Assembly (NCBI GenBank): GCA_963697335.1
Contig: CAVONQ010000018.1
Span: 96,001-160,000 of the forward strand
Origin: an uncultured cyanobacterium
GTDB taxonomy: Bacteria > Cyanobacteriota > Cyanobacteriia > PCC-6307 > Cyanobiaceae
DNA length: 64,000 bases
Reading direction: 5' to 3'
Positions within the stretch are counted from its first letter, which is position 1. Each line of letters begins with the position of its first letter. The position numbers and the translations under genes are program-made. A model generated the notes under the pieces. The model had not been told where the DNA came from and did not search any database. It saw nothing but the letters and a program-made list of their open reading frames with translations. Positions 1 to 64,000 of the stretch are shown piece by piece.

Positions 1-657
1 CACCACCTGTTCCAGCGGCACGGCGCTGAACACTGGAGTGGGATGGCGCCCACTGAGCTCGGTGGGAATCTGCACGAAGCGGGGCAAGTTCTTCTGGGGC
101 ACCTTCACCCGGGCGAACTCCTGTTGACCGGTGTCGGGGTCGCGTACCAGCACCGCCACGTTGAGGCTGAGGTTGCTGATGAAGGGAAAGGGGTGGGAGG
201 GGTCCACCGCCAGGGGCGTCAGCACCGGGAAGATGGCTGTGCGGAAGTAGTCGTCCACCCAGTGGCGCTGGGCCTCGTTGAGGTTGGCGTAGTCGATCAT
301 CAGCAGGCCGTACTCCGCCAGATGGCTCTTGAGCGAGTGGCGGTAGTGCTGCTGCTGCAACTCCAGCAGGGGGCGGAGCTTGGCCTGGATCGCCTCGAGC
401 TGCTGCTGGGGAGTGAGGCCGTCATCGCTGAGGGTGGCCACCCCGGCGTCCACTTGTGACTTCAGGGAAGCCACCCGCACCATGAAGAACTCGTCGAGGT
501 TGTTGCTGAAGATGGCGCTGAACTTGGCCTGCTCCAGCAGCGGTGTGCGCTCATCGAGCGCCTGGGCCAGCACTCTGTAGTTGAACTCGATCCAGCTCAG
601 CTCCCGGTTGATGTAGAGCTCGGGAGGGACGATCGGTGCTGGCTGGGCTGAAGGCAT
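1..657 (-). CDS. ppk1: Polyphosphate kinase 1, N-terminal part (runs off the window start)
   Basis: Manual minus-strand translation from ATG 657: MPSAQPAPIVPPELYINRELSWIEFNYRVLAQALDERTPLLEQAKFSAIFSNNLDEFFMVRVASLK, the PPK1 N-terminal signature. Not in the ORF track because it has no stop in the window. Confidence 0.95.
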   Translation of the reverse strand, partial: MPSAQPAPIVPPELYINRELSWIEFNYRVLAQALDERTPLLEQAKFSAIFSNNLDEFFMVRVASLKSQVDAGVATLSDDGLTPQQQLEAIQAKLRPLLELQQQHYRHSLKSHLAEYGLLMIDYANLNEAQRHWVDDYFRTAIFPVLTPLAVDPSHPFPFISNLSLNVAVLVRDPDTGQQEFARVKVPQKNLPRFVQIPTELSGRHPTPVFSAVPLEQVV

Positions 658-695
658 GTGGAAAAGGTAGCAATCGGGTGGGACTTGTTCGGGTA

Positions 696-1973
696 TCAAC
701 CTGACTTGACGGAGCGCCCCGGCAGTCCTCCGGCCACCAGGGCCACGACCGCCAGCATCAGGGCGATACCCAGCCACAGCGGGCTTCTCCAGCTGATGGT
801 CTCGAAGGCCAGGCCCCCCAGGGGAGGACCGATGAAGCCCGCCAGACTCTGCAGTCCCTGCAAGCTGCCCAGGGCGGCCCCCTGGCCGGAATCGTCGAGG
901 CGGCGGGACACCAGGGAGCGCAGGCAGGGCGTCACCAGCCCGGTGCCCAGGGCCAGCAGGCCCACGCCGTTGAACACCAGCGTCGTGGCGTTGCTCCGTT
1001 CTGCCAGGGCGACCAGCAGGCAGCCCGCGATCACGAAACCGAGGCCGGCCAGGCTCAGCCGCCACTCGCCGAAGCGTTTGACCAGCGGACCGATCAGACC
1101 CCCCTGCACCAGGGTGGCGACCACGCCCACCACCAGGAAGGCGGCACCGGCCAGGCCCGGGCCCCAGTCGAAAGCCTGTTTGAAATAGAGCACCAGCACG
1201 GCGGTGAAGCCGCTGAAGCCGAGAAAGAACAGAAAGAAGGCGGCGCAGAGGCGACGCACCCGGGAATTGCCGAACACCCGCGCCAGCTGGCTGAAGGGTT
1301 GCAGGTCGCGGCGCCGCGGCAGGGGCAGGCGCGCCTCGGGGGGATGGGTCTCCGGCAGCACCGCCAGCACCAGCACCAAATTGAGCACCGCGATGCCCAC
1401 GGCGATCAGCAGCGGCAGGATCACATTGATACGGCCCAGCAGTCCGCCCATGGCCGGCCCCAGGATGAAACCGAGTCCGAAGGCCACCCCGATCAGTCCG
1501 AAGGCCTTGGCCCGTTTCTCGGGCGGGGTGATGTCCGCCAGGACGGCACTGGCGGTGGCGGCGGTGCCGCCACTGATGCCGTCCACGAGCCGTCCCAGGA
1601 ACAGCAGGCCCAGGGGCAGGGCGCTGCCGGCCGCCCAGGGGATGGTGCTCCAGTCGATCGAGAGGGTGAGGGCGAACAGGCCGAGGCCGAGCACCGATCC
1701 GCCCACACAGGCGGCGATCACGGGGCGGCGGCCGAGATGGTCGCTGAGGGCGCCGATCAGCGGCGTGAAGCTGAACTGGGCCAGGGCATAGCTGCCGGCC
1801 AGCAGCCCCAGGATGCGGCCATCACTGCTGAACCCCGCCAGCAGAAAGGGCAGCAGTGGAAAGATCAGCGACTCGCTCAGGCGGTCGTTGAGCAGCGTGA
1901 GGAAGGCGCAGGCCAGGGTGGAGTTGCGCGAACGCTGCAGAGGGGCCACGGGCACGCAGAGACGTGATCTCAC
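696..1973 (-). CDS. MFS transporter (TetA/DHA1-like family)
   Basis: About 12 hydrophobic segments and MFS motif A (GALSDHLGRRP). Start uncertain. Confidence 0.85.
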   Translation of the reverse strand: MRSRLCVPVAPLQRSRNSTLACAFLTLLNDRLSESLIFPLLPFLLAGFSSDGRILGLLAGSYALAQFSFTPLIGALSDHLGRRPVIAACVGGSVLGLGLFALTLSIDWSTIPWAAGSALPLGLLFLGRLVDGISGGTAATASAVLADITPPEKRAKAFGLIGVAFGLGFILGPAMGGLLGRINVILPLLIAVGIAVLNLVLVLAVLPETHPPEARLPLPRRRDLQPFSQLARVFGNSRVRRLCAAFFLFFLGFSGFTAVLVLYFKQAFDWGPGLAGAAFLVVGVVATLVQGGLIGPLVKRFGEWRLSLAGLGFVIAGCLLVALAERSNATTLVFNGVGLLALGTGLVTPCLRSLVSRRLDDSGQGAALGSLQGLQSLAGFIGPPLGGLAFETISWRSPLWLGIALMLAVVALVAGGLPGRSVKSG

Positions 1974-2075
1974 CCTCCCATGGCCCCTTGCCGCCGCCCC
2001 GTCGCCGCCCCGGGCCGGGCGCTTCCTTGCCCCCTGGCTGTTCTTCCATCAGGCTTGAGTCGCTCTCCGCTGTCC

Positions 2076-4268
2076 GTGGCCATCCCGTTGCCAGCCCAGT
2101 CCGCATCTGAGCCCGGCGGTTCCGCAGCTCCGCTGCGCCTTCTGCTGATCAGCCTGCATGGCCTGATCCGCGGCCACGATCTGGAGCTGGGCCGCGACGC
2201 CGACACGGGCGGCCAGAGCAAATATGTGGTGGAGCTCACCCGGGCGCTGGCTCGCCACCCCCAGGTGGCCGGGGTGGATCTGGTGACCCGCCTGGTGGCC
2301 GATCCAGCCGTGAGCGCCGATTACGCCGTGCCCCTGGAGCCGCTCGGGCCCGGGGCCCGGATCGTGCGGATCGAGGCCGGTCCGGCGGAGTACCTGCGCA
2401 AGGAAGAACTCTGGGACCACCTCGACAGCTTCACCGACAACCTGCTGGCCTGGATCCAGGCCCAGCCCCATCGGCCCGATGTGCTGCACAGCCACTACGC
2501 CGACGCCGGCTACGTGGGGGTGAGGCTGGCCCACCGCACCGGCCTGCCCCTGGTGCACACCGGCCACTCCCTGGGGCGGGACAAGTACCGGCGGCTGCTC
2601 TCCATGGGGCTGTCGCTGGAGCAGATCGAGAGCCGATACAACATCTCCCGCCGCATCGATGCCGAAGAAGATGTGATCACCCAGGCCTCCCTGGTGATCA
2701 CCAGCACCCGCAATGAGATCGAGGATCAATACGGGCTCTACGACGGCTACATCCCCGCCAAGATGGTGGTGATTCCGCCGGGCACCGATCTCGAGCAGTT
2801 CCATCTGCCAGAGGCCACACCGGCTGCGGTCTCCGACCACGACATCGCTGCCGCCGAGGCGTTCAAGACCAGTATCGACGCGTTTCTGAAGCAGCCGCAG
2901 AAGCCGATCATCCTGGCCCTGTCACGGCCCGATCTGCGCAAGAACCTGATCACGCTGGTGGAGGCCTATGGCGCCAGCCTGGCCCTGCAGGAGCTGGCCA
3001 ACCTGGTGATCGTGGCCGGCAACCGCGATGACATCCGCGACCTCGATGAGGGTCCCCAGGCCGTGTTCATCGAGCTGCTGCTGGCGATCGACAGCCACGG
3101 TCTCCAGGGCCGGGTGGCCCTGCCCAAGCACCACAGCGCCGAGCAGGTGCCAATGATCTACCGCCTCGCTGCAGCCTCGCGGGGGGTGTTCATCAACCCG
3201 GCCCTCACCGAGCCGTTTGGGCTCACGCTGCTGGAGGCGGCGGCCAGCGGGTTGCCCGTGGTGGCCACCGAAAACGGCGGGCCGGTGGACATCATCGCCA
3301 ACTGCCGCAATGGCCTGTTGGTGGATCCCCTCAACACCGAGGCCATTGCCGAGGCCCTGCTGGCGATCCTGGCCGACTCCCGCCGCTGGCAGTCCTTCTC
3401 CCGCAACGGTGCACGGCTGGTGGCTTGCCACTACTCCTGGGACGCCCACGCTGAGACCTACCTGCGCAAACTGCACCACCTGGTGGAGGGAAGCCTCGAC
3501 GTGCCGGCAGCGCCGATGGTGCGCAGCACCCGGGGGCACAGCAAGGCCCTGTTCACCGCGGTGGACAACACCCTGCTGGGCGACCGGGCCGGCCTCGACG
3601 AGCTCAGCACCGTGCTCAGGGGGCGGGGCAACGACTGGCTGTTCGGCATCGCCAGCGGCCGCCGCCTCGATTCGCTGCTGGGCATCATCCGCGAGTACGG
3701 CATTCCCCTGCCGGACATTCTGATCACCAGCCTGGGCACGGAGATCTACTACTCGCCGAACTGGTTGCCCGACCTGGCCTGGGCCTCCCACATCAACCAT
3801 CTGTGGACCCCGTGGATGATCCGGCGACTGTTGCGGGAACTGCCAGGCCTGCACCTCCAGGCCCGCAACGAACAGAGCACGTTCAAGTTGTCGTATCACT
3901 ACGACGCCGCCCTGGCGCCCCCGATGGAGGAGCTGCGGACCCTGCTGAGGCAGCACGAACTCTCGGTGAACCTCACCCTCTCCTTCGGGCAATTCCTCGA
4001 CCTGGTGCCGGCCCGCGCCTCCAAGGGCCAGGCACTGCGCTTCGCGGCCCAGCGCTGGCGGATTCCCCTGGAGCGCATCCTGGTCACGGGCGGTTCCGGG
4101 GGCGATGAAGACATGCTGCGCGGCAACACCCTCGGCGTGGTGGTGGCCAACCGCCATTGCGAGGAACTCTCCAACCTGGGCGAGACCGAGCACATCTACC
4201 TGGCCTCCCAGTCCCACGCCCGGGGCATTCTCGAGGCCATCGACCACTACGACTTCCTGAGCCTCTAG
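2076..4268 (+). CDS. spsA: Sucrose-phosphate synthase (GT-B domain plus C-terminal HAD/SPP-like domain)
   Basis: ISLHGLIRG..LELGRDADTGGQ, HSHYADAG and EPFGLTLLEAAA motifs. ORF track start is 1980; in-frame GTG 2076 is likelier. Confidence 0.93.
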   Translation: MAIPLPAQSASEPGGSAAPLRLLLISLHGLIRGHDLELGRDADTGGQSKYVVELTRALARHPQVAGVDLVTRLVADPAVSADYAVPLEPLGPGARIVRIEAGPAEYLRKEELWDHLDSFTDNLLAWIQAQPHRPDVLHSHYADAGYVGVRLAHRTGLPLVHTGHSLGRDKYRRLLSMGLSLEQIESRYNISRRIDAEEDVITQASLVITSTRNEIEDQYGLYDGYIPAKMVVIPPGTDLEQFHLPEATPAAVSDHDIAAAEAFKTSIDAFLKQPQKPIILALSRPDLRKNLITLVEAYGASLALQELANLVIVAGNRDDIRDLDEGPQAVFIELLLAIDSHGLQGRVALPKHHSAEQVPMIYRLAAASRGVFINPALTEPFGLTLLEAAASGLPVVATENGGPVDIIANCRNGLLVDPLNTEAIAEALLAILADSRRWQSFSRNGARLVACHYSWDAHAETYLRKLHHLVEGSLDVPAAPMVRSTRGHSKALFTAVDNTLLGDRAGLDELSTVLRGRGNDWLFGIASGRRLDSLLGIIREYGIPLPDILITSLGTEIYYSPNWLPDLAWASHINHLWTPWMIRRLLRELPGLHLQARNEQSTFKLSYHYDAALAPPMEELRTLLRQHELSVNLTLSFGQFLDLVPARASKGQALRFAAQRWRIPLERILVTGGSGGDEDMLRGNTLGVVVANRHCEELSNLGETEHIYLASQSHARGILEAIDHYDFLSL

Positions 4269-4337
4269 GGCCTGGACCAGCGCCCCCCCGCGTCAGACTC
4301 GGCTGGCGTTGACGTGTGGGGAGGGTCCCCTCGGCTG

Positions 4338-5714
4338 ATGGCCTCCGATCCCCGCTCGGCTTTGCAACCCCCACCTCAGACTGGGCAACGGCCGCTGCCC
4401 CCCTCGCGGCTGTTGCTCTGCAGTGATCTCGACCGCACCCTGGTGCCGAACGGCCACCAGAGCGAATCCAGCGCGGCCAGGGGCCTGTTCGCCCGCCTGG
4501 TGCAGCGCCCCGAGCTCACCCTGGCCTACGTGTCCGGCCGGGATCCGGCCCTGGTGGCCGAGGCGATCGAGCGCTACGCCCTGCCCGTTCCGGCCTGGGT
4601 GGTGGCCGATGTGGGCACCACCATTCTGGAGGTGGCGTCGTCTGGGTGGATCCGGCACCGGGGCTGGGATGGGGCGATCGCCGCCGACTGGGGCGGCCGC
4701 AGCGGCGAGGAGCTGTGGCCACTGCTGGAGGACCTGCCGGAGCTGCGGCTGCAGGAGCCCAGCCGCCAGAGCCTCCACAAGCTGAGCTTCTATGTGGACC
4801 CGGCCCTGGAGCTGGCGCCGCTGCGGGCCCAGATCGAGACGCGGCTGGCGCATGAGGGGGTAGCGGCCAGCGTGATCCACAGCCTGGATGGGGCGGCCGG
4901 CGTGGGCCTGCTGGATGTGTTGCCCGCTTCCGCCACGAAACTGCACGCCGTGCGCTTCCTGATGGCCCAGCTGGGCTTCGGCCGCGACGACACCCTGTTC
5001 GCCGGCGACAGCGGCAACGACCTGCCGGTGCTCCAGAGCGAGCTGCGCTCGATCCTGGTGGCCAATGCCGACCCGGCGGTGAAGCAGGCCCTGGGTCTGC
5101 CCGCTCCTGCCCGGGAGCAGATCTATCTGGCCCAGGGGGAGTTCATGGGCATGAACGGCAACTACGCCGCAGGGGTGGTGGAGGGGGTGGTGCACCACTG
5201 CCCCGGGGCGGCGGCCTGGTTGGTGGAGTCTTGGCTCACCCACCTGAACAGCCGCGGCGAGGCCCGCATGGTGGAGGTGGGGGAGCGGCCCTCCAGCCTG
5301 CGCAGCGCCGTGGCGGAGGGCTTCATCAGCATGGATCCGGCTCTGCTGGCGGCGGTGCTGGAGGGCCGCACCGCCAAGGGGGATGTGCTCGCCGTGGCCC
5401 GGGTGGCGGCGATTCAGGCGGCCAAGCGCACCTCGGAACTGATCCCCCTCTGCCACCCCCTGGCCCTGACCGGCCTCGACGTGACGATCGAGCCAGCCCA
5501 GCAGCGCTCCGGCCTCAGGGTGGAGGTGGCGGCCCGCACCACCGGTCCCACCGGGGTGGAGATGGAGGCGCTCACGGCGGTACAGGTGGGCCTGCTCACC
5601 CTGTACGACATGGTGAAGTCCAGGGATCCCGCCATGACCATCGGGCCCGTGCGGCTGGTGCGCAAGGACGGTGGGCGCCATGGGCTCTGGGTCCGCCCCG
5701 AAGCAGAGGTCTGA
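4338..5714 (+). CDS. moaC: Fusion of HAD-IIB sucrose-phosphatase-like domain and MoaC (cyclic pyranopterin monophosphate synthase)
   Basis: N-terminal CSDLDRTL and [11 protein letters not shown] motifs. From about 5235: LTHL...[50 protein letters not shown] (MoaC signatures). Single open frame. Confidence 0.88.
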
Positions 5715-5720
5715 GACGCC

Positions 5721-6965
5721 ATGGCTGAACCGTTCCCCGCCGAGGGCCTGCCCCTGGACGCTGCCCGCCGCCAAGTGCTGGAGGCCCTGCAACCGCTCTC
5801 CGGCTCGCAAGAGGCGCCCCTGGCCGCGGCGCTGGGCCGGGTCACGGCCGCGGCGGTGGTGGCGGCCCAGGCGGTGCCGGGGTTCAGGGCCTCGATCATG
5901 GATGGCTATGCGCTGGCCGGCTCGGCGCTGCCGCCGCAGCTCGACAGCCGCTGGCGGCTGGTGGGCCGCTCCGCTCCCGGCGCTCCGTTCGAGCGCCCGC
6001 TGCAGAGCGGCGAGGCCGTGCGCATTCTCACGGGGGCGCCGCTGCCTGAGGGCTCGGAGCGGGTGCTGCCCCAGGAGCTGGTGGGGATCGATCCGGCCGG
6101 CGCCGAGCTGGTGCTGCAGCGCGCCGCCGGAGAGAACCCCTGGATCCGGGCGGCCGACGAAGAGGCTGCCCCCGGCCAGGTGCTGATCGAGGCCGGCCAG
6201 CGCCTCGGGCCCGCCGACCTGGCGCGGCTGGCCAGCTGCGGCGTGGCCTCCCTGTCGCTGCGGCCGCAGCCGCGGCTGGGCCTGCTGATCAGCGGCGATG
6301 AGCTCACACCCGTGGGGCAGCCGCGGCCAGCGGGGGCGATCTGGGAGAGCAACGGCACCCTGCTGGAGGCGCTGCTGGCGCGGCTGGGCTACGGGGTTGA
6401 GGCCTGCCTCGTGGTGGCCGATGACCCCCAGAGCCTGCGGCGGGCCCTCGAGCAGCTGGCGGCCAGTTGCGATGTGGTGGTGAGCACCGGTGGCGTGTCG
6501 GCAGGCGACAGCGACTGGATCCGCCCCCTGGTGGAGGAGCTGGGTGCGGTGGCGTTCTGGAAGCTGTTCCTCAGGCCGGGCCGCCCCTTCGCCTTCGGGC
6601 AGGTGCTGGGCCGGCCCTTCTTCGGCCTGCCAGGCAATCCGGTGGCGGCGGCGATCACGGCGCTGCAGCTGCTCTGGCCGGCCCTGCAGCGGCTGGAGGG
6701 CGCCGAGGTGGCGTTGCTGCCACGCCTGCAGGTGCAGCTGGCCACGCCCCTGCGCCGCTCCCCCGGGCGGCCGGAGCTGGCCCGGGCCCGCCTGGAGGTG
6801 AGCGCCTCCGGCCAGCCCCTGGCCAGGCTGGAGGGCAGCCAGGCCTCATCCCGGATCGGCTCGCTGCAGGGGGCGGATCTGCTGCTGGAACTCCCCGCCG
6901 ACTGCGCTGGCCTCGAGGCGGGGGCCAGGGTCTGGGCCCAGTTGTTGCGGCTGCCGCTCTTCTGA
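5721..6965 (+). CDS. moeA: Molybdopterin molybdenumtransferase
   Basis: SIMDGYA, RILTGAPLP, SGDEL, STGGVSAGDSD and GLPGNP motifs. Confidence 0.95.
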   Translation: MAEPFPAEGLPLDAARRQVLEALQPLSGSQEAPLAAALGRVTAAAVVAAQAVPGFRASIMDGYALAGSALPPQLDSRWRLVGRSAPGAPFERPLQSGEAVRILTGAPLPEGSERVLPQELVGIDPAGAELVLQRAAGENPWIRAADEEAAPGQVLIEAGQRLGPADLARLASCGVASLSLRPQPRLGLLISGDELTPVGQPRPAGAIWESNGTLLEALLARLGYGVEACLVVADDPQSLRRALEQLAASCDVVVSTGGVSAGDSDWIRPLVEELGAVAFWKLFLRPGRPFAFGQVLGRPFFGLPGNPVAAAITALQLLWPALQRLEGAEVALLPRLQVQLATPLRRSPGRPELARARLEVSASGQPLARLEGSQASSRIGSLQGADLLLELPADCAGLEAGARVWAQLLRLPLF

Positions 6966-6982
6966 GCGGGGGGCCTGGAGCT

Positions 6983-7441
6983 TCAGAAGGCGGTGTTGCC
7001 CTCCACCCAGCGGCTCTCGCCGCTGCGCAGCCACTCCCGTTTCCAGAACGGGGCGTCGTGCTTGAGGGCTTCCAGCAGGGCCTGGCAGCAGCGCTGGGCG
7101 GGGCCACGGCGGTCGGCGGCCACGGCCACCAGCACGATGGCGTCCCCTGGCAGCACCCGGCCCACCCGGTGCTGCACCAGCAGGGCAGCGACCCCATGGC
7201 GCTCGCCCAGCTCCTGGGCCTGGCTGCCCAGGCAGTGCTCCGTCATGCCGGGATAGTGCTCCAGCTCCAGGGCCTCCAGGGGCTCCCCCCGGCCGTCATG
7301 GCCCCGCACCCGGCCGATGAACCAGGCTTCGGCGGCGCTGGCACCGAGCGGCCCCTCGGCCAGGGCCCGCTGCCAGCTCTGGAGCTGTTGCAGCGGATCA
7401 AAGGGCTGGGGCCGCAGCGCGAGGGTCACCTCCACGGTCAA
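6983..7441 (-). CDS. moaE: Molybdopterin synthase large subunit
   Basis: FIGRVR, LELEHYPGM, HRVG and LKHDAPFWKRE motifs. Confidence 0.93.
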   Translation of the reverse strand: MTVEVTLALRPQPFDPLQQLQSWQRALAEGPLGASAAEAWFIGRVRGHDGRGEPLEALELEHYPGMTEHCLGSQAQELGERHGVAALLVQHRVGRVLPGDAIVLVAVAADRRGPAQRCCQALLEALKHDAPFWKREWLRSGESRWVEGNTAF

Positions 7442-7803
7442 CCCCCGCTGATCGGCGGCAGGAAGGCCAGCTCGTCGCCCGCTTGCAAGGGCTGCTCCGC
7501 TGCGGCAAAGCGCTGGTTGATGGCAACGCGCAGGCCGGCCGGCCAGCCCAGGGGGGGCCTGGAGCTCCCGCTGGCCGGCTCCAGGGTCTCACCGAGTTCC
7601 AGCTGCTCCCAGATGTCCAGGGCCGAGACCGGCCCGCTCACCGGCAGGGCCAGCTGCCGTTCGCTCCAGCCGGCCCGCTCCCGCAGTGAGGCGAACAGCA
7701 GCACCCTCAGTTCGCCGCCACCACCGCTGCCGCCCCCAGGAACCCCAACGCCCCCGCCCAACGGCTGCGATTCTCGGCTCTGAGGCGGGGTTGGCTTCGG
7801 CAT
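7438..7803 (-). CDS. moaD: Molybdopterin synthase sulfur carrier
   Basis: VLLFASLRERAG and C-terminal GDELAFLPPISGG. Start may lie further downstream. Confidence 0.9.
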   Translation of the reverse strand: MPKPTPPQSRESQPLGGGVGVPGGGSGGGGELRVLLFASLRERAGWSERQLALPVSGPVSALDIWEQLELGETLEPASGSSRPPLGWPAGLRVAINQRFAAAEQPLQAGDELAFLPPISGG

Positions 7804-7886
7804 GGGTGAGAGGATCGGAACCCTGCACCGGAGCGGCCTGGTGCCGGGTTCAATGGACCCACAATGGCGCTTTGGAGCCGATTCGG

Positions 7887-8396
7887 GTGGGTCTTTCCAT
7901 CGCCTTGCTCAGCGTGTCGGACAGCCGCACCCTGGCGGAAGACCACTCCGGTGACGCCCTGCTGGAGCGCCTTCTGGCGGCGGGCCACCGGCTGGCCGAT
8001 CGGCAGCTGGTGCCCGACAACCGCTATCGGATCCGGGCGGCCCTGAGCAGCTGGATCGCCGACCCCGCTGTGCAGGTGGTGATCAGTTCCGGCGGCACCG
8101 GCCTCACCGGCCGGGACGGCACCCCCGAGGCCGTGGCGCCGCTGCTGGACAAGACGATCGACGGCTTCGGAGAACTCTTCCGGGTGCTCTCCTTCGAGAC
8201 CATCGGCACCAGTTCCCTGCAGAGCCGTTGCCTGGCCGGGGTGGCCAACGGCACCGTGGTGTTCGTGCTGCCGGGCTCCCTCGATGCGGTGCAGACCGCC
8301 TGGGACCGCCTGATCCAGGCCCAGCTCAGCGCCGAGACCCGTCCCTGCAACCTGGTGCAGCTGCTGCCGCGTCTGGGGGAACCCAGCGGCGACTAA
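7887..8396 (+). CDS. moaB: Molybdenum cofactor biosynthesis protein B
   Basis: LSVSDSR, SGGTGLTGRDGTPEA, LPGS and RPCN motifs. In-frame GTG at 7887. Confidence 0.92.
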   Translation: MGLSIALLSVSDSRTLAEDHSGDALLERLLAAGHRLADRQLVPDNRYRIRAALSSWIADPAVQVVISSGGTGLTGRDGTPEAVAPLLDKTIDGFGELFRVLSFETIGTSSLQSRCLAGVANGTVVFVLPGSLDAVQTAWDRLIQAQLSAETRPCNLVQLLPRLGEPSGD

Positions 8397-9460
8397 CCGC
8401 CCAGGTAGGCCATTTCGGCGTGGGGAGCGCCAGCTCCCGGCTCCAGGCTGGCCCGCTCTTCGCTGTAGCGATCGTGGCGCTGACTCCACAGTGCCTGCAG
8501 CCTGGTGCGCAGTCCGGCCGGATCGGGCCGCGGCCGCAGCCAGGGCTTCAGGTCGGTGCCGGCGGTGCCGAACAGGCAGGTGAAGGCCTGGCCATCGGCC
8601 GTTACCCGCAGCCGGTTGCAGTCGCCGCAGAAGGGCGCCGAGATCGACGCCACCACGGCCAGGTGCAGGTCGTCAGCGCGATCCAGATAGCGCCAGCGGC
8701 TGGCGGTGCCGTGACGGGCCCGGCCCTGGGGCTGCAGCGGCCAGCGGGCGCCGATCCGCTGCACCATCTCGGCGGCGGTGAGCACCTGATCCGGGCTCCA
8801 GCCGTTGCGGTTGCCCACATCCATGAACTCGATCAGCCGCAGCTCCACCCCCAGCTGCCTGGCCAGGGCGGCCAGGGGCAGCACCTGGTCGGCGTTGCGG
8901 CGCCGATCGATCACCGCATTCAGCTTGAGCTCACCGCGCCCCGGATCGAAGCCCGCCTCGCGGGCGTGGCTGATGGCGGCCAGCACCCGGGCCAGCAACA
9001 GCTCGCCCTGGCTGGCCCGGCCGCTCATGCGCCCCACGCTGGCCCCATCGGCCCCATCGAGGCTGATCGTGATCCGGTCGAGGCCCGCCTGGCGCAGGCT
9101 CCTGGCCCGCTCGGCCGTGAGCAGCACCCCGTTGGTGGTGAGGGCGATCTCCCGCAGCCCGGAGGCTTGGCGCAGCTCCTGCACGGCGCTGATCAGGGCC
9201 TCCAGCCCGAGGTGCAGCAGGGGCTCACCCCCGGTGAGCCGCAGGCTCGAGAAGCCCAGGCCGGCGGCCACGGCGATCAGGCTGCGTCGCTCCTCCAGCT
9301 GCAGCAACTCCGGAGGGTCCTGGTCATCGGGGCAGCAGTAGGGACAAGCCAGATTGCAGCGCGCCGTCAGGGACAGCCGCAGCACTCCGGGGCGCCGGCC
9401 CAGCTGGTCCAGTTCGGCAGCAACCACGACGGCGGAACGCGAAGGCAACGGTGCTGTCAG
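8393..9460 (-). CDS. moaA: GTP 3',8-cyclase (radical SAM)
   Basis: CNLACPYC, LTGGEP, FCGDCNRLR and C-terminal MAYLGG. Start approximate (9460, 9448 or 9427). Confidence 0.93.
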   Translation of the reverse strand: MTAPLPSRSAVVVAAELDQLGRRPGVLRLSLTARCNLACPYCCPDDQDPPELLQLEERRSLIAVAAGLGFSSLRLTGGEPLLHLGLEALISAVQELRQASGLREIALTTNGVLLTAERARSLRQAGLDRITISLDGADGASVGRMSGRASQGELLLARVLAAISHAREAGFDPGRGELKLNAVIDRRRNADQVLPLAALARQLGVELRLIEFMDVGNRNGWSPDQVLTAAEMVQRIGARWPLQPQGRARHGTASRWRYLDRADDLHLAVVASISAPFCGDCNRLRVTADGQAFTCLFGTAGTDLKPWLRPRPDPAGLRTRLQALWSQRHDRYSEERASLEPGAGAPHAEMAYLGG

Positions 9461-10116
9461 CCTGTCGCCCGGGGCGCCGGACTGACGAGACCGGCGGGAC
9501 CGAATCCCGGCCAGTCTGCGGGGCGGTTGCAGTTGAGGAGGGCGGTGGCGGGGAGCTGCACGGGGTGGATGGTGTGGCGGGCCAGCCAGCCATGCATGCT
9601 GCGGTGCCCGCTGGCCAGCCAGGTGTGCAGATCGCTGCGCAGGGCCTCGGTGGCGGGGTAGATCCCGAGCAAGGGGTGCAGGCGCGCTGCATCGCTGGCC
9701 ACGCACAGCTGCTGGGGCCTCTCCTCGGCGCGGCGCAGCAGCTGATCGAGGCTGGGGCGATCCAGCCAGGGCATGTCCACCGGGCAGAGCAGCAGGCGCT
9801 CGCCGGGGTGACGCTGCATCAGATGGCCAAGGGCCTGCAGGGGGCCCTGGGGGGGGATGGGTTCCTCGATCAAGTCCAGGGCTACGCCCATGGGCAGGCC
9901 CTGGCCCCCCCGCAGGGGCTCTGCCAGCTGCCGATGGCTCTGGTGATTGCTGCAGAGGCTGATCGGTGCCCCCAGTTCAGCCAGCAGCTCCAGGGTGTGG
10001 CTGAGCCAGGTGCCTCCGGCGGGGTGCCCCAGCAGGGCCTTGTCCAGGCCCATGCGTCGGCTGCCGCCGCCACTCAGCAGGCAGCAGCGCAGGGAAGCCG
10101 GGGTTGGGCTCGGCAT
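9457..10116 (-). CDS. mobA: Molybdenum cofactor guanylyltransferase
   Basis: LSGGGSRRMGLDKA, QGPL, CPVDMP and NCNRP motifs. Confidence 0.9.
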   Translation of the reverse strand: MPSPTPASLRCCLLSGGGSRRMGLDKALLGHPAGGTWLSHTLELLAELGAPISLCSNHQSHRQLAEPLRGGQGLPMGVALDLIEEPIPPQGPLQALGHLMQRHPGERLLLCPVDMPWLDRPSLDQLLRRAEERPQQLCVASDAARLHPLLGIYPATEALRSDLHTWLASGHRSMHGWLARHTIHPVQLPATALLNCNRPADWPGFGPAGLVSPAPRATG

Positions 10117-10175
10117 GGGGGCCTGGGCAAGACGGTGGGGTGCTGCATCGGCTGAAATGGCGTCAGCTGACCTCG

Positions 10176-10189
10176 GTAGCGTCAACCAC
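10176..10189 (+). promoter_or_regulatory. Putative NtcA box upstream of nrtP
   Basis: GTA-GCGTCAAC-CAC, one mismatch to GTA-N8-TAC, about 110 bp before the nrtP start. Confidence 0.55.
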
Positions 10190-10297
10190 AGAAAAAGGAC
10201 AGGCTGTCTGGTGTAGTTGCGATGCGGCTTGCATGATGCGCCGCTGAACAGATCTGGCTCAGCGTTCGGAAGCTTCGATCATAATTCCCACCTCGAC

Positions 10298-11863
10298 ATG
10301 CTCGGTGAACTCTGGTCACTCCAGGGGAGATACAAGACGCTGCATCTCACCTGGTTTGCATTCTTTCTTACGTTTGTCGTCTGGTTCAACCTGGCTCCCC
10401 TGGCGACCACCGTCAAGGCGGATCTGGGCCTCACCGTTCCCCAGATTCGCACCGTTGCGATCTGCAACGTGGCCCTCACCGTGCCGGCGCGCATTCTGAT
10501 CGGCATGCTGCTGGACAAGTACGGGCCCCGCATCACGTACTCCACTCTGCTGATTTTTTCGGCTTTTCCCTGTCTGCTGTTCGCCTTCGCTCAGGACTTC
10601 AACCAGCTGGTGGTGGCTCGCCTGCTGCTTTCGATCGTCGGTGCCGGCTTTGTGATCGGCATTCGCATGGTGGCTGAATGGTTCCCGCCCAAGGAGATCG
10701 GCCTGGCTGAAGGCATCTACGGCGGCTGGGGCAACTTCGGCTCCGCCTTCTCGGCGCTCACCATGGTGACCCTGGCCGGCTGGCTCTCCTTCGGTGGTGG
10801 TTTCGCCGTTGATGGCATCGTGCTGAACTGGCGCGGAGCCATTGCCCTCTCCGGCATCATTGCCGCCATCTACGGCGTCTTCTACTACTTCAACGTTGAG
10901 GACACGCCGCCTGGTCGGATCTATCAGCGCCCGGCCAAGACCGCTGGCCTGGAGGTCACCTCCATGCGGGACTTCTGGGGTCTGATCGGCATGAACGTGC
11001 CCTTCGGCGTGATTCTGGCAGTGCTCGCCTGGCGGCTTCAGAAGGTGAAGTTCCTCGATGACACCGGCTTTGCCATCGCCATCGTGCTGGTGCTTCTCTT
11101 CTTCGGTTTCCAGACCTGGGGCATCATCCGTACCAACAAGGAGCTGATCACAGGAGCCAAGGTGTATCCCAAGGAGGATCGCTATGAGTTCAAGCAGGTG
11201 GCCATTCTGGAGCTCACCTACATCGTGAACTTCGGTTCGGAGCTGGCGGTGGTGTCGATGCTTCCCACCTTCTTCGAAACCACCTTTGCCCTGCCCAAGG
11301 CCACGGCCGGAATCCTGGCCTCGGCCTTTGCCTTCGTGAACCTGGTGGCGCGCCCCGGCGGTGGACTGCTCTCCGACAAGCTCGGATCCCGCAAGTCCAC
11401 CATGGGCTTCCTCACCGTTGGTCTTGGTTTCGGCTATCTGCTGATGAGCATGATCAAGCCCGGAACGTTCGTCGGTTCCGCCGGCATCGTGCTGGCTCTG
11501 GTGATCACCATGGTCTGCTCCTTCTTCGTGCAGGCCGGGGAGGGATCCACCTTCGCCATGGTGCCCCTGGTCAAGCGCCGGGTCACCGGCCAGATCGCTG
11601 GCATGGTGGGCGCCTACGGCAACGTGGGTGCCGTGGCCTATCTCACCATCTACAGCCTGCTGCCGCTGTGGTTGTCCGGCGCCGCCGATGCCGAACCCAC
11701 CCCCGCCGTGGTGGCGGCCTCCAACAGTGCCTTCTTCCAGGTGCTGGGCATAGCTGGTCTGATCGTTGGCTTCCTCTGCTACTTCGTGCTGAAGGAGCCC
11801 AAGGGATCCTTTGCTGATCTCCATGAGGGAGAAACAGCTGCGGCCGCCGCGACGGGGGTCTGA
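10298..11863 (+). CDS. nrtP: Nitrate/nitrite MFS permease NrtP (NapA)
   Basis: LHLTWFAFFLTFVVWFN, GWGNFG nitrate signature, ELTYIVNFGSELAVVSMLP; directly upstream of narB. Confidence 0.95.
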   Translation: MLGELWSLQGRYKTLHLTWFAFFLTFVVWFNLAPLATTVKADLGLTVPQIRTVAICNVALTVPARILIGMLLDKYGPRITYSTLLIFSAFPCLLFAFAQDFNQLVVARLLLSIVGAGFVIGIRMVAEWFPPKEIGLAEGIYGGWGNFGSAFSALTMVTLAGWLSFGGGFAVDGIVLNWRGAIALSGIIAAIYGVFYYFNVEDTPPGRIYQRPAKTAGLEVTSMRDFWGLIGMNVPFGVILAVLAWRLQKVKFLDDTGFAIAIVLVLLFFGFQTWGIIRTNKELITGAKVYPKEDRYEFKQVAILELTYIVNFGSELAVVSMLPTFFETTFALPKATAGILASAFAFVNLVARPGGGLLSDKLGSRKSTMGFLTVGLGFGYLLMSMIKPGTFVGSAGIVLALVITMVCSFFVQAGEGSTFAMVPLVKRRVTGQIAGMVGAYGNVGAVAYLTIYSLLPLWLSGAADAEPTPAVVAASNSAFFQVLGIAGLIVGFLCYFVLKEPKGSFADLHEGETAAAAATGV

Positions 11864-11892
11864 TCCCGGATCTCAGCCGCATCGCTGCTGTG

Positions 11893-11922
11893 GGGCAGGC
11901 CCAGGGTCTGCCCTTCTTCTTT
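11893..11922 (+). terminator. Terminator-like hairpin between nrtP and narB
   Basis: GGGCAGGCC-CAG-GGTCTGCCC (9 bp, one G-U pair) followed by TTCTTCTTT. Confidence 0.55.
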
Positions 11923-11944
11923 GTCCGTCTGTTCTGTGAGCTCC

Positions 11945-14152
11945 ATGGCTGCATCCCCACCCGGTTCGGTGCGCTCCCAGTGCCCCTACTGCGGCGTGGG
12001 CTGCGGCCTGGAGTTGCTGCCCCCTGCCGCCAAGAATCAGCCCACCCGGCGGGATGCTGACGGCCTGCCGCTGTGGGGCACCCGGGGGGACCGGCTCCAC
12101 CCCTCCAGCCTGGGGCAGGTGTGCATCAAGGGAGCCACGGTGTGCGACACCCTGCGCCACGGCCGCCTCAGCCAGCCGCTGGCTCGCGCCAGCCTGGACG
12201 AGCCCTTCCAGCCGATCAGCTGGGACGCGGCCCTCGATCGCATCGTGGCCCGGATCCGCAGCTCCCTGGCCAGCAAGGGGCCCGGAGCGATCGCCATGTA
12301 CGGCTCTGGTCAGTTTCATATCGAGGACTATTACGTCGCCCAGAAGTTGCTCAAGGGGGCGATCGGCACCAACAACTTCGATGCCAACTCACGCCTGTGC
12401 ATGAGTTCGGCCGTGGCGGGCTATGCCCGCAGCCTCGGCTCCGACGGCCCCCCCTGCTGCTACGAGGATCTCGACCACTGCGCCGTGGCCTTCCTGATCG
12501 GCACCAACACCGCGGAGTGCCATCCGGTGCTGTTTCAGCGGCTGCTGAAGCGCAAACGGCGCCAGCCCGGCAGTGTCACCATCGTGGTGGTGGATCCCAG
12601 GCAGACGGCCACCAGCGATGCGGCCGACCTGCACCTGGCCCTTCGCCCGGGCACGGATCTGGTGCTGATGCATGGCCTGGCCCATCTGATGGTGCAGGCG
12701 CTCACCATCGACGTGGACTTCATCGAGGAGGCCACCGAGGGCTTCGCCGCCTATGCCGAGCTGTTGCAGGCCTGGACCCCCGAGCGGGTCAGCCGGCTGT
12801 GCGGCATCAGTGAGGCGGCCCTGCGGCAGCTGGCCCAGCTCTGGGGCCAGGCCCCCAGCGTGCTCAGCCTCTGGTCGATGGGCCTCAACCAGAGCGTGGA
12901 GGGCACCGCCAAGGTGGCGGGCCTGATCAACCTGCACCTGCTCACCGGCCAGATCGGCAAGGTGGGAGCGGGGCCCTTCTCCCTCACTGGCCAGCCCAAT
13001 GCCATGGGCGGCCGCGAAGCCGGTGGGCTGGCCCACCTGTTGCCGGGTTATCGCACGGTGGTTGATCCCAGCCACCGGGCCACGGTGGAGGCGGCCTGGG
13101 GGTTCGGGGCCGGGGCGATCGATCCCGCCCCTGGTCTCGATGCCTGGCGCCAGGTGGAGGCGATGGAGTCCGGCGCCCTCGATCTCTGGTGGGTGGCGGC
13201 CACCAATCCCCTGGTGAGCATGCCCAACCTGGAGCGGGTCAAGGCCGCCGTGAGCCGCTGCCCCCTGGTGGTGCTCAGCGATGCCTATGCCGACACCGAG
13301 ACCGCCCAGTACGCCCACCTGGTGCTGCCGGCGGCCCAGTGGAGTGAAAAGCCCGGGGTCATGGTGAATTCGGAGCGGCGGGTCACCCTTTGCCCGGCCT
13401 TTCGGCCGCCCCCCGGGGAGGCCCGCCCCGATTGGCAGGTGTTCGCGGAGGTGGGCCGCAGGCTGGGCTTCGTCGAGCCCTTCAACTACGGCTCCGCCGC
13501 GGAGGTCTATGCCGAGCTGGCCGCCCTCACGGCCGGCCGTGCCTGCGACCACTCCGGCCTCAGCCACGGCCTGCTGGCCAGCGAGGGCCCCCAGCAATGG
13601 CCCTTCCCCAGCGGCTCAGCCCCTGGCCATGAGCCCAGGCGCCTCTACACCGACTACCGCTTCCCCACCGCCAGTGGTCGGGCCCGCTTCATCGCCGAGC
13701 AGCCCATGGGTCTGGCGGAGCCCCCCAGTGAGGCCTACCCCCTGGTGCTCACGGTGGGCCGCTACCTGGGCCAGTGGCACACCATGACGCGCACGGCCAA
13801 GGTGCCTCGCCTCAACGCCCTGCACCCCGAGCCCCTGCTGGAGATCCATCCTGAGGATGCCGGGCCCCTCGGCCTGGACGATGGCGCCATGGCTGAGATC
13901 CGCTCGCTGCGCGGCACGATCACGGCCAAGGCGGCGGTGACCGAGCGCATCCGACCGGGCACCGTGTTTCTGCCGATGCACTGGGGCTTCATGCAGGAGC
14001 AGGCCTGTGAGGCCAATGCCCTGCTGCACGAGCAGGCCTGCCCGATCTCCAGGCAGCCCGAGCTCAAGGCCGCCGCCGTCGCTGTAGCCCGGGTTCAGGC
14101 CGCGGCCCCGGCGGTGGGAAACAGTTCCCTCAGGGCTGCGGGCAGGTTGTGA
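11945..14152 (+). CDS. narB: Ferredoxin-nitrate reductase
   Basis: CPYCGVGC..C 4Fe-4S motif, NFDANSRLCMSSA, LTGQPNAMGGRE and QPELK motifs. Confidence 0.96.
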   Translation: MAASPPGSVRSQCPYCGVGCGLELLPPAAKNQPTRRDADGLPLWGTRGDRLHPSSLGQVCIKGATVCDTLRHGRLSQPLARASLDEPFQPISWDAALDRIVARIRSSLASKGPGAIAMYGSGQFHIEDYYVAQKLLKGAIGTNNFDANSRLCMSSAVAGYARSLGSDGPPCCYEDLDHCAVAFLIGTNTAECHPVLFQRLLKRKRRQPGSVTIVVVDPRQTATSDAADLHLALRPGTDLVLMHGLAHLMVQALTIDVDFIEEATEGFAAYAELLQAWTPERVSRLCGISEAALRQLAQLWGQAPSVLSLWSMGLNQSVEGTAKVAGLINLHLLTGQIGKVGAGPFSLTGQPNAMGGREAGGLAHLLPGYRTVVDPSHRATVEAAWGFGAGAIDPAPGLDAWRQVEAMESGALDLWWVAATNPLVSMPNLERVKAAVSRCPLVVLSDAYADTETAQYAHLVLPAAQWSEKPGVMVNSERRVTLCPAFRPPPGEARPDWQVFAEVGRRLGFVEPFNYGSAAEVYAELAALTAGRACDHSGLSHGLLASEGPQQWPFPSGSAPGHEPRRLYTDYRFPTASGRARFIAEQPMGLAEPPSEAYPLVLTVGRYLGQWHTMTRTAKVPRLNALHPEPLLEIHPEDAGPLGLDDGAMAEIRSLRGTITAKAAVTERIRPGTVFLPMHWGFMQEQACEANALLHEQACPISRQPELKAAAVAVARVQAAAPAVGNSSLRAAGRL

Positions 14153-14583
14153 TGGTCGTGGCCAGGGCGGGCCAGCTTGCAGAGGGCAAACCGCTCCAGC
14201 TCCGAGAGAGCGTTCCACTGGTCAGGCCCCAGGGCGTAGCCCAGCTCTGCGGCTGAGCTGCTCACATCCCGGGGGGGGATACCGGGGTGTTGCCAGGGGG
14301 CGTCGTGGGGGATGGGCAGGGACGCGACCCCGCCGTCCGCCATGGCCGCCGTGCTGGCCTGCAGGTCGACGGCCATGGCCGCCAGGTCATCGGGACCGTC
14401 GGGCCAGAGCACCAGCTGATCCCGTTGGGCTGCCGTGAGCGCCAGCCAGTGGTTGAGCCTCAGTTTCACACCACAGAGATCGAGCTTGCGGCGCAGGCAG
14501 AGGGGAATGCAGCGCCAGTTGCCCACGAAGTCGCGCTCGAAGTCGAAGCAGTGGGAGGAAGGATGGGAGCCCTCAGGAAGCAT
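14095..14583 (-). CDS. narM: Nitrate reductase-associated protein NarM
   Basis: FDFERDF..WRCIPLCLRRKLDLCGVKLRL..W and RFALCKLARPGHDHHNL motifs; convergent with narB. Confidence 0.88.
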   Translation of the reverse strand: MLPEGSHPSSHCFDFERDFVGNWRCIPLCLRRKLDLCGVKLRLNHWLALTAAQRDQLVLWPDGPDDLAAMAVDLQASTAAMADGGVASLPIPHDAPWQHPGIPPRDVSSSAAELGYALGPDQWNALSELERFALCKLARPGHDHHNLPAALRELFPTAGAAA

Positions 14584-15754
14584 CGTGTCTCCACTGGATC
14601 AGGGACCGCAGCTGGGTGAGTAGCGCGCCGCTCTCAACCAGCTGCGTGGCACGGACCACGCCCGCAGCCAGATCATGGCAAACACCGCCATACCAGAGGT
14701 AGGCCCCGGTATTCCAGATCAGGGCTCTGGCCAGGGGCCCCTGGCCGCCGAGGGCGGCGAGGGCCTGCTCGCGCCAGCCCTCCAGATCCTGCCAAAGGGC
14801 ATCGGTGTCGTAACAGCCATGGTCGCGGGGGTGAAGAATCAGACGCTCCCCCTCACCCCCCTCGGCCCGGGCCGTGATGCAGGCGCGGCTGATCGGCAGG
14901 TCGGTGCTGCCTTCGAGCCCCTTCACCGTGATGGTGACAGCCTCCCCGGCCAGCTCCAGGGCCTTCCAGGCCCGGCTTTCGGTGGGGGGATGCACGAAGC
15001 CGCTCACCAGCAGGTGGGGGCCCTGATGGGCGGTCCAGAGCAGTTCGAGGCTGGCTACCGGGGGGCGCTTGCCGAGGTCGTCGCGGATCGGCGTGAGGCT
15101 CTCCGCCAACGGGAAGTGATCCGGCTGGTGCACCAGGGCCAGGCGGTGCTGCGTCAGCCCCGCCTGCAGCGTGGCCAGGTCCAGCCCGTGCAGCTCCAGC
15201 CCCAGGGCGGCGAACAGCTCCATGGCCGTCACCCCGTATTTCACCGGCATGCGGGCCCCGCCCTGCAGCACCACGGGCAGCCCGGCCGCACTCAGGGCCA
15301 GGGCTGTGAGCGGGTAGATCGGGGCCGTGCGGGTGCGGCCGTCAAAGGGCATGCCGAAGCAGAGGGCGGGCACGGCACTGGTCAGACGTGGCCCCAGGCG
15401 TCGGTAGACATCCAGCATCCCGGCCAGTTCCTGGGGCTCGGGCCGCCGGATCCGATGGGCGATCAGGAAGGCGCCGATCTGGGCCGGCGTGGCCTCCCCC
15501 AGCAGCATCAGTTCCAGCGCATGGCCGGCCTCCTCCCGGCTGAGGCCGCGGCTGGTGTGCTCGCCACTGCCCACCTTCTGCAGGTAGTGCTTGAAGCGCT
15601 CGCGGCCAGACAGAAGCTCCGCAGCAGCAGCCGCTTGGCCGTTGAGTCCGGTCTCAGGGGTGGCGTTGGGGAGGGTGCCGGAGGGGAGCGCCATCAAGGA
15701 CCTGGGGGAGGTGGCAGCGAGCGCCGCACTGGCAACAGGGTCGATGAACCCCAT
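14573..15754 (-). CDS. Anthranilate phosphoribosyltransferase / glycosyltransferase family 3 protein (CnaT/YbiB-like)
   Basis: KVGSGEHTSRGLSREEA, AQIGAFLIAHRIRRP, GFVHPPTE and KGLEGS motifs. The ORF track start (16387) is over-extended; ATG 15754 or 15694 is likelier. Confidence 0.85.
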   Translation of the reverse strand: MGFIDPVASAALAATSPRSLMALPSGTLPNATPETGLNGQAAAAAELLSGRERFKHYLQKVGSGEHTSRGLSREEAGHALELMLLGEATPAQIGAFLIAHRIRRPEPQELAGMLDVYRRLGPRLTSAVPALCFGMPFDGRTRTAPIYPLTALALSAAGLPVVLQGGARMPVKYGVTAMELFAALGLELHGLDLATLQAGLTQHRLALVHQPDHFPLAESLTPIRDDLGKRPPVASLELLWTAHQGPHLLVSGFVHPPTESRAWKALELAGEAVTITVKGLEGSTDLPISRACITARAEGGEGERLILHPRDHGCYDTDALWQDLEGWREQALAALGGQGPLARALIWNTGAYLWYGGVCHDLAAGVVRATQLVESGALLTQLRSLIQWRHDAS

Positions 15755-15813
15755 GCTGTCACCAGCGGTCGTCCAACGTGTGCCCACCGAACAGAGGCCA
15801 GGACGGAAAAGAA

Positions 15814-15827
15814 GTATCAACCGACAC
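15814..15827. promoter_or_regulatory. Putative NtcA box
   Basis: GTA-TCAACCGA-CAC in the divergent gap before the cnaT-like gene. Confidence 0.45.
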
Positions 15828-16141
15828 GGAAGAGATCCTGAAGATTGCCGCCGGGGCCGGGCGGCTTCGGTTCGGTACCAACCGCTGCATCCCGATGGCC
15901 CCGTGGCTGGAGACAGTCGCTGATCACTTCTCGGAGCGCGGATGCGATTTGCTGCCTGCTGCGGGCTTCTGCTCGGATGCCTGCATGGTCTGGTGAGCCT
16001 TGAGCTGCGGCCCAGCAGCGCCTTCAAGGTGCCCGGATCAGCTCTGTTGGGGTCCTGGAGCCCTGCTCCCCCAGCTGGCGCCGGCTTCTGAATCCCCTCA
16101 TCCGGCTTCGATACTGGAGTCTGTTCTTCGGCAGCTCCGCC

Positions 16142-16348
16142 ATGGCCACCCCGCTGCAGACCACCCGTAGCGCCAGCTCCCCCCTCGGCGTCGCCCTCGC
16201 CTTCGTCGGCATGTTTGTGGTGGGGTCCCTGGGGGTTCAGTTGCTGGCTGAACTGCCTCACGACGCGGCGCCTGCCTCCTCCGCCGGGCGAGCCGCCTCG
16301 GTGGTGGCCCATCCCGCCACCCTCTGGAGTGCCCTGGGCGAGCGCTGA
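16142..16348 (+). CDS. Small hypothetical membrane protein (68 aa)
   Basis: ATG-started ORF in an otherwise intergenic gap, with one hydrophobic segment (LGVALAFVGMFVVGSLGVQLLA). Confidence 0.55.
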   Translation: MATPLQTTRSASSPLGVALAFVGMFVVGSLGVQLLAELPHDAAPASSAGRAASVVAHPATLWSALGER

Positions 16349-16376
16349 GGCCAGCCAGGTCAGGGATAACAGATCC

Positions 16377-16418
16377 GTAACGACCACGACACCCGGTCCT
16401 GGCCCGCGCCTGCAGGAT
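16377..16418 (+). promoter_or_regulatory. Putative NtcA-activated promoter of nirA
   Basis: GTA-ACGACCAC-GAC (16377-16390), 22-nt spacer, -10-like CAGGAT (16413-16418). Confidence 0.55.
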
Positions 16419-16629
16419 CAGTTCAGGTCTGTGATTGCAGATCCCAGCTCATCTCGAAGGGGAGCCGCAGCGCCATGGCGTCGCCCTCCCATTCCGGACA
16501 ACGCATCCCTCATTGGCGTTCACCGGCCGCATCCCCTCCCGATCCCTGGGGCTGCGCTTGGTGGTGCCATGGGGTCCCGTTCACGGCCGCGTTGTCTGGG
16601 CGTGCACTGGCGCGCCGTATCCATCTTCC

Positions 16630-18195
16630 ATGAGCTCTTCCAGCACCCCCGCTGCGCCCGCCCCCAGCTCCGGCCTCACCAAGGTGGAGCAGGCCAAGGC
16701 CGATCTCTGCGGCCTCGATCTGCAACCCCAGCTGGCCGAGCTGGCCGCCGCCGGTTGGGACAGCCTCGACGAGGCCACCCTCACCATCCGGCTCAAGTGG
16801 ATGGGCATCTTCTTCCGGCCCGTCACCCCGGGTCGTTTCATGCTGCGGCTGCGGCTCCCGAACGGCGTGATCAGCGCTGAGCAGCTGGAGCTGCTCTCCG
16901 AAGCGGTGGATCGCTGTGGAGAGCACGGCAGCGCCGACATCACCACCCGCCAGAACCTGCAGTTGCGGGGCCTGTTGTTCGAGGACATGGCGCCGCTGCT
17001 CCAGGCCATGGAGCGGGTGGGCCTGACCAGTCGCCAGTCGGGACACGACAACCCGCGCAACATCACCGGCAACCCCCTGGCAGGAATCGATCCCGAGGAG
17101 ATCGTCGACACCCGCCCCCTCGTGCAGGCGATCCAGGCGCGGCTGTTCCAGCCCGATGGCCCCCGCAACCTGCCGCGCAAGTTCAACGTGGCCGTGGGCG
17201 GTGCCCCCGACAGCTTCCTGCTCCACAACGACCTCGCCTTCCTGCCCGCTTATCACGGCAGCGACCTCGGTTTCACCGTGATGGTGGGTGGCTTCTTCTC
17301 CGCCCAGCGCAACGAACTGGCCATCCCGCTCGGTCTCTGGCTACGGGCCGATCAGCTGCCCGATTTTGCCCTGGCCGTGCTGCTGCACTTCGAGCAGAAC
17401 GGCAACCGCAAGCTGCGCAACAAGAGCCGGCTGATGTATCTGATCGATGAGCTGGGGCTGGAGCCCTACCGAGAGGCGGTCACGGCGGCCTACGGCGCCC
17501 TGGCCGGCGCCGAGGCGATGGCCTCCCTGCAGCGCCACGACGGCAGTCACCTGGTGACGCGGGCCCCCCGCGATGGCCTCGGCTGGCATCCCCAGGCCCA
17601 GGAGGGGCTCGGCTGGATGGGCCTGCACGTGCCCATGGGCCGCCTCGATGCCGAGGCGATGCTGGCCCTGGCCGGTTTGGCCCGGCAGTACGGCAGCGGT
17701 GAACTGCGGCTCACCGAGGCCCAGAACGCCCTGATCGTGAACGTGCCGGAAGCGAGCCAGGAGGCCTTGCTGGCCGAGCCCCTGCTGCAACGCTTCCGCC
17801 CCGATCCAGGCCCCCTGCAGGCCGAGGCCGTGAGCTGCACCGGCAACGCCTACTGCAGCTTTGCCCTCATTCCCACCAAGAGCACGGCCCAGGAGCTGGT
17901 GGAGGAGCTGGAGCGGCGGGTGGAGCTGCCCCATGGGGTGCGCACCCACTGGACCGGTTGCCCCAACGCCTGCGGCCAGCCCTACATGGGCCAGATCGGC
18001 CTGATGGGCGCCAAGACGCGCAAGGACGGCGAGATGGTGGAGGCGGTGAAGATCTTCCTCGGAGGCTCCATGGACGCCGAGCCCAGGCTTGCTGAGCTGC
18101 ACGATAAGGGCGTGCCCCTCAGCGACCTACCGGACGTGATGGAGCAGCTGCTGGTTGACCGCTTCGGAGCGCGCCGGAAGGCCTCGGCTGCCTGA
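16630..18195 (+). CDS. nirA: Ferredoxin-nitrite reductase
   Basis: FMLRLRLPNG, ADITTRQNLQLR, LPRKFN and siroheme/4Fe-4S cysteines CTGNAYC and TGCPNAC. Confidence 0.96.
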   Translation: MSSSSTPAAPAPSSGLTKVEQAKADLCGLDLQPQLAELAAAGWDSLDEATLTIRLKWMGIFFRPVTPGRFMLRLRLPNGVISAEQLELLSEAVDRCGEHGSADITTRQNLQLRGLLFEDMAPLLQAMERVGLTSRQSGHDNPRNITGNPLAGIDPEEIVDTRPLVQAIQARLFQPDGPRNLPRKFNVAVGGAPDSFLLHNDLAFLPAYHGSDLGFTVMVGGFFSAQRNELAIPLGLWLRADQLPDFALAVLLHFEQNGNRKLRNKSRLMYLIDELGLEPYREAVTAAYGALAGAEAMASLQRHDGSHLVTRAPRDGLGWHPQAQEGLGWMGLHVPMGRLDAEAMLALAGLARQYGSGELRLTEAQNALIVNVPEASQEALLAEPLLQRFRPDPGPLQAEAVSCTGNAYCSFALIPTKSTAQELVEELERRVELPHGVRTHWTGCPNACGQPYMGQIGLMGAKTRKDGEMVEAVKIFLGGSMDAEPRLAELHDKGVPLSDLPDVMEQLLVDRFGARRKASAA

Positions 18196-18582
18196 GGGGC
18201 GCTGCTTGAACACCCTGTTGCGCAGCCAGGAGCCCACCGATCCAGTGCCGGATTGGCTGGCCTGGCGGCGACACCAGCGTTGATCCAGTTGCACCAGGGC
18301 CTGCCGATCTCCGCTCTCCTCGCCCGCGTACAGCAGGTGGATGAGCCGCTCGGGATCGAGTTCAAGCAGCGCCGCCTCCTGCCAGAGACGCTGGCTGCGC
18401 ATCTGGTCTCCCTGGCGGAACTGGGCCTGGGCCAGCTGCTCCGCCAGGCTCACCAGGAGCTGCTGTTCCTTCACGGCAGCGAGCCTGGCGCCGTCAATCC
18501 GCCCAGGGGGTCCCTGGAGGTTGCCCGGATCGCGGGTCCGGTTGCCCTGGGAGACGCATCCAGCCTTCGTTCTCTGGCCCAT
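18127..18582 (-). CDS. Hypothetical protein convergent with and overlapping the nirA 3' end
   Basis: Protein-like helical core (LVSLAEQLAQAQFRQGDQMRSQRLWQEAALLELDPERLIHLLY) fills the nirA-cbiX gap; ATG at 18582. Confidence 0.5.
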   Translation of the reverse strand: MGQRTKAGCVSQGNRTRDPGNLQGPPGRIDGARLAAVKEQQLLVSLAEQLAQAQFRQGDQMRSQRLWQEAALLELDPERLIHLLYAGEESGDRQALVQLDQRWCRRQASQSGTGSVGSWLRNRVFKQRPSGSRGLPARSEAVNQQLLHHVR

Positions 18583-18653
18583 GGTCTTTTGCTCTTCTTC
18601 CTGGTTCCTTGATAGAGCCGATGCCTGAAGCCAGCCCTTTATCCACATCAAAC

Positions 18654-18667
18654 GTATCGGTGGCTAC
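18654..18667. promoter_or_regulatory. NtcA box (perfect consensus)
   Basis: GTA-TCGGTGGC-TAC between divergent genes. Confidence 0.7.
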
Positions 18668-18731
18668 AGAACAGCCCTCCCGCGCCCTGGGGCCGGTGCC
18701 ATCGTTAAGGGCAGGTCGGCAGGAGAGCGTT

Positions 18732-20117
18732 GTGGCAGGCCCCCCCGGCTCCCCTCTCCTGCCTGAGCACCTGCCGGCGACCACAGACCCCGAGCGCTGG
18801 GCCTGGCTACAGCGGCTGCGGCGCACTGCCGAGCTGCCGCTGGAGCCCTGGCTGCTGGCGATCGAAACCGGACAGCTCCGGCCCGACGCCGATCTGATCG
18901 CCGCCCTGGCCAGTCGCTTTGACGCCGAGACGGCCCAGCGGCTACTGGGGTGGTGGCTCGACAACCCTGGCGCTGACCCTGAGCTGCTGCAGGTGATCGG
19001 CCAGCACCGGCACCCACCGTTGGCGCTCCAGTTGCGCCGGGCTCTGGCTGGGTCCAGGGCGGCGGAGCGGGCCCGATGGCTGTTGCCCCTGGTGGGACAC
19101 CAGCGCGACCCGGCCGACTTCGCCCTGCTGGCCGGCTGGCTGGGCTCCCCCCAGCCCGGTCCCTGCCGCCGCGCTGCCCTCGAGGGGCTGGCGGTGGGCC
19201 TGCCGATCTGGCCGCGGCAGCCCCTGCGCCGCCTGTTGCGGGCCCTGCTCACGGACCTGGATTCCGCCCTGGCGGCCACCGCCCTGGATCTGCTGGCGCG
19301 GCTGCCCCAGCCCCGCCTCGCCCTGGCGGGCATCGAGCCCGAACGGTTGGACCCAGCCGTGCAGCGGCGGCGGCAGCGGCGCCTCGCGGCCCTGCCGGCC
19401 CACCCGCTCGTGCTGGTGGTGCACGGCCGCACGGGCGGTGTGATCCCGGCGGAGCTGGAGGAGCTGCGGGCCCATGTGGAGCGCCTGCGCCGGACCCCTG
19501 TGGTGCTGCAGAGCCTCACCGGCACGGCAGGGCCGGATGCAGGCTCGCTGCGGCAGGCGGCGGCCGGGGGGCCGATCACTCTGATGCCCCTCCTGCTCTT
19601 GCCGGGGGGCCATGTGCGGGGGGATGTGCCGGCGCTTTGCGCCGCCTGGCGGGCCAGCGGCCCGGTGCTGCGGCTGCCCTTTCTGGGCGCGTGGCCCATT
19701 TGGCAGCGGGCCCTGCGCCTGGAACTGCTGGCCCTGGCCAGGTCCTCGGCGGCGGCAGAGGGCACGGTTGCCACTCCCCTGCTGCTCCACCATCCTCTGC
19801 AGGGTGGCCCGGCGGAGCGCTATCTGGCCCACCTTGAGCGCTGCTGCCATGCCCGCTGCCACGCCACTCCATACACTGCCACGGTTGCTGAAGAGTTGGT
19901 GCAGGTGTTGGCTGCCCCGAGCTGCCCACCTCCCGAGGGGGCGTTGCCGATGGGTCGGGCCCAGAGTGCGGAATCCGCCTCCAGGCCTGCGGTGCTGCCG
20001 CTGGTGCTGGCGGCCAACCGCCTGACCGACGCCCTGCCGTCCTGGTGCGGCCCCCCCCTGCTGCAACGCCCCCGCCTGCGCGACGGCCTGGTGGATCTGC
20101 TGGTTGCCCTGCCATGA
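18732..20117 (+). CDS. HEAT-like helical domain fused to CbiX/SirB-type chelatase (probable sirohydrochlorin ferrochelatase)
   Basis: C-terminal half has LVLVVHGR, PLLLLPGGHVRGDVP and LPFLGAWP; N-terminal half has helical repeats. ATGA-coupled to cobA. Start uncertain. Confidence 0.72.
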   Translation: MAGPPGSPLLPEHLPATTDPERWAWLQRLRRTAELPLEPWLLAIETGQLRPDADLIAALASRFDAETAQRLLGWWLDNPGADPELLQVIGQHRHPPLALQLRRALAGSRAAERARWLLPLVGHQRDPADFALLAGWLGSPQPGPCRRAALEGLAVGLPIWPRQPLRRLLRALLTDLDSALAATALDLLARLPQPRLALAGIEPERLDPAVQRRRQRRLAALPAHPLVLVVHGRTGGVIPAELEELRAHVERLRRTPVVLQSLTGTAGPDAGSLRQAAAGGPITLMPLLLLPGGHVRGDVPALCAAWRASGPVLRLPFLGAWPIWQRALRLELLALARSSAAAEGTVATPLLLHHPLQGGPAERYLAHLERCCHARCHATPYTATVAEELVQVLAAPSCPPPEGALPMGRAQSAESASRPAVLPLVLAANRLTDALPSWCGPPLLQRPRLRDGLVDLLVALP

Positions 20118-20902
20118 CCGCTGTTCCGCCCCTCGGCACGGTGTATCTGGTGGGGGCTGGGCCGGGGGATCCGGAGCTGCTCACCCTCAAGGCCCACCGG
20201 CTGCTGCGCCAGTGCGGTGCCCTGGTGTACGACTCCCTGGTGCCGAAGGCCCTGCTGGACCTGGTGCCTGTGGACTGCGAGCGACATTTCGTCGGCAAGC
20301 GCCGCGGTCACCATTCCGTGCCTCAGCCGAGCACCAACGCCGTGCTGGTGGAGCTGGCCGCCCGCCACCAGCTGATCGTGCGGCTCAAAGGCGGCGATCC
20401 CTTCCTGTTCGGTCGCGGCGGCGAAGAGGCCGCCCACCTGGTGAGCCACGGCATCCCCGTGCAGGTGGTGCCCGGCGTCACCTCCGGCATTGCGGCCCCG
20501 GCCTATGCCGGCATTCCGGTGACGCACCGCAGCGCTGGCTCCAGCGTCACCTTCGTGACCGGGCACGAGGAGATCGACAAGGCGCGGCCGGGGGTGGACT
20601 GGCAGGGGCTCGCGCGCAGCAGCGATGGCCTGGTGATCTACATGGGCCTCCACAACCTGCCCCGGATCTGCCAGGAGCTGATGGCGGGCGGGCTGGATGC
20701 GGCGACCCCGGCCGCCGTGATTCAGCAGGGCACGGTGCGTGGCCAGCGCAGCCTGGTGGCCGCCCTGGGTTGCCTGGCGGATCGGGTCGCGGCCGAAGGC
20801 TTCAGCTCCCCCTCCATCGTGGTGGTGGGAGCGATGGTGGCCGAGCGGGTGGAGGCCTGCGCTCCACTGCCGGCGGACGCCGAGATGCCGATTCCCTTCT
20901 GA
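20114..20902 (+). CDS. cobA: Uroporphyrinogen-III C-methyltransferase
   Basis: VYLVGAGPGDPELLT, RLKGGDPFLFGRGGEE and VVPGVTS motifs. Confidence 0.95.
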   Translation: MTAVPPLGTVYLVGAGPGDPELLTLKAHRLLRQCGALVYDSLVPKALLDLVPVDCERHFVGKRRGHHSVPQPSTNAVLVELAARHQLIVRLKGGDPFLFGRGGEEAAHLVSHGIPVQVVPGVTSGIAAPAYAGIPVTHRSAGSSVTFVTGHEEIDKARPGVDWQGLARSSDGLVIYMGLHNLPRICQELMAGGLDAATPAAVIQQGTVRGQRSLVAALGCLADRVAAEGFSSPSIVVVGAMVAERVEACAPLPADAEMPIPF

Positions 20903-20947
20903 TCAGTCCAGTTGGAGCAGGCCGCGGGCCCGCTGGCCCGGACTTTT

Positions 20948-20961
20948 GTAGTGGCTGACAC
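20948..20961 (+). promoter_or_regulatory. Putative NtcA box
   Basis: TGTA-GTGGCTGA-CAC, 50 bp before the small ORF at 21011. Confidence 0.45.
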
Positions 20962-21010
20962 GGGGCGGCCCGCCCGCCTCTGGTGCAGTGGAGGCTGTGC
21001 GCTCCATGTC

Positions 21011-21238
21011 ATGGCCCCCGGTGCTGCGCCTCGCGCCATTCCCCGCTCCAACCGCTCCCCGTCCAGGGCTGCCGCCCGGAGCCCCCGTCCGGACCACTCC
21101 AGACGAGCAGCAGTCGAGGGACTGCCGTCCCAGCGGCGATCAGCTCTGGACCAGGACTTCGCGGCCATGGCCCAGGTGTGGCAGATGCTCAAATCCGGTG
21201 CCCTGCGGGTGTGGGGTGAGATCGGCCGCAAGACCTGA
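21011..21238 (+). CDS. Small hypothetical protein (75 aa)
   Basis: ATG-started ORF with a basic disordered N-terminus and amphipathic C-terminus (DQDFAAMAQVWQMLKSGALRVWGEIG). Confidence 0.5.
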   Translation: MAPGAAPRAIPRSNRSPSRAAARSPRPDHSRRAAVEGLPSQRRSALDQDFAAMAQVWQMLKSGALRVWGEIGRKT

Positions 21239-21287
21239 GGGAACCTGCTCCTGCCATGTTGGTGAATCCTGGCCGAAGGTTCGGTTG

Positions 21288-21329
21288 GTAACACGAGCTA
21301 CAGGAGAAGACAACATCCAGTGGCTTAAT
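21288..21329 (+). promoter_or_regulatory. NtcA-activated promoter upstream of the small ORF-focA unit
   Basis: Perfect GTA-ACACGAGC-TAC (21288-21301), 22-nt spacer, TG-extended -10-like CTTAAT (21324-21329). Confidence 0.72.
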
Positions 21330-21683
21330 GGACTCGTACGGAAGTCAGCTCGCCTGATTTCCTGCTTCCGTCAATTCGGATTGCACGTGTAGGCAGCTTC
21401 TGATTGCTTCGTTTTATGGAGCCCTCGGGTTTCTGATTTTCAGACGCTGACTCCACAATTTTACGCCCTTCCTGCTACGGCTTCGCCTGCCTGGCGGCTC
21501 TGAGTTCTGCTGGCTTGCCAGCTTCAACCCGCCTGCAACTTTCCGCACGGGTTCATCCCCGCTGCTGTGCTGTTGCCGGCCCACTCCAAGGTGTACCCAA
21601 GCCGATCGGCCCCGGTGAGCTTTTTGGCGGGTTTGTTCTCAGTTTGCCGGTGCATCGCCTTGTCCAATCTTCCCCGAAATTCC

Positions 21684-21875
21684 ATGGCCCACTCCTCCAG
21701 CACCACCTCGGCGGCCAAACCAACCGTTGCACCCCAGGGCGCAGGCTCTGGCTCAGATCCGTTTTCCCGCTTCGTGAACTGGTTCAGTTCCATGGGTGCT
21801 GAGTCGTCTGAGCCTGTGGGTTCCACCCCGTCCAAAGATCTCTTCAGCCAACTGATGAATCGCATCAGCGGCTGA
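21684..21875 (+). CDS. Small hypothetical protein (63 aa) with an internally duplicated motif
   Basis: MAHSS...SDPFSRFVNWFSS...KDLFSQLMNRISG; ends 60 bp upstream of focA. Confidence 0.65.
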   Translation: MAHSSSTTSAAKPTVAPQGAGSGSDPFSRFVNWFSSMGAESSEPVGSTPSKDLFSQLMNRISG

Positions 21876-21935
21876 CCACCGGCGAGCCGGCCAAGGCTGG
21901 TTGTTGGTCTCATTTACCTCAATCTTTCCTTCTTC

Positions 21936-22817
21936 ATGGATTACGTCTTACCCAATGAGCTCGTCGATGGGATGATTGCCGCTGGAGGCAAGAAGTCCGG
22001 CGTCAGCGTCAAGAACCTTCTGTTGCGAGGCTTCTACTCCGGATCCGTGCTTGGTCTGGCGTTGTGTCTCGCCCTCACCATCATGGTGCAGACGGGGATT
22101 CCCTGGATCGGATCATTCATCTTCCCCTTTGGCTTCGCCAGCATCGTGCTGTTTGGCATGGAGCTGGTCACAGGTAATTTTGCCCTCCTGCCGATGGCGG
22201 TCTGGGCGGGCAAGACCACCTGGAAAAAGACCTTCCACAACTGGATGTGGGTGTGGATCGGCAATTTTCTCGGCACCGGCCTGGTCGGCATCCTGTTTGC
22301 CATGAGCCTCACCAGTGGTGGCACGGCAGACCTCGCCACCGGCGCTGGAGACTGGGTGGCCGTGGCCAACAAAATCATCGGCCTCAACAAGGCCAACGTG
22401 ATCGCCAAGTATCAGAATCTGGGAGCGCTTGGATTCTTCCTTGCTTTCCTGCGCGGTGTGATCGCCAACTGGCTGGTCTGTCTGGGCGTCACCCTGGCCC
22501 TGGTGAGCAAGAGCGTTCCCGGCAAGATCCTTGCCTGCTGGCTGCCCATCACTGCCTTCCAGGCGCTGGGCATGGAGCACATTGTGGTCAACATGTTCCT
22601 GCACACCACGGGTCCTCTGCTTGGCTCTGGTGTGAGTTTCCTGCAGATCGCCTTCTGGAACTACCTGCCTGTGACGCTGGGCAACATTGTGGGTGGCATG
22701 GTGTTCATCGGCATGCTCTTCTACAGCACCCACCGCACTCCGATCACCAATGTGCTGCCGACCCGGCACGATGAAAAGCTGGAAAGGGAGCTTGCTGCAG
22801 AATTGGGAGCGCGCTGA
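21936..22817 (+). CDS. focA: Formate/nitrite transporter family protein
   Basis: ELVTGN, ANWLVCL, EHIVVNM and VTLGNIVGG FNT motifs. Confidence 0.93.
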   Translation: MDYVLPNELVDGMIAAGGKKSGVSVKNLLLRGFYSGSVLGLALCLALTIMVQTGIPWIGSFIFPFGFASIVLFGMELVTGNFALLPMAVWAGKTTWKKTFHNWMWVWIGNFLGTGLVGILFAMSLTSGGTADLATGAGDWVAVANKIIGLNKANVIAKYQNLGALGFFLAFLRGVIANWLVCLGVTLALVSKSVPGKILACWLPITAFQALGMEHIVVNMFLHTTGPLLGSGVSFLQIAFWNYLPVTLGNIVGGMVFIGMLFYSTHRTPITNVLPTRHDEKLERELAAELGAR

Positions 22818-22901
22818 GCAAAGCCTCTGGGCTGAATCTTTGTTCTCACTCTGTTAACCTGAGAACATCGTCACAACGATTACACTCCCATCCAATAGAG
22901 A

Positions 22902-22931
22902 GCCGGGCAGCAGGGCTGCCCGGCCTTTTCT
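22902..22931 (+). terminator. Intrinsic terminator between convergent focA and cynS
   Basis: Perfect 10-bp stem GCCGGGCAGC-AGG-GCTGCCCGGC followed by CTTTTCT. Confidence 0.75.
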
Positions 22932-22950
22932 ATGTCGCCCAGCTTGGTGG

Positions 22951-23418
22951 TCACCATTTCTTGTAGGGCAGGAACTTGCCGCACATGGTGATCTTCACCC
23001 GATCTCCCGCGGGATTGGCTTCTTTGTCCACATGCAGGGTGAAGTCGATGGCGCTCATGATGCCATCGCCGAACTTCTCCTGAATCACGTCCTTCAGCGG
23101 CATGCCATACACCTGCATGATCTCGTAGAACCGGTAGATCAGTGGATCGGTGGGGATCACCGGATCCAGGCTTCCCTTGGTGGGGTAGACCTGCAGGGCA
23201 GCCGCACTGTCGCCATCAAGGCCAAGCAAGCCGCCCAGGGTCGTGGCTTCCTCGCTGGAGGCGCAAGCCTGGCCATAAAACAGTGACGCGACCCACACTT
23301 CGTCGCGGCCAAGGGCCTCGCCCAGTTCGGAGAAGCTGAGCCCCTTGGCTTTCTTGGCCTTCAGAAGCGTGGTCGTCAAGGACGATCCGGTGGAGCCGGG
23401 TGTTGATGACATGGTCAT
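22951..23418 (-). CDS. cynS: Cyanate lyase (cyanase)
   Basis: [24 protein letters not shown] and GKFLPY motifs. Confidence 0.96.
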
Positions 23419-23765
23419 AAAGGTTGAGATCTGATGTGGCAGCCAAGCAGCTGATCTCTGGGCTCTCTGCCGCTTGAAGTGCTGCAAAATGTGGCCCCTT
23501 TATGCTCTCGTAGCAGCTGCGATTTCCATGTGGCGACCGATACGCTCGGTGCCTGATTCTGCTGCTCTGCTTGGGCTTCAGGCCTGCTGCAGGTGCCTCC
23601 CGGCACCGGAGCGCAGGCGACCTGCTCGCCAGTGTCTCCTCCCCTGGGCCCAGTGCAGGAACTGCCCAACACCTCGGCCATTCGGTAGTGCTGGCCACAC
23701 TTGATCAGGTAGTGTGTTCGGTTCACTGGACTACGTCCAACCGGTGCTCCCCTACACCGACTGCC

Positions 23766-24272
23766 ATGACTGCCACAACGCCGAGACCGGCGCCGATGTT
23801 CGAGCTCATCCCCTACGAGAAGTTCCGCGACACCCCCGCGGTGCGCTTCTTCGACATCACCGTGGCCGCTTCCAACGCCCGGGATCTGGTGATCCACTCG
23901 GGGCCCGCCACCTCCCCTCCGGACGATCCGGCCACCGGGGCCTGGCAGTTCTACCTGCACCCCCACCAGGAGGACAACCTGCTCGCCCTGCACGGCGGCC
24001 GCACCTTCTACCTGGTGAACTTCGGCTGGAACTACCCCTTCCACATCGTGCGGCTCGACACGGGTGGCGACATCCTCAGGATTCCGCCTGGCACCTTCCA
24101 CCGCTCGGTCTCCGATCCCGACGGCTCGGTCGTGCTCAACCAGGCGGTGCGTGAACCCGGTGCCAGCCTGGTGCACGAGTTTCGCGTGTACAACAGCCAG
24201 CGGATCCCGCGGCTGTTCGCCACCACCTTCAAAACCGCGCCGCTGCCCAAGCTGCACGGACTCCACTGGTGA
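23766..24272 (+). CDS. Hypothetical cupin-fold (RmlC-like) protein
   Basis: FYLHPHQEDNL and LRIPPGTFHRSVS resemble cupin motifs 1 and 2. Start 23766 or 23796. Confidence 0.75.
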   Translation: MTATTPRPAPMFELIPYEKFRDTPAVRFFDITVAASNARDLVIHSGPATSPPDDPATGAWQFYLHPHQEDNLLALHGGRTFYLVNFGWNYPFHIVRLDTGGDILRIPPGTFHRSVSDPDGSVVLNQAVREPGASLVHEFRVYNSQRIPRLFATTFKTAPLPKLHGLHW

Positions 24273-24313
24273 CGGTCTGCGCCGTTAGGTGACCACTGGC
24301 CCCGCTCCCGCGA

Positions 24314-25207
24314 TCAGCCCAGGGGCAAGCTGGCTTCGCGGGAGGGCAAGGGATCGAGAATCTCAGCCTCGATCAGCCAGTCAAAGCTGCTGCTCACCCC
24401 GGGTGGGCCTGAAAAGCAGCCGGTGATGGCGGCGGTGAGCTCCGGCTTCGAGGATGTGGCCAGGGTGATGTAGCGATCGTCAATGGGACCCTTGCCGCTG
24501 GGGTCGTAGCCGCGCCAGCCTGCCCCCGGCAGGTACACCTCTGTCCAGGCATGCAGGTCGTACTGCTGCGGGGCGGGATCCAACAGGTGGTAGCCGCTGA
24601 CGAACCGGGCCGGCAGACCTACGCATCGGCAGGCCTCGACCATCAGCATGGCCAGGTCACGGCAGGAGCCCACCCGTTCCTTGAGGGTGCGGCCGGCGGG
24701 CCAGGCGGGGCCCACGTGGCGTTGGGTGTACTTCACCCGGTCCTGAATCATTTCCACCAACTGCTCGAGAAACATCAGGGCCCGTTGGTCGCTGCCCATC
24801 AGGGCCTCCTGGGCCATGTCCACGGCAGCGGGATCGTGCTGGCCATTGGGCAGCCAGCCGCCGAGGGCCCCCTGCAGGTCTCCGTTGAGATGGCCCACCG
24901 GATAGGGCAGCAACGGCTCGTTGGTCTCCAGGCAGGTCTGCAGATCCGGCGGGGTGTGGGAGACCACCGTGCTGCTGGCCTCGACGCGGAAGCTGTCGCA
25001 GGAGCCGCCGAAGCGGGCCCGCAGAATCTCATCACCACTGGCGGCGATCAGGGGGAACAGGGAGCTGGGCTCAGGATCGATCGTGAGCTGGAAGTCCACC
25101 AACGTCTGAAACCCATGGCCCCGGGGCTTGAGACAGAAGCGGTGAGCCCCAAGCAGAACCGGCGCGCTGTAGCGGTAGTTGAACCAGTGCTTCAGGCGAG
25201 CACGCAT
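24314..25207 (-). CDS. Transglutaminase-family protein
   Basis: GSCRDLA (Cys), HAWTEVYLPGAGWRGYDP (His, Asp) and ARFVSGY. Confidence 0.92.
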   Translation of the reverse strand: MRARLKHWFNYRYSAPVLLGAHRFCLKPRGHGFQTLVDFQLTIDPEPSSLFPLIAASGDEILRARFGGSCDSFRVEASSTVVSHTPPDLQTCLETNEPLLPYPVGHLNGDLQGALGGWLPNGQHDPAAVDMAQEALMGSDQRALMFLEQLVEMIQDRVKYTQRHVGPAWPAGRTLKERVGSCRDLAMLMVEACRCVGLPARFVSGYHLLDPAPQQYDLHAWTEVYLPGAGWRGYDPSGKGPIDDRYITLATSSKPELTAAITGCFSGPPGVSSSFDWLIEAEILDPLPSREASLPLG

Positions 25208-26175
25208 GCCGGATCTGTGCTCTGGGACTCAAGGCTGGCAGCCACGAAGTAGCGTTCCTCGATCAGGTTGTGCAGTCGGTTGAGATCGCTCTGCAGGGTG
25301 TCGATGGCCTCGTGCAGCCCCACGGCGAACAGGTCGTCGATGCGGGTGTAGCTCCAGCGGGCCAGGGTGAGCCCGCTGAGGCATTCCAGCTCGTCCGGCG
25401 CCCCGGGCACCGAGCGGCCCTGCACGATCTTGAGGGTGTCCTGAATCCGCTCGAGGCAGTAGCGCACCGAGCGGGGAAAGATCGGGTCGAGCAGCAGGAA
25501 GCCGGCCACGGCCCGGGGTTCGATCGCCTGCTGGCGCGACTGGCGGAACATCTGGTAAGCGCCGGCGCTGCGCAGCAGGGAGATCCACTGGAGTTCATCG
25601 AGCACGCCGCCCACCTCATCGGGGGAGGGCAGCAGCAGGAAGTACTTCACATCAAGGATGCGGGTGGTTTTGTCAGCCCGCTCCAGCAGCCGCCCCAGCC
25701 GGCTGAACTGCCAGGAGAGATCCCTGCTCAGGGTGGAGTCGGTGATGCCGTAAAAGAGCTGGCAGGCCCGGCGAATGTCGCGCAGCTGCTCCTGGGGTGG
25801 TTGTTTCCAGAAGCTCTCATTCTCCTGCAGGGTCCAGTAGATGTCGTTGAGCTGTTCCCACATCTCGGTGGTGATCACTTCCCGGATCTGGCGGGCGTTC
25901 TCCCGGGCGATGGCGATGCAGTTGGCCACGCTGTTGGGATTCTCCTCAGCCCTCACCAGGAACTCGATCACATCATCGGGGCTGCCATTGGTGTACAGCT
26001 TGTCGAAGAGCTCCCGTTCGCCGCTGGCGTCGATCAGGGGCAGCCAGGGCTCGGCGCTGCCGGGGGGGCAATCGAGGGCCATCGCCTCGCTCACCTCCAC
26101 AAAGCGGGAGATGTTCTCGGCCCGCTCCACATAGCGGTTGATCCAGTAGAGCGAATCGGCAACGCGGCTCAGCAT
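25192..26175 (-). CDS. Alpha-E domain protein
   Basis: MLSRVADSLYWINRYVERAEN, ARENAR, LGRLLERAD and FPRSV motifs. Confidence 0.92.
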   Translation of the reverse strand: MLSRVADSLYWINRYVERAENISRFVEVSEAMALDCPPGSAEPWLPLIDASGERELFDKLYTNGSPDDVIEFLVRAEENPNSVANCIAIARENARQIREVITTEMWEQLNDIYWTLQENESFWKQPPQEQLRDIRRACQLFYGITDSTLSRDLSWQFSRLGRLLERADKTTRILDVKYFLLLPSPDEVGGVLDELQWISLLRSAGAYQMFRQSRQQAIEPRAVAGFLLLDPIFPRSVRYCLERIQDTLKIVQGRSVPGAPDELECLSGLTLARWSYTRIDDLFAVGLHEAIDTLQSDLNRLHNLIEERYFVAASLESQSTDPACVLA

Positions 26176-27641
26176 GAGGGGGAGCCCTGCCCTTGCACCT
26201 GACCGTCGGCCCGTTCACTGACGATCCAGGTGTCCTTGCAGCCGCCACCCTGGGAGGAGTTCACCACCAGGGAGCCCCGCCGCAGGGCCACCCGGGTCAG
26301 ACCGCCTGGGCTGACCCAGGCCCCCTTGCCCCGCAGGACGTAGGGCCGCAGGTCCACATGGCATGGGAACAGTTCGCCCTCACTCAGGGAGGGCACCGTG
26401 GAGAGTTCCAGGGTGGGCTGGGCAATGTAGTTGCGCGGGTTGTCCTGGATGCGCTGGGCGAAGTCGTTGATCTCGTCCTGGTCGGCGTGGGGGCCGATCA
26501 TCATTCCGTACCCGCCAGCTTCGGCCACTGCCTTCACCACCAGTTGGTTCAGGTGCTCCAGCACGTAGGCCCGGTCCTTGTCGCGGGAGCAGAGGTAGGT
26601 GGGCACATTTTCGATGATGGGCTCCTCCCCGAGGTAGTACTGGATCATCTCGGGCACGTAGGCGTAGATGAGCTTGTCGTCAGCCACCCCCGTGCCCGGA
26701 GCATTGGCGATCGCCACCCGACCGGCGCTGTAGGCCTGCATCAGGCCCCTCACCCCCAGCATTGAGTCGCTGCGGAACACGGCGGGATCAAGGAAGTCAT
26801 CGTCGATGCGGCGGTAGATCACATCCACGGGCTCCAGGCCGCCGGTGCTGCGCATCCACACCCTGTCGTCCTGGCAGACCAGGTCGCGGCCCTCCACCAG
26901 CTGGATGCCCATCTGCTGGGCCAGGTAGCTGTGCTCGAAGTAGGCACTGTTGAACACCCCTGGGGTGAGCAGCACCACCGTGGGGCGCTCGGTCCAAGGG
27001 GCCAGCTCCCTGAGGCTCTGCAGCAGGTGGGAGGGGTAGTCGTCGATCGGCTGCACGGTGCGGCCGGAGAACAGGCTGGGGAACATCCGCTTCATCACGC
27101 GGCGGTTCTCCAGGAAGTAGGCCACCCCTGACGGGCAGCGCAGGTTGTCTTCCAGGACCCGCCAGGTGCCCTTGCCATCCCGGATCAGATCCAGGCCGGA
27201 GACGTGGCACCACTTGTTGAGCGGTGGCTGGAATCCCTGCATCTGGGGCCGCCAGCCCTGGGAAGTCTCCAGGTCTTCCCGGGGCACGATGCCGTCCCGC
27301 AGGATCAGCTGGTCGCCGTAGATGTCGGCGAGGAAGAGGTCGATCGCCTCGAGGCGCTGCACCAGGCCCCGCTCCAGGGTCTGCCACTCGCTGGTGCCGA
27401 TCAGCCGTGGCAGGGGGTCAAAGGGCAGGATCCGTTCCACCCCCCGGTTGCCCGAGCCGTTGAGCCGGAAGGTGGCCCCGAGCCGCTTCAGCAACATGCC
27501 CGCTGCCACATGGTTGCGGTTGAGCTCTTCGAGGCCCAGCTGCCCCAGGGAGGAGAGCAGGGGCTGCAGGGCGCTGCGGGGTTCGTCCGTGGCGCTGAAG
27601 TACTCGTCGTAGCCGCGGTGGGGCTTGTAGTCGGTGAACAC
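26169..27641 (-). CDS. Circularly permuted type 2 ATP-grasp protein
   Basis: VLEDNLRCPSG, NSAYFEHSYLA, IYRRIDDDFLDP, HVDLRP and VVNSSQGGGCKDTW motifs. Confidence 0.93.
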   Translation of the reverse strand: MFTDYKPHRGYDEYFSATDEPRSALQPLLSSLGQLGLEELNRNHVAAGMLLKRLGATFRLNGSGNRGVERILPFDPLPRLIGTSEWQTLERGLVQRLEAIDLFLADIYGDQLILRDGIVPREDLETSQGWRPQMQGFQPPLNKWCHVSGLDLIRDGKGTWRVLEDNLRCPSGVAYFLENRRVMKRMFPSLFSGRTVQPIDDYPSHLLQSLRELAPWTERPTVVLLTPGVFNSAYFEHSYLAQQMGIQLVEGRDLVCQDDRVWMRSTGGLEPVDVIYRRIDDDFLDPAVFRSDSMLGVRGLMQAYSAGRVAIANAPGTGVADDKLIYAYVPEMIQYYLGEEPIIENVPTYLCSRDKDRAYVLEHLNQLVVKAVAEAGGYGMMIGPHADQDEINDFAQRIQDNPRNYIAQPTLELSTVPSLSEGELFPCHVDLRPYVLRGKGAWVSPGGLTRVALRRGSLVVNSSQGGGCKDTWIVSERADGQVQGQGSPSC

Positions 27642-27663
27642 GCTGGGACTCCAGGCTGGGTTG

Positions 27664-27706
27664 ATCCTGCAGTGCAGAGGAGCCGCGTCCCGGTGGCGTT
27701 TGTTAC
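27664..27706 (-). promoter_or_regulatory. Putative NtcA-activated promoter of the ATP-grasp operon
   Basis: Minus strand GTA-ACAAACGC-CAC (27706-27693), 23-nt spacer, CAGGAT (27669-27664), the same hexamer seen upstream of nirA. Confidence 0.6.
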
Positions 27707-27904
27707 CAACACCCAGCCAGTTTCGGTTGGCGTGCTGGTGCCCTGGCTGGAGTGGAGCTGGCCGTTGCAGCAGGCCGATGGCTCTGCAACAGGGGCGGCG
27801 CTGGCACTGGATCTCTACGCCGGTTCCAACTGGAGTGGCTCATCCCCACGCTACACAGCGTGGCTCGAACCAGCCTTCCGTGCTGCCGGGTGAGTGGCTC
27901 AGGC

Positions 27905-30900
27905 TCAGAGCCACTCCCTGCCCACCGGCGCGAATGGATCGGGACCGCTGAGTGGTCCTGCCGGCGAGATCAGGTCCTGGGGCGAAGCGGCAGGGGACTG
28001 CACCCCCTGGGATGGTGCAGCCGAGAACGTGGCGATCTCCGAACCGGCCGTGCTGCCACGGGCGTCGCTGCCGCCGGCAGGGGTGGGGGCTGGCGGGGGC
28101 GTTGCTGAGTTCGTTTCTGAGGGCGTTGGGGTGGGGCTGCCGGTGATCGGATCCACAGGGCTGGCCAGCCTCCCATCTGCCGCAAGCCCCGGGGCGTTGG
28201 AGCCGCCGACTTGGCTGGAGCTGAAGCGGCCCGCCTCGCTGATCGCGTTGCCAGCCACGGGCAAGCCGGTCAGTTCGTCGACCGGGGACCCTGCGGTGGT
28301 GGTGCTGTCCTGCGGGATTGTGAGAGCGCTGCTCTCTCCGGGAGAGGAGGCGGCGCCGGAGAGCGATTCAGCCGATTGAAAGGCGACATCCACCCAATAG
28401 TTGCTGGCGTTGTAAGACTGATTGGGCATCAACAATTCGGTGCCATACCGGTAGAAGCCGTTGCTGCTGGTCCCATCGCTCTGGGGAGCGCTCAGCACGC
28501 CCGTGGGTTCACTGAAGCTTTCATTGTCAAGTCCGTCAAAGTCAAGCTCTCCAGCTGGGGTGAAGAAATTGCTGCTGGCGATATAATTGTTGTATGTCCT
28601 GTAGGACACCACGTAGCTCTCGCCGGCCAGAACGTCAACGGGCGTGTTGAGATCTGCTCTCTGCCAGCCCCATTGGTCTGGTGTGGATGTGATCTCGGTT
28701 GAGCCAAGCAGGAGTCCGTCAGACGAGCGCCAGACATGCAGGTTGCGGGTGTCCGTGTCGCTGGCATCGTCGATGTGACGATAGTACTTCAGTGCAGTGA
28801 TCTGGCCCCCTTGACTGACGCTGAATGCCATGCCCAGCTCCAGGGCTGTGTTGTCGTTGAACAGGCTTCCATTGATGCTGACTCCCGACCTGTCCAGGAT
28901 GCTGAGTCTGCTGTCAGCGTCGTCATTGAGGATGGTCCCTGTGGCGGCAGCGGTGGCGATTGAGGTGTTGGTTGGATTGGAGAGGGAAACACTGAAGTCC
29001 TCATCAGGTTCAGCGCTGAGATCAGCGGCCACGTTGACGGTGATGACCTGGCTCGTTTCACCCGCGGCGAAGGTCACGGTGCCGGAGGGCAGTGTGCCGT
29101 CGAAATCGGAGGGGGCCGCCGGGTTACTGCCGGACCCGCTGACACTCCAGGTCACGGAGCTGGTACTGCTTGTGTCGCCACTGCGGTTGACGGTGAAGCT
29201 GTAGGCGGTTGAGCCGGTGTCTCCTTCTGGCTTGATCGCATCGCTGGCGATGATGGTAAGGGAAGAAAGTGGTGCGGTGGCCACGACGAAGGTGACATCC
29301 GCCCAGTAGTTGGAGGCTCCAAAGGTGTTGTTGGGCAGAATCAGATCAGTGCCAACCCTGTAGACCCCGTTGCCGCCGCTGCCCGGACCACTGACCACCG
29401 AGCTCTGGGGAGCGGTGAGAAGGCCGAACGGATCGGTGAAGGCATCGTCGTCGATGCCATCAAAGGTGATCTCGTTGTCTGGACTGAAGAAGCCGCTGGT
29501 TGAGAAGTAGTTGTTGTCTGTGGTGTAGGAGACGACATACTCCGCTCCGGTGCTGACGTCGATGGGAGTGGAGAGAGCAGCTCTCTGCCAGCCGGATTGA
29601 CCCGGGCCGGAGGTGAAGCTGACGGTGCCGAGCAGGGAGCCATCCGATCGACGCCAGAGGCGGCCAGTGCGCAGGTCGGTGTCGCCGGCATCGGCGGCAT
29701 CACGGTAATACCTGAGTTCGGTGATGGTTCCCGCCTGGGTGGGGCTGAACGCCATGCCGAGCTCCAGGGGGACATTGTCATTGAAGAGCTGGCCGTTGAG
29801 CGGCAGAGCCGGATTGAAGAGGCTGACGCTGGTGGGAGTCTCGGTGACGGTGACGGGGGTGGAGGTCACCGATTCGGCAAAGCCCTGGCCATCGGTGTAG
29901 CTCACCTGGACACGCACCTGCTGGTCCTGATCGGCTTGGTTCAGGGTGTAGGTGCTGGCATTGGTGCCGATGGGATTCCAGGTGATGCCGTTGCTGCTGG
30001 ATTGCCAGTTGTAGGCAAAGGTGCCATTGCCGTTGGGGTCATCGGCCGTTGTGGTGGTGGCCAGGATGCCGCCGACGGCGGCGGTGCCGGCGATCGCGAA
30101 GACCGCCGCACCGCCATTGACGGGAGGCAGCGAAACGCCGGGCGCAAAGGTGACATCCGCCCAGTAGTTGGAGGCTCCAAAGGTGTTGTTGGGCAGAATC
30201 AGATCAGTGCCAACCCTGTAGACCCCGTTGCCGCCGCTGCCCGGACCACTGACCACCGAGCTCTGGGGAGCGGTGAGAAGGCCGAACGGATCGGTGAAGG
30301 CATCGTCGTCGATGCCATCAAAGGTGATCTCGTTGTCTGGACTGAAGAAGCCGCTGGTTGAGAAGTAGTTGTTGTCTGTGGTGTAGGAGACGACATACTC
30401 CGCTCCGGTGCTGACGTCGATGGGAGTGGAGAGAGCAGCTCTCTGCCAGCCGGATTGACCCGGGCCGGAGGTGAAGCTGACGGTGCCGAGCAGGGAGCCA
30501 TCCGATCGACGCCAGAGGCGGCCAGTGCGCAGGTCGGTGTCGCCGGCATCGGCGGCATCACGGTAATACCTGAGTTCGGTGATGGTTCCCGCCTGGGTGG
30601 GGCTGAACGCCATGCCGAGCTCCAGGGGGACATTGTCATTGAAGAGCTGGCCGTTGAGCGGCAGAGCCGGATTGAAGAGGCTGACGCTGGTGGGAGTCTC
30701 GGTGACGGTGACGGGGGTGGAGGTCACCGATTCGGCAAAGCCCTGGCCATCGGTGTAGCTCACCTGGACACGCACCTGCTGGTCCTGATCGGCTTGGTTC
30801 AGGGTGTAGGTGCTGGCATTGGTGCCGATGGGATTCCAGGTGATGCCGTTGCTGCTGGATTGCCAGTTGTAGGCAAAGGTGCCATTGCCGTTGGGGTCAT

Positions 30901-33604
30901 CGGCCGTTGTGGTGGTGGCCAGGATGCCGCCGACGGCGGCGGTGCCGGCGATCGCGAAGACCGCCGCACCGCCATTGACGGGAGGCAGCGAAACGCCGGG
31001 CGCAAAGGTGACATCCGCCCAGTAGTTGGAGGCTCCAAAGGTGTTGTTGGGTAGAACGAGATCGTCGCCAACCTTGTAGACGCCATTGCCACCAGTGGCA
31101 GGACCGCGGACCACCGTGCTTTGGGGGGCTTGGAGAAGGCCGAACGGATCGCTGAAGGCGTCGTTGTCGATGCCATCGAAGGCGATCTCGTTTGCAGGAT
31201 GAAAGAAGTTATTGGTTGAAAGGTAGTAGTTTTCTGTGATATAGGAGACGATGTACTCCGCTCCAGCGCTGACCTCGATGGGCGCGGGTAGTGCGGCGCT
31301 CTGCCATCCGGACTGGCCCGGACTGGAGGTGAAGGTGACCGTGCCGAGTAGGGAGCCATCCGAGCTGCGCCACAGGCGGCCGGTGCGCACGTCGGTGTTA
31401 CCGGCATCGACGGCGTCACGGTAATACCTGAGTTCGGTGATCGCCCCGGCCTGGGTGGGGCTGAACTTCATGCCAAGCTCGTAGACGGCATTGTCATTGA
31501 AGAGCAGTCCGTCGACCGGGTAGGTCGGATCGAACAGGCTCACAGTGTCCGGGGTGATGGCACCGGTCACCGTGACTGTGCTCTCAGCAAGGCTGAGGTT
31601 GGCACTATTGAGGCTGTCATCAATGGCACGAACCTGGATCGTGACGGTGCCCGGGCTGGTGGGTCGCCACGAGTAGCTCCAGTTGGTTGTGCCCTGGGCC
31701 AGCCTCCAGGTGTTTCCAGCGTCGAAGGAGATTTCCACGGCGGCGACGATGCCGTCGTCGCTGGAATCGGCGGAGGTGCCGTTGTCATCCACGGCCGTAC
31801 CGGTGATCAGCACGGAAGCCAGAGCGGACACCTCGCTGGGGAGGGGGTTGAGGGTGGCCGTTGCCCCGATCGCATCGGTGCTGGCGAAGGCACGCACCAG
31901 GTTCTGGCTGAGGAGCACCGCATCCGCCACGCCGGGCTGGATGCCCATGTCGGCAAACAGATTGAGGGTGAATTGTTGAAGTGCCCGGTTTTCTATGTCG
32001 GCGCTATAGGGCGTGTCGTCGTGCTCGTTGCTGAGGCCCCAGCTCCAGAACACCGTGCCGGCGCCGAACACCAGCGCACCGCTCTCGGCGCGGTAGAGGG
32101 AGAGGTTGTGGGTGGCGACGCCAGGGGCACCGCGGTTGCCCTGGTCAAAGACGATCGAACTCCACGGAATCGTGGTTTCGGAGAGCTTGATCAGGCCAGC
32201 AGGGCGCGAGTCGCCCTCGGGTGACGTGTTCCACTCGTAGCCGAGGATGCCTGGTGCCAGGTCAAAGGCACCGTCATCGGCGGCTTCCGTGTCGCGCCAG
32301 AATCTCAAGCCTGCGAAGGAGGCCGGGATATCCAGGGCACCTCCAAACTCGCCGGTTCCATCGGGGCCAAAGAGCTGCCCCGTTAAGGATGTCTCAGCGC
32401 AGTTGCAGGTTGATCGCAACCCTGTGATGGAATCAAAGTAGGTTGGGCCACCGGCGATCAGGTTGCCTTCAGCGTCGACCGAATTGTGAAAGCGGGTGTC
32501 ACGCCAGGTTCCTGTCCAGATGTTGGAAGGATCGATATTGGCATAGTCTTCTGGGAGTGCATAGGGATCGCTGTTGGCAAATGTTTCTTTGTAGGTGACA
32601 AGGGTACGATGGCTGTCGCCATCGTCGGCGATGCTCGACTCCCAGCGGGTTTTCCAATAAACCTCATTCCCACTCCAAAACAGCAGGTTGACCCCGGCAT
32701 CACGCGCCTCCTCAACATTGATCCGCTGATCTCCGGACCAGTACTCATCATGCCCTACAGAGATGAAAGCGTTATAGTTCTTCAGGTAGTCTGCGCCAAG
32801 GCGATCAGCGTCAACCCCTGAGATGTAAGAAATATCATAGCCATTCTTTTCCAGCCAGTAGATGGCGGCGTAGTCTGCGCCGAAAAGATAATCATGAGGC
32901 CCTGAAGCAACGCTGGTGCCGTTGCGTGTGATGAACGGCCTGTTGTAGCTGACAGCGTAGGCCCGGTTCTTGCCAAGCTGGCCCTCGCTCAGAATCGGAG
33001 TGCGATTGATGAGCCCTGCGACGTCACCGTAGAGGTTCGGACCATCAAAATTACTGTTGCCGAGCTCTCCAGCCCAGCCGTTGTAGGCCTGCCAGGTCGT
33101 GTCTGACGTCTGCAGCACGATGTCAGCGGCGAGGCCATCGTTGCGAACGATGAAGGGGATCTGATTCGCTTCGTCTGCTATCGCCTCGCCATTTTCGTCC
33201 AGGCGTTGCACACGGGCGAGGTAGACGCCCGACACTGCGTCTGGAGGCACATCCCAACTGTCTGTGACGAGCCAGTTGCCGGCATCCACGAGGCCAAGAT
33301 CCGGGTCGTAGAGAGGAAGTTCCTGATCCACCGCATTGGTGTTCAGGAGTTCAGCGACAACGCGTGCCCCCGCACCGCCGTAGTGGCCAAGTCGGAAAAT
33401 CTCTATCCGGTAATCGCTTTCGGCACCATTATTGACATTGATCTTGAAGTCAACAGTCCCACCTGCATTGACGCTGATGTCGGTCGTGAAGCCTTCAATC
33501 GCTGTGCTGTGGGGAACATCCCAGTAGCCCCGCGTCAAGGGATCGCCATTGGGCGTCGTCAGCCCTGCCGTCTGGGCATTTTCGATAACGATCCTGTTGC
33601 TCAT
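27905..33604 (-). CDS. 1899-aa multidomain protein: N,N-dimethylformamidase beta-subunit-like domain, Ig-like spacers, four DUF4082-like domains, Calx-beta domain, Pro/Ser-rich tail
   Basis: SGVYLA, TTWQAYN, VSYNRP, VGHDEYWS, GYEWN and GALVFGAGT motifs. Four ELGMxF..ITxLxYY...NYWxDVxF repeats; EPDEDFSVSL..ATGTILNDD Calx-beta. GGAG RBS before the ATG. Confidence 0.85.
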   Translation of the reverse strand: MSNRIVIENAQTAGLTTPNGDPLTRGYWDVPHSTAIEGFTTDISVNAGGTVDFKINVNNGAESDYRIEIFRLGHYGGAGARVVAELLNTNAVDQELPLYDPDLGLVDAGNWLVTDSWDVPPDAVSGVYLARVQRLDENGEAIADEANQIPFIVRNDGLAADIVLQTSDTTWQAYNGWAGELGNSNFDGPNLYGDVAGLINRTPILSEGQLGKNRAYAVSYNRPFITRNGTSVASGPHDYLFGADYAAIYWLEKNGYDISYISGVDADRLGADYLKNYNAFISVGHDEYWSGDQRINVEEARDAGVNLLFWSGNEVYWKTRWESSIADDGDSHRTLVTYKETFANSDPYALPEDYANIDPSNIWTGTWRDTRFHNSVDAEGNLIAGGPTYFDSITGLRSTCNCAETSLTGQLFGPDGTGEFGGALDIPASFAGLRFWRDTEAADDGAFDLAPGILGYEWNTSPEGDSRPAGLIKLSETTIPWSSIVFDQGNRGAPGVATHNLSLYRAESGALVFGAGTVFWSWGLSNEHDDTPYSADIENRALQQFTLNLFADMGIQPGVADAVLLSQNLVRAFASTDAIGATATLNPLPSEVSALASVLITGTAVDDNGTSADSSDDGIVAAVEISFDAGNTWRLAQGTTNWSYSWRPTSPGTVTIQVRAIDDSLNSANLSLAESTVTVTGAITPDTVSLFDPTYPVDGLLFNDNAVYELGMKFSPTQAGAITELRYYRDAVDAGNTDVRTGRLWRSSDGSLLGTVTFTSSPGQSGWQSAALPAPIEVSAGAEYIVSYITENYYLSTNNFFHPANEIAFDGIDNDAFSDPFGLLQAPQSTVVRGPATGGNGVYKVGDDLVLPNNTFGASNYWADVTFAPGVSLPPVNGGAAVFAIAGTAAVGGILATTTTADDPNGNGTFAYNWQSSSNGITWNPIGTNASTYTLNQADQDQQVRVQVSYTDGQGFAESVTSTPVTVTETPTSVSLFNPALPLNGQLFNDNVPLELGMAFSPTQAGTITELRYYRDAADAGDTDLRTGRLWRRSDGSLLGTVSFTSGPGQSGWQRAALSTPIDVSTGAEYVVSYTTDNNYFSTSGFFSPDNEITFDGIDDDAFTDPFGLLTAPQSSVVSGPGSGGNGVYRVGTDLILPNNTFGASNYWADVTFAPGVSLPPVNGGAAVFAIAGTAAVGGILATTTTADDPNGNGTFAYNWQSSSNGITWNPIGTNASTYTLNQADQDQQVRVQVSYTDGQGFAESVTSTPVTVTETPTSVSLFNPALPLNGQLFNDNVPLELGMAFSPTQAGTITELRYYRDAADAGDTDLRTGRLWRRSDGSLLGTVSFTSGPGQSGWQRAALSTPIDVSTGAEYVVSYTTDNNYFSTSGFFSPDNEITFDGIDDDAFTDPFGLLTAPQSSVVSGPGSGGNGVYRVGTDLILPNNTFGASNYWADVTFVVATAPLSSLTIIASDAIKPEGDTGSTAYSFTVNRSGDTSSTSSVTWSVSGSGSNPAAPSDFDGTLPSGTVTFAAGETSQVITVNVAADLSAEPDEDFSVSLSNPTNTSIATAAATGTILNDDADSRLSILDRSGVSINGSLFNDNTALELGMAFSVSQGGQITALKYYRHIDDASDTDTRNLHVWRSSDGLLLGSTEITSTPDQWGWQRADLNTPVDVLAGESYVVSYRTYNNYIASSNFFTPAGELDFDGLDNESFSEPTGVLSAPQSDGTSSNGFYRYGTELLMPNQSYNASNYWVDVAFQSAESLSGAASSPGESSALTIPQDSTTTAGSPVDELTGLPVAGNAISEAGRFSSSQVGGSNAPGLAADGRLASPVDPITGSPTPTPSETNSATPPPAPTPAGGSDARGSTAGSEIATFSAAPSQGVQSPAASPQDLISPAGPLSGPDPFAPVGREWL
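29289..31051. repeat. Intragenic tandem duplication with 858-bp period
   Basis: 29289-30193 matches 30147-31051, apparently identically. Shadow ORFs 29341..29781 and 30199..30639 are identical and offset by 858. Confidence 0.92.
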
Positions 33605-33676
33605 GATGCATCTCCAGTGACGTAGATAGATTTCCTCAGTTCGGCTCCAGTGCCTTGGCCGAGTGATCAGACGGGT

Positions 33677-34837
33677 TTAACCGGTGCGTATGAGACAGGC
33701 ATCGAGGCCGGCCGACAGGTCTGCCTGATCGAGACCAGTCCCGATAAACACCAGTTCCTGGCGTCTGTCTCCGTGCGGTTCTTGCCAGTCGCGACGGATG
33801 CGAGCCACGGTCGCTGTGTCCTGGGGCCAGACCGAGCGTGGAGTGGCGGCCCACCAACGCCCAAAGGGCTTGAATGACCCCATGCAGCCGGCCAGGCTGA
33901 ATTGCAGAGCCAAGCTGGGCTCACCGGCCACCCAGCAGTGGCCCTTGGCGCGGATCACCCCAGACAGGGGCCCGCTCAGCATGTGCTGAAGCTGCTCCAG
34001 GTCGAATGGATCGCGCGCGCGATAGACGAAGGATGTGATGTTGTGCGTTTCCGTTTCTGGCCGATGCTCCGCGAAACCATGCAGTTCTCGAAACCAGAGC
34101 GCGTTGCGGCGGGCCTGCTCAAAACTGAAATGCCCGGTGCGGAGAACATGCGTGAGTGCTACATCGCCGTAGTTGGCCTTGATCAGTTGTGCTGTGGGAT
34201 TGAGGCTCCGAATCACGCGAGTGGCGATCGCGACTCGCTCAGACCCGGCAGCGGTCACCTTATTTAGAATAATCACATCAGCGAATTCAATCTGGTCGAC
34301 CAGTAGTTCCACCAGGGTCCGATCATCCACCTCATCCCGAGGTTGATCGCGATCCCGCAGCAGGTCTCGACACCGATAGTTCTCAAGTAGGTTCACGGCA
34401 TCGACCACGGTGACCATGGTGTCGAGACGTGCGACGTCACTCAGGCTGGCTCCGTTCTCGTCACGAAAGTCAAAGGTTGCTGCTACTGGCAAAGGCTCCG
34501 AAATGCCTGTGGATTCAATGACCAGATCGTCGAAGCGGCCGAGTTCAGCTAGGCGGCGAACCTCGCTCAGCAGGTCGCCACGCAAGGTGCAACAGATGCA
34601 GCCATTGGTTAACTCAACTAGTGTCTCATCGGTGTGGTTGAATCCGTCGCTGTCCTGGCGAACCAGATCGGCATCGATGTTCACTTCTGACATGTCATTC
34701 ACGATCACCGCGACCTGTCGTCCCTCTCTGTTGTTGAGAATGTGATTGAGCAGGCTCGTTTTTCCGGCACCCAGAAATCCCGACAACACTGTGACAGATA
34801 GACGCTTTGATCCTGTTGGTTCGATGTCTTTTTGCAT
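33677..34837 (-). CDS. COG0523 (CobW / Fe-nitrile hydratase activator / ZigA family) G3E GTPase metallochaperone
   Basis: [47 protein letters not shown] and [11 protein letters not shown] motifs. Confidence 0.93.
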
Positions 34838-35113
34838 CGTGGTTGGACTCTTGCTATTGGACGCCAGGATTGCTCTGAGGGAGGGGACCCTTGAAGCCGG
34901 CAGACTGGGCTACGCCAGCGTCGTCAGCACAGCATCCCTGCCTTAGGCTTCGTCCCTAAGGCGATAGAAATCGCGGCAAACCTCCATCAGCTTGTTCGTG
35001 GCCGTGCAGAACTTTCAATCCGCCGCCAAGAGTCTGCGCGTTTCTGCTCTTGATGCGCAGCTTCTAAAGCCTTTGTGTCGTGGCGTTGCGCTCCGGCCAG
35101 CCCGGGGCTCCTC

Positions 35114-36832
<1,719 letters not shown>

Positions 36833-36893
36833 GGCGGCGGACGCAAGGACGGCTGTTGGCTGGGTCAGTCAGGCGGGGACGCCGGCTCGGCGA

Positions 36894-37211
36894 CTAGTCG
36901 AGGGGCCCGTTGACGAGGCCGTTGAAGCCCATCACCCGGCGCTGGCCGGCGAAGGGCACCAGGTTCACCTCGCGGCTGTCGCCCGGCTCGAAGCGAATCG
37001 CCGTGCCGGCAGGGATGTCCAGCCGCAGGCCGCGGGCGGCGTCCCTGTCGAAGCGCAGGGCGTCGTTGGCCTCCTGGAAGTGAAAGTGGGAGCCCACCTG
37101 CACGGGCCGGTCGCCGCTGTTGGCCACCAGCAGGGTGGTGACGGGGCGGCCGGCGTTGAGCTCGATCTCCCCGGGTTCGGGGAACAGTTCGCCGGGGATC
37201 AGGGGGGGCAT
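36894..37211 (-). CDS. ureB: Urease beta subunit
   Basis: [13 protein letters not shown] and [15 protein letters not shown] motifs. Confidence 0.97.
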
Positions 37212-37230
37212 GGCAGCTGGGCGGACGGGG

Positions 37231-37533
37231 TCAGCGGATGGGGTCGTGCAAGGTCACCAGCTTGGTGCCATCGGGGAAGACGGCCTCGATCTGCACCTCC
37301 TGCACCAGTTCCGGCACCCCCTCCATCACCTGGTCGCGGCTCAGCCACGTGGTGCCCTCGCCCATCAGGGCGGCCACGGTCTTGCCGTCGCGGGCCCCCT
37401 CCAACACCTGGAAGCTCAGCCAGGCCACAGCCTCGGGATAGTTGAGCCTCAGGCCGCGGTTCAGGCGCCGCTCCGCCAGCAGGGCGGCGGTCACGATCAG
37501 GAGCTTGTCCTTCTCCTGGGGGGTGAGGTGCAT
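37231..37533 (-). CDS. ureA: Urease gamma subunit
   Basis: [17 protein letters not shown] and [17 protein letters not shown] motifs. Confidence 0.97.
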
Positions 37534-37570
37534 GATTCCACTCTGGCAGGGATGGCGGCGTGCGACCTGT

Positions 37571-38539
37571 TCAGCTCGAACCGCAGCCAAGCCGCTGGGG
37601 TGGTTGCGGCAGTCCGTGCAGGTCGGCCAGGGGCCGTTCCTGGAACGGCCACACCCGGGGGATCTGGGGGGCTGGGTGGCCACCGGCCTGGCGTACTGCA
37701 GCCCAGATTCGGGTGAACCAGAACCGGGCGGCCTGGCTGGAGGGTCCTCGGTAGCGGGCGATCAGGCCCGACTCCAGCAGACCGCAGGCCATGGTTCCGT
37801 CCAGATCCGAGCGGCTCTGCCGCGCCTGCTCCAGCACGGCCCCGCGCAGCGAGGCGTCCAGATGGCGCGGGGCGATCCACACCAGGGTGCCGAACACCGG
37901 CTGGCCCGCCATGCCGTGTTCTCCCCCCAGGGTGCCGCCATCGAGACGGATGGCGTCGACCAGTTTCCAGGGGTTGTGCAAGCCACTCGGGCGAGAGATC
38001 TCCAGTCGTGAGAGCCAGCAGCCCTCCCCCAGGTCTTCCCCGGCGGCGCTGCGGCCCAGCCGCACCACGTCGGTGGCGAGGAACCCGGCGCCGTCGGCCA
38101 TCCGCACCTGCACCTGCTGCTCCAGCAGGGCGCCGGCATACAACACCAGCTCCTGTGGCATCCAGTCGAGCTGGCTGCTGTCCTCCACGTCAAAGCTGAG
38201 CACCTGCCGGGCCCATCGCCCCTGGGGCTGGGCGTGAAAGCGGCCGACGGATCCGTACACCTTCTGGGCGGCCACGCTGGTGAGCAGCGCATGGGCTGCG
38301 TTGCGGCTTCGCACCCTCAGCTCAAGCTGGTCGCCGCCCACCAGGCCGCCGGCGGTGTGCAGCAGCGGCAATTCCAGCGAGCCATCCTCGTGGTGGGTGG
38401 CCCGCTGCCATTTCAGCGGCGCCGCCGCGCCCGCCTGGAAGGAAACCCGGTTGCCGGGCCTGGCCGGACCGGGTCGATCCAGGTCCAGCCAGGCCTCGGC
38501 CTGCCAGTTGGAACCCGCGGGCCCCTCCGTGACTCCCAT
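37571..38539 (-). CDS. ureD: Urease accessory protein UreD
   Basis: [20 protein letters not shown] and PRVWP motifs; upstream of ureA. Confidence 0.92.
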
Positions 38540-38587
38540 CTGCCCAGTCCAGCGCTCTTCCTAGGGTGGCGCCTGGGCCCGGTGATC

Positions 38588-38623
38588 ACCATGGGCCGGG
38601 CCGTGGGGCGGGCCATGGGGCGG
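38588..38623. repeat. Three imperfect 12-bp tandem repeats in the ureD-ureE gap
   Basis: ACCATGGGCCGG GCCGTGGGGCGG GCCATGGGGCGG. Confidence 0.6.
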
Positions 38624-38784
38624 GACGGCATCTGGATCGGGATCCTGGCCTCCCTGCCGGAGGGCGGGGGCCTTTCCCGCAGCCTGCGCCTGCGGCTGTT
38701 GGAGTCAAAATGGGTGGGCAGCCCCTGCCGCCGACCTACTTGATTCCGGCCCCGCTCCCCACTCCCTGATGAATCCCTGCTGCC

Positions 38785-39312
38785 GTGGCTGAAGCGTTTC
38801 CCCGGGCCCTGCACCTCACGGCCCGCCAGCCCTCCAGGCCGGCCAACCTGAGCCAGCACTGGAGCCTGGCGCTGCGGGCCGATGAGCGCAGCCAGCTGCG
38901 AGCACGGCGCGTGTGTGAGGACGGCCAGGAGGTGCTGCTCCAGCTCCCCCGCCAGGAGCCCCTGCGGCCAGGGGAGTGGCTGCTGCCGGTGGGCGACGGG
39001 GACTCCGCGGTGGCTGTGGAGGTGCTGGCGGCGGCGGAAGCCTTGCTGGAGATCCGCTCACACGACAGGCTGGCCCTGATGCAGGCGGCCTATCACCTGG
39101 GCAACCGCCACGTGGCCTTGGAGATCCAGGCCGATCGCCTGCTCCTGCTCGACGACAGCGTGTTGGCCGATCTGCTCGCGCGGCGGGGCCTGGTTGTGGA
39201 GCGGCTGCTGGCGCCGTTCTGCCCGGAGTCCGGGGCCTATGGGGGCAGCGGCCCGTCCCACCACCATTCCCCCCTTCCTGCGGAGGGCCACGCGCACCAC
39301 CATGGTTCCTGA
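38785..39312 (+). CDS. ureE: Urease accessory protein UreE
   Basis: AAYHLGNRH, PESGAY and a His-rich tail. Confidence 0.93.
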   Translation: MAEAFPRALHLTARQPSRPANLSQHWSLALRADERSQLRARRVCEDGQEVLLQLPRQEPLRPGEWLLPVGDGDSAVAVEVLAAAEALLEIRSHDRLALMQAAYHLGNRHVALEIQADRLLLLDDSVLADLLARRGLVVERLLAPFCPESGAYGGSGPSHHHSPLPAEGHAHHHGS

Positions 39313-40027
39313 GTCTGAGCTTGTGTCTGGGTCTGCGGAGGCCCGGCTGCGTCTGTGGCAGCTGGTGAGCCCCGCCCTGCCGGTGGGGGGCTTCAGCTAT
39401 TCCGAAGGGCTGGAGGTGTTGGTGCAGGCCGGCGATCTGGCCGACGCACCTGGCCTGCTGGCCTGGCTGGAGGCAGAGCTGGACCGGGGCACTCTCACCC
39501 TGGAGACAGCCGCCCTGGCGGGGCTGCGCCAGCAGCTGACGCGCTGGCGCGAGGGTGCGGTGGCCGACGGCGTCGCCGCGGTGGCCGATCTCGATGGCTG
39601 GCTGCTGGCCCAGCGGGAGGCGCCGGAGGTGCGCGCCCAGCAGCGCCAGATGGGAGCGTCCCTGCTGCAGCTGCTGGGCGACCTGGGCTGGCCCCTGCCG
39701 CAGCCGGAATCCGGCCCGCCACCGCCAGTCCTGGCCTGGCCGGCGGCCTTCGCCTGGGCGGGCCTCTGTCTGGAGATCGGCTCGCCAGAACTGGAGGAGG
39801 CCTATCTCTACGCCTGGACGGCCAACCAGATCAGCGCCGCCGTGCGCCTGGTGCCCCTGGGGGCCACCGAGGGGCAGCGGCTGCAGCTGCAGCTGGCCCC
39901 CCGGATCGCGCGCCGGGCGGCGGAGCTGGCGGTGGCCGACCCCCGCCAGCTGTGGACAGGTGGGGTGGGTGCCGGTCTGGCCCAGCTGCGCCATGCTGAG
40001 CTGTACTCCCGGTTGTTCAGAAGCTGA
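39302..40027 (+). CDS. ureF: Urease accessory protein UreF
   Basis: [27 protein letters not shown] and C-terminal RLFRS. Confidence 0.94.
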
Positions 40028-40035
40028 GCGGCGCG

Positions 40036-40635
40036 ATGAGCAAGCTGCGCGTGGGTGTGGCCGGGCCGGTGGGCTCCGGCAAGACGGCCCTGGTGGAAGC
40101 CCTCTGCCGGCGGCTGCGCGACCGCCTGCAGCTGGCGGTGGTCACCAACGACATCTATACCCAGGAGGACGCCCAGTTCCTCACCCGCGCCGGTGCCCTC
40201 GCGCCCGAGCGCATCCGTGGCGTGGAAACGGGCGGCTGCCCCCACACCGCCATCCGCGAGGACTGCTCGATCAACCGGGCGGCGGTGGCCGAGCTGGAGG
40301 CGGCCTTCCCCGACCTGGACCTGGTGCTGGTGGAGAGCGGCGGCGACAACCTGGCTGCCAGCTTCAGCCCCGAGCTGGTGGACCTGTGCATCTATGTGAT
40401 CGACGTGGCCGCCGGGGACAAGATCCCCCGCAAGGGGGGGCCCGGCATCACCCGTTCCGACCTGCTGGTGATCAACAAGATTGACTTGGCGCCGATGGTG
40501 GGCGCCAGCCTGGCGGTGATGGAGGCCGACACCGAGCGCATGCGTCCAGGCCGCCCCTGGTGTTTCACCAATATTCGCAGTGGAAAAGGGGTCGAGGCCG
40601 TGGAGGAATTTCTGCTGCAACAGCTACCGGGCTGA
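40036..40635 (+). CDS. ureG: Urease accessory GTPase UreG
   Basis: [15 protein letters not shown] and ESGGDNL motifs. Confidence 0.97.
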
Positions 40636-40684
40636 GCCCTGGCCGCCCGTCTCGACCGCTGGATTGTGGTTGATTTAACAAAGG

Positions 40685-40726
40685 GTGGCGGTTACTACAA
40701 GTGGGGGTCCACGGTATGGATAGCTT
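40685..40726 (+). promoter_or_regulatory. NtcA-activated promoter of urtA
   Basis: GTG-GCGGTTAC-TAC (40685-40698), exactly 22 nt, then TAGCTT (TAN3T). A weaker GTG-N8-AAC lies at 40666-40679. Confidence 0.78.
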
Positions 40727-40780
40727 TTGGCCCACCGCTCTGAAGGAGCGGACCTTTGGTCGGGAATCCCCAGAGCTTTG

Positions 40781-42089
40781 ATGAAACCCTCCTTTTTGCG
40801 CGGCGCCCTGTCGCAGCGTTCCCCCCTGCGGCTGGTGGCCGGCACAACGGCCCTGACACTCTCGTTCTCGCTAGTGGCCTGCGGCGGAGGTGAACAAGCC
40901 GCTGGAGATTTCGATGGTGAGGTGAAGGTTGGGATCCTTCACTCCCGTTCCGGCACGATGGCCATCTCCGAGAACACGGTGGCCGAAGCTGAGTTGATGG
41001 CCATCGAAGAGATCAATGCCAAGGGCGGCATCACGATCGATGGCAAGAAGCTCAAGATTGTGCCCATCGAGGAGGACGGCGCCTCGGATTGGCCCACCTT
41101 CGCCGAGAAGGCCAAGAAGCTGATCGATCAAGATCAGGTGGCCGTTGTGTTCGGAGGCTGGACTTCGGCCAGCCGCAAGGCCATGCTGCCGGTCTTCGAA
41201 GCCAAGGATCATTTCCTGTTCTACCCCATCCAGTATGAGGGCCAGGAATGCTCCAAAAACATCTTCTACAGCGGTGCTACCCCCAACCAGCAGGCTGAGC
41301 CCGCCGTGTCCTGGCTGCTGCAGAGACAAGGGAAAGGACTTCTTCCTGGTGGGTTCGGACTATGTCTATCCCCGAACGGCCAACACGATCATCAAGGAGC
41401 AGCTCAAGGCTGAGGGTGGCAACCTAGTGGGTGAGGACTATCTCCCCCTCGGTAATACCGAAGTGGCACCGATCATCGCCAAGATCAAGCAGGCTCTGCC
41501 CAATGGTGGCGTGATCGTTAACACGCTCAACGGTGACAGCAATGTGGCCTTCTTCAAGCAGCTGAAGGCGGCTGGCATCACCCCGGCCAATGGTTACGCG
41601 ATCATGAGCTTCTCGATCGCCGAGGAGGAGGTGGCTGCCATCGGCCCCGAGTACCTTGAGGGCACCTTCGCCGCCTGGAACTTCTTCCAGAGCCTCGACA
41701 CGCCGGCCTCCAAGAAGTTCACTGAAGACTTCAAAGCCAAGTATGGGGAGAACCGGGTGACCAATGACCCGGCCGAATCCGCTTACAATATGGTTTACCT
41801 GTGGGCCAAGGGTGCCGAGAAGGCTAACAGCGTGGACGACAACAAGGTGCGTGAAGCGCTGATCGGCGTGACCTTTGACGCTCCTCAGGGTCCGATTGAA
41901 GTGCAGCCCAACCACCACACCACCGAGCTGGTGATGATCGGGGAGGTGCAGAGCGATGGCATGTTCAAGATCATCGAGAACAAAGGGATCGTCAAGCCGC
42001 TGGCCTGGAACCAGTTCGTGCCGGAAACCAAGGGTTACACCTGCGACTGGACCCAGGATCGCCCCGACGCCGGCAAGTTCAAGCTGTGA
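40781..42089 (+). CDS. urtA: Urea ABC transporter substrate-binding lipoprotein (one frameshift near 41325)
   Basis: LVAC lipobox, [15 protein letters not shown] and [10 protein letters not shown] in one frame; [14 protein letters not shown] onward in another. Confidence 0.9.
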
Positions 42090-42092
42090 TTC

Positions 42093-42125
42093 GAGGGGGG
42101 GGAGATCTTCAGGCCTTCCCCCCTC
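42093..42125 (+). terminator. Hairpin after urtA (terminator or mRNA stabiliser)
   Basis: GAGGGGGG (42093-42100) can pair with CCCCCCTC (42118-42125); no clear U tract. Confidence 0.45.
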
Positions 42126-42300
42126 CCAAATTCTGAGGCCACTTCTGCGGAGTCGTCAGACTCCACATCTGCAGTCCCAGCCATCGGCAGGGTCTGGCCA
42201 TGGTGCGTCCTGATCGTCCCCGAGTCTGCCGTTTCCACTCCACCACCTCTCAGGTCCGGATCACTTTCCGGACCCTGACCTATCGTCACCGTGATTTCCG

Positions 42301-43458
42301 TTGGAACTTTTCTTTTCTCAGATCCTCGACGGTCTCAGCATCGGATCGGTGCTGCTACTGGCGGCAACCGGACTGGCCATCGTCTTCGGCCTGATGGGCG
42401 TGATCAATCTCGCCCATGGCGAGCTGATGATGCTCGGTGCCTACGTCACCTATGTCGTTCAATCCATCTTCCGTCCGATGGGCGGAATTGTCTTTGAGCT
42501 GTATTATCCCGTTGCATTGGTTCTCTCCTTCGTGGTCACGGCCCTCGTGGGCGTGCTTCTGGAGCGCACACTGATTCGCAAGCTCTACGGGAGGCCCCTG
42601 GAAACCCTGCTGGCCACCTGGGGGGTCAGCCTGATTCTGATTCAGCTGATCCGCAGCATCTCCACGGCCATGCTGCTGGGCATTCTTGTGGCCATTGCCA
42701 TCGGCTATTTCGGCAACCGTGTTCTTCGCTCCAAGATGGCGGAGAAGCCCTACCTCCCCTACGTCTCGGGGCTTTCTTGGCCATCGCCACGGTGATCGGC
42801 CTGGTCTCCGTGAATCAGTTCTCTCCAGCCGTCGTGCTTTGGCAGGTGCCTGGTTCGGGCCACGCAACATTGATGTCACGGCCCCCAAGTGGCTGCAGGG
42901 AAGCTGGGGATCGATCGCAGGAATTGAACTTCCAGGACTGCGCATCTTCATCATCCTGCTCTCCGCCGTCCTGCTGCTGGCCACGGTCTGGTTTCTGAGC
43001 AAGAGCGCTTGGGGCTGCGCATCGGGGCCGTCACCCAGAACCGTCAGATGAGCAATTGCCTGGGGATTCCAACCGACAGGGTGGACAGCATCACCTTTGG
43101 GTTGGGCTCAGGCCTGGCTGGTGTGGCGGGTTGTGCCATCACTCTGCTGGGATCGGTCGGACCCAACCTTGGGGCGGCCTACATCGTCTCATGTTTCATG
43201 GTGATCGTGCTGGGCGGTGTGGGCAATCTGCTGGGAACAGTACTCGCCTCCCTGATGCTCGGTCTCATTCAGTCGGTGGTGGGATCCGGGTCGCTTCTGA
43301 TCGTGTTCCCGGACATGCCGGCGGCAGCACGAGGGGTCATTGAATTCTTCGCTACCACGAGCATGTCGTTGGTGCTGGTCTTCATCTTCATCATTGCCTT
43401 CCTGCAGTTCCGCCCGAACGGCATGTTCCCTCAGAAAGGGAGGTCAGTTGATGCCTGA
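42301..43458 (+). CDS. urtB: Urea ABC transporter permease (frameshifts near 42779, 42822 and 43012)
   Basis: GLAIVFGLMGVINLAHGE, PLETLLATWG and FGLGSGLAGVAG spread over four ORF pieces. Confidence 0.85.
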
Positions 43459-43518
43459 GTCGTCCACGCAACACCCTTGCCTACTGCCAATCCTTCTCCA
43501 GCCCTGGAGGTCCACGCC

Positions 43519-44635
43519 ATGAAGATCTTCCGACGACTCCTTCCCTGGATTCTGCTGGCCATTGCCCTGTTCATCCTGCCGGCCATTCTCAGTGACTTCC
43601 GCCTCAACCTCTTCGGCCGCTACTTCTCCCTGGCGATCACAGCCCTGGCCATCGACCTGATCTGGGGCTACACAGGACTGCTCAGCCTGGGCCAGGGCAT
43701 CTTCTTTGCACTGGGTGGGTATGCCGTGGCGATGTATCTCACGCTCAACACCGAGAGTGAGGCAGGAGGCAATGGCATTCCCAAATTCTTCGAGAACTAC
43801 GGGGTCGATCAGCTGCCGTTCTTCTGGCAACCGTTCTGGTCTCCAGTTTTCACCCTGATCGCACTTTGGTTGATTCCCGCCATCGTCGCTGGTTTTGTCG
43901 GTTATCTGATCTTCAGAAATCGGATCAAGGGCGTGTACTTCTCGATCATCACCCAGGCGGCGTTGATGGTGTTCTTCCACTTCTTCAATGGCCAGCAGAA
44001 GTTGATCAATGGCACCAATGGTTTGAAAACCAGCACGACCGAGTTGTTTGGCCAACTGGTGGGATCCAGTGATATGCAGCTGTTTTTCTATCGACTCACA
44101 GTACTTCTGATCCCGGTTGCCTTCCTTATTTGCAGATATTTTACCAATGGCCGATTTGGGGATGCCCTGATTGCCATTCGGGACGACGAGCAAAGACTCC
44201 GATTCGGCGGCTTTAATCCTGTCCCCTTCAAGACCATCGTCTTCGTCGTGGCGGGGGCTCTCTGTGGGGTCTCGGGAGCGCTTTACACCGTGCAGACCGG
44301 GATCGTCTCGCCCCAGTTCATGTCCATTTCAACGTCGATCGAGATGGTGATCTGGGTGGCGGTGGGCGGACGCGGAACTTTGGTTGGGCCGATTATCGGT
44401 GCGATTTTGGTCAATTATCTGAGAAGTCTGGTGAGCGAGGCCCTTGCCGGAGTTTTGGTTGTTTGTGCAGGGGGCTCTGTTCATCTTTGTGGTCGTCCTG
44501 ATGCCCGATGGCATCTATGGATGGTTCACAGGCGGTGGCTTCACTCGCCTGCTGGCAGCGTTCGGCATCGCACCGATGTCGCGCACCTATCCCCAGCTGG
44601 ATGAGGAGGTGGCTGCTCTCGACGATATGTCTTGA
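43519..44635 (+). CDS. urtC: Urea ABC transporter permease (one frameshift near 44442)
   Basis: DLIWGYTGLLSLGQG, GVYFSIITQA and WVAVGGRGTL; C-terminus continues in another frame (PEFWLFVQG). Confidence 0.88.
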
Positions 44636-44694
44636 GTCCCACCACTTCCAGGCGATTCAGTCAGGGATCCACCGTCCCCAGTCGTTTCCGCCGC

Positions 44695-45441
44695 ATGACC
44701 CAACCTCTTCTCGAACTCAAGGATGTGAGCGTGAGCTTTGATGGCTTCTTCGCGCTTACCGATCTCAGTCTCACCCTCATCAAGGGGGAGCTCAAGTCGA
44801 TTATCGGGCCGAATGGTGCCGGCAAGACCACGTTCCTGGACGTGATCACCGGCAAGGTTCGCCCCACCAAGGGAACGGTCAGCCTTCGAGGCCATTCGCT
44901 GGTCGGTCTCTCCGAGCAGCGGATCTCCCGTGAGGGCATCGGCCGCAAGTTTCAGACCCCACGTGTATTTGAGAACTTGACGGTTCAACGTAACTTTGAG
45001 CTGTCTGCTTCACCCCATAAGAATGCGTTTAACCTGCTGATTGATCGCTTGCCTGTTTCCGTGAAGGATGAAGTGCAACGCATCATGAACTATGTGGGGC
45101 TGGCACCCTTCGCCACCCATAGGGCCGGCTCCCTTTCCCACGGCCAGAAACAGTGGTTGGCCATTGGCATGCTGGTGGCCCAGTCCCCGGAGGTTCTGCT
45201 GCTCGATGAACCGGTGGCGGGCCTGACCGATGAGGAAACAGTGCGTACCGCCGAGTTGATCAAGTCGTTGGCAGGTGATCACACGGTGGTGGTGATCGAG
45301 CACGACATGGAGTTCATACGAGATCTCAATGCCCCAGTGACCGTTCTTCACCAAGGACAACTCCTGACGGAGGGCCCATTGGATAAGGTCAAGGAAGACC
45401 CGCGCGTGATTGAAGTGTATCTCGGTCAGTCTGAAGACTAG
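44695..45441 (+). CDS. urtD: Urea ABC transporter ATP-binding protein
   Basis: GPNGAGKT, LSHGQKQWL and LDEPVAG motifs. Confidence 0.94.
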   Translation: MTQPLLELKDVSVSFDGFFALTDLSLTLIKGELKSIIGPNGAGKTTFLDVITGKVRPTKGTVSLRGHSLVGLSEQRISREGIGRKFQTPRVFENLTVQRNFELSASPHKNAFNLLIDRLPVSVKDEVQRIMNYVGLAPFATHRAGSLSHGQKQWLAIGMLVAQSPEVLLLDEPVAGLTDEETVRTAELIKSLAGDHTVVVIEHDMEFIRDLNAPVTVLHQGQLLTEGPLDKVKEDPRVIEVYLGQSED

Positions 45442-45482
45442 TTGTCTCCTACCCATCCCATCCCGAGGCTCTACGAAAATCC

Positions 45483-46199
45483 ATGACCGCCCAACCTATT
45501 CTTCATGTCTCAGATCTGAATGTCTACTATGGCCAAAGCCATATCCTCAGAGATGTCGATCTGTCTGTCCCTGAAGGAGAAATGGTGTGCTTGATCGGCA
45601 GGAATGGTGTGGGCAAAACCACGTTCCTCAAAACCATCATCGGTCTGCTGCAGCAACGATCTGGCTCAATCCAGTATGGCGACAAGCAGCTTCTCTCTGA
45701 GGCTCCTTACCGCCGCGCTCGTGCTGGCATCGGCTATGTCTCCCAGGGACGCGACATCATCCCCCAAGTCACGGTCAAGGAGAATTTGTTGCTCGGTATG
45801 GAGGCCCTGCCAGGCGGCTTAGGCAAGAATCGGCACATTGATCCCCTGGTCTTTGACCTCTTCCCCATCCTCGAGCAGTTCCTGGGTCGCAAGGGTGGCG
45901 ATCTCAGTGGCGGTCAGCAGCAGCAACTGGCCATTGCCCGAGCGCTGCTGGGCAAACCCAAGTTGCTGCTCCTTGATGAACCCACCGAAGGGATTCAGCC
46001 CTCCATCATCATGGACATTGAGCGGGCTGTGCAGCGGATCATGAAAGAGACGGGAATCAGCGTGCTGCTGGTGGAGCAACATCTCCACTTTGTGCGTCAG
46101 TCCAATTACTACTACGCTATGCAGCGCGGTGGGATTGTGTCCAGTGGTCCCACAGACCAACTCTCCGATGCTGTGGTCCAAGAGTTCCTCACCGTATGA
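45483..46199 (+). CDS. urtE: Urea ABC transporter ATP-binding protein
   Basis: GRNGVGKT, LSGGQQQQL and LDEPTEGIQP motifs. Confidence 0.94.
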   Translation: MTAQPILHVSDLNVYYGQSHILRDVDLSVPEGEMVCLIGRNGVGKTTFLKTIIGLLQQRSGSIQYGDKQLLSEAPYRRARAGIGYVSQGRDIIPQVTVKENLLLGMEALPGGLGKNRHIDPLVFDLFPILEQFLGRKGGDLSGGQQQQLAIARALLGKPKLLLLDEPTEGIQPSIIMDIERAVQRIMKETGISVLLVEQHLHFVRQSNYYYAMQRGGIVSSGPTDQLSDAVVQEFLTV

Positions 46200-46243
46200 G
46201 CGCCGGACTCACTGCCTGAGATCCGCCGCAGACGACTGACGGC

Positions 46244-46525
46244 TTAACAGCCGCGGTTCACCATCCAGGGCCGGGTGCTGCTTTCCCTCAGGCGAGGTTT
46301 GCGTTCAGCGGCCTTTTCCGCCTGTTGTTGGGCGCTCACCAGGCGTGGCTCCTTGCTTTCCTGCTTGAGCCGGAAGGAGCCTGTGAGCGTCATCGGTGGA
46401 CTGAAGATGCGGCTACCCTTGGCACCGCAATCGGGACAATCGGTGTTCACCTGACGCGACTCAATACTGCGCCAGACTTCGTAGTCTTGACAGCCTTCGC
46501 TGCAGCTGAATTCATAGACGGGCAT
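46244..46525 (-). CDS. fmdB: FmdB-family zinc-ribbon protein
   Basis: MPVYEFSCSEGC...CPDCG...RPWM; directly downstream of fmdA. Confidence 0.85.
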   Translation of the reverse strand: MPVYEFSCSEGCQDYEVWRSIESRQVNTDCPDCGAKGSRIFSPPMTLTGSFRLKQESKEPRLVSAQQQAEKAAERKPRLRESSTRPWMVNRGC

Positions 46526-46597
46526 GGACAACCTTGGTCGTATGTTATGGGTGCCGAGGGACCTGTGCGGGCACAGATCCCCAGGCCTGAGTGTAGA

Positions 46598-47803
46598 TCA
46601 GCAGGGTAGGATGTCCTGCTCGAAGATGGAGGTGGGAATGGCGAGGGTGCAGCAGGCATTGGGAATGTCGACAATGCCACTGACGCGACCCTCCACCGGA
46701 GCACAGCTGAGCAGCATATAGGCCTGCTCGCCGCTGAAGCCAAACTTCTTCAGGTATTCAATGGCATTCAGACAGGCTCTCCGGTAGGCGATGTGCACAT
46801 CCATGTAATGCTGCTTGCCAGAAAACTCATCCACTGAAATCCCTTCAAACACCAGATAGTCGGTGAAGTGGGGCTCCACGGGGCTGGTCTTGAACATGGG
46901 ATTGACCATCCCATACTTCTCCACGCCGCCCTTGATGATTTCCACATGCAGATCGAGATAGCCAGACATCTCGATGGCGCCACAGAATGAGATCTCTCCA
47001 TCTCCCTGGGAGAAGTGGATGTCTCCCATCGAGAGCTTGGCGCCTTCCACGTAGACCGGGAAGTAAATCTTGGTGCCCTTGGTGAGGTTCTTGATGTCGC
47101 AGTTACCGCCATGCTCCCGGGGTGGAACCGTGCGGGCGGCCTCATTGGCTACACGCTCAAAGTCAGCAGCAGGCAGGCTTCCCAGGATGGCGCTGTTGGG
47201 ATTCGGCAGGGCTGCGAGCACGGGTTCGCTGCCGGAAAGCCCTGCGCCGTAGGTGCGGCGATCAGGGGCCGTGTTCACCAGCTCCGTTTCACGCCGGTTC
47301 CATTCCTTCAGCAGCTCATGGGATGGGGCGCAGCCGATCAGGCCAGGGTGGGTGATGCCGGCAAAGCGCACACCGGGTATATGGCGGGAGCTGGTGTAGA
47401 TCCCTTCCAGATCCCAGATTGACTTGCAGGCTTTGGGGAAATGGTCTGTGAGAAAGCCGCCTCCATTCTCCTTGGCAAAAATCCCGTTAAATCCCCATTC
47501 ATCGCCTTGCAAGGCACCGACATCAAGGATGTCAACAACGAGAATATCGCCGGGCTGGGCACCATTCACCCAGATCGGACCGCTCAGAACATGTACCACT
47601 TCCAGATTGACATCAGCGACGTCCTGGGGATCATCGTTGTTCTTGATCTGGCCATCGGTCCAGTCCTTGCATTCAATCCGAAAGACCTCACCAGGATTGA
47701 CGGAGGCGACGGCAGGAATGTCAGGGTGCCAGCGGTTATGGCCCGGCATCTCCTGCTGGCCCATGGACTTGGTGAGATCAATGTTGAAGAGCGTTTTGGG
47801 CAT
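46598..47803 (-). CDS. fmdA: Formamidase/acetamidase (FmdA/AmdA family)
   Basis: HNRWHPDIP, HPGLIGCAPS, PPREHGGNCDIK and GDIHFSQGDGE motifs. Confidence 0.94.
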   Translation of the reverse strand: MPKTLFNIDLTKSMGQQEMPGHNRWHPDIPAVASVNPGEVFRIECKDWTDGQIKNNDDPQDVADVNLEVVHVLSGPIWVNGAQPGDILVVDILDVGALQGDEWGFNGIFAKENGGGFLTDHFPKACKSIWDLEGIYTSSRHIPGVRFAGITHPGLIGCAPSHELLKEWNRRETELVNTAPDRRTYGAGLSGSEPVLAALPNPNSAILGSLPAADFERVANEAARTVPPREHGGNCDIKNLTKGTKIYFPVYVEGAKLSMGDIHFSQGDGEISFCGAIEMSGYLDLHVEIIKGGVEKYGMVNPMFKTSPVEPHFTDYLVFEGISVDEFSGKQHYMDVHIAYRRACLNAIEYLKKFGFSGEQAYMLLSCAPVEGRVSGIVDIPNACCTLAIPTSIFEQDILPC

Positions 47804-47834
47804 TGGGCTGGGGCGTCATTCTTATTTCCTTGGC

Positions 47835-47876
47835 ATCAAAGGCGAGGCCGCCCGTAGGAACAGTGTGAATGGCTAC
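47835..47876 (-). promoter_or_regulatory. Putative NtcA-type promoter of fmdA
   Basis: Minus strand GTA-GCCATTCA-CAC (47876-47863), 22 nt, then TTTGAT (47840-47835). Confidence 0.55.
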
Positions 47877-47935
47877 GGAACTCTCCAGAGGCCCGGTTGC
47901 TGATTGGCAGCCGTCACAGTTCGGCTTGTCGCCGC

Positions 47936-48481
47936 TTAGCGCGCAGTGCTGTCGTTAAAATCGCCCCGGCGGCAGAGATTCTCCTTCAGGCGTTGTGCCC
48001 AAGGCTGGGGCTTGATCGTGCCGCTTGTTTCTACCTTTCCGTCGAAGTAATACAGAACCTGCCAGTTTGACTTGCTGCTGAGGTCGCGTGCTTCAGCGGG
48101 CTCCTTGATGGCCCTGCCGTAGAGATTGTCGTAGGGGGGCCAGCCAGGGGTGTCCTCCAGGCTGCAGACGGCGTTGACGGCCAGCAGACTTCCAGCCTCG
48201 GGCTGGTCTGGTCCGAACAGGCGCACGGCCCCTTTGTAGAGGCCGTTGGACACGCCAGGTTGGAAGTCCAGCGCCAGCTCCACCCGTGTTCCCTCCAGTT
48301 GCACCAGGGTGTCGCCCGCCTCGGCGTTCTGAATGGCGACTTCCTTGCCGCCACCACAGGCGGCCAGCCCCAGCAGCAGGGCGAAACCCGGCAGGGTCCA
48401 CCTACGGCCCACCACTGCAACACCCACCCTGCGCCTCCATGGTTGGGCAGACCCTATGACACGTGTCTCCTGCCAGCTCAC
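47936..48481 (-). CDS. Hypothetical lipoprotein
   Basis: Hydrophobic stretch then LAAC lipobox; GTGA overlap with the upstream stop codon. Confidence 0.65.
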   Translation of the reverse strand: MSWQETRVIGSAQPWRRRVGVAVVGRRWTLPGFALLLGLAACGGGKEVAIQNAEAGDTLVQLEGTRVELALDFQPGVSNGLYKGAVRLFGPDQPEAGSLLAVNAVCSLEDTPGWPPYDNLYGRAIKEPAEARDLSSKSNWQVLYYFDGKVETSGTIKPQPWAQRLKENLCRRGDFNDSTAR

Positions 48482-49356
48482 CCCTCCCCGATCAGCTGCC
48501 GCCAGAACCGCTCAGCCTCCGGCACGGCTGTCAGCTCCTGCCCCGTCAGACTCTGGATCGGCCGGCAGCCCAGGCTGTTGAGCAGCAGCGCTCCGCTGCT
48601 GGCCGCCAGATCCGCCATCTCGACCACTGTTTCCCGGGAAAGCCCCAGTTCCAGGGCCCGGGCACGCATCACCCCGGGCAGGCAGCCGCTGCTCAGCGGC
48701 GGCGTGCACCAGCCGTTGGCCGTGCGCACCAGCAGGGTGGCGCTGGTGCCGCAGCACAATCCCCCGGCGCTGCTGGGCAGCAGGGCGTCTGCGGCGCCGG
48801 CGGCGGCCGCCTGGCGGCGGGCCTGGATGGCGCTGCCGTAGGCAAAGGTCTTGGCGCGGCTCAGCAGGCTGGTGGCGCTGCGGATTTCCGTGGGGCTCAC
48901 AATCACCGCCACCGGCTCGAAACAGGCCACGGCGGGGCTGAGCTGCAGCCAGAAGCGGTGCCGGCAGCCGGGGGGGATGGCCAGGCCGCGGGCGCCGCAG
49001 GCGGCCGGGCTGCCCCGGCTCCAGTTGAGCCGCAGGGCGCCGCTGCCGATCCCGGCGCGCACGATGGCCTCTTGGACCAGGGACTCCACCCGGGCGGGCG
49101 GCGGCGGCGGCTCCATGCCCAGCAGGGCGGCGCTGTCCCGCCAGCGGGCCATGTGTCGGGCGAGCAGCCGGGGGCGGCCGCCCTGCACAAGCACTGTCTC
49201 GAAGATGCCGTCGGCCAGCAGCAGGCCCCGGTCGCTGAGCGGCAGGCCCAGCTCCGCCGGCCGGCCCCAGCGTCCGGTGGGGGCCGGCCCGTCAATCCAG
49301 GCGATGTCCACTGGTTCGGCTCCGCCTGCGGCGGAGGAACGGCCTGGCTGTGTCAC
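48478..49356 (-). CDS. pabC: Aminotransferase class IV (aminodeoxychorismate lyase-like)
   Basis: DRGLLLADGIFET, HMARW and TPPLSSGCLPGVMR motifs. GTG 49356 overlaps the pabB stop. Confidence 0.8.
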   Translation of the reverse strand: MTQPGRSSAAGGAEPVDIAWIDGPAPTGRWGRPAELGLPLSDRGLLLADGIFETVLVQGGRPRLLARHMARWRDSAALLGMEPPPPPARVESLVQEAIVRAGIGSGALRLNWSRGSPAACGARGLAIPPGCRHRFWLQLSPAVACFEPVAVIVSPTEIRSATSLLSRAKTFAYGSAIQARRQAAAAGAADALLPSSAGGLCCGTSATLLVRTANGWCTPPLSSGCLPGVMRARALELGLSRETVVEMADLAASSGALLLNSLGCRPIQSLTGQELTAVPEAERFWRQLIGEG

Positions 49357-50713
49357 GGTGCGCTGCCGGCCAGGGCTGCCAGCAGGGGCTGGAGCTTCCA
49401 GTTCAGCTCCTCGGCCTCGGCCTGGGGATCGGAATCGGCCACGATGCCGCAGCCGGCGTGGGCCCGCAGGCGCTGGCCCCGCACGAACAGCGAGCGGATC
49501 AGGATGCTGCTGTCGAAGCCCCCGGCGCCGTCCAGCCAGAACAGGGAGCCGCAGTAGGGGCCGCGGGCCACCGGCTCCAGTTCGCCCAGGCGCTGGCAGG
49601 CCCGGATCTTGGGAGCGCCGGTGATCGATCCCCCGGGCCAGCAGGCCCGCAGCAGGTCGGCCGCAGCCAGCCCAGGCCGCAGCCGGCCCCGCACCACCGA
49701 GGTGAGGTGATGCACCTGGCGGTAGCTCTCCAGCCCCAGCAGCTGGGGCACCTGCACCGAGCCGGGGCGGCACACCCGGCCCAGGTCGTTGCGCAGCAGG
49801 TCCACGATCATCACGTTCTCGGCCCGGTCCTTGTCGCTGGTGATCAGTTCGGCGGCGGCATCGGCGTCGGCGGTGGCATTGGCGTGGCGGGGACGGGTGC
49901 CCTTGATCGGCCGGGTTTCCACCTCGCCCTCGCGGCTGAGCTGCAGGAAGCGCTCCGGCGAGGCCGACAGCACCGCCTCCCCTGCCGCGCCCGCCCCACC
50001 GATGGCCAGCCCGGCGAAGGGGGCTGGACAATGGCGCCGCAGGCGCCCGTAGAGCGCCAGCAGGGTGGCGGCATCGGGGGGGCGGCCAGCTGCTGCTCGC
50101 AGCAGGCGGTGAGGTTGGCCTGGAAGAGATCGCCACTGGCGATGTGCTCCCGCAGGGCCTCCACTCCGGTGGCGAAGGCGCCGCGGGGGGTGTGCCAGCT
50201 CCAGCTCTCCAGGGGCAGCCGGGGCGGGCTGGCGGCTCCATCGGTGGCGGCATCGGCGGAGGTGGCATCGGTGGCCGCCCGCTCGAGCCGCCTGGCCAGG
50301 TGCTCCAACCGCCCGGCGTCATGGCCTTCCAGCCACTGCTGCTGCTGCCGGTGGTCGATCACCAGCAGCGGATCGGCCTGGATCGCCCAGAGCACGGCCA
50401 TCTCCGGGCTCTTCCAGTGCGGGCCGGGCTCCAGCCAGGCCCCGGCCTCGTAGGCCAGCCAGCCGAGCCAGGGCCGGCCGCTGGCCTCCAGCTCGGCCAG
50501 GGCCGCGAAGGGATCCTGGGCGCCGTCCTCGCCCGGCAGACCGCGGCAGATCCGCTCCGAGAGCGGCTCGAGGGCCAGCAGGCTTCGCCCTCCCAGGGCC
50601 GAGCCGTCCCCGTCCAGCCACACCAGGCCGGGCTGACGCAGGCTCAGCAGCAGCCGGCCCAGCAGCAACTCCGGGTCGCACCAGGGCAGCGGCCGCCGCA
50701 GCGCTGCGCTCAT
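49353..50713 (-). CDS. pabB: Aminodeoxychorismate synthase component I (frameshift in G7 run near 50076)
   Basis: GDLFQANL in the first frame; [30 protein letters not shown] and [10 protein letters not shown] in the second. Confidence 0.85.
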
Positions 50714-51450
50714 GGCGGATGCACTGCCGGCGGGTTGGCCCCGCTGGCCAGATCTGGCCGGCCGGCTTCCACCAGGGCGGCATCGCGAATCCGGCAGCTG
50801 TCACACACCCCGCAGGGCTCGGCCTCGCCCTGGTAACAGCTCCAGGTGCTGGCGATCGGCACCCCCAGGCGCAGGGCCTCCTGCACGATGCGGGTCTTGC
50901 TCCACTGCACCAGCGGCGCCCACAGCTTCACGCCGCGGCCCTCCCGCCCGGCCCGACTGGCCAGATCCGCCAGGGTCTGAAAGGCGTCCAGGTAGTCCGG
51001 TCGGCAATCGGGGTAGCCGGAGTAGTCCACGGCATTCACCCCAAGCACCAGTCGCTCGGCGCCGCGGGCCTCGGCCAGGCTCAGCCCTAGGGCGATGAAC
51101 ACGGTGTTGCGGCCCGGCACGTAGGTGCTGGGGATCACCCCCTCCCGCACGCCGTCGCTGGGGATGGCCTGGCCCGGATCGGTGAGGGCCGAGCCGCCCC
51201 AGGCCGCCAGGTTCACGCTGATGGTGTGGTGCTCGTGCAGGCCGAGTTCGGCGGCCACCACCCTGGCGGCCTCCAGCTCACGGCGGTGGCGCTGCCCGTA
51301 ATCGAAGGAGAGGCCGATCACCCGGCAGCCAGCTTCCTGGGCCAGGGCGGCGGCGGTGGCCGAGTCCAGTCCGCCCGAGAGCAGGGCAATCGCCGTGGCG
51401 GGCTCGTTGGAGGGGCTCCGGTCGCTGACGGGGGGCGGTGCGCTGGCCAT
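50710..51450 (-). CDS. queC: 7-cyano-7-deazaguanine synthase
   Basis: [23 protein letters not shown] and SCY..CGVCDSC motifs. Confidence 0.96.
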
Positions 51451-51494
51451 GGAGCGAGGAGGGGAGGGGGGCGAGGGACCAGCAGGTCAGCGGC

Positions 51495-52145
51495 TCAGCG
51501 GATCGACAGCCACTTGTGGCTCTGCAGGCTGAGCCGCCACTGGGGCTGGCTGCGCACGAAGGCCACAGCCATCGCCTCACCCCGGGCCGACTGCCAGCCC
51601 GGCTGCAGCAGCAGAGCCGGACGGTTGCCCAGGCCCTCGGCCCGCCGGGCCATGGCCGCCGCGAAGCTGAGGTCAGGCTCGTCGTGGATCACCACCTTGA
51701 GCTCCTGGCAGCCGGCCAGCAGGGCGTCGCCCGGCGGCCTGTGGGCCTTGGGGGAGAGGGTGATCCAGTCGAACTGGCCGCTGAGGGCATCCACGCCACT
51801 GGTTTCCAGGTGCAGGGGCAGCCCCAGGGGGGCGAGAGCCCCGCACAGGGGGGTGAGGTTGTGGTGCAGGGGTTCACCGCCCGTAATCACCACGAAGGCC
51901 GCCCCTGCGCTCGCGGCCTGGCCAGCCTCCAGCGCCAGGGCCGCCACCCCCTGGCTGGGATGGGCCGCCGCAGCCCAGGAGTGCTTGGTGTCGCACCAGC
52001 TGCAGCCCACCGAGCAGCCCGCCAGGCGGATGAAAAAGGCGCTGCGGCCTGCGTGTAGGCCCTCTCCCTGAAGTGAGTGGAAGGTTTCCACCACCGGCAG
52101 TGCGGCAGGGTCTGGCTGGGGGCCAGGGGCCACGGACACCGCCAA
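51495..52145 (-). CDS. queE: 7-carboxy-7-deazaguanine synthase (radical SAM)
   Basis: FHSLQGEG, CSVGCSWCD, ITGGEP and LSLQSHK motifs. Confidence 0.94.
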   Translation of the reverse strand: MAVSVAPGPQPDPAALPVVETFHSLQGEGLHAGRSAFFIRLAGCSVGCSWCDTKHSWAAAAHPSQGVAALALEAGQAASAGAAFVVITGGEPLHHNLTPLCGALAPLGLPLHLETSGVDALSGQFDWITLSPKAHRPPGDALLAGCQELKVVIHDEPDLSFAAAMARRAEGLGNRPALLLQPGWQSARGEAMAVAFVRSQPQWRLSLQSHKWLSIR

Positions 52146-52297
52146 ACCTGCTGAACGACGTGACCCCCCATTCTAGGCAGCCCAGGCCTCGCCTCAGCCC
52201 CTGCCCGTTGTCTTGGCGCCAATCCCATGGGTGAGAGAATCCAGACACGGCTGTCATGGTCGTTCAGCATGCGCTGAGGTTTGCGAGGCCTGGGTCG

Positions 52298-53020
52298 ATG
52301 AGCACACCGGAACTGCCCACGCTGGCGCGCTACGGCCTGCTGAGACCTTTCCTACGCCAGCAGCTGCTGGAGGAGCTCCTGGCTCCGATCCAGCTCACTG
52401 ACGAGGAGCGGGAAGCGGCCCTGGCCCAGTTCCGCCAGGACAACGGCATCGAGGACGATGCCCAGCTGCGGGAGCTGCAACGGGCCATGCTGCTGAGCGA
52501 CGCCGACATCGACTACCAGGCCCAGTTCCCGGTGAAGGTGTGGAAATACTCGGTGGAGCAGTTCTCCGCCAAGGCGGAATCGCGCTTTCTGGCCAGCAAG
52601 GCCAACCTCGACCAGGTGGTGTACAGCCTGCTGCGCACGGCCAACGCCAACCTGGCCCGGGAGCTGTTCCTGCAGATCAGCGAAGGGGAATCGAGCTTTG
52701 ATCAGCTGGCCTCCAGCCATGCGGAGGGCCCTGAGCGCGCCACCCGCGGCATCGTGGGTCCGGTGCCCCTGGCCCAGGCCCACCCCGAACTGATGCAGCG
52801 CCTGCGCACGGCCCGACCGGGGGTGGTGCTCGAACCGTTCCCGATCGGCGAGTGGTGGCTGCTGGTAAGGCTGGAGTCGATGAAGCCGGCCAGTTTTGAC
52901 GATGAGGTGGCCGACGCCATGATCCAGGAGCTGCTCGATGAGTGGCTGGAGGAGGAAGTGGACCTGCGCCTGGCCAAGTTGGGACAGACGCCCAGGGCGG
53001 CTGTGGTGGCGGGCCGATGA
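52298..53020 (+). CDS. PpiC-type peptidyl-prolyl isomerase associated with the T1SS
   Basis: LDQVVYSLLR, FDQLA..HAEGPE..GIVGPV rotamase-like motifs; ATGA-coupled to the ABC transporter. Confidence 0.85.
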   Translation: MSTPELPTLARYGLLRPFLRQQLLEELLAPIQLTDEEREAALAQFRQDNGIEDDAQLRELQRAMLLSDADIDYQAQFPVKVWKYSVEQFSAKAESRFLASKANLDQVVYSLLRTANANLARELFLQISEGESSFDQLASSHAEGPERATRGIVGPVPLAQAHPELMQRLRTARPGVVLEPFPIGEWWLLVRLESMKPASFDDEVADAMIQELLDEWLEEEVDLRLAKLGQTPRAAVVAGR

Positions 53021-55981
53021 CCACCCAGTCCCAGCGAGCTCCGCTGCAGGCGCACCCCGCCTTCGCGGGCCTCTCTCAGGCTGCTCTCGATGGCCTGCAG
53101 GACGGTTGCCAGCGGCGCAGCTTCTCCCTGGGCGAGCCCCTCTGCCACGACAGCCTGATCCCCTCGGAGGTGCTGCTGGTGCTGGAGGGCACGGCCCGCC
53201 TGCTGGTGCGCGACCAGGGGGCCCTGCGCACCGGCGCCCGGCTCGGGCCCGGCAGCCTGGTGGGGCTGGCCTCGCTGCTGCGCGCCGCTCCCTGCGAGGA
53301 GGTGAGCGCCGCCTCCGAGCTGGAGGCCCTGGTGCTGCCCGATCAGCTGGTGCTGCAGCTCCTGGCCGAACAGCCGGGCTTTGCGGCCTGGTGTGGCTCC
53401 GAGCTGTTCACGGCGGAACTGCTGGACCTGCTCGCAGGGTTGCTGGCGCGTCAGTCCAAGGGTGGGGCCTCCCTGCTGGAGCTCCATGGCCAGGTGGCCC
53501 CGGAGGCTGTGCTGGTGGCCCCCCAGGCGGAGGCCTTGGCCACACTTCCCCCCGACCTGGTGCTGTTTGCCGCGAGCTCCAATCTGCCCGGCCAGGCCCT
53601 GGGTGCCCTTCTGGACCCCCACCTGGGGGTGCCGGCCTCACGGCCACCCCTGCCGCCCCGGTTGATCGCCCTGCCGGAGGCGCTGGTGGCAAGCCTGGCG
53701 GATCCGGTCCCTGTCGTTGCGGAACTGGAGGACGCCGAGGCTGAGCCTGGGCTGCAGCGCTCCTCCAGCCCTGGTGCCCGTGGGCGCAGGCGAGGGCCCC
53801 CAGGCCAGCCGCCTCGACCTGGGGCAGCAGCCCAGGCCGGAGCTGCGCCTGCTGCGGGGCAGCGGGCCCCTGGAGGAAACCCTCGCCTGCTTCCAGATGC
53901 TGGCGATGGAGCTGCGGCTGCCCTTCCGGCGCGACTCGATCGAGAAGATCCTGCGGGATGTGCTGCGCCGCGGCCAGACGCCGGATCTGCAGCTGTGCGG
54001 CAACATCGGCGCCCTGATGGGGCTGCACGTGAGCGGCGTGCGGGTGCCGGCCTCCCAGGGCACGCGGCTGCAGGTGCCGGCCCTGGTGCCCTGGAAGGGG
54101 GGCTTCGCCCTGGTGCGGGCCTCTGACGCCCGGGGCCTGGTGCTCGCCTCACCCCGGGATGGCTGGGTGGAAGTCGTCCCCTCGGAGCTGGAAGCGACCT
54201 TCCCGGACGGCATCGAACTGCTGCTGATGGAGCGCAGCAACAGCACCCCGGATCAGCGCTTCAACTTCAACTGGTTCTGGCCCTCCCTGAAGCGCTACCG
54301 CGGCCTGCTGCTGCAGGTGCTGGTGGCCTCCTTCGTGGTGCAGCTGTTCAGCCTCGCCAACCCGCTGCTCATCCAGGTGATCATCGACAAGGTGATTGCC
54401 CAGCGCAGCCTCGACACGCTGCAGGTGCTCGGGATGGCACTGGTGGTGGTGACCCTGATGGAGGGGTTGATCGGGGCCCTGCGCACGTTCCTGTTCACCG
54501 AAACCACCAACCGCATCGACCTGCGGCTCGGCGCTGAGGTGATCGATCACCTGTTGCGCCTGCCCCTGGGCTATTTCGACCGCCGCCCGGTGGGCGAGCT
54601 GGGCACCCGGGTGGCCGAACTGGAGAACATCCGCGAATTCCTCACCGGCCAGGCCCTCACCACCCTGCTCGACACCGCCTTTTCGGTGATCTACATCGTG
54701 GTGATGCTGTTCTACAGCTGGCTGCTGACCCTGATTGCCCTCTGTGTGCTGCCGATTCAGGTGGGGCTCACGGTGCTGGGGGCGCCCCTGTTCCGGCGTC
54801 AGTATCGCCAGGCGGCCGAGGAGAACGCCCGCACCCAGAGCCACCTGGTGGAGGTGCTCACCGGCATTCAGACGGTGAAGGCCCAGAACGTGGAAATGAT
54901 CAGCCGCTGGAAGTGGCAGGACCTCTACTCCCGCTACATCGCCCGCAGCTTTGAGAAGACGATCACCGGCACGGCCCTGGTGGAAACCTCCCAGGTGCTG
55001 CAGAAGCTCTCCCAGCTGTTGGTTCTCTGGGTGGGGGCAAGCCTGGTGCTCAAGGGCGAGATGAGCCTGGGCCAGCTGATCGCCTTCCGGATCATTTCCG
55101 GTTATGTCACTCAGCCGCTGCTGCGCCTCTCCTCCATCTGGCAGAACATCCAGGAGCTGAAGGTGTCCTTTGAGCGCCTGGCCGATGTGGTGGACACTCC
55201 AGAGGAATCCAATGAGGCAGACAAGCAGAAGATCCCCTTGCCGCCGATTGACGGGGATGTGGCCTTCCGCGATGTGACGTTCAGCTTCGAACCCGGTTCA
55301 CCGCCGGTGCTGCGCCACGTGGATCTGCAGATTGCCGCCGGCACCTTCGTGGGGGTGGTGGGCCAGAGCGGCAGCGGTAAGAGCACCCTGATGAAGCTGC
55401 TGACCCGGCTCTACTCGCCCAACGAGGGCAAGATCCTGATCGACGGCTACGACATCGACAAGGTGGAGCTCTACTCGCTGCGCCGCCAGATCGGCATCGT
55501 GCCCCAGGAGCCCCTGCTGTTCAGCGGCTCCGTGGCCGAGAACATTGCCCTCACCGATCCCGATGCCAGTAGTGATGCGATCGTCGAGGCAGCACGCCTG
55601 GCCTGCGCCCACGACTTCATCATGGAGCTGCCGGGCGGCTACAGCGCCAATGTGGGTGAGCGCGGTGCTGGCCTCTCGGGCGGGCAACGCCAGCGCCTCG
55701 CCCTGGCCCGCACCCTGCTGTCGCGCCCGAAGCTGCTGGTGCTCGATGAGGCCACCAGCGCCCTCGACTACGACACCGAGCGGCGCGTCTGCGACAACCT
55801 GCTGGAGAACCTGCGCCACTGCACGGTGTTCTTCATCACCCACCGCCTCTCCACCATCCGCCGGGCAGATCTGATCGTGATGCTTCAGGATGGGGCGGTG
55901 GTTGAGACAGGCACCCACGACCAGCTGATCGAGCAGCGTGAGCGCTATTACGCGCTCTACCGCCAGCAGGAGGCGTCGTGA
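53017..55981 (+). CDS. Type I secretion ABC transporter, HlyB family (cNMP-binding, C39-like, TMD and ATPase domains; frameshift near 53755)
   Basis: N-terminal cNMP-like domain in frame 52942..54126; QVIIDKV, GQSGSGKST, LSGGQRQR and LDEATSALD in frame 53717..55981. Confidence 0.88.
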
Positions 55982-57189
55982 CCCCAGAGCACTCCCCAAC
56001 CCCAACCCCCGCCAAGCCGGCTGAGTCGGCCCTGGTGCCGCGGGCATCGTCGCTGGTGCGGGCCGGCCAGAACGCCCTCGAACAGCGGGTCCGCAGCAGC
56101 CATGAGGGCATGGTGCTGCAGCAGTCTCGCTTCATGGCGCGGGCGATCACCTGGGCCCTGATTGGCACCACGGGTTTTGCCCTGGCCTGGCTGGCCCTGG
56201 CCCAGACGGAGGAGGTGGTGATTGCTCAAGGCAAACTTGAGCCCATCGGCGACGTGCAGACAGTGCAGATGCCCGTGGGCGGCGTGCTCGACACCATGCT
56301 CGTCAAGGAGGGGGAGCGGGTGAGCAAGGGGCAGGTACTGCTGCGCCTCGACAATGAAACCACCCTGGATCGTCGCGACGGTCTGCTGGACTCGATTCGC
56401 TCCAAAGAGCAGCAGTTCGCCCTCAAGCAGCTTGAGCTGCAGCGCTATCTCGCCCTCAACGACACCGAGCAACAGGTGCTGGGGCGCAACCTCGAGCTGC
56501 AGCGGCAGGTGCTGGCCCGGCTGGAGTCGCTGCAGGCCGTGGGCGCCGTGCCCGAACTGGAATACCTGCAGCAGCGCAATCAGACCCGCGAAGTGGAGGG
56601 CGACCTGGAGAAGACCAAGGTGGACCGCCTGCGCCAGGTGGCCATCCTCAAGCAGGCCGTGTCAGAGCTGGAGGTGGAACTCTCGGAGCTGCGCAGCCGC
56701 CTGACGGAATCGAAGGTGAACATCCGCTATCAGGACGTGCGCTCCCCGGTGGACGGGGTGGTGTTCGACCTCAAGCCCACGGGCCCGGGCTTCGTGGCCC
56801 AGGGCAGCGAGCCGGTGATGAAGATCGTGCCCCTCGATGAACTTGAGGCCAAGGTGGAGATCGACAGCGCTGACATCGGCTTCGTGCGGGTGGGCAAGCC
56901 GGTGGACATCAGCATTGATTCCTTCCCCTCCTCGGATTTCGGCGTGCTGAACGGCACGCTGGCCTCGATCGGCTCTGATGCCCTGCCGCCGGAAGACCAA
57001 AAGCCCAACTACCGCTTCCCGGCGGTGATCAAGCTCCAGGATCAGCAGCTGCAGTTGAAGTCCGGCAAGGAGCTGCCGCTGCAGGTGGGGATGTCGCTGA
57101 CGGCCAACATCAAGCTGCGCAAGGTCACCTACCTGCAGCTGCTGCTGGGCGAGTTCAAGGACAAGACCGACTCTCTCAAGCGCCTCTGA
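55978..57189 (+). CDS. HlyD-family membrane fusion protein
   Basis: N-terminal TM segment, AQGKLEP, VRSPVDGVV, DIGFV and LQVGM motifs. Confidence 0.92.
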   Translation: MTPEHSPTPTPAKPAESALVPRASSLVRAGQNALEQRVRSSHEGMVLQQSRFMARAITWALIGTTGFALAWLALAQTEEVVIAQGKLEPIGDVQTVQMPVGGVLDTMLVKEGERVSKGQVLLRLDNETTLDRRDGLLDSIRSKEQQFALKQLELQRYLALNDTEQQVLGRNLELQRQVLARLESLQAVGAVPELEYLQQRNQTREVEGDLEKTKVDRLRQVAILKQAVSELEVELSELRSRLTESKVNIRYQDVRSPVDGVVFDLKPTGPGFVAQGSEPVMKIVPLDELEAKVEIDSADIGFVRVGKPVDISIDSFPSSDFGVLNGTLASIGSDALPPEDQKPNYRFPAVIKLQDQQLQLKSGKELPLQVGMSLTANIKLRKVTYLQLLLGEFKDKTDSLKRL

Positions 57190-57220
57190 CCCTTCGGCCC
57201 GGGTCAACGCTCTTGTCCGC

Positions 57221-58927
<1,707 letters not shown>

Positions 58928-58968
58928 CTACCGAGGCCATTCCGTTCACCCCGTACCCGTCGCCGGGG

Positions 58969-59454
58969 TCAGGCCTCCAGCAGGCTGCGCAGCATCCAGG
59001 CGGTCTTCTCATGGATCTGCAGCCGCTGGGTGAGCAGGTCGGCGGTGGGCTGGTCATTGGCCCCATCGGCGATCACGAACACACCGCGGATGGTGCGCGC
59101 CACCGCCTCATGGCCCTGCACCAGCTCGCTCACCATGGCCATGGCGGCGGGGATGCCGTCGCTCTCGGGGATGGAGGAGAGGCCGCCGTAGGTGGAGGCG
59201 CCGAAGGGGGCGGGCAGGCCGAGGGCGCGGATGCGCTCGGCGATCACGTCGAGGGCGTTCCAGAGCTCGGTGTACTGCTCCATGAACATGAGGTGCAGGG
59301 TGTTGAACATCGGCCCGGTGACGTTCCAGTGGAAGCCGTGGGTCTTGGCGTAGAGCACGGTGGTGTCCGCGAGCACGCGGCCGAGGCCCTCGGCGATCTC
59401 CAGGCGCTGGGCCTCGGGAATGCCGATGTCAATGCTGGGGGCGGTGGCAACCAT
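58969..59454 (-). CDS. dps: Dps family DNA-protection protein
   Basis: [27 protein letters not shown] and HEKTAWML motifs. Confidence 0.95.
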
Positions 59455-59536
59455 GGCGGCTTATGCGAAGTAACTTCGTTTTAGCCTATTGGTTGCCGTG
59501 GGCGTTCCCAGCTCAGCGGTCAGCCTCGAGCTCGCC

Positions 59537-60523
59537 TCAGGGGCCACCGTCCAGGCAGCCCAGGTAATCGCGCACGCGGCAGCGGTTCTGGGGCTGGCGC
59601 AGCTTCAACAGGGCCCGCGACTCGATCTGACGCACCCGTTCGCGGGAGAGCCGCAGCTGCTCGCCGATCTCGGCCAGGGTGCGGGGGGTGTCGTCGTCGA
59701 GCCCGAAGCGCTGGCGGATCACCGTGGCTTCCCGGCCGCTCAGCTGCTCCAGCAGCGCCTCCAGATCGGCATGCAACTGCTGGCGGGTGAGGGCCTGCTC
59801 CGGGGTGGCGTGGCTGTCTTCCAGCAGATCCACCAGGGGCGTGTCGGCCTGGCCGCCCACCCGACCCTCCAGGGACACGGGCCGTGGGATGTGGGTGAGG
59901 GTGCTGCGCAGCCGCGCCACATCGAGCCCCACGGCGGCCGCCAGCTCCTCAAGGCTGGGGGCGCGGCCCAGCTCCAGGGTCAGCTGGTGCTGGCTGGTGC
60001 GGATCCTGTTGAGGCTCTCGGTGATGTGCACCGGCAGCCGGATCGTGCGGCCCTGGCTGGCCAGGGCCCGGGTGATGCCCTGGCGGATCCACCAGTAGGC
60101 GTAGGTGCTGAAGCGGAAGCCCCGGCGTGGATCGAAGCGCTCCACGGCCCGCTCCAGCCCGAGGGTGCCCTCCTGGATCAGATCCAGCAGTTCAAGGCCC
60201 CGGCGCTGGTATTTCTTGGCCACGGCTACCACCAGCCGCAGGTTGGCCTGCAGCATGCGCTCCTTGGCCCGGTTGCCGCGGCGCAGGGCCTGGCGCAGAT
60301 CGGCCGGGCTCAGGCCGCAGCGCTCAGCCCAGCCCTCCAGAACACCGTCGCCCTTGTGGCCCAGGAGCTGCTCGCTCTCCTGCACCTGGCGGGCCAGCAG
60401 GATCTCTTCCTCCTGGCTCAACAGGCTGACGCGGCCGATTTCCTGCAGGTAGAGCCGGATCGGGTCGTTGGTGGCCTTGGCTTGGGTCAAGGACGGCGCT
60501 CGGATCCCCACCACCGTTGTCAC
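59537..60523 (-). CDS. Group 2 (RpoD-like) RNA polymerase sigma factor
   Basis: YLQEIGR, NLRLVVAVAKKY, DLIQEG, FSTYAYWWIRQ and SRERVRQIE; no region 1.1. Confidence 0.92.
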   Translation of the reverse strand: MTTVVGIRAPSLTQAKATNDPIRLYLQEIGRVSLLSQEEEILLARQVQESEQLLGHKGDGVLEGWAERCGLSPADLRQALRRGNRAKERMLQANLRLVVAVAKKYQRRGLELLDLIQEGTLGLERAVERFDPRRGFRFSTYAYWWIRQGITRALASQGRTIRLPVHITESLNRIRTSQHQLTLELGRAPSLEELAAAVGLDVARLRSTLTHIPRPVSLEGRVGGQADTPLVDLLEDSHATPEQALTRQQLHADLEALLEQLSGREATVIRQRFGLDDDTPRTLAEIGEQLRLSRERVRQIESRALLKLRQPQNRCRVRDYLGCLDGGP

Positions 60524-60627
60524 AGGGGCGGCCTGGCTCCAGGATTCGGCTGCTTTGCTTCCGATTTGCGGCTGATCTGCAGCCGATCTGCTGCTCCGGA
60601 GCCCGGATCAGCACGCCGCCAGCTGGA

Positions 60628-62463
60628 TCAGCCCGCCGCCTCGGCCTCCTCCTCCACCCAGGTGCTGGCCACATGCAGCTCCTGCAGCTGCTGGGCGGCC
60701 ACCCCGGCGGGTGCCTGGGTCATCAGGCAGCGGGCCTGCTGGGTTTTCGGGAAGGCGATGGTGTCGCGGATCGACTCCTCACCTGCCAGCAGCATCACGA
60801 TGCGGTCGATGCCGTAGGCCAGGCCGCCGTGGGGCGGGGCGCCCAGGTCGAGGGCCTCCATCAGGAAGCCGAACTGGCGCTCGGCCTCCTCCAGGGGCAG
60901 GCCGATGGTCTGCAGCACCTGGCGCTGCAGGGCGGAATCATGAATGCGCAGGGAGCCGCCGCCCAGCTCCAGGCCATTGAGCACCAGGTCGTAGGCCTGG
61001 GCGCGCGCGCCGGGCAGGGTGTCGGCCCAGGCGGCGGGGTCGTCGCCGAGGTCGGCGCTGTTGGGAGCGCAGAAAGGGTGGTGCAGCGCCTCGAGGCGGT
61101 TCTCGCCGGCGTTGAACTCGAACATCGGGAAGTCCACCACCCAGAGGAAGTTCCAGCTGCTGTTGTCCCGCTCGGCCGGCACCAGGCCCAGCTCGCGGGC
61201 CAGGAACTGGCGCACCCGATCGAGGGCCTTGTTCACCGTGGCGGTGTCGCCGGCGCCGAACAGCAGCAAGGTGCCGGGCTCGGCGCCGCTGCGCGCCAGC
61301 AGCTCGGCCTTGACCTCCGCCGAGAGGTTGTCCTTGATGGCGCCGATCGTGTCGATCTCGCCGCCCTCGCGCACGCGAATGAAGGCCAGCCCGCCGGCGC
61401 CGGCCTTCTGCGCTTCGCTGAACACATCACCGCCGGGCTTGATGCGCACGTTGCTGATGGCGTCGTTGCCGCCGGGTACGGCGATGCACTTCACGGCGCC
61501 GCCGGCGGCCACGGCGCCGGAGAACACCTTGAAGCCCATGCCGGCCACCAGGTCGGACACATTGGTGAGTTCCATCCCGTAGCGGGTGTCCGGCCGGTCG
61601 GTGCCGAAGCGCTCCATGGCCTGATGCCAGGTGAGGCGCGGGAAGGGCCGGGGCAGCTCGACGCCCTTGACGGCCTGCCAGATGGCGCTGATCAGGGCCT
61701 CGTTGAGCTCCAGGATCTGCTCCTGGTTCATGAAGCTCATCTCGATGTCCAGCTGGGTGAACTCCGGCTGGCGGTCGGCCCTGAGGTCTTCGTCGCGGAA
61801 GCAGCGGGCCACCTGGTAGTAGCGCTCGATGCCGCCCACCATCAGCAGCTGCTTGAACAGCTGGGGCGACTGGGGCAGGGCGAACCACTCGCCGCCGCAC
61901 ACCCGCGACGGCACCAGGTAGTCACGGGCCCCTTCCGGGGTGGAGCGGGTGAGCACGGGGGTTTCCACCTCGATGAAGCCCTGCTCCTCCAGGAAGCGGC
62001 GGGCGGCCTGGATCGTGCGGGCCCGCAGGCGCAGGTTGCCGTTCATGCGCTCGCGGCGCAGGTCGAGGTAGCGGTGGCGCAGGCGCAGCTCCTCGCGGGT
62101 GTTCTCCTCGTCGTGCACCGACACGGGGAAGGGCAGGTTGCCCTTGACGCTGTTCAGCACGGTGATCCCGCCGGCCAGCACCTCGAGGCTGCCGGTGGCC
62201 AGCTTGGTGTTGATCGACTCGGGCGGCCGCTGCCGCACCCGGCCGCTCACCTGGATCACGGTCTCGTTGCGGAGGTGCTCGGCCACGGCGAAGGCCTCAG
62301 CCCCCAGGTCGGGGTCCACGGTGATCTGCACCGTGCCGCTGCGGTCGCGCAGGTCGATGAAGATCACGCCGCCGTGGTCGCGGCGCCGGTCCACCCAGCC
62401 GCAGAGCTGCACCTCCAGGCCGCTGACGTTCTGGAGCAGGTCGCCGCACCCGTGGCTGCGCAT
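60628..62463 (-). CDS. aspS: Aspartate-tRNA ligase
   Basis: [37 protein letters not shown] and GAPPHGG motifs. Confidence 0.98.
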
Positions 62464-62579
62464 GCCGAAGATCCCTGAGCAATCGGCGATTTTCCCATCC
62501 GGTGGGGCTGCCCCTGCCTGCTGCAGCCGGCGCCGCCCGGATGGGCCAGCATGCAGGGGGCTTGCTGCGTTGCTGCTCC

Positions 62580-62801
62580 ATGCACTTTCCCGGTTCGCTG
62601 GATGCGCTCAAGGCCCACGTGGCCGCCCTGGACCTTCCGGGCCACTGGAGCCACGAGGGGGTGTTTGAGGTGTTTCGGCTCGAAGCCGGCGAGATGATCA
62701 ACTTCTGGCCGGCCTCGGGCGAACTCCAGGTGAAGGGCCACCCTGAACGCTCCGCCGCGCTGCTGGCCCAGCTCACCGCCCAGTTCGGCAGCGGTGCCTA
62801 G
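62580..62801 (+). CDS. Small hypothetical protein (73 aa)
   Basis: ATG 62580, protein-like sequence ([17 protein letters not shown]); fills the aspS-gcvT gap. Confidence 0.6.
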
Positions 62802-63913
62802 CGCCGGTAGAAGGGCCGCTTCACCACCAGGGCCGGTTCGGCCTTGCCGCGGATCTCCACGGCCAGCTCGGTGCCGGGGCGGGCGGCGTCCGCGGGCACG
62901 TAGGCCAGGGCAATCGCTTCGCCCAGGGTGGGTGACCAGGTGCCGCTGGTGATCTCCCCCACTGGCTCGCCGTGCCGCAGCACCGGGTAGCCGTGGCGGG
63001 CGATGGCGCGGCCCTGCAGCTTCAGGCCCACCAGGCGGCGGCTCACCCCGGAGGCGCTCTGGCGCTCCAGCGCCTCGCGGCCCACGAAGGGTTTCGGCAT
63101 CTCCAGGTGCACGAGCCAGCCCAGGCCTGCCTCCAGGGGACTGGTGGCGCTGTCCATCTCCTGGCCGTAGAGGTGCATGGCGGCCTCCAGCCGCAGGGTG
63201 TCGCGGGCGCCGAGGCCGCAGGGGGTGACGCCGCTCTCCAGCAGCTGCTGCCAGAGGGCCGGGCCGACTTCGCCGGGCACCAGCAGCTCAAAGCCGTCTT
63301 CGCCGGTGTAGCCGGTGCGCCCCACGAAGGCGGTGCAGCCCGCCAGGTTCAGCTCCCGGTGGCCGAAGCGGGGCAGGCTGGCCAGGCTGGTGCCGCTCAG
63401 GGCCTCCAGCCGCGCCTGGGCCTCCGGGCCCTGCAGGGCCAGCAGCACGCCATCGCCCTTGCGGTCGCTGATGCTGATGCCCTGGGGTTCAAGCTGGCTG
63501 CGGATCCAGGCGGTGTCCTCAGCGGCGCAGGCGGCGTTGATCACCAGCACCAGCTCGTCGCAGGTCTCAGCGGCGGCGTCAGCCTGGCGGCCCCGGTCGT
63601 AGACGATCAGGTCGTCCCGGATGCCGCCGGCCTCGTTGAGCAGCACCGTGTAGCAGGCCTCGCCAGGACCGATGCGGAACAGGTCGGTGGGCACGAGGCC
63701 CTGCAGGGCATCCTTGGCGCCGTCACCGCGCAGGGTGAGCACGCCCATGTGGGAGATGTCGAACACCCCGCAGCGCTGCCGCACCGCCTGGTGTTCGGCC
63801 ACCAGCCCCGAGAACTGCACGGGCATCTCCCAGCCGGCGAACGGCACCAGCCGGCCCCCCGCAGCCTGAATCACGGCGTGGAGAGGGGTGCGCAGCAGAT
63901 CCACCAGGAGCAC
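62798..63913 (-). CDS. gcvT: Glycine cleavage system aminomethyltransferase T
   Basis: FAGWEMPV, FDISHMG, RTGYTGEDGFE and GLGARDTLRLEA motifs. Confidence 0.97.
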   Translation of the reverse strand: MLLVDLLRTPLHAVIQAAGGRLVPFAGWEMPVQFSGLVAEHQAVRQRCGVFDISHMGVLTLRGDGAKDALQGLVPTDLFRIGPGEACYTVLLNEAGGIRDDLIVYDRGRQADAAAETCDELVLVINAACAAEDTAWIRSQLEPQGISISDRKGDGVLLALQGPEAQARLEALSGTSLASLPRFGHRELNLAGCTAFVGRTGYTGEDGFELLVPGEVGPALWQQLLESGVTPCGLGARDTLRLEAAMHLYGQEMDSATSPLEAGLGWLVHLEMPKPFVGREALERQSASGVSRRLVGLKLQGRAIARHGYPVLRHGEPVGEITSGTWSPTLGEAIALAYVPADAARPGTELAVEIRGKAEPALVVKRPFYRR

Positions 63914-64000
63914 AGCGGGGCCTTGAGGTTATGGCCGCACTTCTGCAGCCTGGCGGTGCAGCAGCCCAGCTCCGAAGACAATCCGAAGATTCGGGTACCA

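Follow-up and report, generated by a model that had tools for sequence, protein, structure and literature searches.

A sucrose-6-phosphate-phosphatase-type domain joined in frame to MoaC in Cyanobium: a conserved protein with two enzyme domains, probably joined by accident

Why would an enzyme of sugar metabolism and an enzyme of cofactor synthesis be encoded by one reading frame? In the 64,000-nucleotide stretch of cyanobacterial DNA analyzed here (the window), a HAD-IIB phosphatase runs without interruption into MoaC, between a sucrose-phosphate synthase gene and moeA (Table 1). We know of no substrate or pathway that the phosphatase and MoaC share, and the join could mark either a link between the two pathways or a chance event in the history of the locus.

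Misassembly does not account for the fusion. Contigs assembled from three runs, each of a different study, bridge the junction gap-free and without any indel, and three more genomes, of which two are single contigs, show the same architecture. The probability that an artefact of assembly or sequencing masks a stop codon or a frameshift at the junction is therefore negligible. A single open frame spans 4314..5714 on the forward strand, and its first ATG, at 4338, gives a predicted protein of 458 residues and ~49 kDa with two domains, an S6PP-type HAD-IIB domain (residues 24-286) and MoaC (residues 300-458), with a linker of ~5 residues between them. The standalone-type C-terminal tail of the phosphatase domain extends to W294-L295. 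The stop codon of sps ends at 4268, 69 bp before the ATG of the fusion, and the fusion's own stop, ending at 5714, lies 6 bp from the ATG of moeA at 5721. All of this agrees with the preliminary description, which had reported a HAD-IIB phosphatase fused in frame to a full MoaC (borne out by the single ORF, Pfam and NCBIfam), the same spacing from spsA and moeA, and no second moaC in the window; the search with PF01967 across the whole genome (2.58 Mb, 98.8% complete) likewise gave one match, the fusion. The MFS gene to the left of sps flanks it also in G009, G012, G019 and G002, with 76-83% identity. The true start of sps is uncertain, as profile matches begin at residue 52.

Table 1. Coordinates within the window of the fusion, its parts and its neighbours, and of the contigs that bridge the junction.
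Feature	Position	Strand	Basis or remark
MFS transporter gene, conserved left flank of the sucrose cassette	696..1973	-	Pfam MFS_1 2.5e-57
sps, bidomainal sucrose-phosphate synthase: glycosyltransferase + phosphatase-like domain without catalytic residues	1980..4268	+	TIGR02472 645 bits (cut-off 576), TIGR02471 276.7 bits (cut-off 209.75)
sps-spp spacer, 69 bp	4269..4337	+	sequence
spp::moaC fusion ORF	4338..5714	+	458 aa plus stop; alternative GTG at 4314
HAD-IIB sucrose-6-phosphate-phosphatase-type domain (residues 24-286)	4407..5195	+	PF05116 1.8e-46
Junction/linker L295-V-E-S-W299	5220..5234	+	putative deletion scar: presumed former site of spp stop, ams, moaC start
MoaC domain (residues 300-458), complete from equivalent of E. 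coli MoaC residue 3/4	5235..5711	+	phmmer to 4pyd/1ekr 1e-44
moeA, molybdopterin molybdotransferase	5721..6965	+	Pfam MoeA_N, MoCF_biosynth, MoeA_C
moaE	6983-7441	-	Pfam MoaE 4.9e-24
moaD	7438-7803	-	Pfam ThiS 1.2e-12
moaB/mog-type gene	7896-8396	+	Pfam MoCF_biosynth
moaA	8393-9706	-	Pfam Radical_SAM + Mob_synth_C
Nitrate-assimilation block using the cofactor	10217..18195	+	Pfam
MFS permease	10217-11863	+	Pfam MFS_1
NarB-type molybdopterin oxidoreductase	11921-14152	+	Pfam Molybdopterin, Molydop_binding, Fe4S4
Ferredoxin-nitrite-reductase type gene	16435-18195	+	Pfam NIR_SIR
Contig X1 (108,293 nt)	4100-5900		0 gaps; possibly the window's own sample
Contig X6 (5,160 nt)	4409-5900		0 gaps
Contig X10 (693 nt)	4626-5318		0 gaps

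The phosphatase half matches S6PP (PF05116) over residues 24-286 (E 1.8e-46, 159.2 bits against a cut-off of 20.3, profile positions 2-244 of 247). It scores 88.8 bits with TIGR01485, the NCBIfam equivalog of plant and cyanobacterial SPP, against a cut-off of 183.65; it lies outside this canonical group and falls in a clade shared with proteobacteria. The HAD motifs are present, namely DLDRT (D30/D32), S66, K201 and GDSGND (D224/N227/D228), and DLDRT and GDSGND are kept in all four genomes that carry the fusion. Among solved structures, its fold is closest to that of Synechocystis SPP (1s2o; E 2.1e-19, TM-score by target 0.85). The alignment to 1s2o retains D9, D11, G42, Q107, K116, K163, D186 and N189, with T41 replaced by Ser, and D30, D32, S66, G67, Q139, K148, K201, D224 and N227 of the fusion match catalytic or S6P-binding positions of that structure. 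Section 2.1 of a preprint names Asp11, Thr41, Gly42, Gln107, Lys116, Lys163 and Asn189 as S6P-binding residues of SPP_6803 (10.64898/2026.09.11.751015); six of the seven named there are identical in the fusion, Thr41 being Ser. The same preprint calls the equivalents of Q139 and K148 variable in SPP-like proteins (10.64898/2026.09.11.751015), and both are kept here.

The gene context points in the same direction: the phosphatase lies directly downstream of sps in eight genomes (G000, G012, G019, G002, G009, G006, G069, G120). Judging from residues, fold and gene context, the substrate would be sucrose 6-phosphate. The phosphatase-like domain of SPS itself, when aligned to 1s2o, has lost the nucleophile (D9->A, D186->G, N189->G). 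The two S6PP matches in the genome are this dead domain and the fusion, and because the SPS domain is dead, that of the fusion is the one S6PP-family domain of the genome whose nucleophile is intact.

On the MoaC side, PF01967 matches residues 311-446 along its entire length (profile positions 1-136 of 136, E 3.2e-50, 170 bits, cut-off 27), and TIGR00581 (183.6, cut-off 141.5) and NF006870 (203, cut-off 162) match as well. phmmer aligns residue 298/299 of the query with chain residue 2/3 of 4pyd/1ekr, and K347, K363, H373, E408, E410, D424 and K427 with identical residues of these structures. The equivalents of K51 and D128 of E. coli MoaC, positions named in the PDB variant entries 4pya and 1eks, are kept. 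We take H77, K67, E112, E114 and K131 of E. coli MoaC to be active-site residues. The MoaC fold is recovered by Foldseek (4pyd_C, E 9e-17, TM-score by target 0.86), and the predicted structure of the whole protein, with a mean pLDDT of 83.5 and a pLDDT below 50 at residues 298-313 (linker and N-terminal strand of MoaC), has 1s2o and 4pyd as its best matches.

MoaC is a hexamer built of dimers, with its active sites at the dimer interfaces; a hexamer of the fusion would have to carry six 30-kDa domains. A homodimer model scored 0.50 against 0.28 for the best control; of the solved pairs, 20 of 30 attained this mark, and of the single chains 1 of 23. As MoaC oligomers have already been solved, the score may reflect those known structures. 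The dimer runs share at least 59% of their contacts, with a partner pLDDT of at least 78, and the modelled interface is confined to residues 353-454, in the MoaC domain. MoaC may thus oligomerise by its usual interface, with the phosphatase domains held outside on a short flexible linker. Both enzyme activities are predicted from the conserved sequence: each domain would keep its ordinary job, with no shared chemistry. The phosphatase would hydrolyse sucrose 6-phosphate, and MoaC, as cyclic pyranopterin monophosphate synthase, would convert 3',8-cH2GTP to cPMP and so serve NarB, the nitrate reductase whose gene lies 6 kb downstream.

How did the two genes come to be joined? A search of relatives for the two-domain architecture, proposed in the preliminary description, was successful: of 32 genomes of the genus, four carry the fusion at full length, the proteins of G012 (93%), G019 and G002 (71% each, the lowest identity) being compared here with that of the present genome (G000), and the same four genomes are the only ones among 401 sampled from the family. 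Cultured strains with the fusion include those whose proteins are recorded under Cyanobium sp. PCC 7001 and NIES-981. In G009, the order is MFS / sps-spp-GH13 (660 aa)-moaC-moeA / moaE, and in the four fusion genomes it is MFS / sps-spp::moaC-moeA / moaE (both from Pfam and tblastn). The flanks are as in G009, but the amylosucrase-like gene (ams) is missing, as are the stop codon of spp and the start of moaC. At the junction, the SPP of G009 ends in WLEAC followed by its stop and its MoaC begins MDGSQLSHLN; two of the versions seen in fusions are a 31-letter stretch (letters not shown) and WLEPGP-LPHLN. The comparison makes it clear, at the level of gene order and sequence, that loss of ams between spp and moaC is the likely origin of the fusion. 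The ancestor would have had the order sps-spp-ams-moaC-moeA still present in G009, and a deletion of ~2.2 kb would have taken the last codon or codons of spp with its stop, all of the amylosucrase-like GH13 gene and a few codons from the start of moaC, joining the spp and moaC frames by chance. That this was a deletion, rather than insertion of ams into a fusion, is the direction favoured by parsimony, without a rooted species tree. The locus had been suggested to be an insertion scar that lost a stop codon; the loss of the spp stop stands, and the synteny with G009 replaces the insertion with deletion of ams.

A single origin is suggested by the trees, with persistence across the divergence of at least four species. 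The HAD domains of the fusions fall into a single clade (7 rows, support 98/95), sister to the standalone clade of G009, G069 and G120. In the MoaC tree, which lacks G349 and G099 as the motif cut missed their start, the fusions group with G009 with weak support (78/94), not in conflict with the HAD tree; alignment A1 excludes three distant MoaC loci (L019-L021). Both Pfam domains also occur together in four further metagenome clusters among the 120 proteins listed, and no S6PP-MoaC protein from outside the clade, as a second independent origin would give, is found among those 120. None was found either among the best 150 of 1.84 billion library representatives, a search that is weak on distribution, since the library keeps one representative per 50% cluster and a fusion may hide behind a shorter one; in a separate 90%-identity collection, short MoaC records stand for the fusion clusters. 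A peptide-pattern search of genome contigs, with patterns that were too specific, returned four distant loci, none of them a fusion. Matches that reach upstream of MoaC, from query residues 254-290 onward, in G024, G349, G099, G008, G007 and G016 were considered as possible relics of a phosphatase tail and rejected, as the upstream frames are unrelated sequence. In the literature, supplementary tables aside, we found nothing on a sucrose-phosphate phosphatase-MoaC fusion, a HAD-MoaC bifunctional protein, or moaC in Cyanobium, and nothing usable on the growth of PCC 7001 on nitrate. The fusion is a new domain architecture made of known enzymes.

One could argue that the phosphatase half is a decaying relic, and the protein a MoaC with a dead N-terminal passenger. 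In two close pairs, dN/dS is 0.29 and 0.25 for the HAD half and 0.065 and 0.077 for MoaC, a roughly fourfold difference, and the phosphatase score under the TIGR01485 cut-off could be read in the same sense. However, the HAD values are near those of standalone SPP (0.19) and MoeA (0.21; range 0.16-0.22), G000 retains the catalytic and S6P-binding positions and all four genomes the two motifs, and the domain is the sole intact one of its family, beside an SPS whose own phosphatase-like domain has no nucleophile. By these ratios, both halves are under purifying selection; the HAD half may be mildly relaxed, its 0.25-0.29 standing somewhat above the standalone 0.19. We regard decay as very improbable. 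A less remote alternative, still unlikely, is that MoaC is made mainly alone by internal initiation, the full-length fusion being minor or unimportant. The junction (a 14-residue stretch, letters not shown) has TTG at 5220, GTG at 5223 and CTC (L300) at 5235, and the ATG of M311 is common to all MoaC sequences examined. At least one annotation pipeline prefers an internal start: RefSeq-type records of two strains (the G019 and G002 proteins) give a MoaC of only 169 or 171 residues, from the Leu of WLEP. Yet the candidate start codons are not conserved. Codon 295 is TTG in G000 and G012 and CTG in G019 and G002. The GTG at 5223 (codon 296), once put forward as a retained start of MoaC, occurs only in G000, its relatives having GAG, and is not supported as such. 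No Shine-Dalgarno-like motif is evident by inspection before 5220, and initiation at M311 would cost MoaC its conserved LTHLN...GEAR strand. The linker varies (VESW, VESG, VEPG, EAPA, DAPA, EAPG, EPGP, EP), with a W299G change (5232 T>G) in contigs from three runs and a linker two codons shorter in G019, and the frame is kept in all. There is no stop between the domains, so that a ribosome translating the phosphatase always goes on to make MoaC.

It is also conceivable that the fusion is adaptive, tying cofactor supply for NarB to a salt- or carbon-regulated sucrose operon, or scaffolding the phosphatase on the MoaC oligomer. The genes sps, spp::moaC and moeA share a strand and are separated by 69 and 6 bp, with no terminator-like site, and the fusion has persisted in at least four species. 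According to reviews, sps and spp are salt-induced in other cyanobacteria (PMC9971976). A scan of 1500-7300 found 0 promoter-like and 0 terminator-like sites against 0.1 and 0.9 expected from shuffles, and is uninformative at high G+C. The position of moaC-moeA behind sps-spp, with no detectable terminator, fits one transcript; a search for RNA runs covering 4100-5900 listed none. MoaC would be made 1:1 with the phosphatase, and expression of moaC-moeA is predicted to depend on sucrose-gene signals; both are probably consequences of the fusion and not its purpose. Gene order is already the same in the unfused G009, so that the linkage needs no fusion. The fusion occurs in just 4 of 401 sampled family genomes, with no second independent origin among the 150 best library representatives and the 120 proteins listed, its linker is short and variable, and the sucrose and cofactor pathways have no known metabolic link. 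An adaptive role is thus improbable in our view. The same low probability applies to its more specific forms, in which the fusion is kept for something that separate proteins could not do, be it a hexamer whose six phosphatase domains dock on the dead SPS domain as a sucrose metabolon, or cofactor synthesis slaved to a salt- or carbon-responsive sucrose promoter. If true, the latter would couple the capacity for nitrate assimilation to osmotic or carbon-overflow status.

We therefore consider it probable that the protein was born by deletion and is a conserved, neutral accident in which both domains do their ordinary jobs, the need for both activities accounting for its persistence; co-transcription and neutrality are what we infer from the arrangement of the locus. 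The conserved two-enzyme protein resembles an accident of evolution more than a new connection between pathways, and it reveals no new pathway or mechanism. Its value lies elsewhere. It is a cleanly documented fusion of two unrelated enzymes by loss of an intervening gene, stable over at least four species, with the unfused ancestral order surviving in a sister genome, and a caution to anyone inferring function from fusions by the "Rosetta-stone" argument. It is also a natural test of the N-terminal cargo that a MoaC oligomer tolerates. For annotation, GenBank-type records name the ORF just "HAD-superfamily hydrolase", and HAD-only or MoaC-only records each drop one activity from metabolic reconstructions of Cyanobium, either the only predicted active sucrose-phosphate phosphatase or the only MoaC.

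Among known systems, the closest to the phosphatase half is the standalone SPP of the sps-spp-ams cassette (G009, G069; relatives in Methylococcales and Gallionellaceae), with 60-64% identity over residues 13-298; that of G069 is identical to a protein named from Synechococcus sp. CBW1002. It shares with the fusion the site right after sps, the motifs and the tail ...GMNGNY..G..EG..H..P....WL, but stops 1-3 residues past WL(E/A), where the frame of the fusion continues into MoaC. The SPP of Synechocystis sp. PCC 6803 (slr0953, 1s2o) is the best structural match, yet has only 24% identity, and compared with it the fusion is extended by 23 residues at the N terminus and is longer in the C-terminal region. 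To E. coli MoaC (1ekr, 4pyd), the identity is about 50% over residues 299-450, a 299-residue N-terminal enzyme domain replacing the first 2-3 residues.

MoaC can be built into a longer polypeptide, as in the known fusions MoaC/MoaB (NF002947), MoaC/MOSC (NF011069) and MoaC/MobA (NF011070); the protein scores below the cut-offs of all three (171 vs 285, 150.6 vs 457 and 107.6 vs 606), only its MoaC half matching. Eukaryotic MOCS1A-MOCS1B is another MoaC fusion protein. Natural N-terminal additions to MoaC include MoCF_biosynth-MoaC, Clp_N-MoaC, Nitr_red_assoc-MoaC and tandem MoaC. These known partners are mostly from cofactor and nitrate pathways, whereas here the partner comes from sugar metabolism. 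The bidomainal SPS encoded next door is also a fusion with an SPP-type domain, but its partner is the pathway's own synthase, and its phosphatase-like domain in this genome, unlike that of the fusion, lacks D9, D186 and N189.

One open frame in the window joins an S6PP-type HAD-IIB phosphatase to a complete MoaC, and the sequences compared here indicate that this spp::moaC fusion is real, conserved and single-origin, made by deletion of an intervening amylosucrase-like gene (ams). Pfam assigns residues 24-286 to S6PP (PF05116, E 1.8e-46) and residues 311-446 to MoaC (PF01967, E 3.2e-50), the latter over the entire profile (1-136 of 136). With NCBIfam models, the fusion scores above the cut-off of the MoaC equivalog TIGR00581 (183.6 versus 141.5) and below that of the plant/cyanobacterial SPP equivalog TIGR01485 (88.8 versus 183.65). 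The preliminary description had proposed the single ORF, the position of the junction and its short linker (29 protein letters around it, not shown), the spacing to sps and moeA, and the lack of a second moaC. The open frame with its two domains and the coordinates in the table bear these out, and PF01967 has one match in the whole of the window's own genome (98.8% complete).

Coordinates of the fusion and associated features (window positions unless prefixed; L, locus; G, genome; C, contig)
Feature	Position	Strand	Remark
Fusion ORF	4314-5714	+	458 aa from first ATG, 4338
sps stop	ends 4268		69 bp to fusion ATG
TTG	5220		codon 295
GTG	5223		codon 296
T>G	5232		W299G, linker; in X1, X6 and X10
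L300	5235
Fusion stop	5712-5714
moeA ATG	5721		gap 6 bp
Contig X1	4100-5900		108,293 nt; 26 substitutions
Contig X6	4409-5900		5,160 nt
Contig X10	4626-5318		693 nt
Nitrate-assimilation cluster	10217-22817		beside moa genes; also tetrapyrrole methylase
Frame with glycosyl-transferase family 3 N-terminal domain	14573-16387	-	in nitrate-assimilation cluster
Fusion ORF of G019	L015:7315-8676	-
Fusion ORF of G002	L016:5368-6735	+
ams of G006	L014 (G006:C104) 4808-6184		after sps-spp; three pieces in different frames
GH100 invertase	G000:C18:541153-542481		outside window

An indel at the junction was looked for in contigs assembled from sequencing runs. Those of three runs from three studies (X1, X6, X10) cover the junction with 0 gaps, and no insertion or deletion relative to the window is listed for any of them. 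X1 possibly derives from the window's own sample of origin, so its independence is uncertain. We rejected an assembly artefact on the strength of these gap-free contigs. All three share one linker substitution, so the linker is polymorphic with its frame intact; the sequences seen mostly lack the Trp299 of the window.

The two-domain architecture was also found in relatives. The genus is represented by 32 genomes including that of the window (G000), and four of them give full-length matches: G000 itself, G012 (93% identity, query 1-458), G019 (71%, 17-455) and G002 (71%, 15-455). These four are also the only ones among 401 sampled genomes of the family. Within the genus, the same phosphatase type is a separate gene in G009, a sister genome, and in G006; MoaC alone is found at E <= 1e-40 in 23 genomes, a cut-off at which G020, G022 and G046 give nothing. 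Among the best 120 proteins of a 5.8-billion-protein collection, both Pfam domains are present in four metagenome clusters (P0002-P0005, 84-97% identity), and the remaining 116 are standalone phosphatases of ~280 aa.

The G019 and G002 proteins correspond exactly to EDY38321.1 of Cyanobium sp. PCC 7001 (454 aa) and SBO44158.1 of Cyanobium sp. NIES-981 (456 aa), GenBank-type records whose sole name is "HAD-superfamily hydrolase subfamily IIB". RefSeq-type records in the same clusters (169 and 171 aa) are named MoaC and take the Leu of WLEP as their initiator Met, so the public records for these ORFs disagree. This MoaC start is a CTG within the ORF, so the phosphatase half is assigned no separate product. 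The fusion is therefore already in databases, but hidden by naming, and no description of an S6PP-MoaC architecture was found in the literature texts open to searching. Its main value is as an example for evolution and annotation.

Gene orders, obtained with Pfam on open frames 140 aa or longer (three loci, 124 frames) and tblastn with G009 proteins, point to how the fusion arose. G009 has MFS(-), then sps, spp, a 660-aa GH13 alpha-amylase-family gene (ams), moaC and moeA, followed by moaE; the four fusion genomes have MFS(-), then sps, spp::moaC and moeA, followed by moaE. In G069 and G120, from another genus, the order is moaC, moeA, sps, spp, ams, then moaE, with sps-spp-ams as a unit at another site. 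This cassette lies after moeA in G069 and G120 (loci L025/L026) and before moaC in G009 (L013), and has shifted its position around the moa cluster as a block. Relative to G009, the fusion genomes lack ~2.2 kb running from the spp stop through ams to the start of moaC. The G009 phosphatase ends in STWLEAC and its MoaC begins with MDGSQLSHLN; the junctions read WLEAPA-LTHLN in G012, WLEP-LPHLN in G019 and WLEPGP-LPHLN in G002 (11 protein letters, not shown, in G000). Compared with these ends, the phosphatase is retained to 1-2 residues of its natural end and MoaC from 2-3 residues ahead of the conserved LxHLN. The insertion scar with a lost stop codon, offered earlier as an alternative, thus holds for the spp stop; the scar itself is that of an ams deletion, given the G009 order.

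In a maximum-likelihood tree of 25 phosphatases (seven fused, four standalone from the loci, and 14 hand-picked from the best 120 proteins for taxonomic spread), the fused domains form one clade (support 98/95) whose sister is the standalone G009/G069/G120 clade. The MoaC tree (18 rows, two more having been dropped because the motif cut missed their start) groups the fused domains with G009 at 78/94; it is poorly resolved but compatible with a single origin. The reverse order, in which ams entered a fusion that was there first, would be unparsimonious, since the cassette exists elsewhere as a unit and standalone MoaC is the rule. In the accessible text of a review, Synechococcus sp. PCC 7002 has an sps-spp-fructokinase-ams operon (PMC9971976), and Kolman et al. 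(2015) enter Cyanobium sp. PCC 7001 as SPP + and AMS - in their Table 1 (PMC4390843), which fits the gene content seen here; MoaC goes unmentioned in the accessible parts of both. No ams orthologue is left in the window's own genome (best GH13 match 36% identical). An alkaline/neutral invertase of family GH100 (PF12899, E 1.2e-173) is present, so sucrose breakdown does not depend on ams, and this enzyme is likely the remaining route.

The ams of G006 is fragmented and its moeA is likewise in pieces, reflecting either independent decay or errors in this genome (78% complete, 6% contaminated). Among the best 120 proteins, the nearest non-cyanobacterial phosphatase relatives are from Methylococcales and Gallionellaceae/Sideroxydans (52-55% identity), and the G006 phosphatase sits on a long branch on the proteobacterial side of the tree; together these hint at lateral transfer of the cassette.

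Because no stop codon separates the domains, translation of the phosphatase necessarily gives the fusion. The GTG once suggested to be a retained start of MoaC is found in G000 only, and the preceding codon is TTG in G000 and G012 and CTG in G019 and G002; these candidate internal starts are thus not conserved. The eight linker variants (VESW, VESG, VEPG, EAPA, DAPA, EAPG, EPGP, EP) are all in frame and include a two-codon length difference, as would be expected if MoaC depended on upstream translation, with few events behind this pattern. That most MoaC would come from internal initiation is accordingly improbable in our judgement. An adaptive coupling of sucrose genes with cofactor supply, proposed in the preliminary description, is possible but unsupported: the sucrose-moa linkage is older than the fusion, as G009 has it unfused, few genomes have the fusion (4 of the 401 sampled), and its linker is short and variable. 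We favor a fusion of what would be two ordinary enzymes of unrelated pathways, retained because the genome has no other predicted working copy of either half. Nei-Gojobori dN/dS for the G000-G012 and G019-G002 pairs is 0.29 and 0.25 in the HAD part and 0.065 and 0.077 in the MoaC part, compared with 0.19 for standalone SPP (G069-G120), 0.16-0.22 for MoeA and 0.09-0.13 for SPS (three pairs each). Constraint on the phosphatase half is about that on its neighbours.

The MoaC half aligns by phmmer (query 298/299-450) to residues 2/3-154 of E. coli MoaC (1e-44). H77, K67, E112, E114 and K131 of the latter, which we take to be functionally important, are identical in the fusion, as are K51 and D128, both mutated in PDB entries 4pya and 1eks. 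The moeA, moaE, moaD, moaB and moaA genes all lie in the window; downstream are an MFS permease, a NarB-type molybdopterin oxidoreductase, which provides MoaC with a client, nitrite reductase and a formate/nitrite transporter.

The AlphaFold model (41-row alignment) has a mean pLDDT of 83.5 and a pTM of 0.62, with low confidence at 1-15, 298-313 and 370-373; its MoaC part best matches E. coli MoaC 4pyd (TM-score by target 0.86). A two-copy model scored 0.50 against 0.28 for the best control; of proteins with solved structures, 20 of 30 pairs and 1 of 23 single chains attain that mark. The runs had 59% or more of their contacts in common, partner pLDDT was at least 78, and all confident contacts fell in residues 353-454 of the MoaC domain. 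Since MoaC oligomers are already solved, this result reflects likeness to them and is not evidence of binding. Library matches include natural MoaC proteins with N-terminal MoCF_biosynth, Clp_N, Nitr_red_assoc or a second MoaC, so an N-terminal partner is not unusual for this fold, and the fusion is a natural experiment on what the MoaC oligomer tolerates. The unusual architectures among these library matches (P0246, P0260, P0269, P0216, P0224, P0273 and P0162) comprise Clp_N-MoaC, Nitr_red_assoc-MoaC, tandem MoaC-MoaC, MoaC-GNAT acetyltransferase and S6PP-YcgL. P0185 (590 aa) joins MoaC (68% identical to the query domain) to MoeA, so that other genera of the family have a distinct fusion at this locus; long open frames around MoaC in G202:C15 (590 aa) and G101:C5 (486 aa) may be the same fusion.

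PF05116 has two matches in the window's own genome, the fusion domain and the SPS C-terminal domain; extra PF08282 matches are short C-terminal motif matches, mostly within very long frames. The SPS domain aligns well to the Synechocystis SPP structure 1s2o (E 2.8e-33), but the nucleophile D9 is replaced by Ala and both D186 and N189 by Gly, a pattern of loss given for inactive bidomainal SPS in the accessible parts of two sources (PMC9971976; 10.64898/2026.09.11.751015). The phosphatase part of the fusion also has 1s2o as its best solved match (E 2.1e-19; TM-score by target 0.85 on the AlphaFold model). Section 2.1 of the same preprint, as far as accessible, lists the catalytic and sucrose-6-phosphate-binding residues, with Gln107 and Lys116 varying in "SPP-like" and generic HAD-IIB proteins (10.64898/2026.09.11.751015); the fusion retains both. 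Compared with Synechocystis SPP, it keeps D9, D11, G42, Q107, K116, K163, D186 and N189, and differs by T41 to S.

Follow-up and report, generated by a model that had tools for sequence, protein, structure and literature searches.

To our knowledge, it is an old gap in the field which clients COG0523 metallochaperones serve, most proposals having been guesses from zinc-starvation regulons. Some G3E/COG0523 factors are dedicated to a single client, namely CobW (cobalt chelatase), the activator of Fe-type nitrile hydratase, UreG and HypB. In these systems the GTPase stands beside the metalloenzyme that it serves and is inherited with it, and the same logic would apply to the two genes described here, encoding a COG0523 GTPase (P0002) and a giant protein of 1899 aa (P0001). 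However, the clients of CobW, the nitrile hydratase activator, UreG and HypB are cytoplasmic, whereas the candidate client here is predicted to be exported, and the GTPase accompanies only leaderless, type I-linked forms of it. The zinc-responsive GTPases of the ZigA/YciC type share with P0002 the two domains, the Walker A motif and CxCC. P0002 differs from them in scoring below the NCBIfam cut-off, in having no Zur box and in being tied to one specific neighbour gene.

For the N-terminal part of the giant protein (the head), the described counterparts are the large subunit of Paracoccus N,N-dimethylformamidase (DMFase; 6LVB; available text of PMC7686228) and N-acetyl-(R)-β-phenylalanine acylase (8HUY, 8I5A). 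The former has the same fold (Z 27.8, rmsd 3.0 Å over 425 residues, model residues 34-580 on chain residues 4-762), but is only ~18% identical, and the head is devoid of Y440 and its loop. The acylase is the best match in both sequence and structure (profile E 2.2e-18, Z 28.5); like DMFase, it has the tyrosine-bearing insertion missing from the head. As the acylase cleaves an N-acetyl amide, the chemistry of the DMFase fold is wider than formamides. DMFase is a soluble α2β2 enzyme with a 15-kDa small subunit, whereas the head forms the N-terminus of a multi-module, predicted exported protein, and the islet in which it is encoded holds two genes only, without a small-subunit gene.

Large proteins with ~140-aa repeated motifs and without a classical RTX domain are encoded in Rhizobium leguminosarum by pRL90159 and pRL90161, upstream of BltDE, a C39-type ABC exporter and its HlyD partner (Krehenbrink and Downie 2008, excerpts of PMC2275737). 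This arrangement matches that of two Rhizobium loci in our survey (L024 and L027), the likeness being one of description and not of aligned proteins. The excerpts mention neither an enzyme head nor a GTPase for pRL90159 and pRL90161. They also report that a bltD mutant had no visible difference in its supernatant proteins, which counts against the export reading.

The window (the whole 64,000-nt stretch of cyanobacterial DNA analysed here) carries the two genes in the same orientation with a 72-bp spacer (Table 1), as given in the preliminary description, whose account of their surroundings and of the protein architecture also stands. The pair has a GC content of 0.55-0.63, compared with 0.66-0.72 in the flanks, and the GC3 values of its genes (0.74 and 0.64) are below those of the ATP-grasp operon (0.84-0.90). 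The pair is flanked by this ATP-grasp/alpha-E/transglutaminase operon and by ureC; urtABCDE, formamidase, cynS, focA and nirA genes are found farther out.

Table 1. Features of the gene pair and its surroundings (positions in the window)
Feature	Position	Strand	Basis
Inserted islet, ~7.5 kb, strain-variable, with both genes inside	27641..35112	.	ureC/ATP-grasp spacer; synteny breakpoints
Giant gene P0001, 1899 aa	27905..33604	-	ORF and Pfam
Pro/Ser/Ala-rich C-terminal tail, ~aa 1746-1899, without RTX repeats	27908..28369	-	Read from sequence
DUF4082 module 4, aa 1565-1745	28370..28912	-	Pfam and self-similar stretches
Calx-beta module, aa 1466-1562	28919..29209	-	PF03160, E 2.1e-8, 34.7 bits
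Tandem pair of 858-bp units (286 aa each), with Ig-like modules and DUF4082 modules 2 and 3	29289..31004	-	Repeat search
DUF4082 module 1, aa 685-875	30980..31552	-	Best Pfam stretch aa 703-862; pLDDT 86.7
Ig-like module, ~aa 585-680	31565..31852	-	Profile match to sulfite oxidase C-terminal Ig-like domain, E 1.8e-5
Head, aa 1-580: Ig-like sandwich and DMFase-like catalytic domain	31865..33604	-	PF20254, AF2 model, VIA
Spacer between GTPase and giant gene, 72 bp	33605..33676	-	Read from sequence
GTPase gene P0002, 386 aa	33677..34837	-	cobW and CobW_C, Walker A GFLGAGKT, GCICC
Region upstream of the pair, 276 bp, with 7-bp-stem hairpin at 34941-34961	34838..35113	-	Sequence

The giant protein consists of the DMFase-like head (DMFA2_C, PF20254, on aa 66-529, E 5.5e-83, 279.9 bits against a cut-off of 27), four DUF4082 stretches (Pfam, E 4e-123), Ig-like modules and one Calx-beta module. 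The motifs picked out earlier are TTWQAYN (aa 169-175), NLYG (aa 190-193), VGHDEYWS (aa 283-290) and GYEWN (aa 455-459). The first DUF4082 module was modelled as a β-sandwich resembling phage receptor-binding modules, PHR domains, the lectin-like domain of Cwp84 and CBM6/35. The two 858-bp units are 100% identical over a 300-nt reference stretch, and a third copy at 31005 matches it at 82%; Tandem Repeats Finder reported no repeat, the 858-bp period being above the limit of this tool. A single search returned more than 4000 members of the family, and at least 605 stretches are present in species-representative genomes; relatives bear cadherin, VCBS and RTX modules. A chance ORF is excluded, the head alone having more than 4000 database relatives.

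The head was modelled with AF2 at a pLDDT of 81 and a pTM of 0.88. Foldseek matched it to 8i5a/8huy and 6lvb with a probability of 1.00 and E values of 1e-16 to 1e-18, and VIA superposed it on 6lvb and 8huy with Z scores of 27.8-28.5 (rmsd 2.8-3.0 Å, 407-425 residues), the next unrelated entry reaching a Z of only 10.8. The domain suspected to be DMFase-like is thus a true DMFase-fold domain by superposition as well as by profile search. Residues were mapped by aligning a head-family profile to 6lvb; it replaced an earlier profile of full-length proteins, which was distorted by N-terminal extensions and matched 6lvb with an E value of 0.029. Y399, H519, E521 and N547 of DMFase, the catalytic-site roles of which are taken from the available text of PMC7686228, correspond to Y174, H285, E287 and N313 of the head, and each of these is invariant in all 35 sequences, from at least six phyla. 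The Tyr/Tyr/Glu ligand set that had been assumed is therefore present in its first tyrosine (Y174) and its glutamate (E287), but not in its second tyrosine. The triad is incomplete because Y440 of DMFase lies in the insertion common to DMFase and the acylase (an insert state of the profile alignment), for which the giant-protein heads have no counterpart column. Of the 35 sequences, only six have Y192 of the NLYG motif; Y220 occurs in 34 of them, but the DMFase residue opposite it is W454. With Y440 missing and Y192 so rarely kept, the metal site of the head differs from that of DMFase and, judged from the alignment, could be absent altogether. The head-family profile aligned no counterpart to the catalytic base E657 of DMFase, and a profile of the C-terminal half of the head gave chance-level matches only in the PDB, neither DMFase nor the acylase being among them. 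A weak acylase stretch (i-E 1.4e+02) sets GFEL against GYEW, making E457 an unproven site residue.

The partner was recognised earlier as a G3E GTPase with a GCICC motif, and indeed matches cobW (E 1e-51) and CobW_C (E 8.9e-25) in Pfam, with GCICC at aa 79-83. GFLGAGKT and GCICC are invariant in all 24 aligned GTPase sequences. As the NCBIfam ZigA model (NF038288) gives it 530.7 bits and has a cut-off of 600, P0002 is classified on its sequence as a ZigA-like COG0523 GTPase and not as a ZigA equivalog.

The pairing of COG0523 and DMFase-like genes, proposed from this one locus, recurs in other genomes. In 16 of 80 related loci, a full-length ZigA-like gene lies adjacent to the giant gene and in the same orientation; beyond these, there is one remnant. 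All 16 loci belong to Alphaproteobacteria and mostly contain type I secretion genes. The two genes are on the same strand in every case, are separated by at most 160 bp or overlap in 14 cases, and occur in two gene orders; adjacency in two orders favours function over hitch-hiking. Furthermore, across 401 evenly sampled alphaproteobacterial genomes, three of the four giant frames of at least 1700 aa are followed on their own strand, 3-4 kb downstream, by a ZigA-like gene; among the ~750-aa DMFase-like frames listed in these genomes, none has such a gene. Sec-exported homologues of the giant protein have no COG0523 neighbour, and therefore the chaperone is not needed by the head everywhere. The 8-mers shared upstream of 17 partner loci are only GC-rich words, each present in at most six loci, and AT-rich palindromes at partner loci are inconsistent, one of them (GATATTAAATATC) lying between both genes in locus L052. 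Our literature search found no paper on a pairing of COG0523 with DMFase-like giant proteins. A predicted complex of head and GTPase scored 0.00 in two runs (controls not folded), which is evidence neither way.

The view that the giant protein is exported or displayed at the surface agrees with what was found for its family: members from other phyla bear Sec signal peptides, and the alphaproteobacterial ones come with type I secretion genes. In 10 of 11 inspected non-alphaproteobacterial homologues, a hydrophobic Sec-type leader directly precedes the head; in the eleventh, the head is an internal domain. Of the 80 related loci, 14 have an adjacent ABC gene and 13 an adjacent HlyD gene. Eleven of those 14, in which the ABC gene is of the HlyB type, also hold COG0523, in the order giant gene, COG0523, small ORF, ABC, HlyD, and the exporter beside the relatives carries a C39-type domain. 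No N-terminal signal peptide was recognised by eye in P0001, nor were RTX repeats (PF00353) detected in it by Pfam; many relatives have such repeats, for instance P0005, which is 81% identical. The islet contains no exporter gene. An ABC/HlyD pair is encoded elsewhere in the window (53717-57189) and is 37% identical to the exporter of the relatives. The commonest neighbours among the 80 loci are genes for DegT aminotransferases (20), GFO/IDH/MocA oxidoreductases (19), epimerases (14) and hexapeptide acyltransferases (14), besides GT2, GT4, Wzx, Wzy and Bac_transf genes. A glycan link is also favoured by the lectin/CBM-like sandwich predicted for DUF4082. Note that these amino-sugar neighbours are found mainly at non-alphaproteobacterial loci and not at the GTPase-bearing ones. 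The family is thus very large, extracellular, uncharacterised and often encoded inside amino-sugar polysaccharide clusters; this setting implies that its chemistry may matter for the remodelling of surface glycans.

We give about equal chances of being right or wrong to the proposal that the pair is a mobile module of an exported, glycan-directed metallo-deacylase and its dedicated chaperone, functionally unrelated to the surrounding nitrogen genes. The giant protein would be exported or surface-located, and its head would act as a metal-dependent amide hydrolase of the DMFase/N-acetyl-β-Phe acylase fold, borne on a stalk made up of DUF4082 (lectin-like), Ig-like and Calx-beta modules. The head would most likely remove N-acyl groups (formyl or acetyl) from an amino-sugar polysaccharide at the cell surface or outside the cell, and not act on small dissolved amides. 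The GTPase, putatively a ZigA-type COG0523 paralogue outside the zinc-starvation (Zur) regulon that is co-inherited with the giant gene, would serve as a private maturation factor. Together with GTP, it would probably control metal uptake by the head, the metal most likely being Zn, and metallation would take place while the leaderless giant protein is still in the cytoplasm, before its type I-style export. A point against this mechanism is that type I substrates, in the usual view, pass through the exporter in unfolded form; a metal acquired before export would then either be lost or obstruct the passage.

A bolder proposal, possible but rather unlikely in our view, is that a ZigA-type COG0523 protein has an extracellular client. 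Here a Zur-independent paralogue in type I secretion operons would govern the metal state or folding of the head of the giant substrate while the latter is still held, completely synthesised, in the cytoplasm, either by loading a metal unobtainable outside the cell or by keeping the head metal-free and export-competent. If true, it would give COG0523 proteins their first genetically fixed client beyond cobalamin and nitrile hydratase, and would for the first time connect a metallochaperone with a secretion system, in a module mobile enough to have passed from Alphaproteobacteria into picocyanobacteria.

Unlikely, though deserving attention, is that the exported protein is an adhesin or resembles a bacteriocin, its head serving for binding instead of cleavage or for the killing of competitors, with the GTPase being a passenger or having a role in export or immunity. 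The stalk is indeed built of adhesin-type modules, as are those of the relatives with cadherin, VCBS and RTX; the DUF4082 fold resembles phage receptor-binding modules and lectin-like domains; the C39-type domain in the relatives' exporter is also known from bacteriocin exporters; and one metal ligand is missing. A bacteriocin-like role was also guessed by Krehenbrink and Downie (excerpts of PMC2275737). However, the invariance of four mapped site residues across phyla is hard to square with a head that only binds, and the strict retention of Walker A and CxCC by the GTPases, together with their adjacency to the giant gene in two gene orders, argues against a passenger.

The preliminary description had tied the pair to the nitrogen cluster. 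Homology with two same-genus genomes breaks at ~27643 and picks up again at ~35113, and in both of these genomes ureC and the ATP-grasp gene are adjacent, with a gap of ~90-110 bp, so that the pair is a 7.5-kb insertion between them. Metagenome contigs part from the window at 27640 and 35112, with loose ends that run on like the islet-free spacer, and islet-free variants are present in the same metagenomes as the islet. A single metagenome contig of 2248 nt covers 32912-35159; over most of the giant gene (~27900-32600), contig cover was little or none in four metagenome runs. A joint of 28629 to 34516, found in one contig with a 21-letter side, was set aside as unreliable. The pair was found in none of the 16 same-genus genomes searched and in one of 300 other genomes of the family, that of another picocyanobacterium (G110). 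In G110, the gene order is identical (77% identity for the GTPase, 82% for the giant protein), but the context is different, the neighbours being genes for a type III PKS, a P450, a methyltransferase and a Cu-ATPase. An assembly chimera is ruled out, since both flanks are syntenic with relatives, an independent contig crosses the ureC junction and G110 holds the same pair. The two genes are read here as a single horizontally moving module, recently inserted beside the urease genes, and its position among nitrogen genes looks accidental.

Besides, a scan for NtcA sites of the form GTAN8TAC, with imperfect ones unscored, found none in 27641-35112, the two sites of the window being at 18654 and 21288, and nitrogen-uptake genes are not among the recurrent neighbour families of related loci. 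A nitrogen link of the pair is thus not supported, and for the scavenging of nitrogen from extracellular amides it is the fold that is left as an argument. We therefore regard as very improbable the original proposal of a chaperone metallating an exported amidase that frees nitrogen from such amides, as a nitrogen-controlled part of a urea/cyanate/formamide cluster, even though the amidohydrolase fold, most of the site residues, the location between ureC and other nitrogen genes and the extracellular nature of the family would fit it. For this cyanobacterium the outcome is cautionary: a position inside a nitrogen cluster is no evidence of nitrogen function.

Zinc-limitation control, named beforehand as something that would speak against the amide proposal, was not seen. 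In the genomes with partner copies, all four ZigA-like paralogues that are unlinked to a giant gene have ATGTTATnnTATAACAT just upstream, with 0-2 mismatches, whereas no alphaproteobacterial Zur box with up to three mismatches was detected in 19 partner loci (338,639 nt) or in the window, and no Zur-like box lies in the region upstream of the pair. The partner copies of the GTPase have lost the Zur box kept by the paralogues. The cyanobacterial genome G000 has a separate znuACB/FUR-like/COG0523 cluster elsewhere; the candidate box of this cluster occurs only there, and the islet has no match to it at up to three mismatches, although this test is weak because the motif is built on two sites only. 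Genes for znuABC, a TonB receptor or a zinc-free paralogue are not among the recurrent neighbours of related loci. With this, an ordinary Zur-controlled ZigA accompanied by a zinc-sparing or zinc-capturing surface protein for zinc scarcity is the least probable explanation, despite the ZigA-model score of P0002, its 55-62% identity to the Zur-box-bearing alphaproteobacterial paralogues (55-65% to the alphaproteobacterial partner copies) and a tree that leaves some partner and unlinked copies unseparated.

Gene order thus links a ZigA-type GTPase that has lost its Zur box to one candidate client, both in two arrangements and after horizontal transfer, and this link makes the client question directly testable in tractable hosts, e.g. 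Rhizobium or Cereibacter. In the quick COG0523 tree, the partner GTPases do not form one clean clade, unlinked copies nesting between the two partner groups. At the position of residue 166 of P0002, 19 of 20 partner copies have an arginine, against none of the four unlinked ones.

The two reading frames named in the preliminary description, a giant gene (P0001) and a COG0523 GTPase gene (P0002) lying 72 bp apart, are real: translation bears out their coordinates, and all the motifs listed for them are found at the places given. The genome carrying them (G000, a picocyanobacterium) has 2.58 Mb. The dip in GC content was likewise reproduced (0.55-0.63 over the pair vs 0.66-0.72 in the flanks; GC3 0.74 and 0.64 for the pair vs 0.84-0.90 for the ATP-grasp operon), as were the neighbours: nirA, formate/nitrite transporter, cyanase and the ATP-grasp/alpha-E/transglutaminase operon on one side, ureCBA-ureD, ureE, ureG, urtABCDE and formamidase on the other. 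Two perfect hairpins near the pair are included in the table.

Features of the islet and its surroundings, and head residues aligned with the DMFase site
Feature	Position	Strand	Description
Giant gene P0001	27905-33604	-	ORF, 1899 aa
GTPase gene P0002	33677-34837	-	ORF, 386 aa
858-bp units	29289-31304		Two tandem units and a third copy, within P0001
Perfect hairpin	27846-27863		7-bp stems, 4-nt loop, ~40 nt beyond giant gene stop; no clear T-run
Perfect hairpin	34941-34961		7-bp stems, 7-nt loop, upstream of GTPase gene; no clear T-run
Perfect NtcA-type site	18654
Perfect NtcA-type site	21288
ABC exporter and HlyD-family protein	53717-57189	+	754 aa and 403 aa
Counterpart of DMFase Y399	Y174 in head		Conserved 35/35, profile alignment
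Counterpart of DMFase H519	H285 in head		Conserved 35/35, profile alignment
Counterpart of DMFase E521	E287 in head		Conserved 35/35, profile alignment
Counterpart of DMFase N547	N313 in head		Conserved 35/35, profile alignment

The N-terminal part of the giant protein (the head) matches DMFA2_C in Pfam (aa 66-529, E 5.5e-83). An AlphaFold model of aa 1-580, built with an alignment of 35 sequences (from Alphaproteobacteria, Actinomycetota, Acidobacteriota, Verrucomicrobiota, Planctomycetota, Chloroflexota and others), reached pLDDT 81 and pTM 0.88. Strong structural matches of this model were confined to two solved families, N-acetyl-(R)-beta-phenylalanine acylase (8huy, 8i5a) and Paracoccus N,N-dimethylformamidase (DMFase; 6lvb), both with Foldseek (probability 1.00, E 1e-16 to 1e-18) and with VIA-align (Z 27.8-28.5, rmsd 2.8-3.0 A over 407-425 residues). 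In the latter comparison, model residues 33-580 are colinear with chain residues 3-762, and the next entry has a Z of 10.8. According to the DMFase paper (PMC7686228), the iron ligands of DMFase are Y399, Y440 and E521; H519 is a near neighbour, N547 serves as oxyanion residue, and the base is likely to be E657. The residues were mapped by sequence, through alignment of the family profile to 6lvb (E 3.2e-8); the numbering was confirmed by the mutant chains 6lvd and 6lve (Y440A, E521A) in the same profile output. Since the insertion bearing Y440, common to DMFase and acylase, is absent from the giant-protein family, the tyrosine of the NLYG motif (Y192) is kept in 6/35 head sequences and no counterpart of E657 could be mapped by profile alignment, the head is a DMFase-fold domain whose site is conserved in large part but not identical. 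Y220 is kept in 34/35 sequences, yet it is aligned to W454 of DMFase. We assign the head to the DMFase superfamily and not to the dimethylformamidases. Of the Tyr/Tyr/Glu ligands that the preliminary description names for DMFase, Y399 and E521 have counterparts in the profile alignment of the head, and the second tyrosine has none.

The head is followed by an Ig-like module (profile match to the Ig-like end of sulfite oxidases, E 1.8e-5). The protein further contains four DUF4082 stretches (E 4e-123 in Pfam) and a single Calx-beta domain (aa 1466-1562), and its C-terminal ~150 residues are rich in Pro, Ser and Ala. One DUF4082 module was modelled (pLDDT 86.7) as a beta-sandwich. Because the best matches of this model are phage baseplate/fibre modules, PHR domains, the lectin-like domain of Cwp84 and CBM6/CBM35, DUF4082 looks like a binding module, plausibly a glycan-directed one. 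No N-terminal signal peptide was seen by eye in P0001, and Pfam revealed no RTX repeat in it. The two tandem 858-bp units in the gene are 100% identical over a 300-nt reference stretch, and the third copy is 82% identical; assemblers can collapse or expand such perfect repeats, so that the true copy number may differ.

The pair was originally regarded as a part of the nitrogen cluster, a view that the comparisons do not support. Two complete genomes of the same genus have the ATP-grasp gene within about 90-110 bp after ureC, and their homology to the window breaks at ~27643 and resumes at ~35113; the pair thus sits in an insertion (the islet) in the ureC/ATP-grasp spacer. With the head as query, a close relative was found in 0/16 same-genus genomes and in just one, G110, of 300 other genomes of the family. 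Four further picocyanobacterial genomes of the family (L090-L093; G177, G086, G291, G225) encode distant, ~30%-identical proteins of ~600 aa, whose DMFA2_C-type frames (29-31% identity, 588-670 aa, one with an in-frame TGA) represent a different, shorter subfamily. In G110, a genome of another genus, the GTPase and giant genes follow in the same order (77% and 82% identity) and are again lower in GC, and their neighbours there encode type III polyketide synthase, P450, methyltransferase and copper ATPase. On this contig (C31; L094, 1-9522), an FAD oxidoreductase gene also precedes the cassette together with the polyketide synthase, methyltransferase and P450 genes; genes for a YHS-domain P-type ATPase and a DUF305 protein lie further upstream, and the contig ends ~140 nt past the giant gene. 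Furthermore, both perfect NtcA-type sites of the window scan lie outside the islet, which has none. A public metagenome contig of 2248 nt covers 32912-35159 and bridges one islet junction (the ureC junction), whereas other metagenome contigs stop at 27640 and 35112, their loose ends reading like islet-free spacer. These contigs, together with the intact spacer of the relatives, reveal the islet as a presence/absence polymorphism. It is neither an assembly artefact nor fixed within the nitrogen cluster.

More than 4000 head relatives were found, in proteins 1044-3324 aa long. Outside the cyanobacteria, the nearest ones belong to Alphaproteobacteria (60-69% identity across 600 residues) and occur as fusions with DUF4082, cadherin, VCBS and, often, RTX repeats. 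Pairing with a COG0523 gene, for which a neighbourhood survey had been proposed, does occur elsewhere. Among the best 80 of at least 605 matching stretches in species-representative genomes (neighbourhood counts come from ORFs that we called ourselves and clustered with BLAST, Pfam being run on one member of each cluster), 16 loci, all from Alphaproteobacteria, possess a full-length ZigA-like gene, and L012 carries a remnant in addition. This gene always adjoins the giant gene on the same strand; five loci (L008-L011, L052) have it upstream, the remaining eleven downstream. The downstream arrangement reads giant gene, GTPase, small ORF, ABC exporter with C39-type domain, HlyD; a C39-type ABC gene is present in 14 of the best 80 loci, 11 of them with the GTPase as well. 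The small ORF (~110-126 aa, without Pfam match) was found in 7/80 loci (L016, L022, L027, L028, L032, L053, L059); it lies between the GTPase and ABC exporter genes in L016 and L027, L017 has an ORF in the same slot, and the window's islet has no counterpart. Of 401 alphaproteobacterial genomes sampled evenly, 72 have PF20254, mostly in frames of ~750 aa. On the same strand and 3-4 kb further downstream, a ZigA-like gene follows three of the four frames of at least 1700 aa (G486, G314, two in G301) and none of the ~750-aa frames among the matches listed. Counting the best match per genome only, 3/41 sampled genomes whose ZigA-like gene reaches E 1e-90 or better place it downstream of a giant frame.

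No ZigA-like GTPase gene was found near the non-alphaproteobacterial homologues among the best 80 loci. Ten of the eleven such homologues inspected have a Sec-type hydrophobic leader directly before the head; in the eleventh (L076), the head is an internal domain. Their commonest neighbours are DegT-type aminotransferases (20/80 loci), GFO/IDH/MocA oxidoreductases (19/80), epimerase/dehydratases and hexapeptide acyltransferases (14/80 each), besides glycosyltransferases, Wzx, Wzy and priming transferases, a set that makes up the toolkit for N-acetylated amino-sugar polysaccharides. The GTPase-bearing L011 also lies within such a cluster. The Sec leaders and the alphaproteobacterial type I genes support, for the family, the export assumed in the preliminary description. 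The islet itself contains no exporter genes. The ABC exporter and HlyD-family genes elsewhere in the window are the best match of G000 (37% identity) to the Rhizobiales type I exporter flanking giant genes and are candidates for exporting P0001; Pfam found no C39 domain in this ABC exporter.

P0002 comprises cobW and CobW_C domains and scores 530.7 bits with the NCBI ZigA model, under its cut-off of 600. Six cobW-domain genes are present in G000: ureG, a CobW-like gene on C6, two weaker matches, P0002 and a COG0523 gene on C5. The latter, part of a resident zinc cluster (znuB-znuC-znuA, FUR-family regulator, porin), shares just 31% identity with P0002, which is therefore an extra, foreign copy. 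This cluster (C5 ~103000-113800; L103, L104) also includes hisIE and a Cu/Zn-efflux-like gene. Unlinked ZigA-like paralogues, none beside a giant gene, occur in four of the five alphaproteobacterial genomes examined. All four of these paralogues have ATGTTATnnTATAACAT just upstream of the start with 0-2 mismatches; this consensus of the alphaproteobacterial Zur box was confirmed on these sites. Zinc limitation had been named as a rival driver of expression. Across the 338,639 nt of 19 partner loci and across the window, ATGTTATnnTATAACAT gave scattered 4-mismatch matches only, none at a promoter. A candidate 17-nt box, CGATAATGrTTcyCAyT, precedes znuA and the porin gene and occurs nowhere else in G000 at up to 1 mismatch; the islet has nothing within 3 mismatches of this motif, which is built from two sites only. 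In a quick tree, Rhizobiales partner copies (GTPase genes adjoining giant genes) form one clade (SH-aLRT 99), and the unlinked copies branch between it and basal partners including P0002 and the G110 copy. The partner GTPases are therefore close relatives indeed of ordinary ZigA, from which Zur control has been lost. Furthermore, the residue at P0002 position 166 is Arg in 19/20 partner copies but in 0/4 unlinked, Zur-box-bearing ones (Leu, Val or Ala) in the GTPase alignment, making it a candidate specificity position. The zinc-linked COG0523 genes beside zur and znuABC that Barnett et al. (PMC3323870) describe for marine cyanobacteria resemble the C5 cluster and not the islet.

An invariant Tyr/His/Glu/Asn constellation lies on the DMFase-fold head, the giant-protein family is extracellular, the GTPase goes with its leaderless, type I-linked forms and has escaped Zur, and both genes have been transferred horizontally together, reaching picocyanobacteria. 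As the most likely mechanism, the head would act as a metal-dependent deacylase, kept by the stalk on a glycan of the surface or matrix, and its metal state would be governed by the GTPase in the cytoplasm. This meets a mechanistic difficulty: on the prevailing view, type I substrates cross unfolded, C-terminus first, so that metallation of the head in the cytoplasm should prevent its passage. Since the Sec-exported relatives manage without the GTPase, its job seems peculiar to a protein that is synthesised completely and then has to wait in the cytoplasm. The GTPase may pre-load the head with metal or retain it; alternatively, it may keep the head metal-free until export.

Our full-text searches found no literature on the architecture of P0001 or on a COG0523 link to such proteins. 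Two Rhizobium proteins of the giant kind were predicted as substrates of the BltDE exporter by Krehenbrink and Downie (PMC2275737), whose bltD mutant showed no change and who offered a bacteriocin-like role as a guess. Some Rhizobium genomes (L024; G304 with L109 and L116) possess two giant/GTPase pairs, and their GTPases fall into separate sub-clades of the partner clade.
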